DNA from: Candidatus Omnitrophota bacterium
GTDB lineage: Bacteria; Omnitrophota; Gorgyraeia; Gygaellales; Profunditerraquicolaceae
Assembly (NCBI GenBank): GCA_026416665.1
Contig: JAOAET010000051.1
Location: 75,800-139,799, forward strand
Direction: 5' to 3'
DNA length: 64,000 nt
Shown: piece after piece, positions 1 through 64,000 of the stretch
How positions within the stretch are numbered: the stretch's first letter is position 1
How the letters are laid out: each line of letters begins with the position of its first letter
The notes under the pieces: generated by a model
Database searches by the model: none
What the model was told of the DNA's origin: nothing
Seen by the model: only the letters and a program-made list of their open reading frames with translations
Position numbers and translations under genes: made by a program

Positions 1-983
1 GCTTTTACAGTCAAAGGATTAGCATTAACAATTAAGTTAAAATCACCTATTGCGCCATTAAAATTGGTTGGTTTTCCTTCCTCAGGCAAGTCAAGAATAA
101 CTAAAGGTATTGCCGTTGATTCTAGTTCCATCGGAAATAACTCATATCTACCAAAAAAGTCATCAAAGATATCATCCTTGAAAAATCCACTAAAGAAATC
201 GTCGTCAAAAACTGAAGGTATCCGTTGTCTATGCTTACGCACCACCAGATTACAAGATAACTTCGCTGGACCTAAAGTAAACTCACCTGGTTTTATAGCA
301 AAAAGATTGGTAGAGAATTCTACTACATCATAAATTATGCCTGCCAATTGCTCACGGTATTGCCGTGGCTGTCCAAAGGCTTCAATAGAAAAGGACTTTG
401 ACTCTAGAACAGGCAGATGTATATCCCGCACAGCTAAGTTGTTGACATAAAGCTTTACACTTATGGGGACTAACTCATTGATAAAAAGTTTTCTTTTAGG
501 AATTGATAGAACTATAAATATTCTATCTTTTAAATCTTCTCTAGAGATTCCCAAAGAGGCATCGCTATCTGTTTGAGGTCTATTCGGTTGCAACTGACCT
601 GTGGGGGCAGAAATTACTTCTATCTCAATTGGTTTTGATTGATAAGTCTTTTGATTAACTTTTACTGAAAAAGGACCTAAAGTAAACTTACCTGTTTTAA
701 GTGGCAGTAAAGTGAAAACATGTGTGATAGAAGAATTTACTACCCCGTTGACTATTGAAATACTGCTTGAGGGGCCTAGATAATTTACTTTAAAATCATT
801 AATTTTAGGCAAATCCGGCGGTGGCAGATTATTTGTTCCATGGAAGGTAAAGTATAATTGTACTGGTTCTCCCACAACTACCTGACTTCGCTCTACACTA
901 ACTTCAAACTGAATATCTGCTGCTGTGGTTATAGCAGCTGTTATTCCTATTATTATTAAAGTTATAATACTTATTCTTTTCAT
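1..983 (-). CDS. BatD-like (oxygen-tolerance operon) protein, 3'-truncated by window edge; ATG at 983
   Basis: Own translation of the reverse strand from 983 runs open to position 1. N-terminal signal/TM (MKRISIITLIIIGITAAITTAA). Two repeated beta-rich BatD-type domains (VSVERSQVVVGEPVQLYFTF..., ...FAIKPGEFTLGPAKL). Sits last in a moxR-DUF58-batA-batB-batC gene order. The listed + ORF 64-333 is antisense to it. Confidence 0.55.
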   Translation of the reverse strand, partial: MKRISIITLIIIGITAAITTAADIQFEVSVERSQVVVGEPVQLYFTFHGTNNLPPPDLPKINDFKVNYLGPSSSISIVNGVVNSSITHVFTLLPLKTGKFTLGPFSVKVNQKTYQSKPIEIEVISAPTGQLQPNRPQTDSDASLGISREDLKDRIFIVLSIPKRKLFINELVPISVKLYVNNLAVRDIHLPVLESKSFSIEAFGQPRQYREQLAGIIYDVVEFSTNLFAIKPGEFTLGPAKLSCNLVVRKHRQRIPSVFDDDFFSGFFKDDIFDDFFGRYELFPMELESTAIPLVILDLPEEGKPTNFNGAIGDFNLIVNANPLTVK

Positions 984-1008
984 CGTAAAAATTTAAAAGG
1001 TATCTTTC

Positions 1009-2019
1009 CTACCAATCTTTAATCACTACACCATCATAGCGCAATGAATCTTTCTTGTCTATAGAATCTAAACTTTGGCTATTTCCATATCGGTCAAGTA
1101 AAGCCTGGGCCTGTTCAGTGGTCAATTCCTCTATAGAACCATTCTGCCCTTGTTGGCCCTCTTGTTCACTTCTTGATTTATTCTCTCTTTCTCTCTGTTG
1201 GTCAGTAGCTTGCTGTGGTTGGGTTATTTGATTTTGGTCTTGGTCTTCTTGGCTGCCTTGTTCTGTTTTCTCTTTTTGCTCTTCCTGCTCTTCTTGTTCA
1301 AAATTTTTCTGTTGCTCAGCTTGTTCCTTTTGGCTATCTTGATTTGTCTCTTTTTGGTCTGAATCTGAAGGTTTCTGTTGCCCTTGCTGCTGTTGTTTCT
1401 GATTATCTTTGTCAGTAGAGCTTGTTCCAGATTCATCTTGCTTCTGCTGAGAATCTTTCTTAAGAGGGCATTGTTGGTCTTGGTTTTCTTGCTTCTGTTG
1501 TTTTAATTTATCAAGTAAAATCTTAAGCCTACGTTCAACAAATTCATGATTAAATCTTGCATCTTTATTCTTTTGGTCAAGTTCAATGGCTCGCTTGTAA
1601 TAATCTAAAGCAGAGCGATAATGAGCAATAGCTGCCTCTAAATCTATCTGTTCCTTGCGCCTGCCTATCTGGTAATGGGTATTCCCTATATTATACAATG
1701 CATCTGCTTCTATTATTTTATCTTGAGTAGCTAAGGATTTTGTAAAGTGCTCCAAGGCCTTTTCATAATCACCCTTTTTATAATAACTTGTTCCCATATT
1801 AAAAGCCAATGTCTCCGATTCAGGCAAACCTAAGCTTGCCTGATGATACTGCTCAATTGCCTGGTCAAACTTTCCTTGGTGATAGAGTTGTTTTGCCTTT
1901 TTCATTGCCTCTTTGGCTACAGAGGAAGTTGCAGCAAAACAGGAATCTATATTTTGTGATAATAAGTAGATAAAGAAAATAACCGTTATATAATTTTTAA
2001 TTTTTTTTGCCCTGCTCAT
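1009..2019 (-). CDS. BatC-like TPR-repeat protein with ~150-aa Q/E/K/D-rich low-complexity C-terminal tail
   Basis: N-terminal signal/TM, TPR-like repeats (AFNMGTSYYKKGDYEKALEHF, ALYNIGNTHYQIG), then QQKQENQDQQ...EQEEQEEQKEK low-complexity tail. Position after two vWA genes matches BatC. 4-nt overlap with the upstream gene. Confidence 0.7.
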   Translation of the reverse strand: MSRAKKIKNYITVIFFIYLLSQNIDSCFAATSSVAKEAMKKAKQLYHQGKFDQAIEQYHQASLGLPESETLAFNMGTSYYKKGDYEKALEHFTKSLATQDKIIEADALYNIGNTHYQIGRRKEQIDLEAAIAHYRSALDYYKRAIELDQKNKDARFNHEFVERRLKILLDKLKQQKQENQDQQCPLKKDSQQKQDESGTSSTDKDNQKQQQQGQQKPSDSDQKETNQDSQKEQAEQQKNFEQEEQEEQKEKTEQGSQEDQDQNQITQPQQATDQQRERENKSRSEQEGQQGQNGSIEELTTEQAQALLDRYGNSQSLDSIDKKDSLRYDGVVIKDW

Positions 2020-3017
2020 ACTTTTCTTCTACTGGTTACTAACCATTCTAAAGCTAACAAAATCCAAGCACAAAGTAAGGGAATTTGAAAACGTTCTTCG
2101 TATTGTTTGGCCATTTTTGTCTCTAACTGTCTTTTCTCAAGTTGAAAGATACGCTGACTATACAATAAATCCAGTCCAAATTCTTTTGACTGGGCACGCA
2201 CATAGCTACCGCCGGTCAATAAAGCAATCTTCTGTAAAGTCTCTTCATCAAGTCGTGTCTTTACTACCGCACCTGTTCTGTCTTTTAAAAACACTTGATT
2301 ACCTTTTTCATCAACTAAAGGAATTAGCTCACCTTCTGGTGTGCCAATTCCAATACAAAAAATCTTAATTCCTTCTTTTTTTGCTAATTCAGCTGCTTTC
2401 ATTGTATCACCTTCGTGTGCTTCGCCATCAGTAATCAAAATAAGTACCTTGTACTTTTTTACTCCACTTTGAAAACTTTCAATAGCCCGATAAATAGCTG
2501 AAGCAAGACTAGTTCCGCCACGAGGGATGGTATTTACATTGAGGTCTCTTACTGATAGCAAAAAACCATTATAATCAACAGTTAGTGGACACTGCACAAA
2601 AGCAGTACCACTAAAGGCAATTAGACCTATTCTATCACCAGATAATTGCTTGACAAAATCTTCTAAGGCAAGTTTTGTGCGCTCTAGCCGGCTTGGCTTA
2701 ATATCTTCCGCTAACATGCTCTTTGACACATCTACTGCTACCATAATGTCTAACCCTTTGCGCTTGACCTCTTGCCAACGAAAACCCCACTGCGGTCGCA
2801 TAAGTGCAACTACTAAAAAAACAAGACTACTTACTAAAATTATCTGTTTTACATAAAGTAACTTTGGATTGAACGTTTTAGTCAATATTGATATTAATTG
2901 CTTATCTGCAAACTTCTCCAATGCCTTTTTCCGTCTTTGGTTAGCCCATAGATAAAATAAAACCAGACCTAAAATAAGCCATATTAAATTTACGTATCCA
3001 AAAGCTGCCCAGCGCAT
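2016..3017 (-). CDS. BatB-like von Willebrand factor A (vWA) domain membrane protein
   Basis: Two N-terminal TM segments. MIDAS motif DVSKSM (MVAVDVSKSMLAEDI), vWA fold signatures (ILITDGEAHEG). Confidence 0.8.
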   Translation of the reverse strand: MRWAAFGYVNLIWLILGLVLFYLWANQRRKKALEKFADKQLISILTKTFNPKLLYVKQIILVSSLVFLVVALMRPQWGFRWQEVKRKGLDIMVAVDVSKSMLAEDIKPSRLERTKLALEDFVKQLSGDRIGLIAFSGTAFVQCPLTVDYNGFLLSVRDLNVNTIPRGGTSLASAIYRAIESFQSGVKKYKVLILITDGEAHEGDTMKAAELAKKEGIKIFCIGIGTPEGELIPLVDEKGNQVFLKDRTGAVVKTRLDEETLQKIALLTGGSYVRAQSKEFGLDLLYSQRIFQLEKRQLETKMAKQYEERFQIPLLCAWILLALEWLVTSRRKV

Positions 3018-3019
3018 CC

Positions 3020-4015
3020 TTAAGGTAACCTCCTTAAAAAGGTATTCGCCAGTCCTATTTCTGATAAAAGAAAAACCATACTAACTAAAACAAACCCAGA
3101 GAACTTCTCTTCATAATCAACAAAACCTCTTTCCTCAAAACGGCTCTTTTCCATACGGTCAATAGCTGAATAAATCTCTTTTAGTGAGTGTGTGTCTGTA
3201 GCACGGAAATATAAACCGCCGGTTTTAGAAGCAATCTCCTTCAAAGTATCCTCATCAACATCTATCTTCATTGGTTGGTAAATAGTATTGCCAAAAAAAT
3301 CCTTAACTGGATACGGTGCAAGTCCTTTTGTGCCTGCCCCTATGGTATATACTTTCACCTTTAAAGCCTTGGCTGCCTCTGCAGCAAGACGTGGAGAGAT
3401 ATTTCCCGCATTGTTCATTCCGTCTGTCAAAAGGATAACTACTTTGCTTTTTGCCTGCGAATTTTCCAAACGTTTTAAAGAAACCATAATTCCTGAGCCA
3501 ATAGCTGTTCCATCTTCAATCATTCCTATACTTAACCTCTTAAGATTCTCAAGTAACCAAGCATGGTCTAATGTCAAAGGACTAACTGTATAGGCACGCC
3601 CAGCAAAAGCTACAATGCCCATCCGGTCATATCTTCTTCCTAAAATAAACTCTTCAACTACGTTTTTTACTACCTCTAAACGATTTGCCCTTTTACCATT
3701 TAGAGTAAAATCCTCTGCTAACATACTACCGGAGACATCTATTGCTAAAATAATATCTACTCCTTCAGATTCAATACGGCTGTGTTGAATTGGTAGGCGG
3801 AATCTACATAAAGCAAGTGCTAGTAAAATAAGACTAACTAACCTAAAGACCCAGAGGAATCTTAAAAAAATAATTTTTGGTGTCGCCTTAAGTGGCTTAA
3901 ATATTTTTAGCGAGGAAAACCTTATACTGCCGTTATAAAAGAAGCGATTTCCCACATAGATTATTAAGATAGCCAAAGGGATAAGTAAAAGAAAAATTTT
4001 GTCTTGAATAATCAT
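3020..4015 (-). CDS. BatA-like vWA domain membrane protein
   Basis: N-terminal TM segments. MIDAS motif DVSGSM (ILAIDVSGSMLAEDF), LLTDGMNNAG. Confidence 0.8.
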   Translation of the reverse strand: MIIQDKIFLLLIPLAILIIYVGNRFFYNGSIRFSSLKIFKPLKATPKIIFLRFLWVFRLVSLILLALALCRFRLPIQHSRIESEGVDIILAIDVSGSMLAEDFTLNGKRANRLEVVKNVVEEFILGRRYDRMGIVAFAGRAYTVSPLTLDHAWLLENLKRLSIGMIEDGTAIGSGIMVSLKRLENSQAKSKVVILLTDGMNNAGNISPRLAAEAAKALKVKVYTIGAGTKGLAPYPVKDFFGNTIYQPMKIDVDEDTLKEIASKTGGLYFRATDTHSLKEIYSAIDRMEKSRFEERGFVDYEEKFSGFVLVSMVFLLSEIGLANTFLRRLP

Positions 4016-4971
4016 TTTTGTTCAATATTCTTTGCACCTGTTTCTTCAATAAGCATACGCGCAGAATCTAAAGAGCTATTTATTTCTTCTTTATCTGGTT
4101 GGTATTTGGCAAATTTTACTAAATCGCAATGTCCTAAAAAATTACCAAGGAGCTGTTTATGTTTATCTTCTAAACTTGTCTGATCACTGTTTAGCTTGTG
4201 TAGAAACTCCTCCGTAGTCATCTCAGGTGCCCGTATCCCAAAACGATTCTCAAGATATCTGCGGACTATATCAGAAAGTTCGAAATAAAAAAGCTTGTAA
4301 AGCCCTTTCTCAACATACTGCTTATTCTGTAATTCTTCTAAAGCCCTTAAGGCAATTACATCCGCAGGAATAACCGGAGGTTTCTTCTGTTTTTTCTTTC
4401 CCTTTAAAAAATATAGCAGAAAACATACAGCTAAAATAAGTAAAACCACACCCAATATTAGTATCGGCGATTTTTCTGTTATATCCTTCGGACCACGAAT
4501 ATCACGCAACGTCTCTTTTTGTAACGAATTTTCTAAGACACTTTTTACAGTAATAGTTACGTTGTTTGCTTTCAAAGTCTGCCAATCAGATTGCGCCTCT
4601 CTACGGAAACGGATACTTGGGGAATTGATTGTAAGGTTGCCACTTACGTAAGTATCCAAAATATACCATTGCCTCCAATAACTTCTACCTAAAAAAGTCT
4701 TCTTATTAAGGCCAAAATCTTTTATCGCTGATACTCCCAATGCTTCGGCAGTTAGATACTCTATTTCTACCTGCATATCTTTAGGCCCTTCTACTTGAAC
4801 TTCGTATCTAAAATTGTCTCCGATGTTTAAAACATTTTTATTTACTATGGCTTTGACAATAATCTGATTTTGTTTTGCCTTGTTTTTCCAAAGAAAATAG
4901 ATAAAGACAGTCCCACCGACTAGCATTAAAATAAAAAAAACTAAAAATAATCTTTTTTTTCCGATATACAT
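4012..4971 (-). CDS. Two-TM membrane protein: BatD-like beta domain plus DUF4381-like C-terminal region
   Basis: N-terminal TM, beta-rich segment resembling the BatD repeat style, second TM (ILILGVVLLILAVCFLLYFL), then a C-terminal tail (PADVIALRALEEL...YLENRFGIRAPEMTTEEF) of the type found in DUF4381 proteins of Bat operons. ATGA overlap with batA. Confidence 0.45.
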   Translation of the reverse strand: MYIGKKRLFLVFFILMLVGGTVFIYFLWKNKAKQNQIIVKAIVNKNVLNIGDNFRYEVQVEGPKDMQVEIEYLTAEALGVSAIKDFGLNKKTFLGRSYWRQWYILDTYVSGNLTINSPSIRFRREAQSDWQTLKANNVTITVKSVLENSLQKETLRDIRGPKDITEKSPILILGVVLLILAVCFLLYFLKGKKKQKKPPVIPADVIALRALEELQNKQYVEKGLYKLFYFELSDIVRRYLENRFGIRAPEMTTEEFLHKLNSDQTSLEDKHKQLLGNFLGHCDLVKFAKYQPDKEEINSSLDSARMLIEETGAKNIEQK

Positions 4972-4981
4972 CTTTTTTACT

Positions 4982-6148
4982 TTAGAAAAATTCTACATCT
5001 TCTTCTTTTACTGTCTGGCGAAAAATTTCTTGTATAATCTCTTGCTGTTTCATATGCCGATAGTCTGCTTCTACCTGTGGCTTAATTTCTTCAAAAGTTG
5101 GCTGTAGACGATCTTTCTTATCTACAATTAGAAAAAGATAAAATTTATCTTTTATCTTAACCGCATCACTAAGCCAATCTTTATCATGTTGAAAAAACGA
5201 ATTTATTACTTGTTGTGCCTGACCAATATCAGGAATCTGCTGTTCATTCTCGTAAACAGTTACTTCTTTTGCCTGTGGCTCTTTTTCTTTTAACTTTTTT
5301 GCTATCTCTTCTTTTTTATCCAAATTATCAAAATCAAGATAACGAATTTTCACCTGCGCAGGTTGACTGTATCGGTCTTTATTTGCCTGATAATATAACT
5401 TAATGTCTGTTTCACTTAAATTAGACATTTTCTCTTTAATCCTGTCAGATAGAAAACGTTCTACTATCATTTGTTTTTTTATATGCTCAAAAGTTTTACG
5501 CAATTGCCAGTCGGTATCTAAACCTAACCTGATTGCCTTCTGGAAAATAATCTCTTGGGCAACATAATCTTTGATAAACTCTTTTCTCTTTTGTGGGTCA
5601 TCATATTCTTTCCGAGCCCATTCTGGAATAAATGAGAGAGCTTCTTCTATCTGGTCTCTGGTAATAAACTTTTTGTTTATGCGTGCAACAATATCTTTTT
5701 CTTCCTTAGGTTTTGCCCCTACTGCTGTGCGTGCCTCTAACTCATATTTAGCCTGAGAACTTAAACCAATATTTTCTAATGCTGTCACAATTTTTTGCCC
5801 CATCTCATTAGCAAATTGTGCATTGGGAAGCAATAACTCTGCCTTGTAAAAACAACGCAGAGCTTCTTCATACTGTTGATTCTCTAAATAGATATTTCCC
5901 AGCTTATACAGAATCTGTGCCTGTTGTTCTTTGGTAAGCGTTGCTTTATCCAGGTATTCTTGAAATGCCTCTGCTGCCTGTTTCTTTAGTCCCTTGGTTA
6001 AAAGTCTATTTGCAAACTCCAACTGAATACTTAAATCTTCAATGGAAGAAGTTTTTATGGCGGCTTTCAGTTGATACAACTGTATAGATACTAAGGCTAA
6101 AATAGCTATTAAAAATATTAAAACAATTACATTTAAAAACTTCTGCAT
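4982..6148 (-). CDS. Membrane-anchored TPR protein with SurA-N/PpiD-like C-terminal region
   Basis: N-terminal TM (VIVLIFLIAILALVSIQLY), TPR-like repeats (LYKLGNIYLENQQYEEALRCFYKA), and a C-terminal chaperone-like region. Abuts the DUF58 stop codon. Confidence 0.4.
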   Translation of the reverse strand: MQKFLNVIVLIFLIAILALVSIQLYQLKAAIKTSSIEDLSIQLEFANRLLTKGLKKQAAEAFQEYLDKATLTKEQQAQILYKLGNIYLENQQYEEALRCFYKAELLLPNAQFANEMGQKIVTALENIGLSSQAKYELEARTAVGAKPKEEKDIVARINKKFITRDQIEEALSFIPEWARKEYDDPQKRKEFIKDYVAQEIIFQKAIRLGLDTDWQLRKTFEHIKKQMIVERFLSDRIKEKMSNLSETDIKLYYQANKDRYSQPAQVKIRYLDFDNLDKKEEIAKKLKEKEPQAKEVTVYENEQQIPDIGQAQQVINSFFQHDKDWLSDAVKIKDKFYLFLIVDKKDRLQPTFEEIKPQVEADYRHMKQQEIIQEIFRQTVKEEDVEFF

Positions 6149-7030
6149 CTAACGCAACCTCCTTTCCCGCATTCGGAAAAATTGGAAGAGCATTCGGTTA
6201 TATGGTAAATCAGAACGCAGATTAATGCTATCTATACCAATGCGTTCGAAGGTCTTCTTAAGCCCTTCTTGAACTAATCGTGCCTGTTCTGCAAATTCGC
6301 TACGGATTTGCCTACTTGAGGTATCTATACAAGCAGTCACATCAGTTTCCGCATCTTCAAATTGCACTATCCCTATGTCAGGAATACTAATTTCTCTGGG
6401 GTCAGTAAGGGTAATTGCCACCACATCATGACGCTTATTAGCCACAGCTAATTGTTTCTCAAAATCTCTTTCGCTTAAAAAATCCGAAATGACGAAAACT
6501 ACGCTTTTACGTTTACAAACCTTTCCAAGATATTCTAAAGCCATTGCGATATCTGTTTTTTTACTCTGACCAGTTAAATAAAGTGCATCACGGATAATCC
6601 TCAAGATGTGTCGTAAACCTTTCTTCGGCGGAATAAATTCCTCTACCCTATCAGAAAAAGCAAGGAAACCTACTTTGTCATTATTTCTTATAGCTGCTAA
6701 AGCTAATAAGGCACATATATGTGCAGCTAAAGTGCGCTTTAATTTCTGGCTGGTACCAAAGTAAATTGAGCCAGATATATCCATGACCAATAAGACAGTC
6801 AGTTCTCTTTCCTCAACAAACTTTTTGACATAAGGATGCCCCAATCTTGCTGTTACATTCCAATCAATAGTGCGCACCTCGTCCCCTGGTTGATAAGGAC
6901 GCACTTCTTCAAATTCTATTCCTCGCCCCTTAAAGACACTTTGATATTGCCCACAGAACACGTCATTAACCATTCGGGAAGTAGTAATTTCAATACGACG
7001 AATCTGTTGTAAAACTTCTTTAGGAATCAT
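6149..7030 (-). CDS. DUF58 family protein (MoxR partner, vWA-like)
   Basis: Position immediately downstream of moxR. Sequence style (DWNVTARLGHPYVKKFVEERELTVLLVMDISGS) typical of DUF58. Confidence 0.75.
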   Translation of the reverse strand: MIPKEVLQQIRRIEITTSRMVNDVFCGQYQSVFKGRGIEFEEVRPYQPGDEVRTIDWNVTARLGHPYVKKFVEERELTVLLVMDISGSIYFGTSQKLKRTLAAHICALLALAAIRNNDKVGFLAFSDRVEEFIPPKKGLRHILRIIRDALYLTGQSKKTDIAMALEYLGKVCKRKSVVFVISDFLSERDFEKQLAVANKRHDVVAITLTDPREISIPDIGIVQFEDAETDVTACIDTSSRQIRSEFAEQARLVQEGLKKTFERIGIDSINLRSDLPYNRMLFQFFRMRERRLR

Positions 7031-7040
7031 AGATATTTTG

Positions 7041-8036
7041 TTAAGGAACTTCTATTTCTTCAAATACGCGTTTTATTATATCTTCAGATGTCTTATTTTC
7101 TGCCTCTGCCTCAAAACTTACAATTATCCTATGGCGCAATACATCAGGACCCACGGACTTAACATCTTGAGGTGTAACATAGCCTCTCTGCTGAAGAAAT
7201 GCATAGGCTTTACTGGCAACCGTTAGATAAATGGTAGCGCGAGGTGATGCTCCGTATTGAATAAGGTCTACTAAATCTTTTAAATTGTAATCACTGGGTT
7301 TACGAGTAGCAAAAACAATATCCAGAATATATTTTTCAATTTTTTCATCCATATAAATTTCATTCACTACTTGCCTTGCTCGTTTAATATCCTTGGGACC
7401 AATTACTGCTGCAACTTCAATTTTTTTGTCAGTTACAGCATATTCCTTTAGAATTTTCTGTTCTTCTTCCCGAGAAGGATAGGTTAGGTTTATCTTAAGC
7501 ATAAAGCGGTCAACTTGTGCCTCTGGTAATGGATAGGTCCCTTCTTGTTCAATAGGGTTTTGGGTAGCCATAACCAAAAAAGGCTCTTCCAGCTTAAAGG
7601 TCTGCTCACCAATAGTAACTTGGCGTTCCTGCATTGCCTCTAATAAAGCACTCTGCACCTTTGCTGGCGCACGGTTAATTTCATCAGCTAAGATAATATT
7701 GGCAAAGATAGGACCCTTTTTTGTAGTAAAGGTGCCGTCTTTGGGATTGTAGATTAGTGTTCCAATAAGGTCAGCAGGAAGTAAATCCGGGGTAAATTGA
7801 ATCCTTTGGAATTTTGCCTGAATTGCTTCAGCTAAAGTTTTTACAGAAAGTGTCTTGGCAAGACCAGGGACACCTTCTACCAGAACATGCCCATTTGCTA
7901 AAAGTCCTATCAAAAGTCTATCAATAAGATAACGTTGTCCGATAATAACTTTTTCTATCTGCTGTCTTAAAACACTAATAAAAGCACTTTCTTGCTTGAC
8001 TTTCTCATTAATCGCTGTTAGACCCGTATAACTCAT
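7041..8036 (-). CDS. moxR: MoxR-family AAA+ ATPase
   Basis: Walker A GVPGLAKT, Walker B ILADEINRA, MoxR length (~330 aa) and conserved C-terminal region. Confidence 0.9.
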   Translation of the reverse strand: MSYTGLTAINEKVKQESAFISVLRQQIEKVIIGQRYLIDRLLIGLLANGHVLVEGVPGLAKTLSVKTLAEAIQAKFQRIQFTPDLLPADLIGTLIYNPKDGTFTTKKGPIFANIILADEINRAPAKVQSALLEAMQERQVTIGEQTFKLEEPFLVMATQNPIEQEGTYPLPEAQVDRFMLKINLTYPSREEEQKILKEYAVTDKKIEVAAVIGPKDIKRARQVVNEIYMDEKIEKYILDIVFATRKPSDYNLKDLVDLIQYGASPRATIYLTVASKAYAFLQQRGYVTPQDVKSVGPDVLRHRIIVSFEAEAENKTSEDIIKRVFEEIEVP

Positions 8037-8245
8037 AGACTCCTCCTATTTGTTTCTTGTTTTGTTCCTAATGACTCATTGCAGTTTACACAACGATAAT
8101 CATAAAGTTCACCATCAGGTAGAACTAACAACAATATCTCCCGAACTGGCATTGACCTTTTACAGTTTGGACAATACAGGTAAGTAGCGCTCATGCGCTC
8201 AAATTGTCTTTGTTGATTGTCATTTTCTTCTGGAATAAACCACAT
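8033..8245 (-). CDS. Small zinc-ribbon protein (CxxC...CxxC)
   Basis: 70 aa, CPNC-x23-CVNC. ATG verified. ATGA overlap with the moxR start suggests co-translation. Confidence 0.45.
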   Translation of the reverse strand: MWFIPEENDNQQRQFERMSATYLYCPNCKRSMPVREILLLVLPDGELYDYRCVNCNESLGTKQETNRRSL

Positions 8246-8265
8246 GAGATTATGGTAAGGAATAT

Positions 8266-8457
8266 TTATGAGGCCAAATTTGTTCTGTCCATTTCATAAA
8301 GTGCATTACCACACCAACGGCATTTTTTTTCATCCTCACGGTAACCATCTACCATAAGACACTTACGACAACGGTAATTACCACCTGATGATTTAAATGC
8401 TCCGTACTCTTTCTGCAGTGCTAGGATATCAACATTTTTTAGAACATTCTCATGCAT
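8266..8457 (-). CDS. Small zinc-ribbon protein (CxxC...CxxC)
   Basis: 63 aa, CRKC-x15-CRWC. Strong SD (GGAGGTG) 8 nt upstream of the ATG. Confidence 0.55.
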   Translation of the reverse strand: MHENVLKNVDILALQKEYGAFKSSGGNYRCRKCLMVDGYREDEKKCRWCGNALYEMDRTNLAS

Positions 8458-8490
8458 ATACCTGACACCTCCAGAAAGTAAAAGGCAGAT

Positions 8491-8532
8491 AAAAGGGTTG
8501 CCCCTGTTTAAACAGAGGCAACCCTTTTCTTT
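8491..8532 (-). terminator. Intrinsic terminator-like hairpin downstream of groEL
   Basis: GGGTTGCCCCTG/CAGAGGCAACCC 12-bp stem (1 mismatch), 6-nt loop TTTAAA, flanked by A-run and T-run, 15 nt after the groEL stop. Confidence 0.55.
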
Positions 8533-8546
8533 ATTGTGTTATAGGA

Positions 8547-10172
<1,626 letters not shown>

Positions 10173-10192
10173 TCACCTCTCCTTTCTTTAAA

Positions 10193-10483
10193 TTAATCAT
10201 TAATAATTGCTAAAACATCTTCTTCCCTGATAATAAGGTGCTCTTCACCATCAATCTTTATCTCTGTTCCTGCATATTTTCCATAGAGAATGCGATCCCC
10301 TGGTTTGACCTCTAAAGGCTGAATCTTACCATCTTCAAGCACCTTACCTTTACCTACAGCAATAACTTTCCCCTCTTGGGGTTTTTCCTTTGCTGTATCA
10401 GGTAAAATAATACCACCTTTGGTTCTTTCTTCTGCCTCCAAAGGTTTTACCAGGATCCTGTCTGCCAACGGTGTAATCTTCAT
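10193..10483 (-). CDS. groS: Co-chaperonin GroES (Hsp10); start moved to internal ATG
   Basis: [29 protein letters not shown] is the canonical GroES N-terminus. SD GGAGCAGG precedes ATG at 10483. The track's longer 131-aa ORF adds a non-conserved 35-aa extension. Confidence 0.9.
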
Positions 10484-10648
10484 ACCATCCTGCTCCTTTC
10501 TGTTAATAGGTTGTTGAACTTTACTATTATAACCTAATCTTTTTTGTGGTAAAATTGTTTTTTTACCACCAGAGATTTTTTTAGACAAAATTTTTTATTG
10601 CTTTCACCTCCTTCCAGATTAAACCATTTATCTTACTTAAATTTATTC

Positions 10649-11125
10649 TCAATTAATCTTGATTGTTTTAGTTGAAGGATAAGAACTCTTTTGTTTAGGG
10701 AGGTTTAACTCTAAAACCCCATTTTTATATGTGGCTTTTGCTTTTTTAACATCAACTTCCGAAGGAAGAGTTACTGTCCGTATAAAACTTCCATAAAATC
10801 TTTCTTGTCTAAGACAAGATTTTTCTTTAGCGCTTTTTGAATATTTCTTTTCTCCTTCAATAGTCAAAACTCTTCCTTCAAGTTTTAATTTTATATCTTT
10901 CTTATCCAAACCTGGCAAATCTGCTTTTACTACAATGTTATCTTTTGATTCGTGAATATCTAACTCTGGGGTCCAGAAAGCAAACTCCTTCTTAGAGCTA
11001 CGTTTCTCTAAATATTTTTCAAAGGTAGAATCAAATAATGTATTTAAATTCTTTTGGAGTTTTTCTATTTCACTAAAAGGATCCCATATTTTTGGTGAAT
11101 GGGGTTGCCATGGAATTAACTGCAT
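10649..11125 (-). CDS. Hsp20/alpha-crystallin family small heat-shock protein
   Basis: ACD-domain pattern (WTPELDIHESKDNIVVKADLPGL...ERFYGSFIRTVTLP...YKNGVLELNLPK). SD AAGGAGG precedes ATG at 11125. Confidence 0.85.
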   Translation of the reverse strand: MQLIPWQPHSPKIWDPFSEIEKLQKNLNTLFDSTFEKYLEKRSSKKEFAFWTPELDIHESKDNIVVKADLPGLDKKDIKLKLEGRVLTIEGEKKYSKSAKEKSCLRQERFYGSFIRTVTLPSEVDVKKAKATYKNGVLELNLPKQKSSYPSTKTIKIN

Positions 11126-11140
11126 GGAACACCTCCTTGA

Positions 11141-11170
11141 CTGTAGCGGCACACAATTGTGCCGCTACAG
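11141..11170 (-). promoter_or_regulatory. Perfect 13-bp inverted repeat / stem-loop (CTGTAGCGGCACA-CAAT-TGTGCCGCTACAG) between two sHSP genes
   Basis: Seen directly. It abuts the SD of the downstream sHSP gene and has no U-tract after it. Confidence 0.5.
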
Positions 11171-11197
11171 CATAAAGAAAATATCCGAAGTTCTCTA

Positions 11198-11566
11198 TTA
11201 ACTTTTTATTTCAATTTTTTTAGGAATACTTGAAGCTACTTTCTGTAAAGTAACCTTCAGTATCCCATTTTCATATTGGGCTTCTATTTTTTCTTTATCA
11301 ATCATATTACCCAAGATAAATTTGCGCATATACTCGTAGGGGCAGCGCTCACGATGAATAACCGTGTAACCTTTGGGAGGTTCACAACTTTTAGGTTTCC
11401 CTTTGATAATTAACTCATCATCCTGCAACTCAATGGAAATATCTTCTTTATTAAGTCCCACCATTTCTGCCTCTAAAATCACCTCTTTATCAGTCTGACG
11501 CACATTAACTAGAGGCTGGACAATTCTTTCACTTACCTGTTCATCTTTGTGTTTTAAGGCAGACAT
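11198..11566 (-). CDS. Hsp20-like (alpha-crystallin domain) small heat-shock protein, divergent member
   Basis: Short ACD-like architecture (TDKEVILEAEMVGLNKEDISIEL...YENGILKVTLQK). Confidence 0.65.
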   Translation of the reverse strand: MSALKHKDEQVSERIVQPLVNVRQTDKEVILEAEMVGLNKEDISIELQDDELIIKGKPKSCEPPKGYTVIHRERCPYEYMRKFILGNMIDKEKIEAQYENGILKVTLQKVASSIPKKIEIKS

Positions 11567-11610
11567 TATCTATCACCTCCTTTATATAGGAAGTTTTCGG
11601 ATAATAAGGA

Positions 11611-12081
11611 TTACTTTATTTCTAATTTTATTTGTTTAGGTTTTGCCTTTTCACTCTTAGGCAAAACAACCTCAAGAACGCCATTTTTGTAAGTAGCTTC
11701 TACCTTATCCGCCTGAACTTCTACAGGAAGGCGAATTGCCCTTTGAAAAGCACCATAGAATCTCTCAGTGCGGATATAGTCTTTTTCTTTTATATCTTTA
11801 TCCTGTTTTTTCTCTCCCTTAATAAACAGAGTATCACCTTGAACAGTCACCTCAATATCATCCTTGGTAAGTCCAGGTATATCGGCTTTTACCAGAAGAT
11901 TATCCTTAGAATCGTAGATATCTATTGCAGGGATCCAGGCACCATCCAGAAGTCCGACATGACGGCTGGTTTCCTGTGCAAGTGTTAGATTAAACAAACG
12001 ATTCATCTCTCTTTGGATCCTTTCTAAATCAGCAAAAGGATCCCACCAATCTTGTCTCGGTCTCCAGGTAATCAGCGCCAT
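11611..12081 (-). CDS. Hsp20/alpha-crystallin family small heat-shock protein
   Basis: WIPAIDIYDSKDNLLVKADIPGL...ERFYGAFQRAIRLP...YKNGVLEVVLPK. SD GGAGGG precedes the ATG. Confidence 0.85.
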   Translation of the reverse strand: MALITWRPRQDWWDPFADLERIQREMNRLFNLTLAQETSRHVGLLDGAWIPAIDIYDSKDNLLVKADIPGLTKDDIEVTVQGDTLFIKGEKKQDKDIKEKDYIRTERFYGAFQRAIRLPVEVQADKVEATYKNGVLEVVLPKSEKAKPKQIKLEIK

Positions 12082-12102
12082 AATCCATCCCTCCTTTCTT
12101 TT

Positions 12103-12129
12103 TTAGCACTCGTTCCACACAAGTGCTAA
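12103..12129 (-). promoter_or_regulatory. CIRCE operator (HrcA-type heat-shock element)
   Basis: TTAGCACTC-N9-AAGTGCTAA matches consensus TTAGCACTC-N9-GAGTGCTAA with one mismatch. Lies 22 bp upstream of the first sHSP start. Confidence 0.8.
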
Positions 12130-12147
12130 TAATTGGTTAAAAATTTT

Positions 12148-12438
12148 TTAAGTACTCTTGTATATCTTTTCCTCCATCTCTAGAACGTATTTAAGCCCAC
12201 TTAACTTAATCTTCTTTTCCTTCATAATATACCAGATGTGGCTGAGTTTGTTAAGTTCATTATGTGAATAAAGCCTTGCCTTACCTTTTTTGCGTGGTGG
12301 AGAAATTATAGACGCCTTATCAAGCTGCTTAAGCACCCATACTGGGATACCCAACAGCCTACTTACCACGCCACTAGTGTAGACGGGTTCATTATCATTA
12401 ATCTGAACCTTATCTCCATAATGGACTGCTTTTTTCAT
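12148..12438 (-). CDS. MerR-family HTH transcriptional regulator, HspR-like
   Basis: N-terminal HTH (YTSGVVSRLLGIPVWVLKQLDKASIISPPRKKGKARLYSHNEL) of MerR/HspR type. Located directly upstream of the heat-shock cluster. Confidence 0.6.
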   Translation of the reverse strand: MKKAVHYGDKVQINDNEPVYTSGVVSRLLGIPVWVLKQLDKASIISPPRKKGKARLYSHNELNKLSHIWYIMKEKKIKLSGLKYVLEMEEKIYKST

Positions 12439-12447
12439 TCCACTTTT

Positions 12448-12476
12448 TTTATATCACGATTTTCGAAATTTGTCAA
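12448..12476 (-). promoter_or_regulatory. Sigma70-like promoter for the HspR-like gene (-35 TTGACA, 17-bp spacer, -10 TATAAA) with a TTTCGAAA palindrome in the spacer
   Basis: Read on the minus strand: TTGACA-aatttcgaaaatcgtga-TATAAA. The -10 ends ~10 nt before the ATG, implying a leaderless or very short-leader mRNA. Confidence 0.45.
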
Positions 12477-12762
12477 GTATTTTTTTAAAAATTTTTTTCT
12501 ATTTTCGAAATATTTTTTTCGATTTTGGCACTATCTATTGCTCCAAAAACTTTTAAATTTTAAATTAATTTTAATTGCACTTATCTATTATCTATCTTTA
12601 TTGATTCTCAAAAAAACACTTCTTCAAAGATAATCAAACCTTTCTATAATTTGATATCAAAATAAGAGCTGGCTATGTTTCTAAACTTAGAAGCAAAGTT
12701 ATCTATTTTTTATCAATATTTAGTAAAAGGTGTCTTAAATCTTTTATTTATTTTTATTGTAG

Positions 12763-12771
12763 TGGTATAAT
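12763..12771 (+). promoter_or_regulatory. Extended -10 promoter element (TGGTATAAT) for the plus-strand island
   Basis: TGnTATAAT ~40 nt upstream of ATG 12813. SD AAGGAAG precedes the ATG. Confidence 0.4.
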
Positions 12772-12812
12772 AGCACATTGTGAAAAATAAATTATAACAA
12801 AATAAAGGAAGT

Positions 12813-13511
12813 ATGCAAGTGAATTATTTTCGGTATCTATTTGGAATAAATGCCTCAGAGATAAAGAAAACCTGTATAATTGTTCCACTGCTGCCTAAAA
12901 ATTTAGATAGTTGTTTTGAAAAAATATACAACTACAGAGGTTTACTTTACTCAGTAATTAATACACAAAACTGTTCCATTATCCGTACAGGAGTGGGAGC
13001 AGGGCTCTGTGGCGATGCGATTTTATACCTAAAAGAGACACAAGCAAGTAATCTTATTTTATTTGGTTCCTGTGGTTTGGTTCGACCTAAAAATAATTTA
13101 AAGATAGGAAGCCTTGTTGCGCCAGAGAAAAGCTTTAACTTAGAAAGTTTTACCAATCTTTTGAGAAAAAATATTAGCTGGCAAAACTATTACCCTAATA
13201 AGATTCTGTTAAAAAAAATATTTACGGCAATAGAGGGAATATGTAAAGTTACTTCCGCAACCATTGGCTCAATCTATTTAGAATCACAATATCTAGAATT
13301 GTTTAAAAAGAAAAAAGTCGATATTGTGGAGATGGAAGCCTCTGCTTTTTTCAGTGCAGCAAAGAAAATAAAAAGAAAAGCAGCAGCTTTATTTTATATA
13401 ACAGATATAGTGCCAGTAAAACCTTTTTGTCAACCACTAAACACGCAAGAGAAAATAACTTTAAACAAAATAATTACAAATACTTTATTAACACTATGTC
13501 ATCTTTCATAA
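12813..13511 (+). CDS. PNP/UDP-phosphorylase superfamily nucleosidase (MTA/SAH- or 5'-deoxyadenosine-nucleosidase / futalosine-hydrolase-like)
   Basis: GVGAGLCGDAILYL...LILFGSCGLV resembles the MTAN glycine-rich/SAGG region. VDIVEMEASAFFSAA resembles the catalytic ExE[SA]AA motif. Confidence 0.55.
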   Translation: MQVNYFRYLFGINASEIKKTCIIVPLLPKNLDSCFEKIYNYRGLLYSVINTQNCSIIRTGVGAGLCGDAILYLKETQASNLILFGSCGLVRPKNNLKIGSLVAPEKSFNLESFTNLLRKNISWQNYYPNKILLKKIFTAIEGICKVTSATIGSIYLESQYLELFKKKKVDIVEMEASAFFSAAKKIKRKAAALFYITDIVPVKPFCQPLNTQEKITLNKIITNTLLTLCHLS

Positions 13512-14848
13512 CACAATATCAGCATCTTAAACTGATAAGCTCTTTCGTAAAAAAGAAATTTAGACACTTCGGTGTAAACAAAAAACAAGAGATTATCCGG
13601 CTTGTTTATGAAATATGTAAAAGAGAAAACCTAAAACCTCAGACAGTCCTAAAAGATTTACCAGTGGGAGAATTCCACGCTTTAAAAGATTATTTAGTTT
13701 GTCGTCGTTTCCCCATTGCCTATGCACACAATCAAACAAGAACACTACATTTACCTAAATTAAAATTAGATAAAAGTAAAATCTTCGCGGCATCATCTAA
13801 AGATTTTTATCCACGAAAAATTATTGTGGAAAAAAGAGTCCGCGATTCAGTACTTACTAAAAAATTTACTTCTTATTTTCCAGATGCTAAATTAAAAGAA
13901 ATAGACACTTTAAAATCTTTTATAAAAAAATACCGTTGTCTTAAGGCCTTTGACTATAATCACCGAACAGATACTGTAATTATCATACATCAACCAGCGG
14001 ATTTTTTTAAACGCTGTCCCTGTACCAAATATGCGGTGGGATGTAACTATAATATTTTTAATCTCAGCTTTGGCTGCATATTTGAGTGCACATACTGCTT
14101 TCTCCAGGAATACACCAATAGCCCAGGAATACTTTTCCCCGCTAATCTTGATTCATTTTTTGAGGCATTTAAAAATTATGTGGGTAATTTTAAAAGATTA
14201 GGCAGTGGGGAATTCTCCGACTCTCTTATGTTAGATAACGTTACTGAATACTCTCAAGAAATTATTGCCTTTTTTAAAAAATATCCAAGTGTTCTTTTTG
14301 AATTTAAAACTAAAAGCTGCCAAATAAACAATCTTCTGTCTGCGCGTCATAAAGGAAATATTGTTGTTGGCTGGTCATTTAACCCAGAATGCATTATTAA
14401 GGAAAATGAGTTTTATACTGCTAGTCTCCAACAAAGACTCATAGCCGCCCAAAAATGTGTCCAAGCGGATTACAAAATAGCCTGCCATTTTGACCCAATC
14501 ATTTATTTTCAAGATTGGCGAAAAGAATATGAAAACCTTATTGAAAAAATTTTCAATTACTTAAAGCCCAAAGATATCGCTTGGATAAGCTTGGGCACTT
14601 TACGTTTCAATCCTGCATTAAAAACTATAATTGAAACACGTTTTCCCCTTAACAGGATCTTAGATGCTGAATTAGTTTATGGATACGACAGAAAATTACG
14701 CTATCCCGATGTCCTGCGCAGAGATATTTACCAGTATATGATTAGACTACTCAAAAAACACAACAAAAACATACCTGTTTATTTATGTATGGAAAATGTA
14801 AATATGTGGCGGCTAGTTGGATTGTCGTTGCCTCAACAAATTATTTAA
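13496..14848 (+). CDS. Radical-SAM protein of the spore-photoproduct-lyase (SPL/COG1533) family with a novel N-terminal extension
   Basis: CxxxCxxC embedded as GCIFECTYCFLQEY (SPL-type C..C.YC.LQ). Track start 13427 is TTG. ATG at 13496 overlaps the upstream stop by 16 nt, consistent with translational coupling. About 190 aa precede the cluster motif without recognisable homology. Confidence 0.5.
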   Translation: MSSFITQYQHLKLISSFVKKKFRHFGVNKKQEIIRLVYEICKRENLKPQTVLKDLPVGEFHALKDYLVCRRFPIAYAHNQTRTLHLPKLKLDKSKIFAASSKDFYPRKIIVEKRVRDSVLTKKFTSYFPDAKLKEIDTLKSFIKKYRCLKAFDYNHRTDTVIIIHQPADFFKRCPCTKYAVGCNYNIFNLSFGCIFECTYCFLQEYTNSPGILFPANLDSFFEAFKNYVGNFKRLGSGEFSDSLMLDNVTEYSQEIIAFFKKYPSVLFEFKTKSCQINNLLSARHKGNIVVGWSFNPECIIKENEFYTASLQQRLIAAQKCVQADYKIACHFDPIIYFQDWRKEYENLIEKIFNYLKPKDIAWISLGTLRFNPALKTIIETRFPLNRILDAELVYGYDRKLRYPDVLRRDIYQYMIRLLKKHNKNIPVYLCMENVNMWRLVGLSLPQQII

Positions 14849-15007
14849 ATCTATAAAAATAAATCACTCATTAAAATTCACCTATAGTTACCTATCGGTT
14901 TAATAAAAACCTCTTTATTTGGTAACCGTCAACATTAACAGACATAACCTACTTTTTTGTGGAAATTAAAAATAAACTTTACTAATATTATATAAAGCTA
15001 TCATCTA

Positions 15008-17041
15008 TTATTTCTCTGTCTTTTCAATTTCAGAAAGAGGAAGTAAACTGTCTTCAATTTGTCTTTCTAGGTATTTCTCTACAAAACCAGGTATGGAATC
15101 ACGAAGGCGTTGTTTAAAATCCGATTCAAGCCATTGAAAATTGATATTATTGAGTTCTCCTGAAAGTTTAAAATCGAAGGTAAGCATAGAAATTTCCTTG
15201 CCTACTAATCTTAGAAGTGGCTTAAATTTATTTGAATTCTGTAATAAATCTTTATGAATGCTTAAAGAAAGCTTACTAGTAACTAAATTATTATTACCAA
15301 GCCAGAAATCACCTGTTAAAATAATGTTTTTTGACCTTACGTTTAACTTATGTAGCCCAGCACCTTGTGAATTAACCTTGAAAAAGGAATGTGCGCGTTC
15401 AAAATTTACCTGAGTAAGCGGTAATGAAAAAGATGAACTCAACCATTTCAAGAACTCAAAATCTTTAGCATACCCATTACGGATAATAAATGATCCCTTT
15501 ATCGCTTGCTCAGGGACATTTCTAAATTCTAATTGACCAGAGATTTTACCATATACCTTGGCAAAATGGATAACTAAACGTTCCAATTTATTGCTGGAAA
15601 CATCTTTATATCTAATTGTTGTATTAACTTCGGGTATCGCTTTAGTTATATCTATCCAATTACGACCGTAAAGTATTCCATCATATAATCGGCTGTGGAA
15701 GTACGCAATCTTCGCTTTAAGTGGTGCACAGTTAATTTTTATCTTTAACTGTGATAAAGGAAGGAAATATTCGTTAGTTTCGGTGAGTATATTAAATTGA
15801 GCCTCACTAATATCTGCTGTAAGTAAAGGAAAAGCCTGTCCATTTATCTTTACATTATTAAGTTTTATTTTCATATTCTCAAGAGGAGTAGTCTTAACAT
15901 TTTTCTGTAAAAATAAAAATTCAACCAGAATATCTCCCGAAAAAATTTTTTCTCCGTAATGGCCCTGTATAAGTGTTTCTAAACGTTTTACATTTAATTG
16001 TTGTTGAGCGGTATCCTTAAGTCGTCTAAACTGGGCAGACAAATTAACATTGAAATCTATGGCCTTCTCAGAAGAAGATACTATAGAGCCATTAAATTTT
16101 ACAGGATTATTGTTAATAGAAAAACTAAGATTATCTATATCTATTTTAGGAAAATCTTTAATATTAATCACACTATCTATATCTAAGATAAAAAGATCAA
16201 CAACTGGTAATAAGCCACCTTTAGGCGGCGGCGGGAAACCTCTTAGAAAATTTTCAATACGTTCCTTAATACTCAAATATGGCGCAATGTAATTGCCCTC
16301 TTTAAATAAGGTATTAATAAAACAAAACCCTTTTGTTCGAATGATTCCTCTGGTTATATTACCCCATAGTTTTGTATAAAGATTTTCTCGAATGATTTCA
16401 ATATTATCAAAAACAAAATCATTATCACTAAATCTTCCGTAAGCAATAAATTCCCACGGTAAAAAAACTCTCTGCTGAGAATTAATGTAAGAAACCGCCC
16501 CGTAACTATAAAAATTATCATTTTTCAACTTCAGGTAAAAACGTATTTCAAAATTATCCGAAGAGACTTGTTTTAATTGAAATTTTTTTACAATAAACCG
16601 TAAATCTTTTTTGGGTAAATCAAGAAGTAACTCAATGACCTTTTTACCATAAAGTGCCAGGAAATTCCTGAATACTTCTTCTTCAGTATTTACCTCATAA
16701 AAGCATATATCGGTTATTTCAATTTGTCCATAACGGATAAACTTAATTATGGAAAATTTTACCAAAACGAGAGGAACGGAAAAGATAGTTCTATTCACCG
16801 CCTCTTTGTTTTCCACTAAAGAGATGTTTTTAAGAAATATAAAATTAGGGGGTAGGTAAAGGACACGCTCAACAAAGAGCTCTTGGGGTAAATAGGCTCT
16901 ACCAATCGTGCGTAAGGTATCTTTAAGAAAACCAAGTGTAATATTTACTATAATTAACGCGGAAAGTAGAACTAATAAAATAACACCAGTAAAAAATATA
17001 CGTTTTTTTAATTTAGTAGTTGATACGCGCAAAGAGTTCAC
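15008..17041 (-). CDS. Large membrane-anchored hypothetical protein (possibly AsmA-like)
   Basis: 677 aa, single N-terminal TM (IFFTGVILLVLLSALIIVNITLGF), long beta-rich N/K/F/I-rich body, GTG-type start. A/T-rich coding. Confidence 0.45.
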   Translation of the reverse strand: MNSLRVSTTKLKKRIFFTGVILLVLLSALIIVNITLGFLKDTLRTIGRAYLPQELFVERVLYLPPNFIFLKNISLVENKEAVNRTIFSVPLVLVKFSIIKFIRYGQIEITDICFYEVNTEEEVFRNFLALYGKKVIELLLDLPKKDLRFIVKKFQLKQVSSDNFEIRFYLKLKNDNFYSYGAVSYINSQQRVFLPWEFIAYGRFSDNDFVFDNIEIIRENLYTKLWGNITRGIIRTKGFCFINTLFKEGNYIAPYLSIKERIENFLRGFPPPPKGGLLPVVDLFILDIDSVINIKDFPKIDIDNLSFSINNNPVKFNGSIVSSSEKAIDFNVNLSAQFRRLKDTAQQQLNVKRLETLIQGHYGEKIFSGDILVEFLFLQKNVKTTPLENMKIKLNNVKINGQAFPLLTADISEAQFNILTETNEYFLPLSQLKIKINCAPLKAKIAYFHSRLYDGILYGRNWIDITKAIPEVNTTIRYKDVSSNKLERLVIHFAKVYGKISGQLEFRNVPEQAIKGSFIIRNGYAKDFEFLKWLSSSFSLPLTQVNFERAHSFFKVNSQGAGLHKLNVRSKNIILTGDFWLGNNNLVTSKLSLSIHKDLLQNSNKFKPLLRLVGKEISMLTFDFKLSGELNNINFQWLESDFKQRLRDSIPGFVEKYLERQIEDSLLPLSEIEKTEK

Positions 17042-17549
17042 CGTTTATGGAGAATTCAACTTTATCAATGAAGTAGCGAACACAAAGTTTGCGCTTTAAA
17101 GCAGATACATAAGAAATTGTCTTTGATTCTCTAAAAACTAAACTGAGTCGTTGGCAGGATATTATTAGTTGTGTAAGTTTTTCTGTAGTAGATTCATCGC
17201 CCAGATACTGGGCAATTTCCCGTAAATAACATAAAGCAAAAACAGAAGCAACAGAATCGGGGTAACGATCAATAAACTTTAAAAAAGTGGTGGTTGCCTG
17301 TCGATAGTTTCTTTCTATAAAATAATATTCTCCAACTGCAAAAAGAGCCTGTTCACTATACCGCGAAGAAGGAAATTGCTCTAAGAGATTATTAAAATAC
17401 AAAAAAGCAAAATCAAGATTACCACTTTGTACTTGTTGGCTAGCTAAACTGAAGAGCTCGTATTCACTAAGAGAAGGTATCTGTGCCCCTGCAATCAGAG
17501 GACAAATTAAAGTAAAAATAAATATAAAAACATATTGTAATTTTAGCAT
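17013..17549 (-). CDS. Secreted TPR-like protein (YbgF/BamD-like fold)
   Basis: Signal peptide MLKLQYVFIFIFTLICPLIAGAQ. TPR-like helices (FAFLYFNNLLEQFPSSRYSEQALFAVGEYYF, ATTTFLKFIDRYPDS). Track start is TTG at 17588. ATG at 17549 is preceded by SD GAGGAG. Confidence 0.5.
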   Translation of the reverse strand: MLKLQYVFIFIFTLICPLIAGAQIPSLSEYELFSLASQQVQSGNLDFAFLYFNNLLEQFPSSRYSEQALFAVGEYYFIERNYRQATTTFLKFIDRYPDSVASVFALCYLREIAQYLGDESTTEKLTQLIISCQRLSLVFRESKTISYVSALKRKLCVRYFIDKVEFSINGELFARINY

Positions 17550-17684
17550 ATTAATCTTCTCCTCATTTTTTATATTATACCGCCACAAACTGTCCTGGTC
17601 AATTTTTACTTAAATAACAAAACAATTTAGAGATTTTGTATTAGGAAGTCTGAAGAAAGTTTTTTCCTCATATTTATAAAATCT

Positions 17685-19871
17685 CTAAACTAACGGTGGA
17701 AGAGAAAACACTGGATGCTGAACCTGTTGAAGATAAGCTATTAACTCTTCAGCAGTAGTAGCAACATCTTCATCAGCAATCTTCTCTAATAAGTCGGGAA
17801 TCTTTAGTTCCTCGCACCGTCTCTTTAATTTATCTGCCAACAACTGTTTTAACTCCTTAGGCATCCAAACCACTCTTTTTAAACCATCTTCTGCAAGGAT
17901 AAACTTCTTACTTGTCAAATAAAGTTTACCGACTCCTAAAAAACCAGGTGTCTGAACCCCTCCTCCTACTGAACCAGCTAAACTAGTAAAAGTCATTCCT
18001 ACTGGTGTCATACCACTGTAGTCCCTATGCACAACCATTACTCCGTTCACTTCTGGAACAATTGCTACAATACATTCAAAGCACCCACAGGAAGATTGTG
18101 GACAATCCATCAATGAATACATACTTACTCGTTCTATTGTTTTGTTAGATCTCTCATAGATAAACTGGTTTATCTTTTCCCATTGCCCCAATCTTTGATC
18201 AAGCAGCTTTCCTTTTTCCAAAGGTTGATTAGGCCCAGTAGGGTTAATCTCGTAGGATGCCTTCGCGTCTAACCAAGAATACGCACCACAAAGCCCTAGT
18301 CTTTCTGGAGTAATAATACAAACATGATTAGGAGCAAAACTTTGACATAAAGTACAACTGTAAAAAGTTTCTACGCTTTCATCAGTCATACCACTTATCC
18401 GCTCATCTCGCTCGTCAAAGACCTTTTTGGTAGCTGGCAATAATCGCTGAACGTCTTCTTGTCGCGTATAAATCTTTACCTGCACTTTATCTACAATTGC
18501 GCTAAATTCTTGATGTAACATAGCGTGGAGAATTTTTCCGATGTGCTTTAGACGAAATCCCTTGTTGAACGCCTCTTTAGATATCCGAATCCAAATCATA
18601 TCACGTTGACCAATATGCATTAAACCTTGGGCGTAGTTAATGAAACGATGAATCTGTCGTTCTAAAATTGGTTCAAAGTCTTTTATCATCTTTCTTCCAC
18701 CGACTTCCACACAGATAGCCAATGGCATACTCTTTTTTTCAAAAGGCAGCTGGTCAATATCTTCGCCTATAATCTGACAACTACCATCAATTATTTCATC
18801 CATATTTTTTACCGTAAGAAATTCAAAAGCCACCGATGCCTTTCCACCAAACTCAACATAAAGCTGTTCTTTACGGACACGCTCACCTTCAAATGCAGGG
18901 GCATAGGCAACAGGTATATCTATTTTGTTAATCTTGACTTTAATACCGCGAATTTGAATACATTTTTCTACAATTTTAGTATAATCTTTTTCTGTAACTA
19001 ATGCTTCATGAAGAGTAGTCTGGATTTTTCCTAATTGTGGCACTTCTAAATCCGTAATAATTGGAAATCCGAAAGCTAAAACCCCTAAACCTGTAGCAAC
19101 AATTACTTCATCGAGATAAGACAGCAGTACTACAAACGCGGGAACACGATTCTTGATATACTCGGTAATACCCTGCCATTGTCCAGGCTTGTATCCGCCA
19201 TAGATCAAAGGCGCACGCACAGCAAAATTAACTGCATAAATAGCAGACAAGTAATCTTCTCCCAATGGCACAATGTAGTTATCTAAACCAATTTCCACTT
19301 TTTTCTCTTCTAGTTGTTTTTTAAAAGAAAACCCTTTTGTTGACCCTACTAAGATACTAACAATACTTTTAGATTGAAAATCCCGCACAAGCTGCACTGC
19401 TTTGTCTGCGTCCTGGGCAGGACCTAAGATAACTGCAATCCCAGCAATTCTTCCATCTACCAACTGTATTCCTAACGAACGTAAAATATTATCTGGCAGA
19501 AAACCGATACAACCTTTTGTGGGATGCAGGCCTAATTTTGTGTTAACAGATGCCAAAACCTCCTCATATAAAAGAGTGGCTATTCCTTTATTAAGGATTC
19601 CATCTAATGCCTCAATAAAAAATCCTTGCGAAGTAGGTTTATTAAAAACTAATCTCTCTGCCTCTGACAGAACCTCTAAACAATCGTTCGCGGTTTTTAC
19701 TTCTTTTTGTAAGAGGGCCAAAGATAACGGTAGATAGTAATTAGTATGAGGAAAAGATACAGTGGTATCTTTTCCTTTTTCGGTAATAAACTTATCCAAA
19801 GTCTCTTTAGTATGCTTCAATATAGCCTCTGTCCCTTTTGTTCCTGCTTGCACCAAGATATCAATTGACAT
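17685..19871 (-). CDS. acsB: Acetyl-CoA synthase (CODH/ACS complex A-cluster subunit)
   Basis: FPHTNYYLPLSLALL N-terminal signature. [4Fe-4S] cysteines CTLCQSFAPNHVCIITPERLGLCG and Ni-bridging CGC (SSCGCFEC). SD AGGAGG upstream. Confidence 0.85.
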   Translation of the reverse strand: MSIDILVQAGTKGTEAILKHTKETLDKFITEKGKDTTVSFPHTNYYLPLSLALLQKEVKTANDCLEVLSEAERLVFNKPTSQGFFIEALDGILNKGIATLLYEEVLASVNTKLGLHPTKGCIGFLPDNILRSLGIQLVDGRIAGIAVILGPAQDADKAVQLVRDFQSKSIVSILVGSTKGFSFKKQLEEKKVEIGLDNYIVPLGEDYLSAIYAVNFAVRAPLIYGGYKPGQWQGITEYIKNRVPAFVVLLSYLDEVIVATGLGVLAFGFPIITDLEVPQLGKIQTTLHEALVTEKDYTKIVEKCIQIRGIKVKINKIDIPVAYAPAFEGERVRKEQLYVEFGGKASVAFEFLTVKNMDEIIDGSCQIIGEDIDQLPFEKKSMPLAICVEVGGRKMIKDFEPILERQIHRFINYAQGLMHIGQRDMIWIRISKEAFNKGFRLKHIGKILHAMLHQEFSAIVDKVQVKIYTRQEDVQRLLPATKKVFDERDERISGMTDESVETFYSCTLCQSFAPNHVCIITPERLGLCGAYSWLDAKASYEINPTGPNQPLEKGKLLDQRLGQWEKINQFIYERSNKTIERVSMYSLMDCPQSSCGCFECIVAIVPEVNGVMVVHRDYSGMTPVGMTFTSLAGSVGGGVQTPGFLGVGKLYLTSKKFILAEDGLKRVVWMPKELKQLLADKLKRRCEELKIPDLLEKIADEDVATTAEELIAYLQQVQHPVFSLPPLV

Positions 19872-20820
19872 TTGTCCTCCTTAAAAATCGTATTGTTTCA
19901 ACAAGACGCTCTGCCTGTTGTGTAGTTGTCCGCCAATCCTTAAATTTCACTTCCTCGTTAGGTTGACAACAAACAGAACCACAAGCGAAGATATATGGTT
20001 CAGAAGTTGCCATATCTTTGTCAACTACGACTGCATTATTAACAAGGGCCATACCTGTATCTTCTAGGAAGTCAGTGGCTGGTTGCTTTTGCCCCATTAC
20101 CCCTATCCAACAAACACCGATGATCTTTCCGTTGTCTAATTTAATCGCCTGAACACCTGATTCCCCGATTATCTCAACAACTTTAGTAGGAATCACCTCT
20201 ACCATAGATGAAGAGAAGTCTACTTTTTGATTTGTTATAAGTTTCACTTCAACTCTTTTTTTTATTAGTATATCAATGACTAAGGAAGTAAAATGGTTAA
20301 CTCCTAATAAAGCTACCGTATCCTGAGTAATAGTATTTTTTAACTGCTTGAAATCTGCAAGGCTATCAAATACGAAAACACCATTTTTGTTAATACCTAC
20401 TATATCGTTAGGCAAAACTGTTTTTGTACCGGAACAGATAACTAAATAATCGTAATTGATAGTATCTCTCTTTTCTTGATACCGAAAAGACACCGACTTA
20501 CGTTTAGAGTTGACTGACACTACCGTATGTTCAGGTAAAAAGAAAATATTTCGTTTCTGATAATCCTCCTGCCCTAAGACAAACAATTCTTTCTCTTTTA
20601 CTTTTCCTTCCCAGAAAGAAAAAAGTTTTCTGCGGTCATAAAAAGGATATTTTTCCTGACTTAGTATAGCTATTCCAATATCATCTTTAAACACTTCTCT
20701 TAACTTGTAAGCAACCGTATGTGCAGCAACAGACCCTCCCACGATTACAAATCGTTGGTCAAAATTATCCTGCCATTTTTCTATGAAGTGTTCGGTAATA
20801 TCCTGTTTCTGCTGTGCCAT
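19861..20820 (-). CDS. FAD/NAD(P)-binding oxidoreductase (Pyr_redox_2-like, NADH-oxidase/CoA-disulfide-reductase type)
   Basis: Rossmann motif VIVGGSVAAHTVAYKL plus a second nucleotide-binding region. Start set to ATG (MAQQKQ...) to avoid a 103-nt overlap with metF. 11-nt overlap with acsB. Confidence 0.6.
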   Translation of the reverse strand: MAQQKQDITEHFIEKWQDNFDQRFVIVGGSVAAHTVAYKLREVFKDDIGIAILSQEKYPFYDRRKLFSFWEGKVKEKELFVLGQEDYQKRNIFFLPEHTVVSVNSKRKSVSFRYQEKRDTINYDYLVICSGTKTVLPNDIVGINKNGVFVFDSLADFKQLKNTITQDTVALLGVNHFTSLVIDILIKKRVEVKLITNQKVDFSSSMVEVIPTKVVEIIGESGVQAIKLDNGKIIGVCWIGVMGQKQPATDFLEDTGMALVNNAVVVDKDMATSEPYIFACGSVCCQPNEEVKFKDWRTTTQQAERLVETIRFLRRTNVN

Positions 20821-20831
20821 AGTTTCTAATT

Positions 20832-21701
20832 TTACAACCCAGCGGCATCTAAAAGTGGCAAAACAACTTTGTTCCAGCCAATAGGCATAATATGAATACC
20901 CTGGCACATTGGTTTTAATTGTTTTATTAAACAAGAGGCAATTTCCACTGACTTAGCAACTCTGTCCTTAGCAGATTCTATTTCTTTAATCAGTTCTTCA
21001 GGAACATTTACTCCCGCAACATTTTTATTCATAAATCGCGCCATAGCAGCGGATTTTAGTAGAACAATTCCTGCCAAAATAGGTATTTTAAGGTGTTTTA
21101 CCCTATTTATAAAACGTTCAAAAACAGCTATATCATAAACTGCCTGGGTTTGAAAAAATTCTGCACCAGCTGCAATTTTCTTTTCCATCTTAGCAATCTG
21201 TGGTTCAAGGGGCTCTGCTCCGGGATTAACTACCGCTCCTACGCAGAATTTAGGGGGGTGTCCCTCTAATTTATTGCCTTTCATATCAAACCCACTCTGT
21301 AACTTTTGAATTACCTCTAACAGCTGCACTGAATCAAGATCAAAAACAGGTTTTGCCTCAGGATGATCACCGACAGTAGGATAATCTCCTGTAAGTACAA
21401 GAATGTTTTCTATCCCCAGTGCCGCAGCAGAAAGAATATCTGACTGCAAGGCAAGCCGATTACGATCCCGACAAGTTACTTGGTAAATCGGTTCAAAACC
21501 TCTCTGCTTAAGTAATGCGCACACAGCTAATGACCCAAGACGCATTACTGAACTCTGTAAGTCCGTAACATTTATAGCATCTACTCGCCCACGGATTGTC
21601 TCTATGTCTTCAAATAATCGTGTGGTCTCAAATCCTTTAGGAGGACCTATTTCAGAAGTAATTACAAATCTCGCTGAATGGATTTTCTCTTTGAAAGTCA
21701 T
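20832..21701 (-). CDS. metF: 5,10-methylenetetrahydrofolate reductase
   Basis: FVITSEIGPPKG...INVTDLQSS...ILVLTGDYP MTHFR signature. Same operon as acsB. Confidence 0.85.
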   Translation of the reverse strand: MTFKEKIHSARFVITSEIGPPKGFETTRLFEDIETIRGRVDAINVTDLQSSVMRLGSLAVCALLKQRGFEPIYQVTCRDRNRLALQSDILSAAALGIENILVLTGDYPTVGDHPEAKPVFDLDSVQLLEVIQKLQSGFDMKGNKLEGHPPKFCVGAVVNPGAEPLEPQIAKMEKKIAAGAEFFQTQAVYDIAVFERFINRVKHLKIPILAGIVLLKSAAMARFMNKNVAGVNVPEELIKEIESAKDRVAKSVEIASCLIKQLKPMCQGIHIMPIGWNKVVLPLLDAAGL

Positions 21702-21755
21702 CTCTTAAAGAAAAAAACTCCTACTCTAAAAAAATTTAAATAAAACGGTTTTTTT

Positions 21756-21784
21756 ATTGTAACTTTTTAGTTCTTACTTGTCAA
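21756..21784 (-). promoter_or_regulatory. Sigma70-like promoter upstream of metF (-35 TTGACA, 17 bp, -10 TACAAT)
   Basis: Read on the minus strand, ~55 nt upstream of the metF ATG. AGGAG in the leader. Confidence 0.4.
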
Positions 21785-22018
21785 TTGCAAAACCTTTTAA
21801 GTTGTATCAGAGATATTTTATGTTGTCTCTCTTAGACTTACCGGGTAAATAGTTATTTCTGAAGTTTTACACTAATTAGCTATTCCTTAACTTATTGTGC
21901 TTAATTTTATCCCAAGAAATTATTAGCTGTTGAAAATTGAATGTAGTTATAAAGAAAAAATTTTAAATGCTGGCCTGAAATTAAGACTAGGTATTTATTT
22001 TTATTATCTTGAATATCT

Positions 22019-22489
22019 TTATTCTCTTGAAATACTAATTATCTTATAACGAAGTATTCCAGCAGGGACCTGAATTTCGCAGATATCGCCTACTTTATGA
22101 TACAACAACCCTTGACCAATTGGGGAGGAAACAGAAATTTTATTTTCATTAAAATCAGCCTCTTCCTCTGAAACAATTAAATATGAAATTCTTTCATGCG
22201 TATCTATATCCTCTAACTCAACGGTTGCCCCCAAAAGAACTTCATCAGAACAAATATCCTGATCCTCTATTATCTGTGCACCAGCTAATTTCTGCTCTAA
22301 CTCGGCAATTCGACGTTCATTAAGCGCTTGTTCTTCTTTTGCAGCATCATACTCTGCATTCTCACCCAGGTCTCCGTGGGCACGAGCTTCAGCAATTGCC
22401 TTGGCTATTTGGTGTCTCCGAACATTCTTAAGATAATTCAGCTCTTCATATAGTTTTTCATAGCCTTTCCTTGTAAGATATAACGTCAT
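22019..22489 (-). CDS. greA: Transcription elongation factor GreA
   Basis: LTRKGYEKLYEELNYLK...EARAHGDLGENAEYDAAKEEQA, 156 aa. Confidence 0.9.
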   Translation of the reverse strand: MTLYLTRKGYEKLYEELNYLKNVRRHQIAKAIAEARAHGDLGENAEYDAAKEEQALNERRIAELEQKLAGAQIIEDQDICSDEVLLGATVELEDIDTHERISYLIVSEEEADFNENKISVSSPIGQGLLYHKVGDICEIQVPAGILRYKIISISRE

Positions 22490-22788
22490 ATTTTCCTTTC
22501 CCTTTTTGATTTTACAAATTATGTTTGTGTCTTTACCAAAAATAGGTGTTTTTAACTACTAATATAGTTATTCTACTTTTTTTTGTTTTAATTAGCAAGG
22601 CATAATTTTTAATTAATTACAATAGAAATACTCTGGCAAACTTTTTCTTTATAGCGTTAGCTGATCTAATCTAGTATTAATTTTTTTGCCAGCTTCAAAT
22701 AAATTAGAGGATTTTATCTTTATATAATACCGACGGAGTTGTTACTTATTATGGACACATTGGTCTTGATAAAATATTTTTTACATTC

Positions 22789-23985
22789 TTAACCAGAAAG
22801 TGCTTGACGGCTTAAAACTAAAATTACTTCTAAGTGTCTGGTATGTACAAACATATCTACGGGAATCACTTGTTCAAGATAATAGCTGGTAGTTAATTGT
22901 TTAAGGTCGTAATACGCGTTATATGGGTTGCAACTGACATAAATTATACGTTGTATCTTGCAGTTTGTCAGTATATTTACAAAATCTTTGCTAAGTTGCA
23001 TACGTGGCGGGTCAAGAACAAGTATATCATAGTTAATGGGTTCTGATCTTTTCATAAATTCATTCGCATCTGTACAAATAAATGAAACATTCGTTAGCTT
23101 ATTGAAAGCAGCATTCTCTTTAGCCAAAGTAACATTTGAAGGAGAATTATCTACACCTAATACCTCTTTTGCTTTAAGCGCAAGTTGCAGACTAATTCCT
23201 CCACTGCCACAAAAAAGGTCAAGTACACTTCTATTATCACACTGGCTTACTCTACAAATAAGTTCGTAAAGCAAGCTACAACAAAAGGTGTTTGATTGTA
23301 AAAACGTATTTGGACTTAAATAATAAACAATACCATTAAGGATTTCTTTTAGATAAGGCTTGCCAAAAACAAGATAGAGTTTATCGGTTAAACTTATATC
23401 TGCCTTGCCAGTATTAAAACAAATGTAGAAACTATCTATAATATTTTTGTCCCTTATAATTCTGGTAAGTCGTTGGAATTTATTTTGCTGTTGTTTAAAA
23501 TCTTTTTCATCTAATGCCATTACCAGAACAGCCATAACCTCGCCAGTTGTTTTGGCATGGCGTAGACACAAATAGCGTAGTTGGCCTCTATGGGTTCTAC
23601 TATTATATGTAGTAAAACCTTCCTCTCCTGCCCAGCTTAAGATTGGTTCGGTGATTTCTTTTAGATTAGGCATAAATATCTTACATTCTTCTATTGGAAC
23701 AATCTTATTAAAATTTCCTTTGGTTCGAAGACCTATCGCCAACTTACCCTTGTTATCGGTAATAACAAAATCCATTTTGTTACGGTAATAATAAATCTCT
23801 GGAGAGGCAATAACTCCATCTTGTTTCTTAATATTAAAACAACCAAATAGGTTTTGACAGTAGTTATTCTTCCAAGTAAGTTGCTGTTGGTAGTCTTGAC
23901 CTATCCAATCGCATCCTCCACAGGCAGGAAAATAAGGACAGTTCTTCTCTACACTATCTTCAGATACTGTAGGAGAAATTACCAT
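22789..23985 (-). CDS. rlmD: 23S rRNA (uracil-C5)-methyltransferase, RlmD/RumA family
   Basis: N-terminal Fe-S cysteines (CPYFPACGGCDW), SAM-binding LDLFCGSGGISLQLA, catalytic C-terminal region. Confidence 0.8.
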   Translation of the reverse strand: MVISPTVSEDSVEKNCPYFPACGGCDWIGQDYQQQLTWKNNYCQNLFGCFNIKKQDGVIASPEIYYYRNKMDFVITDNKGKLAIGLRTKGNFNKIVPIEECKIFMPNLKEITEPILSWAGEEGFTTYNSRTHRGQLRYLCLRHAKTTGEVMAVLVMALDEKDFKQQQNKFQRLTRIIRDKNIIDSFYICFNTGKADISLTDKLYLVFGKPYLKEILNGIVYYLSPNTFLQSNTFCCSLLYELICRVSQCDNRSVLDLFCGSGGISLQLALKAKEVLGVDNSPSNVTLAKENAAFNKLTNVSFICTDANEFMKRSEPINYDILVLDPPRMQLSKDFVNILTNCKIQRIIYVSCNPYNAYYDLKQLTTSYYLEQVIPVDMFVHTRHLEVILVLSRQALSG

Positions 23986-24308
23986 TCTTTAAAGATAAAA
24001 AATACTGCTGCGATAATCAGGACAAAGCCTACAATATAATTCCAGCGGAGTTTTTCGCCTAAATAAAGAATAGAGAATATTGAGAAAATAATGAGGGTTA
24101 TAACTTCTTGAATAGTTTTAAGTTGAGCAGCGGTAAATTGCTGATATCCTATTCGGTTAGCGGGAACCTGAAAACAATACTCTACAAAAGCAATCAACCA
24201 GCTTCCTAAGATTGCTAAGGGTAAAGGAGATTTTGTAAATTTTAAATGCCCATACCAAGCAAAGGTCATAAATATGTTGGAAATAGTAAGCAGAATTATT
24301 GTTTTCAT
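23979..24308 (-). CDS. Small DMT-superfamily membrane protein (DUF486-like)
   Basis: 109 aa, 4 TM. N-terminus MKTIILLTISNIFMTFAWYGHLKF typical of DUF486. Confidence 0.5.
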   Translation of the reverse strand: MKTIILLTISNIFMTFAWYGHLKFTKSPLPLAILGSWLIAFVEYCFQVPANRIGYQQFTAAQLKTIQEVITLIIFSIFSILYLGEKLRWNYIVGFVLIIAAVFFIFKEW

Positions 24309-24353
24309 TTAAACCACCTTCCTGTATAAAAATTTTAGAAAAATGAAATGATT

Positions 24354-25187
24354 CTAAAGTGCAAGAGAAACGAGATTACGCATAAGCATCATAACTGTAA
24401 GGGGCCCTACACCTCCTGGCACGGGAGTAATCCACTCAGCACGCTTTTCAGCTTCTTCAAATTCTACGTCTCCGACAATCTTGTCATCAACTTTGTTAAT
24501 CCCTATGTCCACAACAATAGCACCTTTTTTAATCCATTCTCCTTTGATAAGGCCGGCTTTACCCACTGCTACGAATAAAATCTCAGCCCTACGCACATGT
24601 TCTTCTAAATGTCCATTTTTTGCAGTGCCAATATGACAGACGGTAACAGTTGCTAATTTATCCAATAAAAGTAGTGCCAAGGGTTTTCCTACAATCTCAC
24701 TATGTCCAACTATTACTACCTCTTTACCTTCTAAATTTACACCAGTAGAATTAACTAGCTCAACAGCTGCTTGGGCAGTGCAAGGAACAACTTTACTTCT
24801 ACCAAAAACAAGTCTTCCCATATTAACAGGGTTTATCCCCTCTACATCTTTATCTGGACTTATAAACTCACTAATTTTTTTATAATCAAGATGTGTCGGT
24901 AAAGGCAATTGCACAATAATACCATGAACTTGTGTATCATTATTCAAACCATTAAGAAATTCAATAAACCTTTCTTGTGAGATTGAATAATCAAGTTTTA
25001 GCAATTGAAATTCAATGCCCAGAAGCTCTGCGTTCTTCTTCTGGGATCTGGTATAAATCTCAGCAGAGGGATTGTCTCCTACTTGAATACTAACAAGACA
25101 AAGTTTCGTAGTGGATGAACTTATTCTTTTTGACAAAGTATCTCTTATCTGTGAAGCTATATTCTTACCCTCTAATAATTTTGCCAA
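24354..25187 (-). CDS. folD: Bifunctional methylene-THF dehydrogenase / methenyl-THF cyclohydrolase
   Basis: Aligns from residue 1 with FolD (MAKLLEGKNIASQIR..., GIIVQLPLP, DVEGINPVNMGRL). TTG start at 25187. Confidence 0.9.
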   Translation of the reverse strand: MAKLLEGKNIASQIRDTLSKRISSSTTKLCLVSIQVGDNPSAEIYTRSQKKNAELLGIEFQLLKLDYSISQERFIEFLNGLNNDTQVHGIIVQLPLPTHLDYKKISEFISPDKDVEGINPVNMGRLVFGRSKVVPCTAQAAVELVNSTGVNLEGKEVVIVGHSEIVGKPLALLLLDKLATVTVCHIGTAKNGHLEEHVRRAEILFVAVGKAGLIKGEWIKKGAIVVDIGINKVDDKIVGDVEFEEAEKRAEWITPVPGGVGPLTVMMLMRNLVSLAL

Positions 25188-25740
25188 CAGCTACCTCCGT
25201 AATTTTTCGCATCCGCTGTATTGCTTTTTTTTTCTTCTCAATTTCCTGGTGAATCTTAACTGCAAGCTCTTTATCTTTCAAACCATTTAAGTTAATTTCT
25301 ACGTTGTAGTAAGCACTAGAAAAAGCTGACTCAAGCAATACTGCAGCTACTGCCACGTCGCTAATCAGATTTTTATTACCTTTTTTCACTAAAGGTGTAC
25401 ATACACGCATTCCTTCGTAAGCAAGGCGGGCAATCATCAAAGGTACATCTACTGCTTGACGTATATCTTTACTTAAAAAAGCCTGCACATCTAAATCAAC
25501 CAATGCCAAAAATTCATGGCGCAGTTTCTCGGATTTTTCCAAAAGTAGCTGTAACTGTTTCTCAAAACGTGCGTATTGGGGTTTACCAACAGTAAAATTT
25601 ATCACCATACTAACAAGCGCCTGCCCACAACTTGCCACCAAAGCGGCAGCAGAGCCACCGCCTGGCGCTGCTATACGGGCAGCAAGGTCATCAAGATATT
25701 GCTCTAAAGAAGTATCTTTATAAAATTTCTGATTAATCAT
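25165..25740 (-). CDS. Formiminotransferase-cyclodeaminase C-domain family protein (methenyl-THF cyclohydrolase-like)
   Basis: LEQYLDDLAARIAAPGGGSAAALVASCGQALVSMV is the FTCD_C signature. Overlaps the folD start by 23 nt. Confidence 0.75.
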   Translation of the reverse strand: MINQKFYKDTSLEQYLDDLAARIAAPGGGSAAALVASCGQALVSMVINFTVGKPQYARFEKQLQLLLEKSEKLRHEFLALVDLDVQAFLSKDIRQAVDVPLMIARLAYEGMRVCTPLVKKGNKNLISDVAVAAVLLESAFSSAYYNVEINLNGLKDKELAVKIHQEIEKKKKAIQRMRKITEVAVGKIIRG

Positions 25741-25756
25741 GAAAAGGATTTTAAAA

Positions 25757-26125
25757 TTACCGCTCTATTTGAAAGGCATCTTTTATATATTCATATATTA
25801 TCGAATTGCCACTTAATCTGATTGCTAATACGTCAAAACGACAAACACAATCAAGCCAATTTTGTTCTTCTAAAAATGCCTCTGCAGCGTGAATAATCTT
25901 CGTCCGTTTCTTAATATCTATTGCCTCTTGTGGTAAACCAAATTTATCAGAAGTGCGTGCCTTTACTTCAATAAAACAAACAACGTTTTTATCTTTTGCT
26001 ACTATATCTATCTCTGCACCTGACCTTCGAATATTACGTGCAACAATTTCTAATCCTTGTTTTTTTAGGTATTCGCAGGCCAGTTCTTCTGCTCGTTTAC
26101 CAAATGGTAAATTGGAACTAAACAC
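25757..26125 (-). CDS. yraN: YraN/UPF0102 family endonuclease
   Basis: GAEIDIVAKDKNVVCFIEVKARTS signature. 8-nt overlap with rnhB. Confidence 0.75.
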   Translation of the reverse strand: MFSSNLPFGKRAEELACEYLKKQGLEIVARNIRRSGAEIDIVAKDKNVVCFIEVKARTSDKFGLPQEAIDIKKRTKIIHAAEAFLEEQNWLDCVCRFDVLAIRLSGNSIIYEYIKDAFQIER

Positions 26126-26720
26126 AACAAAAACTCTTCCGGTGAAAAAAACTTAAACCCCAAACTGCTATTGCCTGACGGTGACATTGGGTAGCATAAC
26201 CTTTATGTTGCTTAAAGCCGTAAGCAGGTAAAATTTTATCATAAATATCCATAATTCGGTCGCGAATAGTCTTGGCAACAATAGAAGCAGCAGCAATGCT
26301 TTTAGATTTGGCATCTCCATTAATTATGCAGGTTATAGGAAAACTACAAGAAAACGCCGTCGGCCCATCTACTAGAAGATGAATCCGAGATTCTTCAATT
26401 TTTGGTAACCTTCTTAACAGATTACCCACTGCCTGCTCCATTGCACACTGTGTTGCAGTAAGAATATTTATACGGTCAATTACAGCCTCGCTAACTACAC
26501 CAATTCCAAACACAGATTTTTCTACTAGCTCATGAAATGACTTTAATCTTTGAAAAGAGGAAAGTTTCTTAGAGTCATCAATTCGATTTAAGAAATTAAA
26601 TGTCTTAAGATAAACCGCAGCTGCTACTACTGGACCAGCTAGTGGTCCGCGCCCTGCTTCATCTACACCAATAATGATATCTCTTCCTAATTTAGAGAAC
26701 TTGCGTTCATAATAAAGCAT
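26118..26720 (-). CDS. rnhB: Ribonuclease HII
   Basis: IGVDEAGRGPLAGPVVAAAV active-site motif. Confidence 0.9.
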   Translation of the reverse strand: MLYYERKFSKLGRDIIIGVDEAGRGPLAGPVVAAAVYLKTFNFLNRIDDSKKLSSFQRLKSFHELVEKSVFGIGVVSEAVIDRINILTATQCAMEQAVGNLLRRLPKIEESRIHLLVDGPTAFSCSFPITCIINGDAKSKSIAAASIVAKTIRDRIMDIYDKILPAYGFKQHKGYATQCHRQAIAVWGLSFFHRKSFCCV

Positions 26721-26761
26721 TGATGTAATAATAGAAAATGCTTTTTTTAAAAATATTATAA

Positions 26762-27106
26762 CTATTCTGAAGTCTCAATTTTTGTTGCACGCTTGCCAAT
26801 TTTTTTTCGTAGATAATAAAGTTTTGCGCGTTTTACTTTACCACGTTTAATAACTTCGATACGCTCAATTACCGGGGAATAGAAAGGGAAGACCCTTTCA
26901 ATTCCTTCACCATAGGAAACTTTTCTAACAGTAAAGACACTGTTTATTCCACTACCTTTTTTTGCAATAACTACTCCTTCAAAAGGATGAAGACGCACTT
27001 TATCACCCTCAGGTATTTTGGTCAATACCTTCACCGTATCACCTACGTTAATCTGAGGCATTTCCTTTTTGATATATTGTTGTTCGATTAGTTTTAGTTT
27101 GTCCAT
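26762..27106 (-). CDS. rplS: 50S ribosomal protein L19
   Basis: [27 protein letters not shown], 114 aa. Confidence 0.9.
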
Positions 27107-27109
27107 AGC

Positions 27110-27838
27110 TTATTCTCCTTTGCTAATCAGTTTCTTTAACAAATCTGGTCTTCGTTGTTTTGTCCGTTTAAGTGCCTGCGCCTTTCTCCAGGCAGTAATC
27201 AAAGCGTGATTACCACTTAGTAATACCGAAGGTACTTTCATCCCTTCAAAATTCGCTGGGCGGCTGAACTGCGGATACTCTAATAGATTACCTTCAAATG
27301 ACTCAAAATTCAAGGAATTTTTGTCTCCCAACACCCCAGGAATTAACCGAATTAACGTGTCTATAACTACCATTGCTGGCAACTCCCCACCACTTAATAC
27401 AAAATCTCCAATAGAAATCTCCTGATTCACAAGATGTGTTCTTACCCTTTCATCTATACCTTCGTAACGGCCACAAATAAATATAAGGTGCTTTTCTTTA
27501 GCCAGTTTTTTTGCCATCTTTTGAGAAAAGGTCTTTCCTTGAGGACATAGGAGAATAACCTGAGGTTTTGCTTTTCCTTTAATTTTGTTTGTTTTCTCCT
27601 TCTTTACCTCTTGTAAAATATGTCTTACTGCACTAAATATCGGCTGACAACAAAGAATCATTCCGGGTCCACCACCATAAGGACGATCGTCAACTTTGCG
27701 GTGTTTGTTTGCGGTATAATTACGTAAGTCATGCACAAATATCTGCACCATGTTTTTCTGCTGTGCACGTTTAATAATAGACTCCTGAAGGACCGCAGAA
27801 AACATTTTGGGAAAGATAGTAAGGATATCAATCCGCAT
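27110..27838 (-). CDS. trmD: tRNA (guanine37-N1)-methyltransferase
   Basis: MRIDILTIFPKMF..., SAM-binding knot region GGELPAMV. Confidence 0.9.
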   Translation of the reverse strand: MRIDILTIFPKMFSAVLQESIIKRAQQKNMVQIFVHDLRNYTANKHRKVDDRPYGGGPGMILCCQPIFSAVRHILQEVKKEKTNKIKGKAKPQVILLCPQGKTFSQKMAKKLAKEKHLIFICGRYEGIDERVRTHLVNQEISIGDFVLSGGELPAMVVIDTLIRLIPGVLGDKNSLNFESFEGNLLEYPQFSRPANFEGMKVPSVLLSGNHALITAWRKAQALKRTKQRRPDLLKKLISKGE

Positions 27839-27867
27839 ATTTATTCCTTAGATTTAGCTATCAATTT

Positions 27868-30128
<2,261 letters not shown>

Positions 30129-30145
<17 letters not shown>

Positions 30146-31127
30146 CATCACCGTAACTATAAAAGCGATATTTTTCTTTGATTGCCTCTTGGTAAGCCTT
30201 TTTTGCAAGTTCAGTGGAACAGAAGGCACAGACAAGCATAAATAAAGTAGTTTTAGGGAGGTGAAAATTGGTCAAAAGACAATCGGTCATCTTAAATCTG
30301 TACCCTGGATAAATGAATAAGTCTGTCCAACCTTCTCTTTGACCTGAGTTAGCAAAACTCTCCAAGCACCGGCAAGAAGTTGTGCCTACAGCGAAGATAC
30401 GCCCTTTTCTTTGTCTCACTTGATTAAGAATATCTAAAGTTTGTTGGGGAATTTCATAATATTCGCTGTCCATCTGATGTTGTGTAATATCTTCTGTCTT
30501 AACAGGTTTAAAAGTTCCCAAACCTATATGAAGGGTAATAGAAACAATATTTACTTTTTTCCGAATATCTTTAAGTAAATTTTGGCTAAAGTGTAATCCC
30601 GCAGTGGGAGCAGCAACCGAACCTTCTTTTTTAGCATAGACTGTTTGATAATAACACTTATCCAAAAAAGTAGGAGCGCGTCTAATATAAGGTGGCAGGG
30701 GCACTTGTCCTATACTATAAATTCTTTTTATTTGTTTTGTGTTAAACAATACCTCTTTCTGTCCTGTCCGGATACAACTAATGTTTTTGGAAAAAGTTAT
30801 TCTCTCTCCTATCTTTACCCGCGCCGGATGAATAAGTGCCTGAAAATATGCTTGATTACTGTCTTCTTTAATACGACGTAAAAGGAAAACTTCTACTATT
30901 CCACCAGTAACACGCCTACCGACCAAACGACAGTTAAGAACCTTTGAATCGTTTATTACTACTACGTCTGAAGGCTGCAAATAATTAATTATCTGTTCAA
31001 ATATACTATGTTGAATTACTGTGGTTTTGCGGTCAACTACAAGCATACGCGCTTTATGCCTTTTCTTCAGCGGAAACTGTGCAATCAGTTCTTTGGGTAA
31101 ATTATAATCAAAATCTGATAACTTCAT
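30129..31127 (-). CDS. queA: S-adenosylmethionine:tRNA ribosyltransferase-isomerase
   Basis: MKLSDFDYNLPKELIAQFP..., QueA length. Confidence 0.9.
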
Positions 31128-32296
31128 TTTGAATTTAATTTCTTAACTTCGGAATTTGGATAATAAAAATCAAGAATTTGGCGATAGGAAAAACCTTCTT
31201 TTGCCATTGCGTATGCTCCCCACTGACACATCCCTACGCCATGACCCCATCCAAATCCTTTAAACATAAAACCATTATCTACTATAGTAACGCTAAAATA
31301 GGTACTCTTTAAGATATCTTGACCCACCAAATTTCGTAGTTCTGAGGCAGAAATACCTAACGCACTATCATCATAAATTATACGAATACTTAAAGCTCGT
31401 CCAAACTGATTTCTGGATAATACTTGAATGTTTTTAATCTGTTTAACAATAATACCTGCCTTTTTCATTGCCTTAATAAGGTTTTCTTGAGTAAGTATAA
31501 TCTTCCAGAAGTAGTGTGGTGATTCTTTACAATAGGGGCATTCTTTTGCCTTTAATACTGGACATTTAATCTTTGGCCAAACAGCTTCTGCGTCTTCAGT
31601 GGCACCTCCACAAGTAGAAGAATAAAAGGCGGGTAAAATTTTACCTTGGTAGCAAAGAATTTCATCCTTTGTCTGAGCAACTGCTTCATTTATACGCAGA
31701 CGCTCGGCAGCCAAACCACCATAACTTTGAGTAGAAATATCTGTGGTTAAATCGTAAGGTTTGTTCTGTGATTCTTGCTTGCGATATAGTGCATACGTTC
31801 GAAATACCACACAATGCGCTTTAAGTGCTTCCATTGGCCAGTGGTGTGAAATCTCCCGCACAGCAATACCCTTAATATATTCTTCTAACTCTAAGATATT
31901 AATTAGACGTAAACCTTTTTTGTGAAGATTAATTGTAATAGTATTTCTATAACCCCGATTGTTTACCCAGATAATGTTTTCTCCAGAGGCTTTAATAGTA
32001 ATAGAATTGCTACCTAACAACCTTTGCCCGAAGTACATTTTATTATCACGTTTAGAAAACACTGCCCGCAAATAATTACCCGAAAGAATTACTCTATCTG
32101 TCTGATTGTCCTTAATAGTAAAAGGTCCTGTTACAGAAATATCCACCTTCCCAATACTTTCCAAGAGTAAAACCCGTACTGATTCCGCCCAAACTAACGG
32201 TAGACTAAAAAAGCCGACCAGTAGTATACATCCACCAATGCAAATAAAAAAATTGCGGCAAGAAACCAAATTCTTTCTTATTGCCGCCGAGACCAT
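31124..32296 (-). CDS. SpoIID/LytB-domain protein (amidase enhancer family)
   Basis: LEEYIKGIAVREISHHWPMEALKAHCVVFRTYALY signature, N-terminal TM. TTG at 32302 or ATG at 32296. Confidence 0.75.
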   Translation of the reverse strand: MVSAAIRKNLVSCRNFFICIGGCILLVGFFSLPLVWAESVRVLLLESIGKVDISVTGPFTIKDNQTDRVILSGNYLRAVFSKRDNKMYFGQRLLGSNSITIKASGENIIWVNNRGYRNTITINLHKKGLRLINILELEEYIKGIAVREISHHWPMEALKAHCVVFRTYALYRKQESQNKPYDLTTDISTQSYGGLAAERLRINEAVAQTKDEILCYQGKILPAFYSSTCGGATEDAEAVWPKIKCPVLKAKECPYCKESPHYFWKIILTQENLIKAMKKAGIIVKQIKNIQVLSRNQFGRALSIRIIYDDSALGISASELRNLVGQDILKSTYFSVTIVDNGFMFKGFGWGHGVGMCQWGAYAMAKEGFSYRQILDFYYPNSEVKKLNSK

Positions 32297-32496
32297 ATCC
32301 AAAATATAATAGTAAGTAGAAGACTTAATAAAAGACTGGTAGTTAAAGGAAAGTAAAAGGTAAAATTTTTTCTTTCAATCAAGATATCCCCGGGTAAACG
32401 CCCAAGAAAAGGTATCTTATGTGCGACTAAAAGAACAAGGCCCAAAATAATAATAACCGAACCTAAAATAATAAGAATCTTTGCTAATTCCTGCAT
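32278..32496 (-). CDS. DUF2905-like small membrane protein
   Basis: 72 aa, two TM, central GRLPGDI motif. Confidence 0.5.
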   Translation of the reverse strand: MQELAKILIILGSVIIILGLVLLVAHKIPFLGRLPGDILIERKNFTFYFPLTTSLLLSLLLTIIFWIWSRRQ

Positions 32497-32531
32497 AGTT
32501 TATTTTATAAGTTTTTTGTCTTTAAAATAAA

Positions 32532-33650
32532 TTAGAATAATTCCTGTTGTTTCTCATTGCTAACCAAACCCAAGTGTTCATAAGCCAGTTTAGTAACGGT
32601 GCGACCACGAGAAGTGCGTTTAAGATAACCTGCTTTAAGTAAATAAGGCTCTATTACATCAACAATAGTATCTTCTTCTTCATTAAGTGACGCTGCTAAT
32701 GATTCTATACCCACAGGTCCTCCATCAAATACCTCAATAATTGTGCGTAGCACTTTCCTGTCCATTTCATCTAAACCTGCCTGATCAATGCGTAATTCAT
32801 CTAAACTACGACAGGCAATAGAAAAAGTAATTGTTAAGCTATTAGCTACTTGGGCATAGTCCCTTACCCTGCGAAGCAATCGATTGGCAATACGTGGAGT
32901 TCCCCTTGAACGTCGAGCAATTTCTTCCGCTGCCTTCTCTTCGATAGCGATATTTAAAAGCTTTGCAGAACGTTTTACTATTTGGGTTAAGTCATCAACT
33001 TCATAAAAATCTAAATGGTGAAAAATACCAAAACGGCTACGTAAAGGTGAAGAAAGAAGTCCGCTACGAGTAGTTGCTCCTACTAAAGTGAAAGGCTTCA
33101 GCCGAAATTTAATTGTCTTGGCATAAGGTCCTTTATCAATAACAAAATCAATCTCAGAGTTTTCCATTGCTGGATAAATAAACTCTTCTACTACTTTAGG
33201 AAGACGATGAATTTCGTCAATAAATAAAATATCTCCTTTCTCAAGATTAGTAAGTATCCCTATAAGGTCACCGGCTCGTTCAATAGCCGGGCCAGAAGTA
33301 GCGGTAATCTTAGCATGCATCTCATGGGCAATAATATGGGCAAGACAAGTTTTCCCCAACCCTGGCGGACCAGATAATAAAATATGCTCTAAAGGTTCCT
33401 TCCTCTGTCGTGCAGCAGCAAGACAAATCTTTAAGTTAGCAATCACATCCTTCTGTCCTATAAACTCAGAAAGTTTAGTAGGACGGAGAGAAAGATTCAG
33501 GACCGCATCTTCTTCTGTCTCTTGACCACGGCTAAGCAAAGAGATAGACTCTGGAATTGGATTAGTTGAAGTAATCTGCTTGTCAATAAATTCAAAAGAG
33601 GTTGCGGATTTTTTCCCTTTCTTATTCTGCTGATAGTTCTGGGCGTTCAT
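32532..33650 (-). CDS. ruvB: Holliday junction branch-migration helicase RuvB
   Basis: LRPTKLSEFIGQ..., Walker A GPPGLGKT, DEIHRL. Confidence 0.92.
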   Translation of the reverse strand: MNAQNYQQNKKGKKSATSFEFIDKQITSTNPIPESISLLSRGQETEEDAVLNLSLRPTKLSEFIGQKDVIANLKICLAAARQRKEPLEHILLSGPPGLGKTCLAHIIAHEMHAKITATSGPAIERAGDLIGILTNLEKGDILFIDEIHRLPKVVEEFIYPAMENSEIDFVIDKGPYAKTIKFRLKPFTLVGATTRSGLLSSPLRSRFGIFHHLDFYEVDDLTQIVKRSAKLLNIAIEEKAAEEIARRSRGTPRIANRLLRRVRDYAQVANSLTITFSIACRSLDELRIDQAGLDEMDRKVLRTIIEVFDGGPVGIESLAASLNEEEDTIVDVIEPYLLKAGYLKRTSRGRTVTKLAYEHLGLVSNEKQQELF

Positions 33651-34392
33651 TCTCAGGAACTATGTTGTTACGGTTACGAATAATCTCGATTTCACCAAAT
33701 AACTGTTTCTGCACAGCAACAATCTCTTTCTGTCGAATAAGTTCTAAAATTGCTAAGAATGTAACAATCATCTCTGCTTTATTTTTCGCAGTTGAAAAAA
33801 GTGAGCTTAAAAAAATTGTCTCTTGAATAAGCAAAAGATGCAGAATATCATGAACTTTTTCCTCAATAGTAAATTCGTCTTTTACTACATTATAAAATAA
33901 ATCCTTTGGTGTCTGTTCCATTGCCTTAGAAAAGGCACTAATTAAATCAAAAATACTCGCTTCGAAATACACTGGTGCTTCTTCAACAACTGTATCTTCA
34001 GTTACCTGCAAAGTAGCCTTCGGACGTTTAAATACTTCTTTTTGAGCTTGCTCCCGCTGGCGTAGTTCCTGTGCAATCTGTTTAAATCGTTCATATTCTA
34101 ACAACTGCTGCACCAGCTCTGCTCTGGGGTCAACTATTTCTTGCTCAGCTGTTTGTTCTTCCTGAGCAGGCAATAGCATCTTAGACTTTATTTGCATTAA
34201 GGTGGCGGCCATCACTAAAAATTCTCCTGCTATAGCAAGGTCTAAAATCTTCATCAACTCTAAATATTCAAGATACTGTCTAGTTACCTCAGCAATAGGT
34301 ATATCATAGATATTCAGATGGTCTTTTTTGACTAGATACAATAAAAGGTCTAAAGGCCCTTCAAAAATCTGCAATCTTATTTTGTAACTCAT
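33622..34392 (-). CDS. scpA: Segregation and condensation protein A
   Basis: FEGPLDLLLYLVKKDHLNIYDIPIAEVTRQYLEYL signature. Confidence 0.85.
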   Translation of the reverse strand: MSYKIRLQIFEGPLDLLLYLVKKDHLNIYDIPIAEVTRQYLEYLELMKILDLAIAGEFLVMAATLMQIKSKMLLPAQEEQTAEQEIVDPRAELVQQLLEYERFKQIAQELRQREQAQKEVFKRPKATLQVTEDTVVEEAPVYFEASIFDLISAFSKAMEQTPKDLFYNVVKDEFTIEEKVHDILHLLLIQETIFLSSLFSTAKNKAEMIVTFLAILELIRQKEIVAVQKQLFGEIEIIRNRNNIVPENERPELSAE

Positions 34393-35372
34393 ATCTTCAT
34401 TGCCTGTCGCACTTCCTGAAGTGTCTTCTCAGCAACTGCTTCTGCACGCTGTCTTCCTTCTTTTAATATTAATTTAATTTCTTCTTGTTGGTTAAGAAAC
34501 TGTCTTCTACGAATCCAGATTGGTTTTAACCTTTCAATAATCCTGTCTGCAAGCATCTTCTTACAATCTATACAACCAATATCAGCACTCTGACAGGATT
34601 CAGCTATCTGTTTTTGTCTATCTTGTGCAAAGATGGTGTAATAAGAAAAAACATTGCAAACTTCGGGATGCCCTTTATCTGTTCGTTTAATCCGTTGAGG
34701 ATCCGTAATCATTACAGAGACTTTTCTGTAAATCTCCTCTTCTGTATCTGAAAGATTAATAGTGTTGTTATAACTCTTACTCATTTTTCTACCATCTACC
34801 CCTACTAAACGAGCTACCTTCGTAAGTAAAGCATCTGGTTGAGGAAATACCTCTGTTTTGTACAAAGTATGAAAACGTCTAACAATCTCCCGCGTAAGTT
34901 CAAGATGGGGCAATTGATCTTCACCTACAGGAACTACTTCTGCTTTGTAAGCAAGGATGTCCGCTGCCTGTAGTACTGGGTATCCTAAAAAACCATAGGT
35001 ATTAAGATCTCTTGTTTCAACTTGTCGTAATTGCTCTTTATAGGTAGGACAACGTTCTAACCAACCTAATGGTACAAAACAAGAAAATATCATAAATAAA
35101 TCAAGATGGGCCCTAACTTCTGACTGAACAAAAACTGTAGATTTTTTCGGGTCAATTCCACAAGCTAACCAATCAACTACATTATCAATGGAATATTCGT
35201 TAATAACACTGGGTTCTTCATACTCGCTCATTAAGGCATGCCAATCCGCTACCATAAAGTAACAATCATATTCTTGCTGTAGAGAAACCCAGTTATCTAA
35301 TGTTCCTACTAAATGTCCAAGGTGCAACCTACCTGTTGGCCGCATGCCACTTAAAATTCTTTTCTTCTTCAT
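34389..35372 (-). CDS. trpS: Tryptophan--tRNA ligase
   Basis: HIGH-type motif TGRLHLGHLVG, KMSKS. Confidence 0.92.
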   Translation of the reverse strand: MKKKRILSGMRPTGRLHLGHLVGTLDNWVSLQQEYDCYFMVADWHALMSEYEEPSVINEYSIDNVVDWLACGIDPKKSTVFVQSEVRAHLDLFMIFSCFVPLGWLERCPTYKEQLRQVETRDLNTYGFLGYPVLQAADILAYKAEVVPVGEDQLPHLELTREIVRRFHTLYKTEVFPQPDALLTKVARLVGVDGRKMSKSYNNTINLSDTEEEIYRKVSVMITDPQRIKRTDKGHPEVCNVFSYYTIFAQDRQKQIAESCQSADIGCIDCKKMLADRIIERLKPIWIRRRQFLNQQEEIKLILKEGRQRAEAVAEKTLQEVRQAMKI

Positions 35373-35403
35373 CGTTTAATTAAAATTTCTACAAAGAAGT
35401 TAT

Positions 35404-37872
35404 CTATAATGTCCGAGCTATTTTCTGAATGGTGAAGGCTTCAATAGTATCTCCCTCAAGAATCTCCTGGAAATTTTTTAGTGTAATTCCACACTCAAAA
35501 CCTTCTTCTACTTCACGAACATCGTCTTTAAAGCGCTTAAGATTAGCTATCTCGCCTTCAAAAATAACTGTACCGTTACGCACTACAGTTATTTGTGCAC
35601 TCCGCATAATCTTGCCTTTTACAACATAACAACCAGCAACATTACCTGAGGAAAGCTTAAAGACCTTACGAACTTCTGCCCGTCCCAAAAATACCTTCTT
35701 TAACTTAGGAGCAAGCATACCTTCTAATGCCTGACGTATCTGGTTAACTAGCTCATAAATAACATTGTAGATACGAACATCAACCCCTTCTTTGTCTACC
35801 AAGGGTTTTGCCTGTTCATCAACTACGACATTAAATCCTAAAACTAAGGCGTTAGAAGCGACAGCTAAGATTACATCTGAGGCATTTACGTTGCCAATAC
35901 CCTCGTGAATAATTACCAATTTAACTTCTTCATCCGGAATCTTCTTAAGAGCCTCTTTTATTGCTTCAATAGAACCTTGGGCATCTGCTTTTAAAATAAT
36001 GTTTAGTTCTTTAATCTTCCCGGATTTGACCTGTGAATAAAGGTCATCTAAACTCATTCTTTTTACTGGCTGCATCTGACGCAGACGCTGTTTCTCTATA
36101 CGTTTTTGAACAATCTCCTTTGCCAATTTCTCATCTTTTACCACAAAAAATTGTTCTCCTGCCTCAGGCACGCCCGATAGACCTAAAACCTCTACTGGCT
36201 CAGAAGGTCCAGCCTTTGAAACCTGTTTTCCATGGTCATTAAACATTGCGCGTATCTTTCCAAAAACAGAGCCTGCTACAATATAGTCATTAATATATAA
36301 GGTGCCATTTTGTACTAAAAAGGTAGCAACTGGTCCTTTGTTCTTTACTAACTTCGCCTCAAGGACAACTCCCCGTGCAGCCCTATTGGGATTTGCCTTT
36401 AGTTCTAATAACTCTGCCTCTAAGAGAATCATTTCTAAAAGTTCATCTATTCCTTGGTGAGTCTTAGCAGATACCGGTACCATTACTGTTTTCCCACCCC
36501 AATCCTCTGCCACCAGGCCTAAACTTGCCAGCTGTTTCTTAACACGATTTATATCTGCTTCTGGCTTGTCAATTTTGTTTATAGCAACTACAATGGTAAC
36601 TGCTGCTGCCTTAGCGTGGTCAATTGCCTCTTGTGTTTGAGGCATTACCCCATCATCCGCAGCAACTACTATTACAACTATATCCGTTACCTTAGCTCCC
36701 CGGGCGCGCATAGCAGTAAAGGCCTCATGCCCAGGAGTATCTAAAAAAGTAATCTCGCCTTTAGGAAGTTTAACTCTATAAGCACCAATATGCTGAGTTA
36801 TTCCACCAAATTCTGAATCAGCAACCTTTGTTTGACGAATAGCATCAAGTAGTGATGTTTTTCCATGGTCAACATGCCCCATAAATGTAACAATGGGCCA
36901 ACGCGGTTTAAGGTCCTTCGGGTCATCAGCACGCATATGCTCCATAATAAGCTGTTCTTCTTCCTCGGGCTTAGCTACTGGCCGATAACCATAACGTGCA
37001 CAAACCTCTGCTACTGCCTTTTCAGAAAGCGCTTGATTGATTGGCACCATTATTCCCATATCTATAAGTAACTTAATGATAACCGATGGTTTCTCCTGTA
37101 AGCGGACGCTTAAGTCCTTAACAGTTACTGGATACTCAACAATAAGCTCTTTCAATTCTGTGGTGGAAGAAGGTGCTTGTATTTGCGGATGAGAAGATTG
37201 TGCAAAAAGTTGTTCTGACGCTATTTCCTCTTTGATAGGACTAATCTGTTGCTTCTCCTTAAGAACACTGCTTACTTTATCTTCTTTCAATGAGTTTAAG
37301 CTTTGCTCGGAGACTTCTTCTGGTTTCTCTTTCGTAGGGGCTATTGTTTCTTCAACCAATACATTTTCGCTAGATTCCTTAGAAGAGGTTATTAGCTGTT
37401 CTATCTGTTGTGCTTCGGTTCTTTGGTCTTTCTGTAATATTCTTTCAGATTGTCCTTCAAACTGAGTAGCAGAAGAAACCGAAGTTTTCTGAACGGTCTT
37501 CTCCTCTATTAAAGTATCCGGCATTTTCTCTGTTATTGCCAAATCTGCAATTTTCTGTTTTTCATTATCCGCTGTCTGTTCCAGTAATTTCTTTTTAGGT
37601 ACTTTTTTTGAAGTTAATAAGCCAGCTGAATCATAACTTTTCTCTTCTTTTATTATCTTTTCCTCTTTTTGTTTCAGAGTCTTTCTTTTTTTTGGTATAA
37701 CTGACGACCTTGATTTAGTCTGTCTCTTCTCTAACGAAGATTGCTTAGAAACTTGCTCAACGGCTTTTTCTTTAACAGTAGTCCCCTTTGTTTTTGCAGT
37801 ACGAGACTGTTTCTTCTCTGATATCTGTTTTTTTTCTTTTTTCTCTGCCTGTTTATTTTTTTCCATATACAC
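35404..37872 (-). CDS. infB: Translation initiation factor IF-2
   Basis: K/E-rich N-terminal region. GTPase G1 [23 protein letters not shown] at 37872 or ATG at 37866. Confidence 0.95.
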
Positions 37873-39114
37873 CTACGACTTTCCTAAAAGTTTTTTTGCC
37901 TGAGCAATAATCTTTTTAGCCTTAGTCTCTGCAATACCTTTTACTGAAGTTAAAGCATTTATATCAGCTGTGGCTATATCCTGAAGCGTCTTAAAACCTG
38001 CTGTCTCCAAGTTCTGAAGTATCTTTTTCCCAATCCCCTCAAGACTATCTATTGTTAATTGGGCGGCCTTCTCTGTTAAGGCAGTTTCTTCTACCTTTAA
38101 TTCCTGCTTACTTTCCTCTTCGGATACACCTGGGGTCTGCTGTTGCATCTTTTTTTGCATAGCCTCTTGTTCTGCCATTGCACGGGTCCGTACATCTAAT
38201 TCCCAACCCACTAATTTAGAAGCAAGCCGAACATTCTGACCGTGTTTTCCAATAGCTAAAGATAGTTGATCATCAGCTACAATTACCTCAGCATGTTTAT
38301 TTGCTTTATCTAAACGAATTTCACTTACCTGGGCAGGTAAAAGAGCTGCTTTTATGTATTCCTTAATATCATCATTATATCTTACAATATCAATTTTTTC
38401 GCCTGAGAGTTCATTAACTATATTCTTAACTCTTCCACCACGCATCCCTACACAGGCACCCACAGAGTCTACTTTATCATCCCGAGACCATACTGCTATT
38501 TTGGTTCGTTCTCCAGGTTGACGCGAGATAGACTTAATCTCTACTGTTTTATCAAAGATTTCAGGCACCTCTAATTCAAAAAGTTTCTTTACAAAATTAG
38601 GATGTTTACGGCTCAAAATAATCTGGGGTCCGCGATTCTCCTTTTTTACTTCCAGAATAATTGCCCGTATCCGTTGTCCTTGCCGCACTTGCTCCCCAGG
38701 TATTTGTTCACTTTTTGGTAAAAGACCTTCTGCCTTACCCAATAGATCTATGATAATGTTGTTTTTTTCAAAACGGTAAACTGTTCCCGAGACTAGTTCA
38801 CCAACCTTACCTTGGAATTCATCATAAACTACTTCTTTCTCTGCCTCTCTAATCCTCTGGATAATTACCTGACGGGCAGCAGAAGCAGCAATCCGTCCAA
38901 AGTCAACATTGGTTATCTGTTCATTATTACGAAAAGCAGTAATCTTCCCTGTCTCAGGATCAAGTTTAACCTCTAAGCGCTCATTGGGCTTTACGTCCAC
39001 AACCCTTTTTACTGCACTCAGCAGAGCACTTTCTACCGCCTTAACGAGAACGTCCTTTTTTATTCCTTTTTCTCTTTCTATCTGTTCGATAATCGCAATT
39101 AGTTCCTTACTCAT
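37873..39114 (-). CDS. nusA: Transcription termination/antitermination factor NusA
   Basis: S1 and KH domain signatures, C-terminal acidic/HhH region. Immediately upstream of infB. Confidence 0.93.
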   Translation of the reverse strand: MSKELIAIIEQIEREKGIKKDVLVKAVESALLSAVKRVVDVKPNERLEVKLDPETGKITAFRNNEQITNVDFGRIAASAARQVIIQRIREAEKEVVYDEFQGKVGELVSGTVYRFEKNNIIIDLLGKAEGLLPKSEQIPGEQVRQGQRIRAIILEVKKENRGPQIILSRKHPNFVKKLFELEVPEIFDKTVEIKSISRQPGERTKIAVWSRDDKVDSVGACVGMRGGRVKNIVNELSGEKIDIVRYNDDIKEYIKAALLPAQVSEIRLDKANKHAEVIVADDQLSLAIGKHGQNVRLASKLVGWELDVRTRAMAEQEAMQKKMQQQTPGVSEEESKQELKVEETALTEKAAQLTIDSLEGIGKKILQNLETAGFKTLQDIATADINALTSVKGIAETKAKKIIAQAKKLLGKS

Positions 39115-39129
39115 ATTACTCCTCTTTGG

Positions 39130-39585
39130 TTACAACTGTTGCTGTGCCTTTAGAATCTGACTATATGTTATACGCCTTATACCTTCCTTGGTTAGAACAT
39201 CAACAGCATCGTCAAATACTTCCTGGATAATCCCACAATATTCTATTTTATCATTAATTGGCTGACTCAAAAAGAATTTTACTTGCCGATTTATACAACG
39301 AAGAAAATCCTCTTTTTTAAATAAAGGTCTATCTATCCCTGGTGAATTTACTTCCAAGATATAAGACCCAGACATTACATCTTCCATATCAAATAAATCA
39401 CCTAAAGAACGATTAAGCTGGGCACATTCAGCAAGGGTAATACCTCCTGTAGGTTTATCAGTGAGAATAACTACGATGTGCTGGTTGCCTTGCTTACGAA
39501 CTGACAAATCTACCAATAACAAGCCTTTTCTCTCTAGAAAAGGCTTCACCAATGATTCTAGTTTATTTGCCAATTCATCTTTCAT
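39130..39585 (-). CDS. rimP: Ribosome maturation factor RimP
   Basis: LVKPFLERKGLLLVDLSV. SD AGGAGG precedes ATG 39585. The track's 39624 start would overlap proS. Confidence 0.85.
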   Translation of the reverse strand: MKDELANKLESLVKPFLERKGLLLVDLSVRKQGNQHIVVILTDKPTGGITLAECAQLNRSLGDLFDMEDVMSGSYILEVNSPGIDRPLFKKEDFLRCINRQVKFFLSQPINDKIEYCGIIQEVFDDAVDVLTKEGIRRITYSQILKAQQQL

Positions 39586-40828
39586 AAATGGCCTCCTTAA
39601 TCTTTGAAAAAATAACAGAATCATCAGCGCTTATCTTTGTGTTTGTCTTTCGCTGTTTTAGTTCTAACAACCCTTCTTCTTGAACAGCCTTACCTAAAAT
39701 TAACTGCAGAGGCACTCCAATAAGGTCTGCATCTTTGAATTTAACACCTGCACGTTCATTACGGTCATCCATAAGCACGGGGATATCTTCCTGACTTAAT
39801 TTCTGATAAAGCACAGAGGCTTTCTCCATTATTGAGGAATTAGTTACATCTAAAGGTATAATAATAACTTTAAAAGGCGCTACTTCTATAGGCCAAATAA
39901 TACCATTCTCATCACGATTTTGTTCAATAATAGTAGCAATCAGTCGCGATACGCCAATACCATAACAACCCATAATAATAGGTTTTAATCTTCCTTGTTC
40001 GTCCTGAAAATATGCTTCTAGTGCCTGACTATACTTTGTCCCCAATTTAAAGATATGTCCGATTTCAATAGTATTTATTTTTTGCATATTTGTATTGCAA
40101 ACAGAACACTGCTTGGTATCTGTATCTTTAAAAGGTGCGGTCTTTGCACAGTTGGGACACAGCCATACTAAATCCTCACCACAAGAAGCTGGCACCATAA
40201 ACTCATGCGATAATGAACCACCCATTATCCCTGAATCCGCCTCTACTGTAAGACACTTCAGCCCTAATCTAGTGAAAATTCGCTCGTATGCTTGATGCAT
40301 AAGACAATAACTTCTATCTAAACCCTCCTCATCAATATCAAAACTATAAGCATCCTTCATAATAAATTCACAAGAACGCACTAACCCAAAACGTGGACGT
40401 ATCTCGTCACGGAACTTAGTCTGAATTTGATACAATATAAGAGGAAGTTGCTTGTAAGATGAAATATGCTGATGCACAAGTTCTGTAATGACTTCTTCAT
40501 GAGTCGGACCAAGACACATTCTTCTTCCACGCCTATCTGTGAATTTAATCATTACCTGACCTAAAAGTTTATCCCTTTCTGTCTTCTGCCATAATTCTAA
40601 AGGCTGAAGTGCAGGCAATAATAATTCATTGGCTCCAGTTTTATCCATTTCCTGACGAATAACCTGCTGTATATTCTCAAGCACCATTAATCCATATGGC
40701 AGATAGGAATAAACCCCTGCTATTAACATTCGCACCAATCCTGCTCTAAGCATCAGTTGGTGGCTAATCGATTCTGCCTCTTGTGGTGTCTCTTTTAGTG
40801 TGGGGATAAAAAACTTACTCCATAACAT
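39575..40828 (-). CDS. proS: Proline--tRNA ligase, compact form without INS editing domain
   Basis: Class II motifs and C-terminal anticodon-binding domain. A Cys4 motif (CPNC-x13-CSVC) sits where the editing insertion would be. 417 aa. Confidence 0.85.
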   Translation of the reverse strand: MLWSKFFIPTLKETPQEAESISHQLMLRAGLVRMLIAGVYSYLPYGLMVLENIQQVIRQEMDKTGANELLLPALQPLELWQKTERDKLLGQVMIKFTDRRGRRMCLGPTHEEVITELVHQHISSYKQLPLILYQIQTKFRDEIRPRFGLVRSCEFIMKDAYSFDIDEEGLDRSYCLMHQAYERIFTRLGLKCLTVEADSGIMGGSLSHEFMVPASCGEDLVWLCPNCAKTAPFKDTDTKQCSVCNTNMQKINTIEIGHIFKLGTKYSQALEAYFQDEQGRLKPIIMGCYGIGVSRLIATIIEQNRDENGIIWPIEVAPFKVIIIPLDVTNSSIMEKASVLYQKLSQEDIPVLMDDRNERAGVKFKDADLIGVPLQLILGKAVQEEGLLELKQRKTNTKISADDSVIFSKIKEAIYER

Positions 40829-40850
40829 AAAATTACTCCTTATTACTTGA

Positions 40851-41936
40851 TTAAAGTCTTGTAAGCTCTCTGATAAGTGAAAAAACTGCGTCTTTGGCTA
40901 AAACTTTATACAGAGGTTTACCTTTCTTGAAGAGCAAACCTTGTGTCTTGCCAAAGGCAAGACCAATATCAGCACAGCTTGCCTCGCCGGGACCATTTAC
41001 TACGCAACCCATCATCGCTACCGTAGAAGATAAAGCATTTTTACTTAACTTTTGCTCTTTTAATTGCTGTTCTAATCTTTTAACCATTTTAATAAGAGGA
41101 ACCCTACTTCTGCCACAAGTAGGACAACTGATTATCTGTGGGCTAAAACGCCGCAGGCCCATTGCCTCTAATAAGGCCCTGGCAGCCTCTATTTCTTTTT
41201 CTGGCTGTTCAGTTAATGATATGCGTAAGGTATCACCTATACCCTGAAATAATAAAATACCCATTGCCACATATGATTTAGCTAAACCTTTCTGGTAGGT
41301 CCCCGTTGCAGTTACTCCCAAATGCAGAGGATAATCACAAATTTCAGCTATCTGCTGATAGGCAGCAACTGTTTCAAAAATGTTTTCTGCCTTTACTGAA
41401 ACCACAAGATTCCTAAAACCAAATCCCTCTATAATTTTTAAGTATTCTTTTGCCTTTTGAACCAGAGCATATCCACGGTTTTTAGTTTTCCCTATCGAAC
41501 CCGAATTAAGCCCCACTCTAATGGGAATACCTGCAAGCTTGGCAGCCGCACAAATTTCGCGAATTTCTGCCTTCCGAAAAATATTGCCAGGATTAAGACG
41601 AATTTTATCTACCCCTGCCTCAATTGCCTCTATAGCCAAAGTCCAATCAAAATGGATATCTGCTACCAAAGGTATATCTATTTGGCGCTTAATCTCTGAT
41701 AATGCCTGTGCATCTTTGTGGTCATTAACTGCCACACGAACAATCTCTGCTCCAGCTCTGGTTAGTCTCTGTATCTGCTCTATTGTCTGGTCAATGTTTT
41801 TAGTAATGGTTTTTGTCATTGACTGAATAGCAATAGGATATTTACCACCAATATACAGCTTCCCAATACGTACAACCCTAGCAGATCTTCTTTTAATATT
41901 ACTTTTGAAAATATCCATAGAACTTTTGATAGACAT
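40851..41936 (-). CDS. ispG: 4-hydroxy-3-methylbut-2-enyl diphosphate synthase (flavodoxin)
   Basis: GGKYPIAIQSMTKT, Fe-S cysteines (CPTCGR...). Confidence 0.9.
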   Translation of the reverse strand: MSIKSSMDIFKSNIKRRSARVVRIGKLYIGGKYPIAIQSMTKTITKNIDQTIEQIQRLTRAGAEIVRVAVNDHKDAQALSEIKRQIDIPLVADIHFDWTLAIEAIEAGVDKIRLNPGNIFRKAEIREICAAAKLAGIPIRVGLNSGSIGKTKNRGYALVQKAKEYLKIIEGFGFRNLVVSVKAENIFETVAAYQQIAEICDYPLHLGVTATGTYQKGLAKSYVAMGILLFQGIGDTLRISLTEQPEKEIEAARALLEAMGLRRFSPQIISCPTCGRSRVPLIKMVKRLEQQLKEQKLSKNALSSTVAMMGCVVNGPGEASCADIGLAFGKTQGLLFKKGKPLYKVLAKDAVFSLIRELTRL

Positions 41937-43029
41937 CTCCTATTCGCTTAAGCATACCACGATTCACTAAATCATTAAAAGTAATAAGTATAGCCAAGCT
42001 GATAAGTACTGAATACCCGATACGTGCAATTATCTCCTCAGTTCGTTTACTTAAGTATTTACCACGAATCTTCTCTATTCCTAAAAGCAGTATATGCCCC
42101 CCATCCAGTGCAGGAAAAGGTAAAAGATTGAAAATAGCCAGCCCCACACTTACTACTCCTAAAAGCATCAGAAACTCGCTTAATGTGCTTGTAGCAGCAA
42201 ACCAATCAAACATAGCTACAGGGCCGCCTACTGATTGTCTTGCTGAAATTCTGCCAGTTAAAATAAACCACAATGCCTTATAAGTAAGCAGCGTCATCTC
42301 TGTTGTGCGTTTTAAGCTTATCCAGCAGGCAACAAAAGGACTGTAACGAACAAACACACGGTTGTCTTCAGCGGGCTGAGCAGGTATAATTCCAATTCCA
42401 CGAGTTACTATACGCTGACCAAAGATATTTTGTTTTTCTATTGGCAGTAGCTTTACTACTAAACTTTGCTTAAGATTATTTCGAATTAAAGTTATTTTGA
42501 TACTTTCTTTCTTAGCACTATATTTTTTTATTTTCTCGACTAAGGTATCCCAAGAATTTACCTGTTCTGCCTCTACTGCTACAATTTTGTCATTAACTTG
42601 AATTCCTGCCTTCTGGGCACCTAAACCTTCTACTAAACCACCTACTTTTGTTCCTAAAGCTGTGTATCCCCAACTAAACACAAACCAAAAAGCAATTATT
42701 CCAATAAGATAGTTCATTAATGGACCTGCGACTACTACCCAAAAACGCTTATATATGGGCTGAGATAGAAATTCATCGGGTTTATTGCTGGCTTCTTCTA
42801 GATTATCACCTGCCAATTTAACATAACCGCCTAAAGGAATTATTCTTATACAGTATTCTGTGTTCTTTCTTTTACGAGAAAATAATTTCTTGCCAAAACC
42901 TAAAGAAAAAACCTCTACACGAATACCATTATGAACAGCAGCAATAAAATGCCCCCACTCATGCACTAAAATTAAAATAGACAAAGCTACCAGAAATTTT
43001 ATTAACTTTATAAAGAATGCTACCTCCAT
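41899..43029 (-). CDS. rseP: RIP metalloprotease RseP (site-2 protease, M50)
   Basis: HEWGHFIAA (HExxH), PDZ region, LDGGH motif. Confidence 0.88.
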   Translation of the reverse strand: MEVAFFIKLIKFLVALSILILVHEWGHFIAAVHNGIRVEVFSLGFGKKLFSRKRKNTEYCIRIIPLGGYVKLAGDNLEEASNKPDEFLSQPIYKRFWVVVAGPLMNYLIGIIAFWFVFSWGYTALGTKVGGLVEGLGAQKAGIQVNDKIVAVEAEQVNSWDTLVEKIKKYSAKKESIKITLIRNNLKQSLVVKLLPIEKQNIFGQRIVTRGIGIIPAQPAEDNRVFVRYSPFVACWISLKRTTEMTLLTYKALWFILTGRISARQSVGGPVAMFDWFAATSTLSEFLMLLGVVSVGLAIFNLLPFPALDGGHILLLGIEKIRGKYLSKRTEEIIARIGYSVLISLAILITFNDLVNRGMLKRIGDVYQKFYGYFQK

Positions 43030-44183
43030 TTTTTTTCCTCTATTATCGTTTTTGCCTTTTGACGTGCCCAGGTATCTGCCTGACAGATTGCCTCTAACGT
43101 CGGCTGACTAATTACTTTATGTTGATTTAAGACTTCTCCAACAACAGAACTAATACCTAGAAATGGAATTCTCCTGTTTAAAAAAGCCTCCACTGCAATT
43201 TCGTTAGCAGCATTAAGTACTGCAGGAGCAGTTCCAGCTAATTCTGCTGCCTTGCGTGCAAGTTGAAGACAGGGAAATTTTTTTACTTCTGGTTTTGCAA
43301 AACTTAAGTGTTTTATATTAAAAACATCTAAACAAGAACAACCAGTATGGTTTTCTATTCTTTTAGGATAACTAAGTGCATATTGGATAGGTATGCGCAT
43401 ATCTGTCTGAGATAACTGAGCAAGGATACTACCATCAATAAATTCTACCATAGAGTGAACAATTGCCTCAGGATGAATAACTACCTCAATCATAGTGCTG
43501 GATACTCCAAATAATGCCATAGTCTCTAAAATCTCCAGTCCCTTATTCATTAAAGTTGCGGAATCAACCGTTATTTTTCTTCCCATTTTCCAGCGGGGAT
43601 GATTTAAAGCCTCAGATATTGTAACTTTCTTTAAACGAGCATAAGGCATATTCCAAAAGGGCCCCCCCGAGGCAGTAAGGTAAATTTTTTTTAAGGTTCT
43701 TTTATCCTGGCCATCTAAACACTGCCAAATAGCTGATTGTTCACTATCAATGGGAATAAGTCGAACTCTATTCTGTAAAAGCTTCTTTCTTATCAAATCC
43801 CCTGCCATCACCAAGGCCTCTTTGTTCGCTATAGCAATGTCCTTTTTGTTTTCAATAGCCCACAATAAAGGTAACAAACCCGCAGAACCTGAAATAGCAA
43901 TAACCACCATATCTATCTTAGGGTTACTTATTATCTTTGCAAGCCCTTGTGTTCCTATAAGAAACTCTTGTGCAGAGAAATTCTTTCTCACCGAGGAAGC
44001 TATCTGTTGATTAGTAACACAAACCTGCTTTACAGAAAATTTTTTTACCTGCTTAGATAAAAGCGCAACATTGGAATGAGCAGACAAAGCCACTACTTTA
44101 AAATGTTCAGGTAATGTTCTAATAACCTCAAGCGTATATTGTCCAATAGTCCCTGTTGAACCTAGTAAAGCAACTTGCTTCAT
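43020..44183 (-). CDS. dxr: 1-deoxy-D-xylulose 5-phosphate reductoisomerase
   Basis: VALLGSTGTIGQYTLEV NADPH-binding N-terminus, Dxr length. Confidence 0.92.
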   Translation of the reverse strand: MKQVALLGSTGTIGQYTLEVIRTLPEHFKVVALSAHSNVALLSKQVKKFSVKQVCVTNQQIASSVRKNFSAQEFLIGTQGLAKIISNPKIDMVVIAISGSAGLLPLLWAIENKKDIAIANKEALVMAGDLIRKKLLQNRVRLIPIDSEQSAIWQCLDGQDKRTLKKIYLTASGGPFWNMPYARLKKVTISEALNHPRWKMGRKITVDSATLMNKGLEILETMALFGVSSTMIEVVIHPEAIVHSMVEFIDGSILAQLSQTDMRIPIQYALSYPKRIENHTGCSCLDVFNIKHLSFAKPEVKKFPCLQLARKAAELAGTAPAVLNAANEIAVEAFLNRRIPFLGISSVVGEVLNQHKVISQPTLEAICQADTWARQKAKTIIEEKKWR

Positions 44184-44188
44184 CTTCT

Positions 44189-44995
44189 TTACATCTCCAA
44201 TGTCCCTAGAAGAATATGGGCATAAAAATACAAAGCAGGTGCTACAAAGAGAATACTATCAATAAGGTCTAATACCCCTCCAATGCCAGGAATAAAATCC
44301 GAAGAATCTTTTATAAGACAGTCCCGTTTCATTAGTGACTCAAACAAATCACCTAATTGAGCAAGAATCCCTCCCACCAAACCAATTAGAAATAAATGAA
44401 TCAGGGAAAAAGGAACAAGTGGTTTCACTAAAATTGTCCCCAACATACTAAAAACTAAACCACCTAAGGCCCCTTCTATAGATTTATTTGGGCTTACATG
44501 TGGAATAAGAGGATGCTTACCAAAACCTTTTCCCACAAGATAAGCTCCGATATCTCCGAATTTGGTAATTATCAACAACATAATTACAAATCCTAATCCG
44601 TGTTGTAGCATACGCAGGCGTATCACAAAGCTGAAAAACCATGAAACATAGAGAATACCAAATAGGGTGGTAGCAATGCTAATGACTGCGCCTTCATTTT
44701 CCTGGCGTTTTAATTGCATTATAAAAAGAGAAAATAAAGCCAGAACTATAAAAAATAGCTCCCATTTTTTAGTAAGCTCAAATCTTAACATAATAGTAAT
44801 AGGAATGATTACTCCTAATAAAGTCCCAAAGTATTTGAAGGTTGGTATTTTTCTCCGTTCTAACATAGTGAAGAATTCGTATAGGGCTAATGTCACAAAA
44901 CAAACCACTACAAAATAAAAAGCCAATGATGAAAATAAAGCAACAGTTACTAAAAGGCACAAAATTATTGAACTGTAAAGGCGTTTAATAAACAT
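44189..44995 (-). CDS. cdsA: Phosphatidate cytidylyltransferase
   Basis: Multi-TM. C-terminal signature SLMKRDCLIKDSSDFIPGIGGVLDLIDS. Confidence 0.9.
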   Translation of the reverse strand: MFIKRLYSSIILCLLVTVALFSSLAFYFVVVCFVTLALYEFFTMLERRKIPTFKYFGTLLGVIIPITIMLRFELTKKWELFFIVLALFSLFIMQLKRQENEGAVISIATTLFGILYVSWFFSFVIRLRMLQHGLGFVIMLLIITKFGDIGAYLVGKGFGKHPLIPHVSPNKSIEGALGGLVFSMLGTILVKPLVPFSLIHLFLIGLVGGILAQLGDLFESLMKRDCLIKDSSDFIPGIGGVLDLIDSILFVAPALYFYAHILLGTLEM

Positions 44996-45036
44996 AAATT
45001 TTCTTTAAATTAACAACAAATCCTTTTATTAATGGA

Positions 45037-45747
45037 TTATAACTTGCCAAACCTACGTTGCCTTAGACTATATTGTTTAATTGCTTGTTCAAAATGGCGA
45101 CGGCTAAAATCAGGCCACAACGTTTTGGTAAAATAAAACTCTGTATAAGACAACTGCCAAAGTAAAAAATTGGATATTCGTTGTTCACCACTAGTGCGTA
45201 TTAATAAATCAGGGTCAGGTAAATCTTTGGTGTAGAGAAAGCTACTTACAGTATGCTCGTTGATATCATCACATTGTAAATTTCCCTGTAGACAATTTTC
45301 AACTATTTGTTTTACTGCGTCTGTTATTTCCTGTCTTGCTCCATAATTAATTGCTAAAACTAAAGTAAGTCCTTTATTGGATGAAGTCAATCTTTCCACG
45401 TTCTGCATCTTTTCTAAAATATTCTCAGGTAATGGTCTCTGTCTGCCAATAGCAATAAATCGCACATTATTTTTTTGTAGATTGTCAAGTTCTTTATCCA
45501 AGAATTCTTCAAAATAACGCATAAGAGCATTTACTTCCTCTTTAGGTCTTGCCCAGTTTTCAGTAGAAAAAGCAAAAAGAGTTAAAACTTTTATCCCTAA
45601 TTCCGCAGCTGCTTGAACAATCTCTCTTACTCTCTCTGCTCCTTGCTGATGACCAGCTACCCGCGGTAAATGACGCTTCCTTGCCCAACGTCCATTACCA
45701 TCCATAATTATGGCAACATGTTCAGGTAGTTTGGTCTGCGTCTTCAT
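45037..45747 (-). CDS. uppS: Undecaprenyl diphosphate synthase
   Basis: HVAIIMDGNGRWA, FSTENWARP cis-prenyltransferase motifs. Confidence 0.92.
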   Translation of the reverse strand: MKTQTKLPEHVAIIMDGNGRWARKRHLPRVAGHQQGAERVREIVQAAAELGIKVLTLFAFSTENWARPKEEVNALMRYFEEFLDKELDNLQKNNVRFIAIGRQRPLPENILEKMQNVERLTSSNKGLTLVLAINYGARQEITDAVKQIVENCLQGNLQCDDINEHTVSSFLYTKDLPDPDLLIRTSGEQRISNFLLWQLSYTEFYFTKTLWPDFSRRHFEQAIKQYSLRQRRFGKL

Positions 45748-45857
45748 GTTCTTTATTAATGTGATATATCTGAATTCTGCCCTTTGTGACTAACTCAGGG
45801 CATAATCCTGAAGCAGAGGCTGGATCAATCCCTGAGCTCAATAAGGGATTGATTTCA

Positions 45858-47441
45858 TTACTGGTGAACTCGATAATCAATATCAGGAAAGATATTATCT
45901 TTATATTCTATATCCGCAAGCCACTCTGGGTCTATCGTATTTGTCTTTATCGATTCGTAAAGATGATTGAAACGAAGCAGATGTTCCTTGGTTCGTTTTA
46001 CAGCATAGCTGGTGTGGGTACCTGTGCCTAAAATAAATGCCCAATCAGAACTCTGGGCAAGTAACAATTCTCTTAACGCCTGATTAAGAGCACGTCGCAG
46101 AAGACCATCGGTGCCATTTGAATAAGTACGCGCTAATTCGGTCATCCTCCAACTAGCCATATGCAGGTGTCGATAAATCCAGTCATTGGCTCCCTGTAGC
46201 CACATCTCACTATAACCTTTCCAACCCCAACTGGACATTGAAGGCACCACTACTTGAAGACGCCTGTTTTCTTCCAGATATTCTGACGGTGTAACTAATC
46301 TAATGATATCCTGGTCAAAGGCAATTTTTCTAATTAAAAAGTCTAACCACTGTGGCCCCTCAAACCACCAATGGCCAAAAAGTTCTGCATCATAAGGAGA
46401 AACAATAATAGGCTTTCTCTGTAGGTAATCATAGAGAAATTCTATCTGACGCTGACGATTAAACATAAAATTCCCCGCATGCTCTGCTGCCTTTTCCCGT
46501 GCCCACTCAGGCACATAAGGCTCTTTATGATTGGTTGGACCGGTAATACGGTAGTATTTAATACCCGTATTAATGCGTATTCCATCAGGGTGAATGTAAG
46601 GTTTAATATAGTCATATTCTAAGTCAAATCCTATATCACGATAAAATTCGCGATAGTTATAATCACCAGGATACCCTTCAATAGATGACCATACTTGTTT
46701 AGAGGACTCAAGATCTCTTCCAAAACAAGCAACCCCACTATTTTTACAATATACTGGCGCAAAAACTCCATATTTTGGTCGGGGTGTAGCATGTAATAGC
46801 CCATGTGCATCGGTAAAGAAATATCGTATTCCTACCTCTCTTAAAAACTCATCTTGTCCTGGTTGATATCCACATTCTGGCAACCAAATACCACACGGTT
46901 TTCTTCCGAAGGTGGCTTGGTAATGTGATACTGCCACTTTCAGTTGTGCGCGCACTGACTCTCGACAAACATCCATAAGTGGAAAATAACCGTGAGTTGC
47001 TCCGCAAGTAATAATTTCAATTTTTCCGATGTCCTGCAAATTCTTAAAAGCAACTACTAAGTTTTTATGGTATTTTTCAAAAGTATCGCGAGCACGACAA
47101 AAATGATTAACATACATTATAGCCAAACGTTGAAACTGTGGCTGCCAGGTAGTGCGTTCAATCTCCTTATGGGCTAGGTCAATAAGTTTATTTAAATGCT
47201 TTAAATATCTGTCTTGTAGCAGAGGGTCAGTTAACATTGAAATAAGCGTAGGTGTCATTGACATAGTCAATCGGAAATCAACGCCGTCCTCTATCAGTTT
47301 TTCAAAAACCCATAAAAGAGGAATATACGTTTCAGTAATTGCCTCATAGAGCCAATCCTCTTCGAGAAAGTCTTCATGCTCGGGATGGCGCACAAAAGGC
47401 AAATGACAATGTAAGACTAAACAAAGATACCCTTTATTCAT
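45858..47441 (-). CDS. Glycoside hydrolase family 57 alpha-glucan enzyme (branching-enzyme type)
   Basis: LVLHCHLPFVRHPE...WLYEAITETYIPLL N-terminal GH57 signature, 527 aa. Confidence 0.8.
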   Translation of the reverse strand: MNKGYLCLVLHCHLPFVRHPEHEDFLEEDWLYEAITETYIPLLWVFEKLIEDGVDFRLTMSMTPTLISMLTDPLLQDRYLKHLNKLIDLAHKEIERTTWQPQFQRLAIMYVNHFCRARDTFEKYHKNLVVAFKNLQDIGKIEIITCGATHGYFPLMDVCRESVRAQLKVAVSHYQATFGRKPCGIWLPECGYQPGQDEFLREVGIRYFFTDAHGLLHATPRPKYGVFAPVYCKNSGVACFGRDLESSKQVWSSIEGYPGDYNYREFYRDIGFDLEYDYIKPYIHPDGIRINTGIKYYRITGPTNHKEPYVPEWAREKAAEHAGNFMFNRQRQIEFLYDYLQRKPIIVSPYDAELFGHWWFEGPQWLDFLIRKIAFDQDIIRLVTPSEYLEENRRLQVVVPSMSSWGWKGYSEMWLQGANDWIYRHLHMASWRMTELARTYSNGTDGLLRRALNQALRELLLAQSSDWAFILGTGTHTSYAVKRTKEHLLRFNHLYESIKTNTIDPEWLADIEYKDNIFPDIDYRVHQ

Positions 47442-48511
47442 GTGTTAGCAAAAAACCGTGTTTCTTCTTCTTTATTGACTATATTTTCTTGTGTGGTTTG
47501 TCGTGTTACAATCGGTGTGATTGTTCTTTCCTCTACCTTATCAGAGGACACAGCTTTTACGGCAATAACCTGTTTTCCGTCGGGCAGATAATACCGTAGG
47601 GTAAATGTCCCATCTGGACGTAACTTTATTGGTTTTCCTTGAACAGTGACTGTAGCATCAGGCTCAGTAGCTCCATATACAATTAACTCACAGTCTACAA
47701 CCAACCAAAACGCGCGTTCCTTTTGTGGCTTACGCACAGGACTGGCTGCAGAGGTAATGCCCGGCGAAGCCAGTACACCTGAAAAGAGCGCCTGCTTTAA
47801 TCGTTCTTGCCAGCCTTTTCCTGGTGAGGTATTACCAAATCCAAATCCCATTCCATAAAGTCGACCAAACATCTCCTCAGGGACCATCCATTCTTCATCT
47901 GTAATCCATGAAGGACCATCAATAGGAGTACTTACCACATTTGAGCGAACAATTGTAATAAACTCACCTGATGGTAGACGTAACCCGTAATCTACTACCC
48001 AAGATCTACCAGGAGCTGCGGTATCAATATACCAGTTATTTGCTTCCTCACGAACCTCAATATCAAAATAACGATGGGCATTTGTTCCATCAAAGTTGAT
48101 ATGGCTAATATCATAGACGCGTAAAACTTTTTTTGCACTAAAAAATAACTCTTTTAATTTATTAATTAATTTATTCCAAGTATTCTGAGTAATCTCCCAA
48201 TAACAATGTAGCCACCAAGGATCACGTACTTGCAGAATTATTCTATCACTGTTGTAACTTTGGGGTAATTCCTGAGGCATTGCCTTCGGTGCTTTAATAG
48301 CCTCAGGATGAGAAAATTTAGTCTGTTCTATCTTTGTCTCCTGGGCACCAATTACTGTTGAGGAAGTGGTTGATTCATCAAAAAAAGTAGGGGCTTTTTT
48401 TATAGTGGGTCGCCGAACATTTTTTTTCTTTTCAGACACTGTTGACTTCGCTTCTTTTTTCTTAGTGAGCTTATCCTTTAGAGAACGCATTTTCTTTAAC
48501 ATAGCGTTCAC
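47438..48511 (-). CDS. DUF4912-like hypothetical protein (GH57-associated)
   Basis: K-rich disordered N-terminus, then a conserved-looking domain (ILQVRDPWWLHCYWEIT...). ATGA overlap with the GH57 gene. Confidence 0.4.
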   Translation of the reverse strand: MNAMLKKMRSLKDKLTKKKEAKSTVSEKKKNVRRPTIKKAPTFFDESTTSSTVIGAQETKIEQTKFSHPEAIKAPKAMPQELPQSYNSDRIILQVRDPWWLHCYWEITQNTWNKLINKLKELFFSAKKVLRVYDISHINFDGTNAHRYFDIEVREEANNWYIDTAAPGRSWVVDYGLRLPSGEFITIVRSNVVSTPIDGPSWITDEEWMVPEEMFGRLYGMGFGFGNTSPGKGWQERLKQALFSGVLASPGITSAASPVRKPQKERAFWLVVDCELIVYGATEPDATVTVQGKPIKLRPDGTFTLRYYLPDGKQVIAVKAVSSDKVEERTITPIVTRQTTQENIVNKEEETRFFANT

Positions 48512-48516
48512 CTCCT

Positions 48517-48912
48517 CTATTTTTTGCCCTTTTCAGTGGTCTTTACGCTGCCTGCCATCATCGACTTTACTTCTTCTTCTAGCGCAAGTTTTGCCTTGTT
48601 AATTTTTAATAGTTCTTCCTTAAGACTTGCACTAACCAGTTGCTCTTGCATTAGCAGTTTTTTTGTGGTTTCTAATTGTTCTTTAAGCTGAGAGTTCTCA
48701 GTAATTAACTGTTGTAATTGTGTCTGACAGGAAACTTTTTGTCGCTCCATATCCGCAAGCTGCTTCTCCCGGTCAAGACGCATATCCATTTCTTTAACCC
48801 GCGCCTTTTGATACTGCGCAGCTTTATTACAAGAACTAAATAAAATTAGTAAAAGAATTATATTGGTTATAACTGCTGCTATTAATAACCGAATACGCAT
48901 TTTTTCTTCCAC
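48517..48912 (-). CDS. Small coiled-coil membrane/lipoprotein-like hypothetical protein
   Basis: N-terminal hydrophobic segment ending ...LFSSC (lipobox-like), coiled-coil Q/E/L-rich body. GTG start 5 nt after SD AGGAGG. Confidence 0.45.
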   Translation of the reverse strand: MEEKMRIRLLIAAVITNIILLLILFSSCNKAAQYQKARVKEMDMRLDREKQLADMERQKVSCQTQLQQLITENSQLKEQLETTKKLLMQEQLVSASLKEELLKINKAKLALEEEVKSMMAGSVKTTEKGKK

Positions 48913-48955
48913 AACAACCTCCTGCTTATTATAACTTTATAATAACGAAAAAAAT

Positions 48956-48989
48956 TGTCGGCTTCTTTAAAATATCATTTTTGCCGACA
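48956..48989 (-). terminator. Hairpin plus U8 tract (terminator/attenuator-like) in the purA-downstream region
   Basis: TGTCGGC/GCCGACA 7-bp stem, 20-nt loop, followed on the minus strand by TTTTTTTT. Lies ~115 nt after the purA stop and ~35 nt before the next gene's SD. Confidence 0.4.
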
Positions 48990-49102
48990 GTTTAACCCCT
49001 CCTTAGAAAATCTGAAAGACAACTTCCAGAATTTTATTCAAGAATTATTATGGCGCAATATTTTTTTACTATAACACAAGCGTACCAAGCAGTCAAGAAT
49101 TT

Positions 49103-51645
<2,543 letters not shown>

Positions 51646-51654
51646 AGGTAACTA

Positions 51655-53388
51655 TCACTTTTTACGAATTAACTTACGAATTTCTTCTTTATTTGGTGTT
51701 GCTTGTGAACTAAAAACTTCCTGGTTGTCTAATAAATAAGTTGGTCCATTGGTTATTTGTAGCTCTTCATTCAAAGCGATATTTTCTTCTAACAAAGCTT
51801 CTCCTTCTTGACTACGCGCACATTGTTTTATCGTTTGATAATCTCCTAAAGGAATACAGTCATCCCACCATACAGAGTTGATACTCCTGGAACGACAGAG
51901 AAGGTAATCGTAAAAAAGTTGTGGATAAAGCTTTTTTATACAAACTGCTCTTAGCGCCTCATCTATTTCTTGTTCTCCTGCCTGTGCCTGGAAACCTGTC
52001 TGAACCCTTTGTACCAAAAAATGGATATTTGGGTCAAACTCTCTTAGTACCTGCAAAATATCGTGACTTTCCTTTTGTAGTAAACTAATAAATACGTCAA
52101 AGCGCCCAAGCACAGGTGCACGATTTACAAAGACTCCAAATCCAAAAGCTTCTTGTTTTAATAAATAGTATTTTTCGAAAGGCTGTAAATAATTCCGCAA
52201 AGGATCAAAAGCTTTTTCCTTCTCTACTTCTCTTCCTAAAAGATAAGCAGGGATACCCAATAGGTTTAATTCTTTTATTAGCTTGTCTGCTTCTTGAGAA
52301 GGATAATTTAATCTCTTTACAACTAAACCTGGGATTTGTGTCTTAAGATAACGAATAACCTCTTGGGTATTGCAAGTGCGACAAGAAACAGGGTCAATAA
52401 CAGTAAGCGATACCTTAGGTGCGACTTTATATTCACAACTTGCAGAGGTTGTTCCTGGCGCTTTGCAAATTCCGATCATGCCTTCTTTCTTACACTGGCT
52501 ATCTCCGAAACAGGCAGGTAAAAGAGCCAACATCCTTTTATCATCTTTAATTTTATCTGACATACGCACTTCTCTAATCTGAGTACCTAAAAGTTTATTA
52601 TCCTTAACATCTAATTCCGCAATTACCAGACGCCTTGCCTCCCAACGTGGCTGAAGGACAATCACAGAACCTTCTTGTCTTGATACCTGTTCTCGAGCAT
52701 AAGTTGAACCATCTATTAAGATATTAATTTGGGGAATTTCATTTAAGATTACTCGATTAGTTTGCTCATCAAGATGACTAATAAAAATGATAATACCAGC
52801 TCCTTCTTGCTTAGCCAAGGCTACTGCATTCCGAATCGATTCTCTGGGGTCATTAATATTAAGACTTTGTCCTATATTAGCTGGCACCTTCACTGCTGCT
52901 ACTATACCGACAACATTTTTACCGAATCGCTTGATTACATAAGGACGGCTAAAATCAGATACTAAATTAGAAGCAACTACTGGAACAGGTGAGCCTTGAA
53001 AAAGAGACACTAAAAACTCAACACCAAAATTAAATTCATCTTCTCCCAAAGAAACTGCATCATAACCCATAAGTTGCATAGCCTTAACATTTATCTGTGA
53101 ACGAATTTTATCCATCTGTTGTCCGAAACTATTTTGATCAAGATTACCGCCTGCCAAGAAAGCACCTGAGTCAAGTAGAAGAATGTTTTTAGTTTTACGT
53201 CTTAGTTCATTTAGAAAAGTTGAACGGCGACTTATGCCTCCATCAGGTTCAATAGGACAATGGCAGGGATATAATAAGGCGTGCGATTGACCTGTCAATA
53301 CCACCTGGATTTTCTCTGCATACGTAAAAGGAGGTATGTTTATTAAAATCAGAACTGCTAAACCAAGCCAGATTTCTCTCTGTTTCAT
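51655..53388 (-). CDS. Secreted protein: degenerate 5'-nucleotidase/metallophosphoesterase-like N-domain fused to CxxC thioredoxin/DsbA-like region
   Basis: Signal peptide. VVLTGQSHALL / DAVSLGEDEFNFG resemble but do not conserve 5'-NT metal ligands (HTNDxHG / GNHEFD). C-terminal half has CRTC (CxxC) and further Cys pairs. SD AAGGAGG upstream. Confidence 0.35.
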   Translation of the reverse strand: MKQREIWLGLAVLILINIPPFTYAEKIQVVLTGQSHALLYPCHCPIEPDGGISRRSTFLNELRRKTKNILLLDSGAFLAGGNLDQNSFGQQMDKIRSQINVKAMQLMGYDAVSLGEDEFNFGVEFLVSLFQGSPVPVVASNLVSDFSRPYVIKRFGKNVVGIVAAVKVPANIGQSLNINDPRESIRNAVALAKQEGAGIIIFISHLDEQTNRVILNEIPQINILIDGSTYAREQVSRQEGSVIVLQPRWEARRLVIAELDVKDNKLLGTQIREVRMSDKIKDDKRMLALLPACFGDSQCKKEGMIGICKAPGTTSASCEYKVAPKVSLTVIDPVSCRTCNTQEVIRYLKTQIPGLVVKRLNYPSQEADKLIKELNLLGIPAYLLGREVEKEKAFDPLRNYLQPFEKYYLLKQEAFGFGVFVNRAPVLGRFDVFISLLQKESHDILQVLREFDPNIHFLVQRVQTGFQAQAGEQEIDEALRAVCIKKLYPQLFYDYLLCRSRSINSVWWDDCIPLGDYQTIKQCARSQEGEALLEENIALNEELQITNGPTYLLDNQEVFSSQATPNKEEIRKLIRKK

Positions 53389-53445
53389 CTTTAAACCTCC
53401 TTAATAAATATTTTTCTGCGTAAGCGTAAGTAAGAAAAGAAATAC

Positions 53446-55032
53446 TTATAGTTTTATCGCCTTTACTTCGAGAATATTATCAATTTGTTTAAGTTGATTA
53501 AGTATCTCGGGAGTTACTGGACTATCTATATTTAGGATACTAATTGCCTCTCCTCCGGGTTGTTTTCTACCGAATACCATTGCCGCAATATTTATGTTGT
53601 GCCTACCCATAAGTGTTCCTACATTTCCGATTATCCCGGGAACATCCCAGTTACGCATAACCAACAAGTGGCCAAAAGGTGAAGCCTCTACATAAACACC
53701 ATCAATCTTAACAATACGAGGTTCCCGCTTAGGCGAAAGGGTGGCAGCAAAAGATTTAGTCATCTTATCTGATTTAAGAGTAATTGTAACCAGATTAATA
53801 AACTCTTCATCAGCAGGAGTTTTTACTTCATTTACCCTGATACCTCTGCTTCGTGCTAAAGGAATTGCATTAATGTAATTGACTGTTTCTTTTAATATAG
53901 GATACAACAAACCTTTCATTAAAGCCATTGACAGAGAAGTTAAGTTGTACTTAGTAATTTCCCCTGAGTAACGTACCTCCACTTCATTTATCCGCCCTTC
54001 CATAATCTGCGCAGCAAAAAGACCTAATTTCTCTGCCATCACAATATAAGGTTTAAGTAGCTTATAAAGCTCTGCATCAATAGAGGGATAATTGGCAGCA
54101 TTGCGCACCCCTCTGCCTAACAAGAAATCTCCTACACATTCGGCTATTTCAATAGCCACGTTTACCTGTGCCTCTTCAGTAGATGCTCCCAAGTGGCAAG
54201 TAACTATTACATTCTCTAATTTAAACAATTCATTATCTGCGGAAGGCGGTTCAATTTCAAAGACATCTAAAGCTGCACCCGCCAAGTGCCCTGATATAAG
54301 ACTTTTTATTAAGGCTTTTTCATCAATAATTCCTCCCCGCGCGCAATTAATTATTCGGGCACCTTTTTTCATTAGAGATAGCTCTTTCTCTGAAATCATG
54401 TATTGGGTCTCTTCAGTCAGTGGAACATGAACAGTTACAAAATCTGAGCTTTTAAGTAGTTCCTCTAACCCCACTACTTCTATACCATACTGCTCAGCGG
54501 TCTCTCGTGGCAGATACGGGTCATAACCTTTTATTTTCATCCCAAAAGAGATTGCCCTACGTGCTACCTCACGGCCAATACGTCCGAGTCCAATAATACC
54601 TAAAGTCTTATTATAAAGTTCCACCCCCATAAATTTTGAACGTTTCCATTCACCCTTTTTTGTAGATACATGTGCCTGGGGAATATTCCGCGCCAAGGCA
54701 AGTAGAAGACTCATAGTATGTTCGCAGGTAGATATAGTATTACCTGCCGGAGCGTTCATCACCACAATGCCACGTTCAGTGGCTGCTTCTAAATCTACAT
54801 TGTCAAGCCCCACTCCTGCTCTTCCAATTACCTTAAGATTTTTGGCTGCTTCAATAATTTCCCTGGTAACTCTTGTAGCACTGCGCACAAGAAGGGCATC
54901 GTATTCTACAATAATCTCTTTTAACTGCTCAGGTTTTAGCCCAGTTTTTACATCAACCTGAAACTGGCTTTTTTCTTTAAGAATATTCAAGCCTTCATCT
55001 GAAAGTGAATCGCTTACTAAAATCTTAAACAT
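53446..55032 (-). CDS. serA: D-3-phosphoglycerate dehydrogenase (with C-terminal ASB/ACT domains)
   Basis: KILVSDSLSDEGL..., NAD-binding GLGRIGREVA, C-terminal ACT. GTG at 55038 or ATG at 55032 after SD AGAGGAG. Confidence 0.92.
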   Translation of the reverse strand: MFKILVSDSLSDEGLNILKEKSQFQVDVKTGLKPEQLKEIIVEYDALLVRSATRVTREIIEAAKNLKVIGRAGVGLDNVDLEAATERGIVVMNAPAGNTISTCEHTMSLLLALARNIPQAHVSTKKGEWKRSKFMGVELYNKTLGIIGLGRIGREVARRAISFGMKIKGYDPYLPRETAEQYGIEVVGLEELLKSSDFVTVHVPLTEETQYMISEKELSLMKKGARIINCARGGIIDEKALIKSLISGHLAGAALDVFEIEPPSADNELFKLENVIVTCHLGASTEEAQVNVAIEIAECVGDFLLGRGVRNAANYPSIDAELYKLLKPYIVMAEKLGLFAAQIMEGRINEVEVRYSGEITKYNLTSLSMALMKGLLYPILKETVNYINAIPLARSRGIRVNEVKTPADEEFINLVTITLKSDKMTKSFAATLSPKREPRIVKIDGVYVEASPFGHLLVMRNWDVPGIIGNVGTLMGRHNINIAAMVFGRKQPGGEAISILNIDSPVTPEILNQLKQIDNILEVKAIKL

Positions 55033-55156
55033 ACCCACTCCTCTTTCTCTATAATTGACTTTAGAGTTTCAATCTTCAAAAAACTTCCCATACACTTTTT
55101 TAAAAAACCTTATAAGATAATATATAAACTAAGGAAGGCTAAACCCAAGAAAATGT

Positions 55157-55185
55157 ATTATAACTACTTATTAGAATTGTTGCAA
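55157..55185 (-). promoter_or_regulatory. Sigma70-like promoter upstream of serA (-35 TTGCAA, 17 bp, -10 TATAAT)
   Basis: Read on the minus strand in the serC-like/serA intergenic region. Confidence 0.35.
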
Positions 55186-55201
55186 GTATAAAAAGTAAAG
55201 A

Positions 55202-56344
55202 CTACTTCTGTGCAAAAACTTGCTGCGCAGCACTTACCCCGGCTCCTAATTGAAAGCTTTTATAACCCATTTCATAAAGAACTTTCTCAAGGCAGGCAAT
55301 AGCAGTGATAATATCAAATTCACCAATATAACCCATATGCGCAATACGAAAGAGCTTACCCTTCATCTCAGATTGACCACCTGCAATGGTAACTCCGTAG
55401 GTATCGCGCATTGTCTTAACTAATTTTTCTCCATCTATACCTACAGGAACTTTTACTGCGGTTACCACATCAGAATAAGCTTGAGGGCTAAAAAGTTCAA
55501 GCCCTAAAGCTTTTATCGCTTCTCTTGTTGCTTGGGCCATTTTACGGTGCCAGCTAAATACCTGTTCAAGCCCTTCTTTTTTTATTAGACGAATAGCCTC
55601 ATTTAAAGCAATAATTAAACCGATAGCCGGTGTCCAAGGTGTGTCGGTCTTATCGTATGCCTTTTTGGCTTCACCTAGATCAAAGTAGTACTTAGGAAGT
55701 TTTGAGTCCTTTTGTAACTTCCAGGCCTTAGCACTTACTGAGATAAAACCCAATCCAGGAGGAAGCATCAGCCCTTTTTGTGACCCAGAAACTACTACAT
55801 CACAATGCCATTCATCTGTTTTTAACTCAATGGCACCCAGACCACTGATAGCATCCACTACCAAAATAGCATCCGTATCTTTAACAATTTCACCAATAGA
55901 TTTAATATCTTCAGCCACACCTGTAGAAGTCTCACACAAGGTTGTAAAAACTGCTTTAATTTTTTTATTTTGCCTTAATTTTTCTGCAATGTCTTTAGGA
56001 TCTACGGTCTTGCCCCAAGCGACCTTGATAACTTCACAATTGACTCTGTAAGCAGAACAAATTTCTGTCCAACGCTCACCAAATTTCCCTGCTTCTACAG
56101 TAATAACAGTATCATCTGCTGATAAGAAATTAACCACAGCTGCCTCCATTGCCCCCGTTCCTGAAGAAGCTAAGATAAATACCTCGTTTTTAGTCTGAAA
56201 TACGTATTGTAAACCACTATGTGCTTCTTTTAGTATCTCTTGAAATTGTGGGGTGCGATGGTGGATAATTGGACGTGAAAGTGCTTCACATACTTCGGGT
56301 GGAAGTGGCGTTGGCCCAGGGGTTAAAAGATAATTTTTTTTCAT
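55202..56344 (-). CDS. Class V aminotransferase (phosphoserine / serine-pyruvate aminotransferase family)
   Basis: PLP-fold class V pattern, conserved Lys region (SGSQKGLMLPPGLGF). Adjacent to serA, which suggests a SerC role. Confidence 0.75.
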   Translation of the reverse strand: MKKNYLLTPGPTPLPPEVCEALSRPIIHHRTPQFQEILKEAHSGLQYVFQTKNEVFILASSGTGAMEAAVVNFLSADDTVITVEAGKFGERWTEICSAYRVNCEVIKVAWGKTVDPKDIAEKLRQNKKIKAVFTTLCETSTGVAEDIKSIGEIVKDTDAILVVDAISGLGAIELKTDEWHCDVVVSGSQKGLMLPPGLGFISVSAKAWKLQKDSKLPKYYFDLGEAKKAYDKTDTPWTPAIGLIIALNEAIRLIKKEGLEQVFSWHRKMAQATREAIKALGLELFSPQAYSDVVTAVKVPVGIDGEKLVKTMRDTYGVTIAGGQSEMKGKLFRIAHMGYIGEFDIITAIACLEKVLYEMGYKSFQLGAGVSAAQQVFAQK

Positions 56345-56373
56345 TACTTCTCCTTTTTAACTCTAGGAAATAA

Positions 56374-56979
56374 TTAAATTTTCTTTCCAGTTAATACCTC
56401 ATCTACTAAACCGTATGTTTTCGCTTCCAACGAGGACATAAAAAAGTCACGGTCAGTATCTTTTTGTATTTTCTCTAATGGCTGTCCTGTATGATGGGCA
56501 AGGATTTCATTTATTTTATCACGCATCTTTAGGATCTCGGTTGCCTGACGGGAGATATCCTCTGCTGCTCCTTGCACTCCACCCCATGGTTGATGAATCA
56601 TTATGCGTGAGTTAGGTAGAGAAAACCGTTTACCTTTTGTCCCTGCACTTAGAAGAACTGCCCCCATACTTGCGGCCATTCCTACACAATAGGTAGCCAC
56701 GTCTGGTTTTACAAACTGTATTGTGTCATAAATAGCTAAACCCGCAGTAACTGAGCCTCCCGGAGAGTTTATGTAGATATTTATATCTTTGTGGGGATCT
56801 TCCATCTGTAGAAAAAGCATCTGGGCAATAACTAAATTTGCCACAGTATCGTCTATAGCTGTGCCAATAAAAATAATCCTATCTTTAAGCAAACGGGAAT
56901 AGATATCGTAAGCCCGTTCAAAACCCCGTGGGGTCTGCTCAATAACCATTGGAACCAGATGTTGATTGTAAGTAATCAT
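56374..56979 (-). CDS. clpP: ATP-dependent Clp protease proteolytic subunit
   Basis: [24 protein letters not shown], catalytic Ser (GMAASMG), His, Asp. SD GGGAGGAG. Confidence 0.95.
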
Positions 56980-57036
56980 GCTCTCCTCCCTAACTTAACC
57001 TACTCAATTTCTTAATTATTTTTTAACTTTCCCCTC

Positions 57037-57894
57037 TTAATTGTTTACGGGAATTATAGAAACAATGACCTGATGGGTATTTGCTGGGCTAGTTAATTTC
57101 AGGGCAGTATCATTTTTCCAATAAACTTCAATCTTTAACTGCTTAGGGAATTCTCCTTTAAAATGTTCTTTCACCAATAAAACACTTCCCGCCATAGTCG
57201 GGTCGTATACTTGAGTTACTTTCTCTTCTGTTCCATCAGGTATTGTCATCGTAATATAACCTAACTGTTTCTTTGCTTCTGCATCCAAAGGCTCTACTTC
57301 TCCTATTAATTCACCTATATCTTTTCCATTGACCTTTATTTTTGAAAAAACTGTTCCTCCTTTAAACAATTGTTTAGTAGTACCATGCCAACTGTCACAT
57401 AAACAAGGGAAAGGATAGTACAATCCATCTTTTTTCTTAACCTTTTCTTTACCATCTATAATACAGGTTGTATCATACTCATCGGGTCTTTGTCCTTCTA
57501 CACGAATAACCCAGTTAATTTGTACTTTTATTGCCTTGCGATTTTCTTTCTCTAGAGATACCTCAAAGGATAAATCATCTATCTTGACGAAATCTGTTTG
57601 AGCACCAGGTATAAAAGCTAAACTAATTCCTTCTTTTGTCTTCTCATCATAAACCTTAAGAAGTTTTTCTTTACAAGCAGTATGTCCTTTAGTAACAGAC
57701 TTAGGAATTGCTTCTGTAAATAAAGGATAACGCGCTGGACCAAGGGATATGTCTTGTTGACCGACTTTTTGTTCAAGTCTTGGCATATCCACAGCAGGCG
57801 AGGTAGCAACAGAAGGCTGGGCATAAAGGGAAGTTAAAAGACTGCTTGAAAAAAGAAATATTCCAATAAATAAAAATATTTTCAACTGTTTCAT
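57037..57894 (-). CDS. Secreted hypothetical protein
   Basis: Signal peptide MKQLKIFLFIGIFLFSSSLLTSLYAQP, several Cys, no recognisable family. SD GGGAGG upstream. Confidence 0.5.
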   Translation of the reverse strand: MKQLKIFLFIGIFLFSSSLLTSLYAQPSVATSPAVDMPRLEQKVGQQDISLGPARYPLFTEAIPKSVTKGHTACKEKLLKVYDEKTKEGISLAFIPGAQTDFVKIDDLSFEVSLEKENRKAIKVQINWVIRVEGQRPDEYDTTCIIDGKEKVKKKDGLYYPFPCLCDSWHGTTKQLFKGGTVFSKIKVNGKDIGELIGEVEPLDAEAKKQLGYITMTIPDGTEEKVTQVYDPTMAGSVLLVKEHFKGEFPKQLKIEVYWKNDTALKLTSPANTHQVIVSIIPVNN

Positions 57895-57960
57895 ATCGCC
57901 TCCCTAAAATCTTTTGTGGTTAATATGCTTTTTGAAGTATGAAGATTACCTCGAAAAACC

Positions 57961-58836
57961 CTATTCTATCTTCCACTGAGCATTTTTCCATAAGAATTCT
58001 AAACCCCGTTGGGTCAATTGCTCATCCATTGGTATTTTCTCACGTTTTGCTATTTCTGCAAGCACTAAATAAACCTTTACTTCATCTTGAACCTCAGGCA
58101 ACAGGCGTTTTTTGATTTCTTCTGTATTTTTCTCTATTTCCTCGGCATCTACTCCCTTTAAAGCTAAATCTAATTTTACTTGACGTAGTCTTTTCTGAAG
58201 GTGTTTATTGACTAATGACTGAGGAAGTGCCACTTTAACGGATTTGGTTAAAAAATCAAAAACTTGTTCCTGCAAATCCTCTCTTTGCTTATGTTCCTTT
58301 TGGGCAGCAAGCTGAATTTTTAAAGCCTCTTCTAGTTCAGCTAATGTTGGATAACCTAACGAACGTGCAAAATTATCATCTATTATCTCAGCTTTTCGCG
58401 ATTCCTTTAGAAAATCAATACTACGTTTAACTTCTTCTACTGTAACAGCTATTTTTTTATAAGTTAGCGGTATGCCTTTATAATTTTTTAATTCAATCTG
58501 TGGAGCAATCTCAACTTTCGCTCTAAAAGAAATGTGGTTGCGGTCAAGTTTAACATCCTTGACCTCAAGTAGTGTTACCACATGTAAATTATGCTGTTGA
58601 TATACCTGCTCAAGTATTTGAGGAATAAGCTCCTCTGCCACTTTTTCGTAGGCAAAGTTTGAGTATTCCTTCTCTACTAAATGCCGCGGGGCATGGCCAG
58701 GCCTAAAACCTTTTATCTTCGCCTGTGAACTTATCTTACCAAAAACCTCTTCAAATTTATCTTTAACTACTTCTTCGCTTGTTTCAACAACCAATTCAAT
58801 TGTCGTAGCATCAAGTTTTTTTATTTCCGAACGCAT
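57961..58836 (-). CDS. tig: Trigger factor, short form lacking the FKBP-type PPIase domain
   Basis: Ribosome-binding signature GFRPGHAP in the N-domain, C-terminal arm-like helices, only 291 aa. Classic tig...clpP neighbourhood. SD GAGGAG. Confidence 0.75.
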   Translation of the reverse strand: MRSEIKKLDATTIELVVETSEEVVKDKFEEVFGKISSQAKIKGFRPGHAPRHLVEKEYSNFAYEKVAEELIPQILEQVYQQHNLHVVTLLEVKDVKLDRNHISFRAKVEIAPQIELKNYKGIPLTYKKIAVTVEEVKRSIDFLKESRKAEIIDDNFARSLGYPTLAELEEALKIQLAAQKEHKQREDLQEQVFDFLTKSVKVALPQSLVNKHLQKRLRQVKLDLALKGVDAEEIEKNTEEIKKRLLPEVQDEVKVYLVLAEIAKREKIPMDEQLTQRGLEFLWKNAQWKIE

Positions 58837-58856
58837 CTGCTCCTCACTTTTTATAA

Positions 58857-59579
58857 CTACAAGGAAAATTTCTCACCTAGATAAATCTCCCTTGCTTTTG
58901 GGTTATTAATTAATTCCTCTGCACTTCCAGAAATAAGAATTTTTCCTTCGGCAATCAAATATGCCCTGTCAGTAATAGATAATGTCTCACGAACATTATG
59001 GTCAGTCAAAAGTACACCCAGTCCTTTGTTACGAAGGTCTTTAATGATTTCTTGCGCCTCACCTACAATAATTGGGTCAATACCTGAAAAAGGTTCATCC
59101 AGAAGAATAAAAGAAGGATTGGTAACCAGTGCCCGAGTAATTTCTAATCTCCGCCTTTCTCCTCCAGAAAGTGTATACGCCTTATTATTCGCCAAATGGG
59201 TAATCTTAAGCTCTTCTAATAAAGACTCAAGTCGTCTTCTACGTTCTCTACGTCCAATAGGTAGTGTCTCAAGAATCGCCATTATATTTTCACGTACAGT
59301 TAGTTTCCTAAAAATAGATGGTTCTTGAGATAAATATGCAATACCAAAACGAGCACGTTCATGTATGGGAAGCCTAGTGATATCGGTATTATCAAATATA
59401 ATTTTACCACTGGTAGGTGGGATAATTCCTACTATCATATAGAAAGTAGTAGTCTTTCCTGCACCATTGGGACCAAGCAGTCCAACAATCTCTTGGCGTT
59501 TTACTACCATATCTACCTTATCTACGACTAATCTTCCGTCATAGGTTTTGGAGAGACCTTTTATCTCAAGTAAATGCAT
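58857..59579 (-). CDS. lptB: LPS export ABC transporter ATP-binding protein
   Basis: Walker A GPNGAGKTTTF, ABC signature LSGGERRRLEI, 240 aa. Position downstream of the LptC/A-like gene. Confidence 0.88.
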   Translation of the reverse strand: MHLLEIKGLSKTYDGRLVVDKVDMVVKRQEIVGLLGPNGAGKTTTFYMIVGIIPPTSGKIIFDNTDITRLPIHERARFGIAYLSQEPSIFRKLTVRENIMAILETLPIGRRERRRRLESLLEELKITHLANNKAYTLSGGERRRLEITRALVTNPSFILLDEPFSGIDPIIVGEAQEIIKDLRNKGLGVLLTDHNVRETLSITDRAYLIAEGKILISGSAEELINNPKAREIYLGEKFSL

Positions 59580-59580
59580 A

Positions 59581-60480
59581 TTATTCCTTTTCTGTTTCTA
59601 TAACAAGCTGCGGACTGCCCGAAAGAACCAGCTTTTTATCTTTTAACGTATAAATTGCCTCATTACTGAAAGAACAGTTCCCGTCCTTAGTAATACGCAC
59701 ATTCTGCCGCGCAATAATCTTTTCTACTTTAGAACTATTGATTCCTTCTGACTGTGGATGGTTTGGTAAGTTTTGCTTCCCTGAAAAAAATACTTCCAAG
59801 GTATCGCTTTCCATTACTGCTTCTGGTAATACGACTTTAACATTTTTAGTAAAAAGTGCACGGTTATGCAAAGTATCTATTTCTAAAGGCCCTTCACAGG
59901 TGATGCTAATAGTATTGGTTTTTTTTAAGGCAGAGTCAACATGTTGTATCTCTGGCTCTTTTGAACTGGTGTTTTCAGGGAATTCAACTTTTACATCTTT
60001 TTCTAAACTAACCAATCGCATATCCTGCTGTGCGCATATCCCCACCCCTTTTATATCTACATCATTTGCCCGAATATTGACTGGCTGTTTAGTCCAGACT
60101 ATTTTCTGCTGTCTATCCCAATCAAGTTGCTGTGTCTCCAAAGCAATTCCTGTGGAAGTCTTCACTACTACATTCTCCTTCAAAGAAATGTTACCCTGCG
60201 CCCGATCAAAATCACCTTTTTTAGCAGTCACTGCAACCGTTTGATTGGTGTCGTAAAGGATGCTTTCTACATCCGTCAGACTTACTTTAGTCCCATTAAT
60301 ATCTGCCTGTCTTCCCATTAAATCCCATTCTTTCTGTCCATCTTTGTTGTACCCAAATAAAGTGAAATTACTTATCTGTTGTTGTAACGAGTCTTCAGCA
60401 TCTGATGCAAAAAAAGGCAAAATCCATATTAGACTTATTAAAAAAAATATTTTAAAATTTAAAAACTTATTATAAGTCAT
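59581..60480 (-). CDS. LptC/LptA-family (OstA-like) periplasmic LPS transport protein, possibly fused
   Basis: N-terminal TM anchor then OstA-like beta-jellyroll repeats. Single 299-aa gene occupies the lptC-lptA slot between kdsC and lptB. Confidence 0.6.
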   Translation of the reverse strand: MTYNKFLNFKIFFLISLIWILPFFASDAEDSLQQQISNFTLFGYNKDGQKEWDLMGRQADINGTKVSLTDVESILYDTNQTVAVTAKKGDFDRAQGNISLKENVVVKTSTGIALETQQLDWDRQQKIVWTKQPVNIRANDVDIKGVGICAQQDMRLVSLEKDVKVEFPENTSSKEPEIQHVDSALKKTNTISITCEGPLEIDTLHNRALFTKNVKVVLPEAVMESDTLEVFFSGKQNLPNHPQSEGINSSKVEKIIARQNVRITKDGNCSFSNEAIYTLKDKKLVLSGSPQLVIETEKE

Positions 60481-60997
60481 AAAGCTTAAGTATATCTGAC
60501 CACTTCTGTTGTGTTTTAAGAATAAGTTCTGCTACCTCTCTAACTGCCCCTCTACCTCCCTGATGCTCTGTTACATAGTGTGCAAGACTTTTTACTTCTG
60601 AACAGGCATTAGCCACTGCCACAGCAAATCCGACTCTTTTCATCAAACAAATATCTACTAAATCATCTCCTACAAAACAAAGTTCTTGGGTAGTTAAACG
60701 ATATCTACGTAACACCTTCTCTAATATTTTTGTCTTCGGTGAAACATCTGCAAACACCGCAGCTACCTGCATATCGCGTGCCCGCGGTCTAATTGCGCGT
60801 GAACCTTTGGCGGTAACTAAAATAGTCGGAATCCCTGCTTTTTTCAACGCATAAACTCCCATTCCATCATGAACATCAAAAAATTTCATATCTGTTCCGT
60901 GACAGTCGTAAATAATGCGCCCATCAGTTAATACACCATCTACATCGAGCAAAAGAAGACGTACCTTCTTAACACGATTAATCAAAACATCATCCAT
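60470..60997 (-). CDS. kdsC: 3-deoxy-D-manno-octulosonate 8-phosphate phosphatase (HAD IIIA)
   Basis: LLLDVDGVLTDGRIIY HAD motif I, 175 aa. Confidence 0.9.
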   Translation of the reverse strand: MDDVLINRVKKVRLLLLDVDGVLTDGRIIYDCHGTDMKFFDVHDGMGVYALKKAGIPTILVTAKGSRAIRPRARDMQVAAVFADVSPKTKILEKVLRRYRLTTQELCFVGDDLVDICLMKRVGFAVAVANACSEVKSLAHYVTEHQGGRGAVREVAELILKTQQKWSDILKLYDL

Positions 60998-60999
60998 GG

Positions 61000-61974
61000 T
61001 TATATAACCCCTGCACGTAAGATGTCCTGCACGTCTAATAACCCAACGGGTCTATTTCGTTTATCTACTACCGGAACTTCATCAATCTTTTTCTCTTCCA
61101 GAATCCTTAATGCCTCACAGGCAAGACGGTCATAGCGAATAACAAAGGGATTCCTAGTCATTACCTCTTTAATCTTGCGCTGTGGTAACTGTGAATCTAT
61201 CTCAAGGTGTCTGCGTAAATCTCCGTCAGTAAATATCCCAACTAATCTGCCATATCTGTCAACCACACTGGCAGCGCCAGCGCGTGCCTGCGTAATTTTA
61301 ACTAAAACATCCGCCACAGGCATTTCCATATTCACCACAGGATTATGTTTACCTGTACGCATAATATCTGAGACTTTTAATAAAAGTCTTTTGCCTAATG
61401 CACCACCGGGATGAAAAAAAGCGAAATCCTTTTCTTTGAACCCCTTTCTCTCCAATAAACATACTGCCAGGGCATCGCACATTGCCAAACAAGCAGTAGT
61501 AGAGGCAGTTGGTGCTAAATTAAAAGGACAGGCCTCTTTTTTTACCGAAACATTTAAAACTACATCACTGTATTTTGCCAAATCAGACTTCAAATTGCCA
61601 GTTAATGCAACAATCTTTGCACCGATTTTCTTAAGAAAAGGTAAGAGTTGTCTTACCTCTTGGGTTGAGCCACTATTAGAAAGAATCACTACTACATCAT
61701 CAGAGGTAACCTTACCTAAATCTCCATGTGCTGCCTCTGCAAGATGCAGAAATAAACTGGGTGTTCCTGTTGAAGCTAAGGTTGCGGAAAACTTTTGGGC
61801 AATAATACCGGTCTTTCCCATTCCACTAACTACTACTCTGCCCCTACAAGACACCATCAAATCTAATGCCTTGCAGAATTCTTCTTTCAGCCGTTTCTTA
61901 AGAGCAAGTATTGCCTGCGCTTCAATATTTAAAACTTCTTTTGCACGCTCTATCTGATTCTTCTTCATAGACAT
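61000..61974 (-). CDS. kdsD: Arabinose-5-phosphate isomerase (SIS plus tandem CBS)
   Basis: SIS motif GRVVVSGMGKTGIIAQKFSATLASTGTPS, C-terminal CBS pair. Confidence 0.9.
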   Translation of the reverse strand: MSMKKNQIERAKEVLNIEAQAILALKKRLKEEFCKALDLMVSCRGRVVVSGMGKTGIIAQKFSATLASTGTPSLFLHLAEAAHGDLGKVTSDDVVVILSNSGSTQEVRQLLPFLKKIGAKIVALTGNLKSDLAKYSDVVLNVSVKKEACPFNLAPTASTTACLAMCDALAVCLLERKGFKEKDFAFFHPGGALGKRLLLKVSDIMRTGKHNPVVNMEMPVADVLVKITQARAGAASVVDRYGRLVGIFTDGDLRRHLEIDSQLPQRKIKEVMTRNPFVIRYDRLACEALRILEEKKIDEVPVVDKRNRPVGLLDVQDILRAGVI

Positions 61975-62780
61975 TGTTTAATTTTTTTCACCTGGCGTAA
62001 AATTATTTCAAGCTGTTTAGGTTCAATCATATTTGGGCCATCACAGAGTGCCTTATTCGGCTGGCTATGTACCTCAAGAAATAACCCCTGGCAACCATAA
62101 GCTACGGCTGCGCGACAAAGCGGTAAGACAAATTGCCTCTGCCCACCGGAACAACTACCTTTACCACCGGGCAGTTGAACACTATGAGTTGCATCAAAGA
62201 TAACAGGGTAACCAAATTGTGCTAAAATACCCAGACTCCTAAAATCCACAACCAGGTTATTATAGCCAAAACAAAACCCCCGTTCAGTTAAAAGTATTTG
62301 CCTGTTTGCGGTTACTTCAACCTTTTTAATAATACCTGCCATATCCCAAGGCGCAAGAAATTGAGCTTTTTTAATATTTATTACTTTACCTGTTTTTGCC
62401 GCCTCAACCACTAAATCTGTTTGCCGGCATAAAAAAGCCGGAATCTGAATAACATCCAGAATATTTTCTACCTGCTTAATTTCTTCTTTACAATGCACAT
62501 CACTTAAAATAGGAACTCCGTATTTTTGTTTTACTTTAGCTAAAATTTCTATCCCTTTTTTTAATCCTGGTCCTCGGAAACTATCTAAAGACAAACGATT
62601 TGCCTTATCATAACTTGCTTTAAAAATAAAAGGAAAACCTACATTCTCGCATACAGCTTTGATACGTCTTACCATAGAAAGACAAAAGGTCTCTGACTCA
62701 ATTACGCAAGGTCCAGCAATTATAACCAGTTCCTTAGGTCTACCTATCACAATTTTCCCAATTTGAACCTGTTGCATCAT
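61965..62780 (-). CDS. kdsA: 2-dehydro-3-deoxyphosphooctonate aldolase (Kdo8P synthase)
   Basis: DAHP-synthase-I-family TIM barrel (VIAGPCVIES..., FKASYDKANR). Confidence 0.9.
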   Translation of the reverse strand: MMQQVQIGKIVIGRPKELVIIAGPCVIESETFCLSMVRRIKAVCENVGFPFIFKASYDKANRLSLDSFRGPGLKKGIEILAKVKQKYGVPILSDVHCKEEIKQVENILDVIQIPAFLCRQTDLVVEAAKTGKVINIKKAQFLAPWDMAGIIKKVEVTANRQILLTERGFCFGYNNLVVDFRSLGILAQFGYPVIFDATHSVQLPGGKGSCSGGQRQFVLPLCRAAVAYGCQGLFLEVHSQPNKALCDGPNMIEPKQLEIILRQVKKIKQCL

Positions 62781-63541
62781 GGCTGCTGATTCTGCTTTAG
62801 ATATTTTATAACCTTTTCTATATCTTCGGGTTTATCCACCCCTATTGTATCATATTTCGTCTCTATCACCTTTATTCTATAACCATTCTCTAAGATGCGC
62901 AGTTGTTCTAACTTTTCAACTCGTTCAAGGTACGAAGGCTTCATGTTCTTATAAGTAAAAAGAAAATCTTTAGTATATGCGTAAAGACCAATGTGTTTAA
63001 AATAAAAAAGATTTTTCTCTTCAGAATTATATGCAAGGGCAGGAATAGCTAAACGAGAGAAATAAAGTGCGAAACCATTTATATCCACTATTACCTTCAC
63101 AACATTAGGATCGTTTATTTGGTCGGGTTCGGTAATCCGTTTCATAACAGTAGCACAAACTACGTCAGGATTATTAAGTATTGCGCCTGCTACCGTGTCA
63201 ATCATTGTCGGATGAATAAGAGGCTCATCTGCCTGAATATTTACGACTACCTTTACATCTAAAGGGTTAACTACTTCAGCTATCCTATCTGTTCCAGAGG
63301 CATGTGCCTTGGCTGTCATTACTACCTCTGCTCCAAATGACTCAGCAACTTCTCTTATCCTTTCATCGTCGCAGGCAATAATTAATTTCTCCAAGAGTTT
63401 ACACTGGGAAGCTCTCTGCCAGACCCATTGAATCATTGGTTTGCCTAAAATATCTGCTAAGACCTTACCTTCAAAACGGCTTGAGCCATAACGAGCAGGA
63501 ATAACCCCTATTACTTTCAGACTTTCATTTATCTTTCTCAT
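62777..63541 (-). CDS. kdsB: 3-deoxy-manno-octulosonate cytidylyltransferase (CMP-Kdo synthetase)
   Basis: IGVIPARYGSSRFEGKVLADILGKPMIQWV N-terminal signature. Confidence 0.9.
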   Translation of the reverse strand: MRKINESLKVIGVIPARYGSSRFEGKVLADILGKPMIQWVWQRASQCKLLEKLIIACDDERIREVAESFGAEVVMTAKAHASGTDRIAEVVNPLDVKVVVNIQADEPLIHPTMIDTVAGAILNNPDVVCATVMKRITEPDQINDPNVVKVIVDINGFALYFSRLAIPALAYNSEEKNLFYFKHIGLYAYTKDFLFTYKNMKPSYLERVEKLEQLRILENGYRIKVIETKYDTIGVDKPEDIEKVIKYLKQNQQP

Positions 63542-64000
63542 AGAACGACTTAATTTTTTCTTCTAATTCTTTCGGATTAGTAGAGGCAGTACCTACTTTA
63601 CCTACTACAATTCCAGCAGCAAAGTTGGCTAAATGGGCAGCCTCTGAAGGGCTACTGCCTATACATAAGGCAAGAGTAAAAGTAGCAATAACAGTATCTC
63701 CAGCACCTGAGACATCAAAGACTTCTTGAGCAACAGTAGGTATATGCTTATCTTCTTTCTGTGTAAATAACCACATCCCGTCTTCTCCAAGAGTAATCAA
63801 GAGATTATCTAATTTCAGGTGCTTCAGAATAGCATACCCTGCCTTTCTGATATCTTCCTCAGTTGTTAGTTTATCGTGGTAGATTTTGAATTCATTGCGT
63901 TCATCTCTCATCTTTAGTGAACGAATAGCATTCTGTGCTTCTTTGCGATTGGGAGTAATAGCAGTAACTTGTTGATAAAATTCAAAGTGTTCCTCTTTGG
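63525..64000 (-). CDS. PfkB-family sugar kinase (HldE/RfaE heptose-7-P-kinase-like), 5'-truncated by window edge
   Basis: C-terminal PfkB signature DVSGAGDTVIATFTLAL. The reading frame continues past 63911 to the window end. Confidence 0.6.
   Translation of the reverse strand, partial: KEEHFEFYQQVTAITPNRKEAQNAIRSLKMRDERNEFKIYHDKLTTEEDIRKAGYAILKHLKLDNLLITLGEDGMWLFTQKEDKHIPTVAQEVFDVSGAGDTVIATFTLALCIGSSPSEAAHLANFAAGIVVGKVGTASTNPKELEEKIKSFYEKDK

Follow-up and report, generated by a model that had tools for sequence, protein, structure and literature searches.

A Bat (MoxR/DUF58/VWA) Envelope Operon with a Lineage-Specific Accessory Chaperone Gene in an Omnitrophota Bacterium

Results

Gene Organisation of the Bat Locus

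The window, i.e., the whole stretch of 64,000 nt of Omnitrophota DNA that was analysed (GenBank JAOAET010000051.1, positions 75,800 to 139,799), carries on the minus strand of its first 8036 nt an ordinary Bat (MoxR/DUF58/VWA) envelope operon: a known system with an undescribed, lineage-specific accessory chaperone gene. All eight minus-strand open reading frames in this section were confirmed, the one at 1-983 being an open frame at the window edge. In operon order, they encode MoxR, DUF58, an accessory chaperone, a two-TM BatD-like/DUF4381-like protein, BatA, BatB, BatC and a BatD cut short by the window edge. The features are listed from upstream to downstream, starting behind groEL.

8491-8524, minus strand: hairpin of terminator type behind groEL (stem of 12 bp including one G-U pair, loop TTTAAA, followed by TTTT)
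8266-8457, minus strand: 63-aa zinc-ribbon-like protein (two CxxC pairs), immediately behind the groEL terminator
8033-8245, minus strand: 70-aa zinc-ribbon-like protein (two CxxC pairs), with a stop codon that overlaps the start of moxR in ATGA
7041-8036, minus strand: MoxR (MRP-type) AAA+ ATPase, cytoplasmic (Pfam AAA_3 1e-66, AAA_lid_2 1e-21)
6149-7030, minus strand: DUF58 protein, a VWA-like adaptor with MIDAS, cytoplasmic (Pfam DUF58 3e-80, VWA_2 6e-16)
4982-6148, minus strand: accessory chaperone of 388 aa (Rotamase_2, AlphaFold, Foldseek, conserved position)
4012-4971, minus strand: two-TM protein with a BatD-type beta-sandwich and a DUF4381-like helical domain (Pfam, AlphaFold, hhalign)
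3020-4015, minus strand: BatA, a VWA/MIDAS protein with three TM segments (Pfam VWA 4e-24)
2016-3017, minus strand: BatB, likewise a VWA/MIDAS protein with three TM segments (Pfam VWA 1e-20)
1009-2019, minus strand: BatC, a TPR protein that is exported and ends in a long low-complexity tail rich in Q, E and K (Pfam TPR_1 3.5e-16)
1-983, minus strand: BatD, N-terminal 327 residues, the gene exceeding the window (Pfam BatD 7e-26)

The Pfam calls for the eight frames from moxR to batD agree with the MoxR-DUF58-VWA operon of Bat type that had been recognised in a sequence-only reading of the same DNA, and the BatD, DUF4381 and SurA-like assignments made there for 4012-4971, 4982-6148 and 1-983 hold in domain searches. 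MoxR has its Walker A motif (GVPGLAKT) at residue 55 and Walker B (IILADE) at residue 114, while the DxSxS motif of the DUF58 protein is found at residue 84; TM segments were looked for in both sequences and none was found. In BatA, the TM segments span residues 1-19, 48-66 and 305-323, with DVSGS at residue 93, and in BatB residues 5-23, 53-71 and 310-328, with DVSKS at residue 96. The BatC tail contains 39 Q, 19 E and 15 K between residues 171 and 300, and BatD, built of repeated Ig-like domains, starts with a signal-like segment (residues 4-22). The NCBIfam models of the Leptospira proteins matched BatA (VWA_BatA_Lepto, 1e-56), BatB (VWA_BatB_Lepto, 2.5e-40) and BatC (TPR_BatC_Lepto, 9e-16), all below the model cutoffs. 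One protein of the window is 100% identical to NCBI entry N2606_06140, from a Ca. Omnitrophica MAG.

From upstream to downstream, the junctions measure -4, 10, 0, 10, -4, 2, -4 and 25 nt. The earlier statement that the genes abut or overlap by 4 nt throughout is thus roughly right, but ATGA overlaps occur at only three junctions in this range. The same gene order is found in the relatives L001-L004, and full-length BatD and BatE (TPR + SH3_3) are visible in L001-L003. The BatD of relatives counts 603-631 aa (614-631 aa in L001-L004) and is followed by BatE, which is expected past the window edge in our bacterium. The core order is kept across Omnitrophota, Nitrospirota, Planctomycetota, Binatia, Poribacteria and Margulisiibacteriota.

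On the upstream side, the Bat unit probably reaches 8457, and the frame at 8033-8245 may be its first or second gene. For the latter, tblastn found relatives in L001 and L003, where they separate groEL from moxR; those of the frame at 8266-8457 follow immediately after groEL in L001, L003 and L009. Both small zinc-ribbon frames had been overlooked in the sequence-only reading. The hairpin at 8491-8524, which we read directly in the sequence and which a consensus scan did not list, likely bounds the Bat transcription unit on its upstream side. Directly upstream of the operon, as also in L001, L003 and L009, lies a CIRCE-preceded cluster of three HSP20 genes, groES and groEL; this synteny with groESL occurs in three of 85 loci, all closest relatives of the window. 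The sole CIRCE site is situated upstream of the HSP20 genes, and the terminator-like hairpin separates groEL from the Bat genes.

The Third Core Gene Encodes a Two-TM BatD-like/DUF4381-like Protein

The 4012-4971 product matches DUF4381 (7e-5; 23.6 bits, cutoff 27.2) and BatD (4e-3; 18.1 bits, cutoff 24.1) in Pfam and the LB_053 family in NCBIfam, all three below cutoff. Among 40 relatives searched with Pfam, however, 35 match BatD and 17 match DUF4381, and the weak calls are upheld for the family as a whole. Profile-profile comparison (hhalign) aligned the beta domain with domain 1 of true BatD (95% probability, E 3e-8). In the AlphaFold model (pLDDT 84.5), a TM helix (5-34) is followed by the beta domain (38-143), a second TM helix (168-189) and further helices (203-318). 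The N-terminal helix is predicted to act as a signal or anchor, with the beta-sandwich in the periplasm and the helical domain in the cytoplasm. The helical domain includes a nearly invariant acidic motif, RAPEMTTEEF.

The combination of a second BatD-type beta domain with a DUF4381-like anchor had been thought to set this locus apart. This does not stand: Bacteroides finegoldii has a homologue at the same position, a 362-aa "BatD family protein" with which the C-terminal domain shares 35% identity (E 7e-17), and the two-domain architecture is present in at least 550 species from many phyla. The protein is the standard third gene product of Bat operons. The link of its C-terminal domain to true DUF4381 is weak: hhalign detected no relationship between this domain and the gammaproteobacterial DUF4381 protein.

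An Accessory Chaperone between DUF58 and the Third Gene

The 388-aa accessory protein (4982-6148) begins with a TM anchor and continues with three TPR-like helix pairs. A chaperone domain of SurA-N/PEB4 type follows, in which the parvulin insert is reduced, and a helix forms the C-terminus. Pfam recovers Rotamase_2 (1e-10; 42.9 bits, cutoff 27) and, slightly under cutoff, TPR_1 (6e-6). The TPR and SurA-N parts had been named before; the parvulin-type domain had been overlooked. Over residues ~150-385, the protein matches PEB4 (3rfw) with an HMM E-value of 2e-14, and a Foldseek search with the AlphaFold model (pLDDT 83.8) returned PEB4 at E 1.6e-8 (TM-score 0.69, target-normalised; rmsd 4.1 A). 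Next come HP0175, PrsA and Cj1289, by sequence as well as by fold.

Tyrosines (Y270 and Y337) occupy both parvulin histidine positions, and an 18-residue segment is missing from the domain in comparison with Poribacteria homologues. In addition, the family includes variants of 306 aa (L088) and 326 aa (L089) without a parvulin domain. The former is encoded at the same operon position; the latter occurs in a short contig, where the next genes are unannotated but match in size. Judged by sequence, the parvulin domain is probably inactive as a PPIase. With both histidines exchanged and the domain missing altogether from some family members, the product is therefore a holdase more probably than an isomerase.

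The accessory family, whose members all have a TM anchor, TPRs and a chaperone module of SurA-N/PEB4 type, comprises ~480 clusters at 50% identity (E <= 1e-30) and is located at one fixed position of the Bat operon, where it recurs in hundreds of related operons. In 24 of 75 scorable loci, from Omnitrophota and Poribacteria, the gene lies between DUF58 and the two-TM gene, and in all seven protein look-ups with sufficient flanking DNA the order was DUF58, accessory gene, two-TM gene. Two thirds of the related operons are without it, and it is therefore dispensable for core function. It is absent from the Bat loci examined in Bacteroides, Vibrio, Pantoea, Catenovulum and Cetobacterium; these five genera bear out the earlier view that a chaperone gene of a PPIase family in the interval from DUF58 to the VWA genes departs from the classical layout.

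Comparison with Known Systems

The core genes are orthologous to those of the classical Bacteroides locus in order and domain content, the third protein included. The BatI operon of B. finegoldii (NZ_OY725888.1, L086) has the same order, MoxR, DUF58, BatD-like, BatA, BatB, BatC, BatD and BatE, and its DUF58 protein is 47.6% identical to that of the window. In Bacteroides, however, nothing separates DUF58 from the third gene, where the window has the 388-aa TM-TPR-PEB4-like chaperone, and the long Q/E-rich tail of the window BatC is lacking. The MoxR-DUF58-DUF4381-VWA-VWA(TPR)-BatD operons of Vibrio, Catenovulum and Pantoea share the ATPase-adaptor-membrane-VWA-BatD logic and order, but their third protein is a true DUF4381 protein of 145-212 aa (Pfam 2.5e-33, Vibrio) without a periplasmic BatD-type beta domain, BatB and BatC are fused, and the chaperone gene is absent.

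The proteins that the accessory protein matches, namely Campylobacter PEB4 (Cj0596) and Cj1289, Helicobacter HP0175 and Firmicutes PrsA, are SurA-like chaperones that work outside the cytoplasm and have a parvulin domain inserted. Unlike the PEB4/HP0175/PrsA group, the window protein has a TM anchor, a TPR domain, a shortened parvulin domain with tyrosines for histidines, and a gene in a Bat operon.

In NorQ-NorD, CbbQ-CbbO and RavA-ViaA, a VWA/MIDAS adaptor brings an AAA+ hexamer of the MoxR class to a specific target complex, according to four reports (PMC9976466, PMC13036017, PMC4660213, PMC3893208). In the window, by comparison, the adaptor is DUF58, two further VWA proteins reside in the membrane, and the target is presumably membrane-embedded.

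Discussion

We consider it probable, with moderate confidence, that the accessory gene of this Bat operon encodes a periplasmic holdase and that the locus works as an envelope stress and proteostasis device rather than as a specific oxygen detoxifier. We know of no Bat complex that has been reconstituted or whose structure has been solved. By analogy with the MoxR-adaptor pairs named above, a cytoplasmic MoxR hexamer would pair with the cytoplasmic DUF58 VWA/MIDAS adaptor, and their membrane contact would most likely be the conserved helical domain that the two-TM protein is predicted to have in the cytoplasm, in which the RAPEMTTEEF motif could serve as MIDAS ligand. The periplasmic part would be formed by the beta domain of the two-TM protein, the VWA domains of BatA and BatB, BatC, BatD and BatE. 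The accessory protein, predicted to be anchored N-in/C-out as are PpiD, YfgM and PrsA, would either aid the folding and assembly of periplasmic Bat parts, or present unfolded envelope clients to the complex.

The membrane orientation of the Bat proteins and the accessory protein is predicted by analogy: the VWA domain of the BatA-like BB0173 is in the periplasm (PMC5700661), and YfgM and PpiD have N-in/C-out topology (PMC9643414). Applied to the proteins of the window, the positive-inside rule gives an ambiguous count; the Poribacteria accessory homologues have a long basic N-terminus ahead of the TM segment. A link to stress is suggested by the HSP20-groES-groEL cluster next to the operon. 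The bat operon of R. anatipestifer is induced by heat and oxidative stress (PMC11834572), and in Leptospira htpG is clustered with bat genes (PMC3557215).

Alternatively, the accessory protein could be a general translocon-associated chaperone, a one-chain YfgM plus PpiD, which is merely co-located with the Bat genes and serves all secreted proteins. The parts of the E. coli YfgM-PpiD pair at SecYEG (N-in TM anchor, periplasmic TPRs, NC-type chaperone domain, parvulin) are indeed united here in one polypeptide; YfgM binds the NC domain of PpiD through its TPRs, and the PpiD parvulin domain is likewise of doubtful catalytic importance (PMC9643414). The label "PpiD-like" given in the sequence-only reading is apt for architecture only, as the nearest relatives by sequence and fold are PEB4, HP0175 and PrsA. 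Profile comparison with YfgM detected no homology (0.9%), and that with PpiD aligned 55 columns only (87.8%). The likeness is an architectural analogy and not family membership. Moreover, the position between DUF58 and the two-TM gene is strictly conserved in at least two phyla and in every context examined, L003 encodes a separate canonical parvulin protein close by, and one would not expect a housekeeping chaperone to be missing at the locus from two thirds of sister lineages yet fixed in position where present. We consider this reading unlikely.

A dedicated aerotolerance or oxidative-stress system that delivers or manages periplasmic reducing power in a strict anaerobe, an idea that goes back to Bacteroides fragilis, appears to us similarly improbable. 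A B. fragilis batD mutant is less aerotolerant, as summarised in PMC3557215, and an R. anatipestifer batA mutant is reported to be more sensitive to oxidative stress. Acetyl-CoA synthase is encoded in the window, as noted before, and the organism is therefore probably an anaerobe. However, Pfam and NCBIfam searches of the eight proteins yielded neither a redox domain nor a thioredoxin fold, a cytochrome or a metal-redox motif, the operon is also common in the aerobic or facultative Vibrio and Pantoea, and the added gene encodes a folding chaperone, not a redox protein. Leptospira bat mutants are without an oxidative-stress phenotype, and the role is unsettled even for characterised Bat loci (PMC3557215); the proposal of an oxygen-tolerance machine took its function from the family name.

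It is very unlikely, in our estimation, that Bat is an envelope-spanning structural or adhesive scaffold in which VWA/MIDAS domains and BatD beta-sandwich arrays tether the inner to the outer membrane, or the cell to a host. The chaperone would be an assembly factor, the same role as in our preferred reading. The Ig-like repeats of BatD would suit such a scaffold, as would the Borrelia VWA protein BB0172, reported to be surface-exposed and integrin-binding, and many Omnitrophota have been proposed to be host-dependent nanobacteria (PMC10066038). Pfam showed neither adhesin-type repeats nor an outer-membrane anchor in the window proteins, though, the system is widespread in free-living bacteria too, and a cytoplasmic ATPase would be left without an obvious reason. 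An anti-phage or conflict system is hardly credible: MoxR-VWA modules are known from such systems (PMC7159879) and the window MoxR has a secondary bpMoxR match (7e-17), but AAA_3 is a far better model for it, PADLOC returned nothing for nine of ten proteins and only a marginal DolB match for MoxR (E 7e-4, 16.9 bits), Pfam showed no beta-propeller or effector domain, and the genes are vertically conserved with housekeeping-like synteny across phyla.

The envelope-proteostasis reading is the one we prefer. The recurrence of an accessory chaperone at one position of the Bat operon hints at a role of the Bat machine in envelope protein folding.

The Bat operon of the window

In all, the minus strand of window positions 1-8036 carries seven complete ORFs and an eighth one cut by the window edge; the positions proposed for these eight in a sequence-only reading proved exact, and the domains it had assigned to the Bat genes were recovered with Pfam and NCBIfam. 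From moxR downstream, the genes are as follows.

7041-8036, minus strand: MoxR; Pfam AAA_3 (1e-66), Walker A and B intact
6149-7030, minus strand: DUF58; Pfam DUF58 (3e-80), DxSxS MIDAS intact
4982-6148, minus strand: candidate accessory chaperone, 388 aa
4012-4971, minus strand: third Bat protein (the "two-TM protein")
3020-4015, minus strand: BatA; VWA (4e-24), three TM/hydrophobic segments, MIDAS DVSGS
2016-3017, minus strand: BatB; VWA (1e-20), three TM/hydrophobic segments, MIDAS DVSKS
1009-2019, minus strand: BatC; TPR_1 (3.5e-16)
1-983, minus strand: BatD; PF13584 (6.9e-26), cut by the window edge

The successive junctions measure 10, 0, 10, -4, 2, -4 and 25 nt. The genes had been said to abut or overlap by 4 nt throughout: the packing is indeed tight, but ATGA overlaps occur at only two of the downstream junctions, with a third at the upstream junction of moxR, where it overlaps a small ORF.

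The locus is a Bat (MoxR-DUF58-BatA-E) operon and thus belongs to a known system. As in other Bat operons, the DUF58 gene directly follows the MoxR (AAA_3) gene after a 10-nt gap, BatA and BatB are consecutive membrane VWA proteins with intact MIDAS, and the TPR protein BatC is followed by a BatD with PF13584. The best NCBIfam models for BatA and BatB are those of Leptospira BatA and BatB, with scores under the species-level cutoffs. Four related Omnitrophota contigs (L001-L004) show the gene order of the window, with a BatD of 614-631 aa, and in three of them (L001-L003) BatD is followed by BatE (TPR plus SH3_3), which would fall beyond window position 1. For the products of 4012-4971 and 4982-6148, NCBI has identical entries from a Candidatus Omnitrophica MAG (239 kb contig). 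BatC of the window is 336 aa long, with a low-complexity tail at residues 171-300 (39 Q, 19 E and 15 K in 130 residues), whereas its relatives measure 257-291 aa. An anti-phage defence system was considered and rejected, the PADLOC defence-model search of the operon proteins yielding no match except that of MoxR with DolB (E 7e-4, 16.9 bits).

The third Bat protein

Taken alone, the product of 4012-4971 remains below the Pfam thresholds for DUF4381 (23.6 bits; cutoff 27.2) and BatD (18.1 bits; cutoff 24.1), and its match to the NCBIfam LB_053 family (3e-7) is likewise sub-threshold. Its family is large and well conserved (742 matches in a word-indexed search): the BatD model is matched by 35 of 40 members (best 1.7e-7) and the DUF4381 model by 17 of 40 (best 2e-6). 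Moreover, hhalign aligned the beta domain with domain 1 of true BatD (95.1%, E 3.2e-8, 118 columns). The family matches and the profile alignment both support the assignment of a BatD-type (PF13584) domain to the N-terminal part.

The AlphaFold model (pLDDT 84.5) predicts an N-terminal helix, which in most relatives resembles a cleavable signal peptide, a beta-sandwich (38-143), a TM helix (168-189) and a helical bundle (203-318); in the predicted cytoplasmic domain, an acidic motif is almost invariant. Gammaproteobacteria have at the third position a short (145-212 aa) true DUF4381 protein (for that of Vibrio, 2.5e-33 with Pfam DUF4381), which shares the operon position and the TM-plus-helical layout with the window protein. 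hhalign found no tie between these short proteins and the C-terminal domain of the window protein (1% with Vibrio DUF4381; 11% with a three-sequence DUF4381 alignment), and therefore we keep the term "DUF4381-like" for a likeness in position and topology, weakly supported in sequence.

Among solved structures, Foldseek returned no specific match for the two-TM protein model, only generic Ig-like-plus-TM ones (TM-scores at most 0.27 query-normalised and at most 0.56 target-normalised). The best PDB fold match was TRAP-beta, a subunit of the TRAP complex that accompanies Sec61 in eukaryotes (E about 1e-5, target-normalised TM-score about 0.5), accompanied by PmoB/AmoB, all of which probably reflect generic Ig-plus-TM similarity. 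The likeness to TRAP-beta is curious, the neighbouring chaperone gene resembling the translocon-associated YfgM-PpiD.

The sequence-only reading had singled out the joining of a second BatD-type domain to a DUF4381-like anchor as a peculiarity of this locus. The protein exists as described, but it is not distinctive. The classical locus, as seen in Bacteroides finegoldii, reads AAA, DUF58, a 362-aa "BatD family protein", VWA, VWA, TPR, BatD, TPR; the 362-aa protein begins with a BatD-like domain, and its C-terminal domain is 35% identical to that of the window protein over 122 residues (E 7e-17), with the motifs EMT(T/S)xE and DLVKFAK in common. With one genome scanned per species, the two-TM protein turned up in at least 550 species. 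When all window proteins were mapped onto 85 loci, the order MoxR, DUF58, two-TM protein, BatA, BatB, BatC, BatD was seen to be kept in Omnitrophota, Nitrospirota, Planctomycetota, Binatia, Poribacteria and others. The occurrence of the same protein in B. finegoldii and in so many species, in an order kept across phyla, identifies the BatD-type/DUF4381-like protein as the normal third Bat gene, the product of which is usually labelled "hypothetical", "BatD family" or "DUF4381".

An accessory chaperone between DUF58 and the third Bat gene

The gene that does set the locus apart from classical ones, as the sequence-only reading had noted, is 4982-6148, inserted between DUF58 and the VWA genes and absent from the Bacteroides locus. 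Its product has a TM anchor, TPR matches just below threshold, and a parvulin-domain match above it (Pfam Rotamase_2, 42.9 bits; cutoff 27). In the AlphaFold model (pLDDT 83.8), a TM helix (2-29) precedes six TPR-like helices (39-141) and a helical chaperone domain with a long C-terminal helix, where helices 164-260 and 356-382 flank a beta-alpha insert (265-345). Campylobacter PEB4 is matched over residues 154-384 with an HMM E of 2e-14 and by Foldseek with an E of 1.6e-8 and a TM-score of 0.69; the next solved relatives are HP0175, PrsA and Cj1289. The predicted structure is thus that of a SurA-like/PEB4/PrsA protein, an NC-type chaperone domain with an inserted parvulin domain.

The parvulin insert appears to have degenerated. 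In the alignment with PEB4, Y270 and Y337 take the places of two histidines, those of its motifs AKHILV and GYHVIL, which we regard as the conserved parvulin pair, and an 18-residue parvulin segment kept in the Poribacteria homologues is absent from the Omnitrophota members; neither the active-site histidine pair nor a complete parvulin fold was found in 4982-6148 when aligned with PEB4 and the Poribacteria homologues. Some family members do without the insert altogether. The gene for one of 306 aa (L088, 1496-2416) is flanked by those for DUF58 and the two-TM protein within a complete Bat operon; another member of 326 aa (L089, 38-1018) lies on a short contig, where the downstream genes have no annotation. 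The replaced histidines, the missing segment and the insert-less variants make a role as a holdase more likely than isomerase activity, as far as sequence comparison can tell.

The protein had been called PpiD-like, which does not hold for its full length: of the 623 aa of PpiD, hhalign (87.8%) covers only 55 columns, where the parvulin domain ends. Orthology of the TPR domain with YfgM was also rejected (hhalign probability 0.9%). Without any orthology, the parts list nevertheless repeats in a single chain that of the YfgM-PpiD heterodimer (PMC9643414).

Of 85 fetched loci, 24 have the accessory chaperone gene, 51 lack it and 10 could not be scored. The positive ones comprise 16 of 34 scorable loci labelled Omnitrophota, two of four from Poribacteria and a few vaguely labelled MAGs; among the fetched loci, none from Nitrospirota, Planctomycetota or Binatia is positive, and the gene is absent from the Bat loci of Bacteroides, Vibrio, Catenovulum, Pantoea and Cetobacterium. 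An exhaustive profile search (E <= 1e-30) gathered 480 clusters at 50% identity, and the succession DUF58, chaperone, two-TM protein was found in each of the seven protein look-ups that offered sufficient flanking DNA. When the two-TM proteins were arranged by neighbour joining, the loci that have the chaperone fell into a small number of Omnitrophota groups plus two Poribacteria, and a single negative locus (L007) was nested among them. The window sequence forms a long branch, and the tree is not fine enough to tell how often the chaperone was gained or lost. One Poribacteria locus (L069) has a sugar-nucleotidyltransferase gene (8503-9864; NTP_transferase, 4e-49) between the chaperone and two-TM protein genes, and its operon is broken after the latter. 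The literature searched contained no link of DUF58 or MoxR with a PPIase, and mentioned DUF4381 only in two papers on unrelated subjects. The accessory chaperone is a lineage-specific addition to a known system, undescribed in that literature.

The neighbouring heat-shock cluster

Upstream of moxR, the following features were found.

8033-8245, minus strand: 70-aa ORF, two CxxC pairs, zinc-ribbon-like; ATGA overlap with the moxR start
8266-8457, minus strand: 63-aa ORF, two CxxC pairs, zinc-ribbon-like
8491-8524, minus strand: 12-bp terminator-like hairpin, separating groEL from the Bat genes
8547-12081, minus strand: groEL, groES and three HSP20 genes, beyond the hairpin
12103-12129: CIRCE inverted repeat, TTAGCACTC-N9-AAGTGCTAA, upstream of the three HSP20 genes, groES and groEL

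The CIRCE element has one mismatch, with 0.02 matches expected by chance, and is the sole site in the whole window; no second one precedes moxR. Consensus scans for promoters and terminators over 1-13000 gave counts not above shuffled expectation, and so we claim no promoter. Synteny of heat-shock and Bat genes occurs in L001, L003 and L009 only; in the same three loci, tblastn relatives of the two small ORFs, which have only weak Pfam matches, sit between groEL and moxR. In the sister genome L001, moxR is directly preceded by a gene for a trypsin-like protease of 425 aa with a fused HSP20 domain (6733-8010), which itself follows an acyltransferase gene; neither of the two is present in the window. 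The groES ORF (10193-10588, minus strand) is listed with 131 aa from a TTG start, and the Cpn10 domain spans residues 37-129; the true start probably lies further downstream.

Elsewhere in the window, the acetyl-CoA synthase reported earlier was confirmed at 17685-19871 (beta-subunit gene). It adjoins a 677-aa ORF (15008-17041), which, like a 577-aa ORF at 51655-53388 (both minus strand), has no Pfam match at E <= 1e-5. A 473-aa ORF (13427-14848, plus strand) with a spore-photoproduct-lyase-family (radical SAM) domain (3e-30) is located in a low-GC stretch (about 29-31% GC around 12500-14000).

A possible role in envelope protein handling

Bat operons occur in many phyla, including the pathogens Bacteroides, Leptospira, Borrelia, Francisella and Riemerella, and have been known since 1999; to our knowledge, they are still without a mechanism. 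The periplasm contains no ATP. Published phenotypes differ between species (PMC3557215, PMC11834572): in Riemerella, heat as well as oxidative stress induces the bat operon (PMC11834572), while Leptospira bat mutants have no oxidative phenotype, and htpG lies within the Leptospira cluster (PMC3557215). Pfam and NCBIfam searches found no redox domain in the operon proteins of the window. What has been published on phenotypes favours general stress over oxygen chemistry. The sequence-only reading, in which the operon was a candidate envelope stress or oxygen-tolerance machine, stands as an observation and is supported in part as an interpretation.

Gene content, order and conservation are shown by the analysis; the organism being uncultured, how the system might work is inferred. 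By analogy with other MoxR-VWA pairs, the cytoplasmic MoxR hexamer would use DUF58 as a VWA/MIDAS adaptor. The two-TM protein would couple MoxR-DUF58 to the periplasmic parts BatA, BatB, BatC, BatD and BatE; we propose it as the coupling element because it is the only component with a predicted folded domain on each side of the membrane and has the conserved acidic motif. In Borrelia, the VWA domain of the BatA type faces the periplasm (PMC5700661). The added chaperone would work in the same compartment, where it would either assemble the periplasmic Bat parts or bind clients. Taken to its full extent, and this is a long shot, the Bat system could be an ATP-powered trans-membrane quality-control device for periplasmic proteins, in which MoxR-DUF58 transmit mechanical work via the two-TM protein to a periplasmic scaffold made of the BatA/BatB VWA domains, the BatC/BatE TPRs and the BatD beta-sandwiches, with a client-binding module, a TM-anchored TPR plus SurA/PEB4-like holdase, encoded in the operon in Omnitrophota and Poribacteria.

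A putative dedicated extracytoplasmic holdase that keeps the same place in hundreds of Bat operons and, in this clade, an adjoining heat-shock cluster preceded by CIRCE are independent genomic hints that the Bat system deals with envelope proteins that are unfolded or being assembled, and not with oxygen itself. For coupling the ATPase to the periplasmic parts, the product of the third Bat gene is the natural candidate. If the quality-control device were real, the inconsistent "aerotolerance" phenotypes would be explained as secondary effects of envelope proteostasis.

Follow-up and report, generated by a model that had tools for sequence, protein, structure and literature searches.

An overlapping gene pair from Omnitrophota encodes a divergent nucleosidase-family protein and a radical-SAM enzyme of the spore photoproduct lyase fold that lacks spore photoproduct-specific residues

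The 64,000-nucleotide stretch of DNA analysed here (the window) carries two open reading frames on its plus strand, gene 1 (12813-13511) and gene 2 (13496-14848), at the positions given in the initial annotation, and the motifs quoted in that annotation (GVGAGLCGD, LILFGSCGLV, VEMEASAFFSAA and GCIFECTYCFLQEY) were all found in the sequence. The main features of the locus are as follows.

12813-13511, plus strand: gene 1, a 232-aa divergent protein of the NP-I (PNP_UDP_1) fold, putative purine N-ribosidase (PF01048)
13496-13511, plus strand: 16-nt overlap of gene 1 and gene 2, read from the sequence
13496-14848, plus strand: gene 2, a 450-aa radical-SAM enzyme of the spore photoproduct lyase (SPL) fold, uncharacterised subfamily (PF20903, AlphaFold, Foldseek)
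13496-13795, plus strand: N-terminal domain of gene 2 (residues 1-100), a basic five-helix bundle

The ATG of gene 2 sits 16 nt within gene 1, the stop codon of which occupies 13509-13511, as had been noted earlier. No Shine-Dalgarno-like motif was found at the overlap. Translational coupling of the two genes through this overlap is probable from the sequence, and overlaps of 4-44 nt are kept in 15 other homologous loci. An AGGA motif lies upstream of gene 1 at 12806-12809, and the 230-aa NCBI model of the protein corresponds to an alternative start, GTG 12819. The pair had been described as the sole plus-strand island besides an isoprenyl synthase, and this agrees with our reading of the window, where only the pair and the polyprenyl synthase (29060-30145) are credible; the other two plus-strand ORFs that reach 120 aa are wholly contained in longer minus-strand ORFs. 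The divergent upstream neighbour is indeed a MerR-family (HspR-like) regulator, the first gene of an Hsp20 x3/groES/groEL operon. A functional tie of the pair to this heat-shock regulator was considered and rejected, because the flanking genes differ in every relative and the link is thus not conserved. The pair was also said to be richer in A/T than its flanks. Its G+C (0.30-0.34) is lower than that of groEL and acsB (0.38-0.46) but similar to that of the next downstream genes (15008-17588; 0.30-0.35). Since low G+C is common to the downstream neighbours, the pair is not a compositional island, and horizontal transfer was likewise rejected, as the low G+C continues into the adjoining genes and the relatives are vertically spread. 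Promoter and terminator scans did not rise above chance (15 matches, with 12.7 expected).

Two regions of gene 1 carry the residues that define its superfamily.

13065-13076, plus strand: G85-S-C-G88, the NP-I ribose/phosphate loop, invariant in A2 and aligned to the PNP structures 5lu0 and 4d8v
13332-13406, plus strand: M174-E175 through D198, invariant or near-invariant in A2 and aligned to EMEA and SD of PNP

Gene 1 had been placed with MTAN, 5'-deoxyadenosine nucleosidase and futalosine hydrolase. HMM search bore out its membership of the PNP/UDP superfamily (PF01048 PNP_UDP_1, E 9.7e-14, 51.8 bits against a cut-off of 25.1), and the G-[ST]-[CA]-G loop, the ribose Met-Glu and the base-contacting Asp of the superfamily are all present. 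The finer placement did not hold, as the score with the MTAN/Pfs equivalog NF005522 was 32.1 bits (cut-off 161) and the futalosine hydrolase model gave no match in the HMM search. Scores with the DeoD-type PNP model TIGR00107 (31.6 bits, cut-off 232) and the HpnG model TIGR03468 (15.5 bits, cut-off 187) were also below the cut-offs. In a PDB profile search the top match was a DeoD-type PNP (2.4e-10), with MTAN at 4.5e-5 and 1.4e-3, placing the gene 1 profile nearer DeoD-type PNP than MTAN. M174-E175 is predicted to bind the ribose 2'/3'-OH, like EMEA of PNP and MTAN, and D198 (13404-13406) is the predicted Asp protonating purine N7. Structure alignment puts Leu83 at the position of the phosphate-binding Arg87 of DeoD ('RIGTCG'). 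A mostly basic residue, K/R29, lies near the Arg24 position of DeoD-type PNP, so phosphorolysis is still conceivable. MTAN/Pfs, which relieves product inhibition of radical-SAM enzymes, has the NP-I fold, Met-Glu and Asp in common with gene 1, and adenine release is plausible for the latter. Unlike MTAN, gene 1 does not look like a housekeeping enzyme. A search of 1.84 billion proteins gave 934 matches at E<=1e-3, of which 177 representatives remained at E<=1e-30, and gene 1 thus belongs, judged by sequence, to a tiny, highly divergent and narrow lineage-specific subfamily. P0160, a weak match, was discarded as a relative, being an unrelated PNP-like gene in a mobile/defence region.

Two starts had been offered for gene 2, TTG 13427 and ATG 13496. 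The ATG is the better supported, as all homologues begin there, and gene 2 is 100% identical to the NCBI protein P0001 (450 aa, start at ATG 13496). Counted from this ATG, CxxxCxxC begins at Cys194 (tgc 14075-14077), and 193 residues therefore precede the cluster (216 from the TTG), which corrects the earlier counts of 167 and 190, respectively. The proposal that gene 2 is an SPL-type radical-SAM protein was confirmed by HMM search (PF20903 SPL, E 1.8e-30, 106.4 bits against 27), together with CxxxCxxC, SAM residues and a partial TIM-barrel fold. Its AlphaFold model (pLDDT 86.8) found the SP lyase of G. thermodenitrificans as by far the nearest structure (Foldseek E 1e-21, TM 0.79-0.80, 25% identity over ~340 residues), the second-best match being 17 orders of magnitude weaker. 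Residues 101-390 align with residues 1-294 of this lyase (PDB chain 28-321; profile E 6e-33), while sequence alignment of the C-terminal 80 residues to SPL was unsuccessful. Thus, of the ~190-aa novel N-terminal extension claimed at first, about 100 aa are extra; residues 1-100 are the sole truly additional part of gene 2 relative to SP lyase. The other, uncharacterised COG1533/SPL relatives (TIGR03886 lyase_spl_fam, and the PA0069 and Rv2578c types) belong to the same Pfam family and superfamily but are devoid of the N-domain, of the Cys insertion described below and of the partner genes, and gene 2 scored 57 bits with TIGR03886 (cut-off 437). A literature search for accounts of the gene 2 family found nothing.

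Conservation within the family was counted in an alignment of 83 sequences, and the following sites of gene 2 stood out.

14015-14044, plus strand: Cys-rich insertion C174-P-C176-T-K-Y-A-V-G-C183, a 5-residue insertion relative to 4rh0
14075-14098, plus strand: cluster motif C194-x3-C198-x2-C201 with Y200, invariant (83/83)
14210-14212, plus strand: E239 in the motif G-E-F-S-D, mapped by residue to the H-donor Cys140 of SP lyase
14486-14497, plus strand: H331-F-D333-P at a barrel-strand end, H331 and D333 invariant (83/83)
14681-14707, plus strand: predicted beta-hairpin G396-Y-D398-R-K400-L-R402-Y403-P (DSSP strands 394-395 and 401-402 of the model)
14786-14788, plus strand: C431 in Y-L-C-M-E, the third strictly conserved extra Cys (82/83, the other being a gap)

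Comparison with SplB of G. thermodenitrificans (PDB 4FHC/4RH0; TIGR04070) revealed a common fold and common SAM ligands, with a hairpin predicted at the corresponding place and CxxxCxxC followed by Y-C-[YF]-L-Q in both. C194, C198, C201 and Y200 align with C90, C94, C97 and Y96 of SP lyase, and the predicted SAM ligands are K273 (=K174), S294 (=S195) and R370 (=R273); the cluster Cys and these ligands are conserved in 82-83 of the 83 sequences. The hairpin residues D398, K400, R402 and Y403 are each kept in at least 80 of 83. In the model, we infer from position only that this hairpin matches the Arg304/Tyr305/Lys309 hairpin of SP lyase. The residues specific for SP were, in contrast, lost. 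The position of Cys140 is held by Glu in 81 and Gln in 2 sequences; Arg193 aligns to Gly/Ser292, and Glu268 falls within an SPL-specific two-residue insertion missing from the family, so that neither dihydrothymine contact is retained. No counterpart of Tyr339 could be aligned. The Cys-rich insertion (CPCTKxxxxC) takes the place of the loop Ser76-Lys77-Ser79, which holds the 3'-thymine in SP lyase (PMC3467042). C174 and C183 are invariant, and C176 is replaced by Gly in short forms; in the sequence alignment, C174 falls one column off the Ser76/Cys77 position. The H-donor is Cys140/141 in Bacillus-type SP lyases and Cys77 in Clostridium-type ones, and C174 may conceivably be a donor of the latter type. 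His331, Asp333 and Cys431 are new invariant residues, and at the H331-F-D333-P site SP lyase has V-V-A234-P, with A234 touching SAM.

Several sources annotate gene 2 as 'spore photoproduct lyase (family)', and the common fold and SAM-binding residues agree with this label. That gene 2 is an ordinary SplB orthologue repairing 5-thyminyl-5,6-dihydrothymine is nevertheless hardly credible. Its score with the SplB equivalog TIGR04070 was 110.9 bits against a cut-off of 400, Glu stands for Cys140, Arg193 and Glu268 are absent, the 100-aa helical domain and the Cys insertion are additional, and its hosts are non-sporulating Omnitrophota and Elusimicrobiota rather than endospore-forming Firmicutes, with a nucleosidase, aldo-keto reductase (AKR) or GT2 glycosyltransferase as operon partner. 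The initial annotation had left room for a canonical SplB; on sequence grounds, the equivalog score and residue mapping rule it out.

The gene 2 enzyme might still act on nucleic acid, repairing a lesion other than SP or installing a DNA or RNA base modification, with the N-domain or a separate ParB/Noc-like protein targeting the polymer, GT2 glycosylating the base and the nucleosidase being accessory or unrelated. SP lyase as the closest structure by such a distance agrees with this, as does the retention of R370 (Arg273 of SP lyase, a phosphate contact) and of the invariant basic/aromatic hairpin K400-L-R402-Y403. Short-form genes of the family are preceded by the gene of a ParB-like protein, in which ParB_N and Noc-like stretches were recognised (E 1e-10 to 1e-12); the C-terminal part of this protein is homologous to the N-domain of gene 2. 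The ParB_N/Noc-like partner and the basic hairpin thus hint at nucleic acid and weigh against the adenosylation pathway proposed below. The GT2 neighbour has a sub-threshold match to a TET-associated DNA glycosyltransferase family (24.9 against 27.5 bits), and in Elusimicrobia/Endomicrobia the gene 2 homologue lies immediately downstream of addAB. However, this synteny is limited to one phylum, conservation does not extend to the thymine contacts Arg193 and Glu268, a different sequence stands where SP lyase has its 3'-thymine loop, and it is not obvious what a nucleosidase, an AKR and an esterase would do on a polymer. The N-domain, with its conserved pattern G26-x-N28-K29...R35...E39...R71-x-P73, gave no match in a fold search made with its ~100 helical residues, and no recognisable nucleic-acid-binding fold. 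Its median pI of 9.9 was counted in favour of nucleic-acid binding but is uninformative, because the background median in these AT-rich genomes is already 8.75. On balance, we consider a nucleic-acid substrate rather unlikely.

At least 584 species genomes, mainly of Omnitrophota and Elusimicrobiota, carry the gene 2 family, its hosts being Omnitrophota, Elusimicrobiota/Endomicrobia, WOR-1, Ratteibacteria-type bacteria, KSB1 and Syntrophobacteria, and its members are 35-58% identical. The pairing with gene 1 is invariant in close relatives (8/8 distinct loci with gene 2 at least 49% identical) but facultative across the family, so the conservation anticipated earlier holds for the former and not for the latter: a nucleosidase lies within 6 kb of the gene 2 homologue in 22 of 83 loci and not in the other 61. 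The same upstream slot is often taken by an AKR (26 loci) or a GT2 glycosyltransferase (18 loci), and 19 of the 83 loci are without any of the recurring partner genes. The PNP gene co-occurs with AKR in L015, L023, L028 and L087, and with GT2 in L003, L005, L079 and L091. B12-radical-SAM genes are neighbours in 9 loci; a small COG1533 radical-SAM gene (~280 aa, PA0069/mob_pairB-like) and DUF362/ferredoxin genes also recur, and an esterase is present. The AKR has a YdjG-like small-aldehyde reductase as its top match (221 bits). Neighbours of the short-form loci are, by annotation, mostly unrelated housekeeping genes. None of the AKR, GT2, B12-radical-SAM, DUF362 or ParB-like genes was found elsewhere in the 64-kb window, which has the pair only.

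The varying flanks, and the lack of a nucleosidase near most family members, could suggest that the two genes are unrelated neighbours inherited together in one clade. We regard such meaningless adjacency as very improbable, since the linkage recurs across phyla (in Elusimicrobiota/Endomicrobia, WOR-1 and Ratteibacteria-type operons) and in different arrangements: the two genes overlap and point the same way in 15 loci, diverge in L077, L087 and L090, have an AKR between them in L023 and L028, and form part of GT2-PNP-ParB-SPL operons in L079 and L091. Moreover, the gene 1 subfamily is scarcely found elsewhere. In a reverse look-up, 3/3 true members adjoined SPL-type radical-SAM genes (L087, L089, L090), that of L089 adjoining a small COG1533 gene; the subfamily occurs almost solely beside SPL-type radical-SAM genes. 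This linkage (22 loci; 3/3 in reverse) favours a pathway-specific nucleoside substrate. The PNP gene is missing in L092 and present in its close relative L091. In the futalosine pathway an NP-I family nucleosidase acts after MqnE, and some such pathways use housekeeping MTAN for this step; a housekeeping MTAN could similarly substitute where the PNP gene is missing.

We propose, with a probability of about 30%, that the pair forms the centre of a small pathway of biosynthesis or modification, rather than a DNA-repair gene or a radical-SAM enzyme served by its own scavenger; in this pathway the gene 1 product would strip adenine from an adenosylated product. The gene 2 product would bind a [4Fe-4S] cluster and SAM like SP lyase and form the 5'-deoxyadenosyl radical, in a pocket presumably remodelled by Glu in place of the H-donor Cys, the new His-x-Asp and a three-Cys site at the 3'-thymine position. 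The radical would add to an unsaturated acceptor, yielding a 5'-adenosylated product, from which the gene 1 product, having the ribose Met-Glu and purine Asp and devoid of the DeoD phosphate Arg, would split off adenine, with a ribosyl (C5) extension remaining. In other lineages, a co-operonic AKR would reduce the ribosyl group or a GT2 glycosyltransferase would decorate it, with further tailoring by B12-radical-SAM enzymes and electrons from DUF362/ferredoxin proteins. Here we show the fold, the cofactor ligands, the loss of SP-specific residues and the gene linkage; retention of the cluster and SAM ligands alongside the loss of SP-specific residues speaks for adenosylation. We infer the transfer of an adenosyl group, the sequence in which the steps follow and all substrates. 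We know of no SPL-family enzyme that carries out adenosyl transfer.

The precedent comes from hopanoid side-chain synthesis, where HpnH adds the 5'-dA radical to diploptene and the PNP homologue HpnG takes off adenine, GT2 HpnI and radical-SAM HpnJ acting thereafter (PMC13459092; PMC12324291). MqnE likewise adds the 5'-dA radical to an olefin (PMC13459092). The same classes of enzyme (radical-SAM, adenine-cleaving PNP-family, GT2 and B12-type radical-SAM) are linked in our loci, but the likeness to HpnH/HpnG is limited to pathway logic: gene 2 is of SPL fold and not HpnH-like, the HpnH model TIGR03470 being absent from its matches listed at E<=1, and no squalene-hopene cyclase was found in its neighbourhood. 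Hopanoid synthesis in Omnitrophota is reported at low levels only (PMC12324291). The futalosine system agrees in that the radical ends in the product before an NP-I nucleosidase (MqnB/MTAN) acts, whereas gene 2 belongs to a different radical-SAM subfamily from MqnE (Foldseek E 2e-3, TM ~0.35), with no mqn genes near the pair. Several observations weigh against adenosylation: gene 2 resembles HpnH, MqnE and ArsS in the radical-SAM core only; the score of gene 1 with HpnG is low; the GT2 and B12-radical-SAM neighbours are of merely generic likeness to HpnI and HpnJ; and most loci lack a nucleosidase within 6 kb.

The initial annotation had instead proposed a dedicated nucleosidase, whereby H-abstraction by the gene 2 enzyme releases inhibitory 5'-deoxyadenosine, which the gene 1 product hydrolyses to adenine and 5-deoxyribose; the AKR of other lineages might then reduce the sugar. 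We consider this nearly as likely as adenine removal from an adenosylated product, our low-confidence best guess. Gene 1 retains the ribose Met-Glu and purine N7 Asp of MTAN/PNP, the missing equivalent of DeoD Arg87 fits a hydrolase acting on an adenosine-type nucleoside, and the stop/start overlap implies ~1:1 co-expression. In SP lyase, Cys140 belongs to the proposed SAM-regeneration route (PMC3467042); with Glu in its place that route would be broken, and 5'-deoxyadenosine would therefore accumulate. The match of the AKR to a small-aldehyde reductase also fits. On the other hand, 5'-deoxyadenosine is made by every radical-SAM enzyme, and so generic a job needs neither such a divergent subfamily (934/1.84e9) nor one that accompanies SPL-type genes exclusively. 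By-product disposal also leaves the GT2, esterase and B12-radical-SAM neighbours without a role, and most loci have no nucleosidase. The superfamily-level assignments behind the earlier proposal stand, and the facultative pairing and the divergence of the subfamily weaken it. With its AKR, GT2 and B12-radical-SAM genes, the neighbourhood looks like a multi-step pathway and not like a radical-SAM enzyme that has a 5'-deoxyadenosine scavenger to itself.

The adenosylation pathway may be carried further, though the extended version is speculative and, in our view, improbable as a whole. An SPL-fold lyase turned 5'-deoxyadenosyl transferase would represent a fourth independent adenosylation pathway after MqnE, HpnH and ArsS, in which an unknown lipid or metabolite would be adenosylated, freed of adenine by the NP-I enzyme, and reduced by AKR or glycosylated by GT2. 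The three-Cys site would then be an auxiliary Fe-S cluster holding the acceptor, and the C5-polyol-extended or glycosylated envelope product would be characteristic of Omnitrophota and Elusimicrobiota.

To our knowledge, repair of one DNA lesion in spores is the single characterised activity of the SPL family. The gene 2 family is a large conserved branch of it in bacteria that never sporulate, with a rebuilt pocket, an extra domain and recurring partners, and it could uncover either a novel route of radical adenosylation or novel radical chemistry on nucleic acid; if the nucleosidase merely clears 5'-deoxyadenosine, the outcome would be a modest refinement of annotation. Solving the chemistry of gene 2 would give a function to a signature gene of the poorly known Omnitrophota and Elusimicrobiota, and experiments are possible, since cultured Elusimicrobium strains carry a member of the family.

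The locus consists of two overlapping plus-strand genes, divergent from a compact minus-strand heat-shock operon (8547-12438). The previously described divergence from an HspR-like regulator was borne out, since a MerR/HspR-like gene heads this Hsp20 (three copies), groES and groEL operon. The features are as follows:

12813-13511, plus strand: gene 1, nucleosidase-like ORF of 232 aa
13496-14848, plus strand: gene 2, SPL-like radical-SAM ORF of 450 aa counted from its ATG
12148-12438, minus strand: MerR/HspR-like regulator, heat-shock operon
11611-12081, 11198-11566 and 10649-11152, minus strand: three Hsp20 genes, heat-shock operon
within 10193-10588, minus strand: groES, whose true start is probably downstream of the listed TTG
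8547-10166, minus strand: groEL, heat-shock operon

The window derives from a Candidatus Omnitrophota MAG. All motifs quoted in the initial annotation were found in the sequence, and the ATG of gene 2 (13496) does lie 16 nt inside gene 1, which ends at 13511. A TTG at 13427 is a possible longer start of gene 2, but ATG 13496 is the start that the evidence supports, because the homologues all begin there. For gene 1, both ATG 12813 and GTG 12819 are possible, with AGGA at 12806-12809. The NCBI counterparts of gene 1 (230 aa, 100% identity, 99% coverage) and gene 2 (450 aa, 100% identity, 100% coverage) are both labelled hypothetical. The pair is, as had been noted, the only plus-strand island besides a polyprenyl synthase gene (29060-30145), the other credible genes of the window all being on the minus strand. 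It had also been called more A/T-rich than the flanking groESL or housekeeping genes; however, the two genes that follow downstream have a G+C as low as its 0.30-0.34, and therefore there is no compositional island.

Gene 2 passed the Pfam SPL model with 106 bits, but reached 110.9 bits where the SplB equivalog requires 400, and 57 bits where the other NCBI SPL-family model requires 437. A PDB search with a profile of 28 gene 2 homologues returned SP lyase as the sole match (E 6e-33), and residues 101-390 aligned to the N-terminal 294 residues of SP lyase from G. thermodenitrificans. The AlphaFold model of gene 2 (pLDDT 86.8, pTM 0.88) superposed on SP lyase with a target-normalised TM of 0.79-0.80, the next match being PFL activase (E 2.6e-4). 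The Pfam score and the structural match confirmed the proposed SPL-type radical-SAM assignment, and we conclude firmly that gene 2 encodes a radical-SAM enzyme of the SPL fold, distinct from SP lyase.

The initial annotation counted about 167 residues from the ATG to the cluster and described a novel extension of about 190 aa. The first cluster Cys is in fact residue 194, preceded by 193 residues, of which about 93 form the normal SPL N-terminal segment. The extension was thus overstated, although an extra part does exist at residues 1-100 (13496-13795; N-domain). By hhalign (probability 96.3%, E 1.5e-9) the N-domain shares homology with the C-terminal region of a ParB_N/Noc-like protein. This protein has about 313-430 aa, and its gene immediately precedes short forms of gene 2, which are about 360 aa long, lack the N-domain and are carried by genomes of Ratteibacteria-type bacteria, KSB1 and Syntrophobacteria (loci L079:5052-5993, L080:1140-2369, L091:5001-5951 and L092:1064-2005). 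The homology suggests that the N-domain is a fused remnant or counterpart of this separate partner protein, and indicates a probable gene fusion or fission. The Ratteibacteria-type operon runs in the order glycosyltransferase (GT2), gene 1 relative, ParB-like, short SPL and alpha/beta-hydrolase; a close relative lacks the nucleosidase.

Functional residues of SP lyase (PMC3467042) were transferred to gene 2 via profile alignment and then checked in 83 family members. The cluster cysteines are common to both, Tyr96 is retained as Y200, and the SAM ligands Lys174/Ser195/Arg273 are retained as K273/S294/R370. In contrast, the position of Cys140, the H-atom donor of SP lyase (PMC3467042), is taken by Glu239, with Glu in 81 of the 83 sequences. 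Arg193 is replaced by Gly or Ser, Glu268 sits in an SPL-specific insertion absent from the gene 2 family, and the Ser76-Lys77-Ser79 loop, which holds the 3'-thymine in SP lyase (PMC3467042), gives way to an insertion, C174-P-C176-T-K-x4-C183. Retention of the cofactor residues together with change of the SP-specific ones argues that the cofactor machinery is intact and the substrate pocket rebuilt. The case that gene 2 is a canonical SplB was rejected on its sub-cut-off equivalog score and on this residue mapping (Cys140 to Glu239; Arg193, Glu268 and the 3'-thymine loop lost).

Among the 83 members, C174, C183 and the distant C431 are strictly conserved, while C176 is Gly in short forms. The three conserved cysteines are possible ligands of an auxiliary cluster; another possibility is that C174, one alignment column off the position of clostridial Cys77, acts as H-donor. 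His331 and Asp333, located where a barrel strand ends, are invariant and new relative to SP lyase. A predicted hairpin, G-Y-D-x-K-L-R-Y-P, is also invariant in the family, and from its position, not from alignment, we infer it to be the likely counterpart of the Arg304/Tyr305/Lys309 hairpin of SP lyase. Such a retained basic hairpin, the SPL ancestry and the ParB/Noc-like partner would all suit a gene 2 activity directed at nucleic acid, a reading that we rank third and consider unlikely.

Pfam confirmed gene 1 as a bona fide member of the PNP_UDP_1 superfamily. Its proposed placement near MTAN, 5'-deoxyadenosine nucleosidase and futalosine hydrolase held at the superfamily level, but gene 1 fits no curated subfamily: it scored 32 bits against a cut-off of 161 for MTAN, 32 against 232 for DeoD and 15.5 against 187 for HpnG, and the curated-model search gave no futalosine hydrolase match. 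Against structures, the family profile matched DeoD-type PNP slightly better than MTAN. Gene 1 has conserved the Met-Glu that binds ribose, the G-S-C-G loop and the Asp (D198) that protonates the purine, whereas the DeoD phosphate ligand Arg87 is Leu here. When 1.84 billion representatives were searched exhaustively by HMM, only 934 proteins matched at E<=1e-3, of which 177 reached E<=1e-30; the subfamily is small and remote from the superfamily mainstream. Gene 1 is, with confidence, a specialised NP-I enzyme.

Relatives of gene 2 occur in at least 584 species-level genomes, mainly of Omnitrophota and Elusimicrobiota/Endomicrobia, including the cultured Elusimicrobium simillimum, and a literature search found no paper on the family. 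The finding is a real one, of an uncharacterised, widely conserved SPL-family variant with a dedicated partner set. We compared the neighbourhoods of 83 non-redundant gene 2 loci. Conservation of the pairing in relatives, as earlier suggested, was complete among close loci (overlapping pair in 8/8 with gene 2 at least 49% identical to that of the window) but partial family-wide, where 15 of 83 loci have a gene 1 relative immediately upstream whose end overlaps gene 2, and a further 7 have one within 6 kb but arranged differently. The linkage is firmly genuine, though not obligatory.

Reverse look-up from gene 1 relatives gave further arrangements. At one locus (L087) an operon of aldo-keto reductase (AKR) and SPL genes is divergent from the nucleosidase; at another (L090) a fragmentary SPL gene (5132-5884, called at only 250 aa) beside a gene 1 relative may be a pseudogene, frameshift or assembly error. 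At a third (L089, 3731-10447) the gene 1 relative lies between a pair of B12-radical-SAM and small COG1533 radical-SAM genes and DUF362/polyferredoxin genes; no SPL gene of the long form is present within 6 kb, and so a nucleosidase of this type may serve a wider multi-radical-SAM cluster. A 318-aa PNP_UDP_1 protein (L088:6001-6957) was set aside as an outlier weakly related to gene 1 (E 9e-8); its NUDIX, integrase and AbiEii neighbours suggest a mobile or defence island that has no connection with the pair.

The gene immediately upstream of gene 2 is on the same strand and usually overlaps it, its identity varying by lineage. AKR is upstream in 26 of 83 loci, mostly in Elusimicrobiaceae but also in Omnitrophota, and GT2 in 18 (adjacent in 13); the two never occur together, and the nucleosidase is found alongside either. 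B12-binding radical-SAM genes recur in 9 loci, and a 280-aa PA0069/mob_pairB-like radical-SAM gene and DUF362/ferredoxin genes are also recurrent neighbours. None of these partners is present at 19 of 83 loci, and a search of the window for partners beyond the pair found none. In Elusimicrobia/Endomicrobia (L027, L030, L035, L037 and L040-L064), addB-addA and a YbaB-like gene are found a few genes upstream of gene 2, the slot just before gene 2 holding AKR in Elusimicrobiaceae and the nucleosidase in Endomicrobia; this synteny is kept across classes within one phylum.

The initial annotation proposed that gene 1 removes the 5'-deoxyadenosine by-product of gene 2. This would fit the adenosine-type ligands kept by gene 1 and the loss from gene 2 of a Cys proposed to help regenerate SAM; however, it gives no reason why a generic activity would require an enzyme this divergent and this narrowly distributed, and it leaves the GT2, esterase and B12-radical-SAM partners unexplained. 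By-product clearance is therefore one among several live options, possible but improbable, and ranked second. The best-documented partnership of a PNP-family gene with a specific radical-SAM enzyme is HpnH/HpnG, where the 5'-deoxyadenosyl radical joins the substrate and adenine is then removed, the GT2 HpnI and the radical-SAM HpnJ acting later; a radical addition of this kind is also catalysed by MqnE (PMC13459092; PMC12324291). Because of this precedent and the gaps in the by-product model, we tentatively rank first, at a probability of roughly 0.3, a pathway in which the pair would carry out adenosylation and then deadenination.

Convergent with gene 2 is a 677-aa ORF (15008-17041, minus strand) with an apparent hydrophobic N-terminal segment, for which a Pfam search gave zero matches; next to it comes a gene for a YfiO/BamD-like TPR lipoprotein (17013-17588). 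Given this segment and this neighbour, the ORF may encode an envelope protein of a family new to Pfam. Further on, a gene for the CODH/acetyl-CoA synthase beta subunit (ACS_CODH_B_C, CdhC; 17685-19871, minus strand) suggests Wood-Ljungdahl capacity in this Omnitrophota genome. Strand bias is extreme over the whole window (1-64000), credible ORFs of at least 120 aa all being on the minus strand except three genes. GC skew, profiled over 7000-21000, is mostly negative and departs from this only briefly, near 12600-13300 and 16800-17500, and both features are consistent with one replichore with strong co-orientation.
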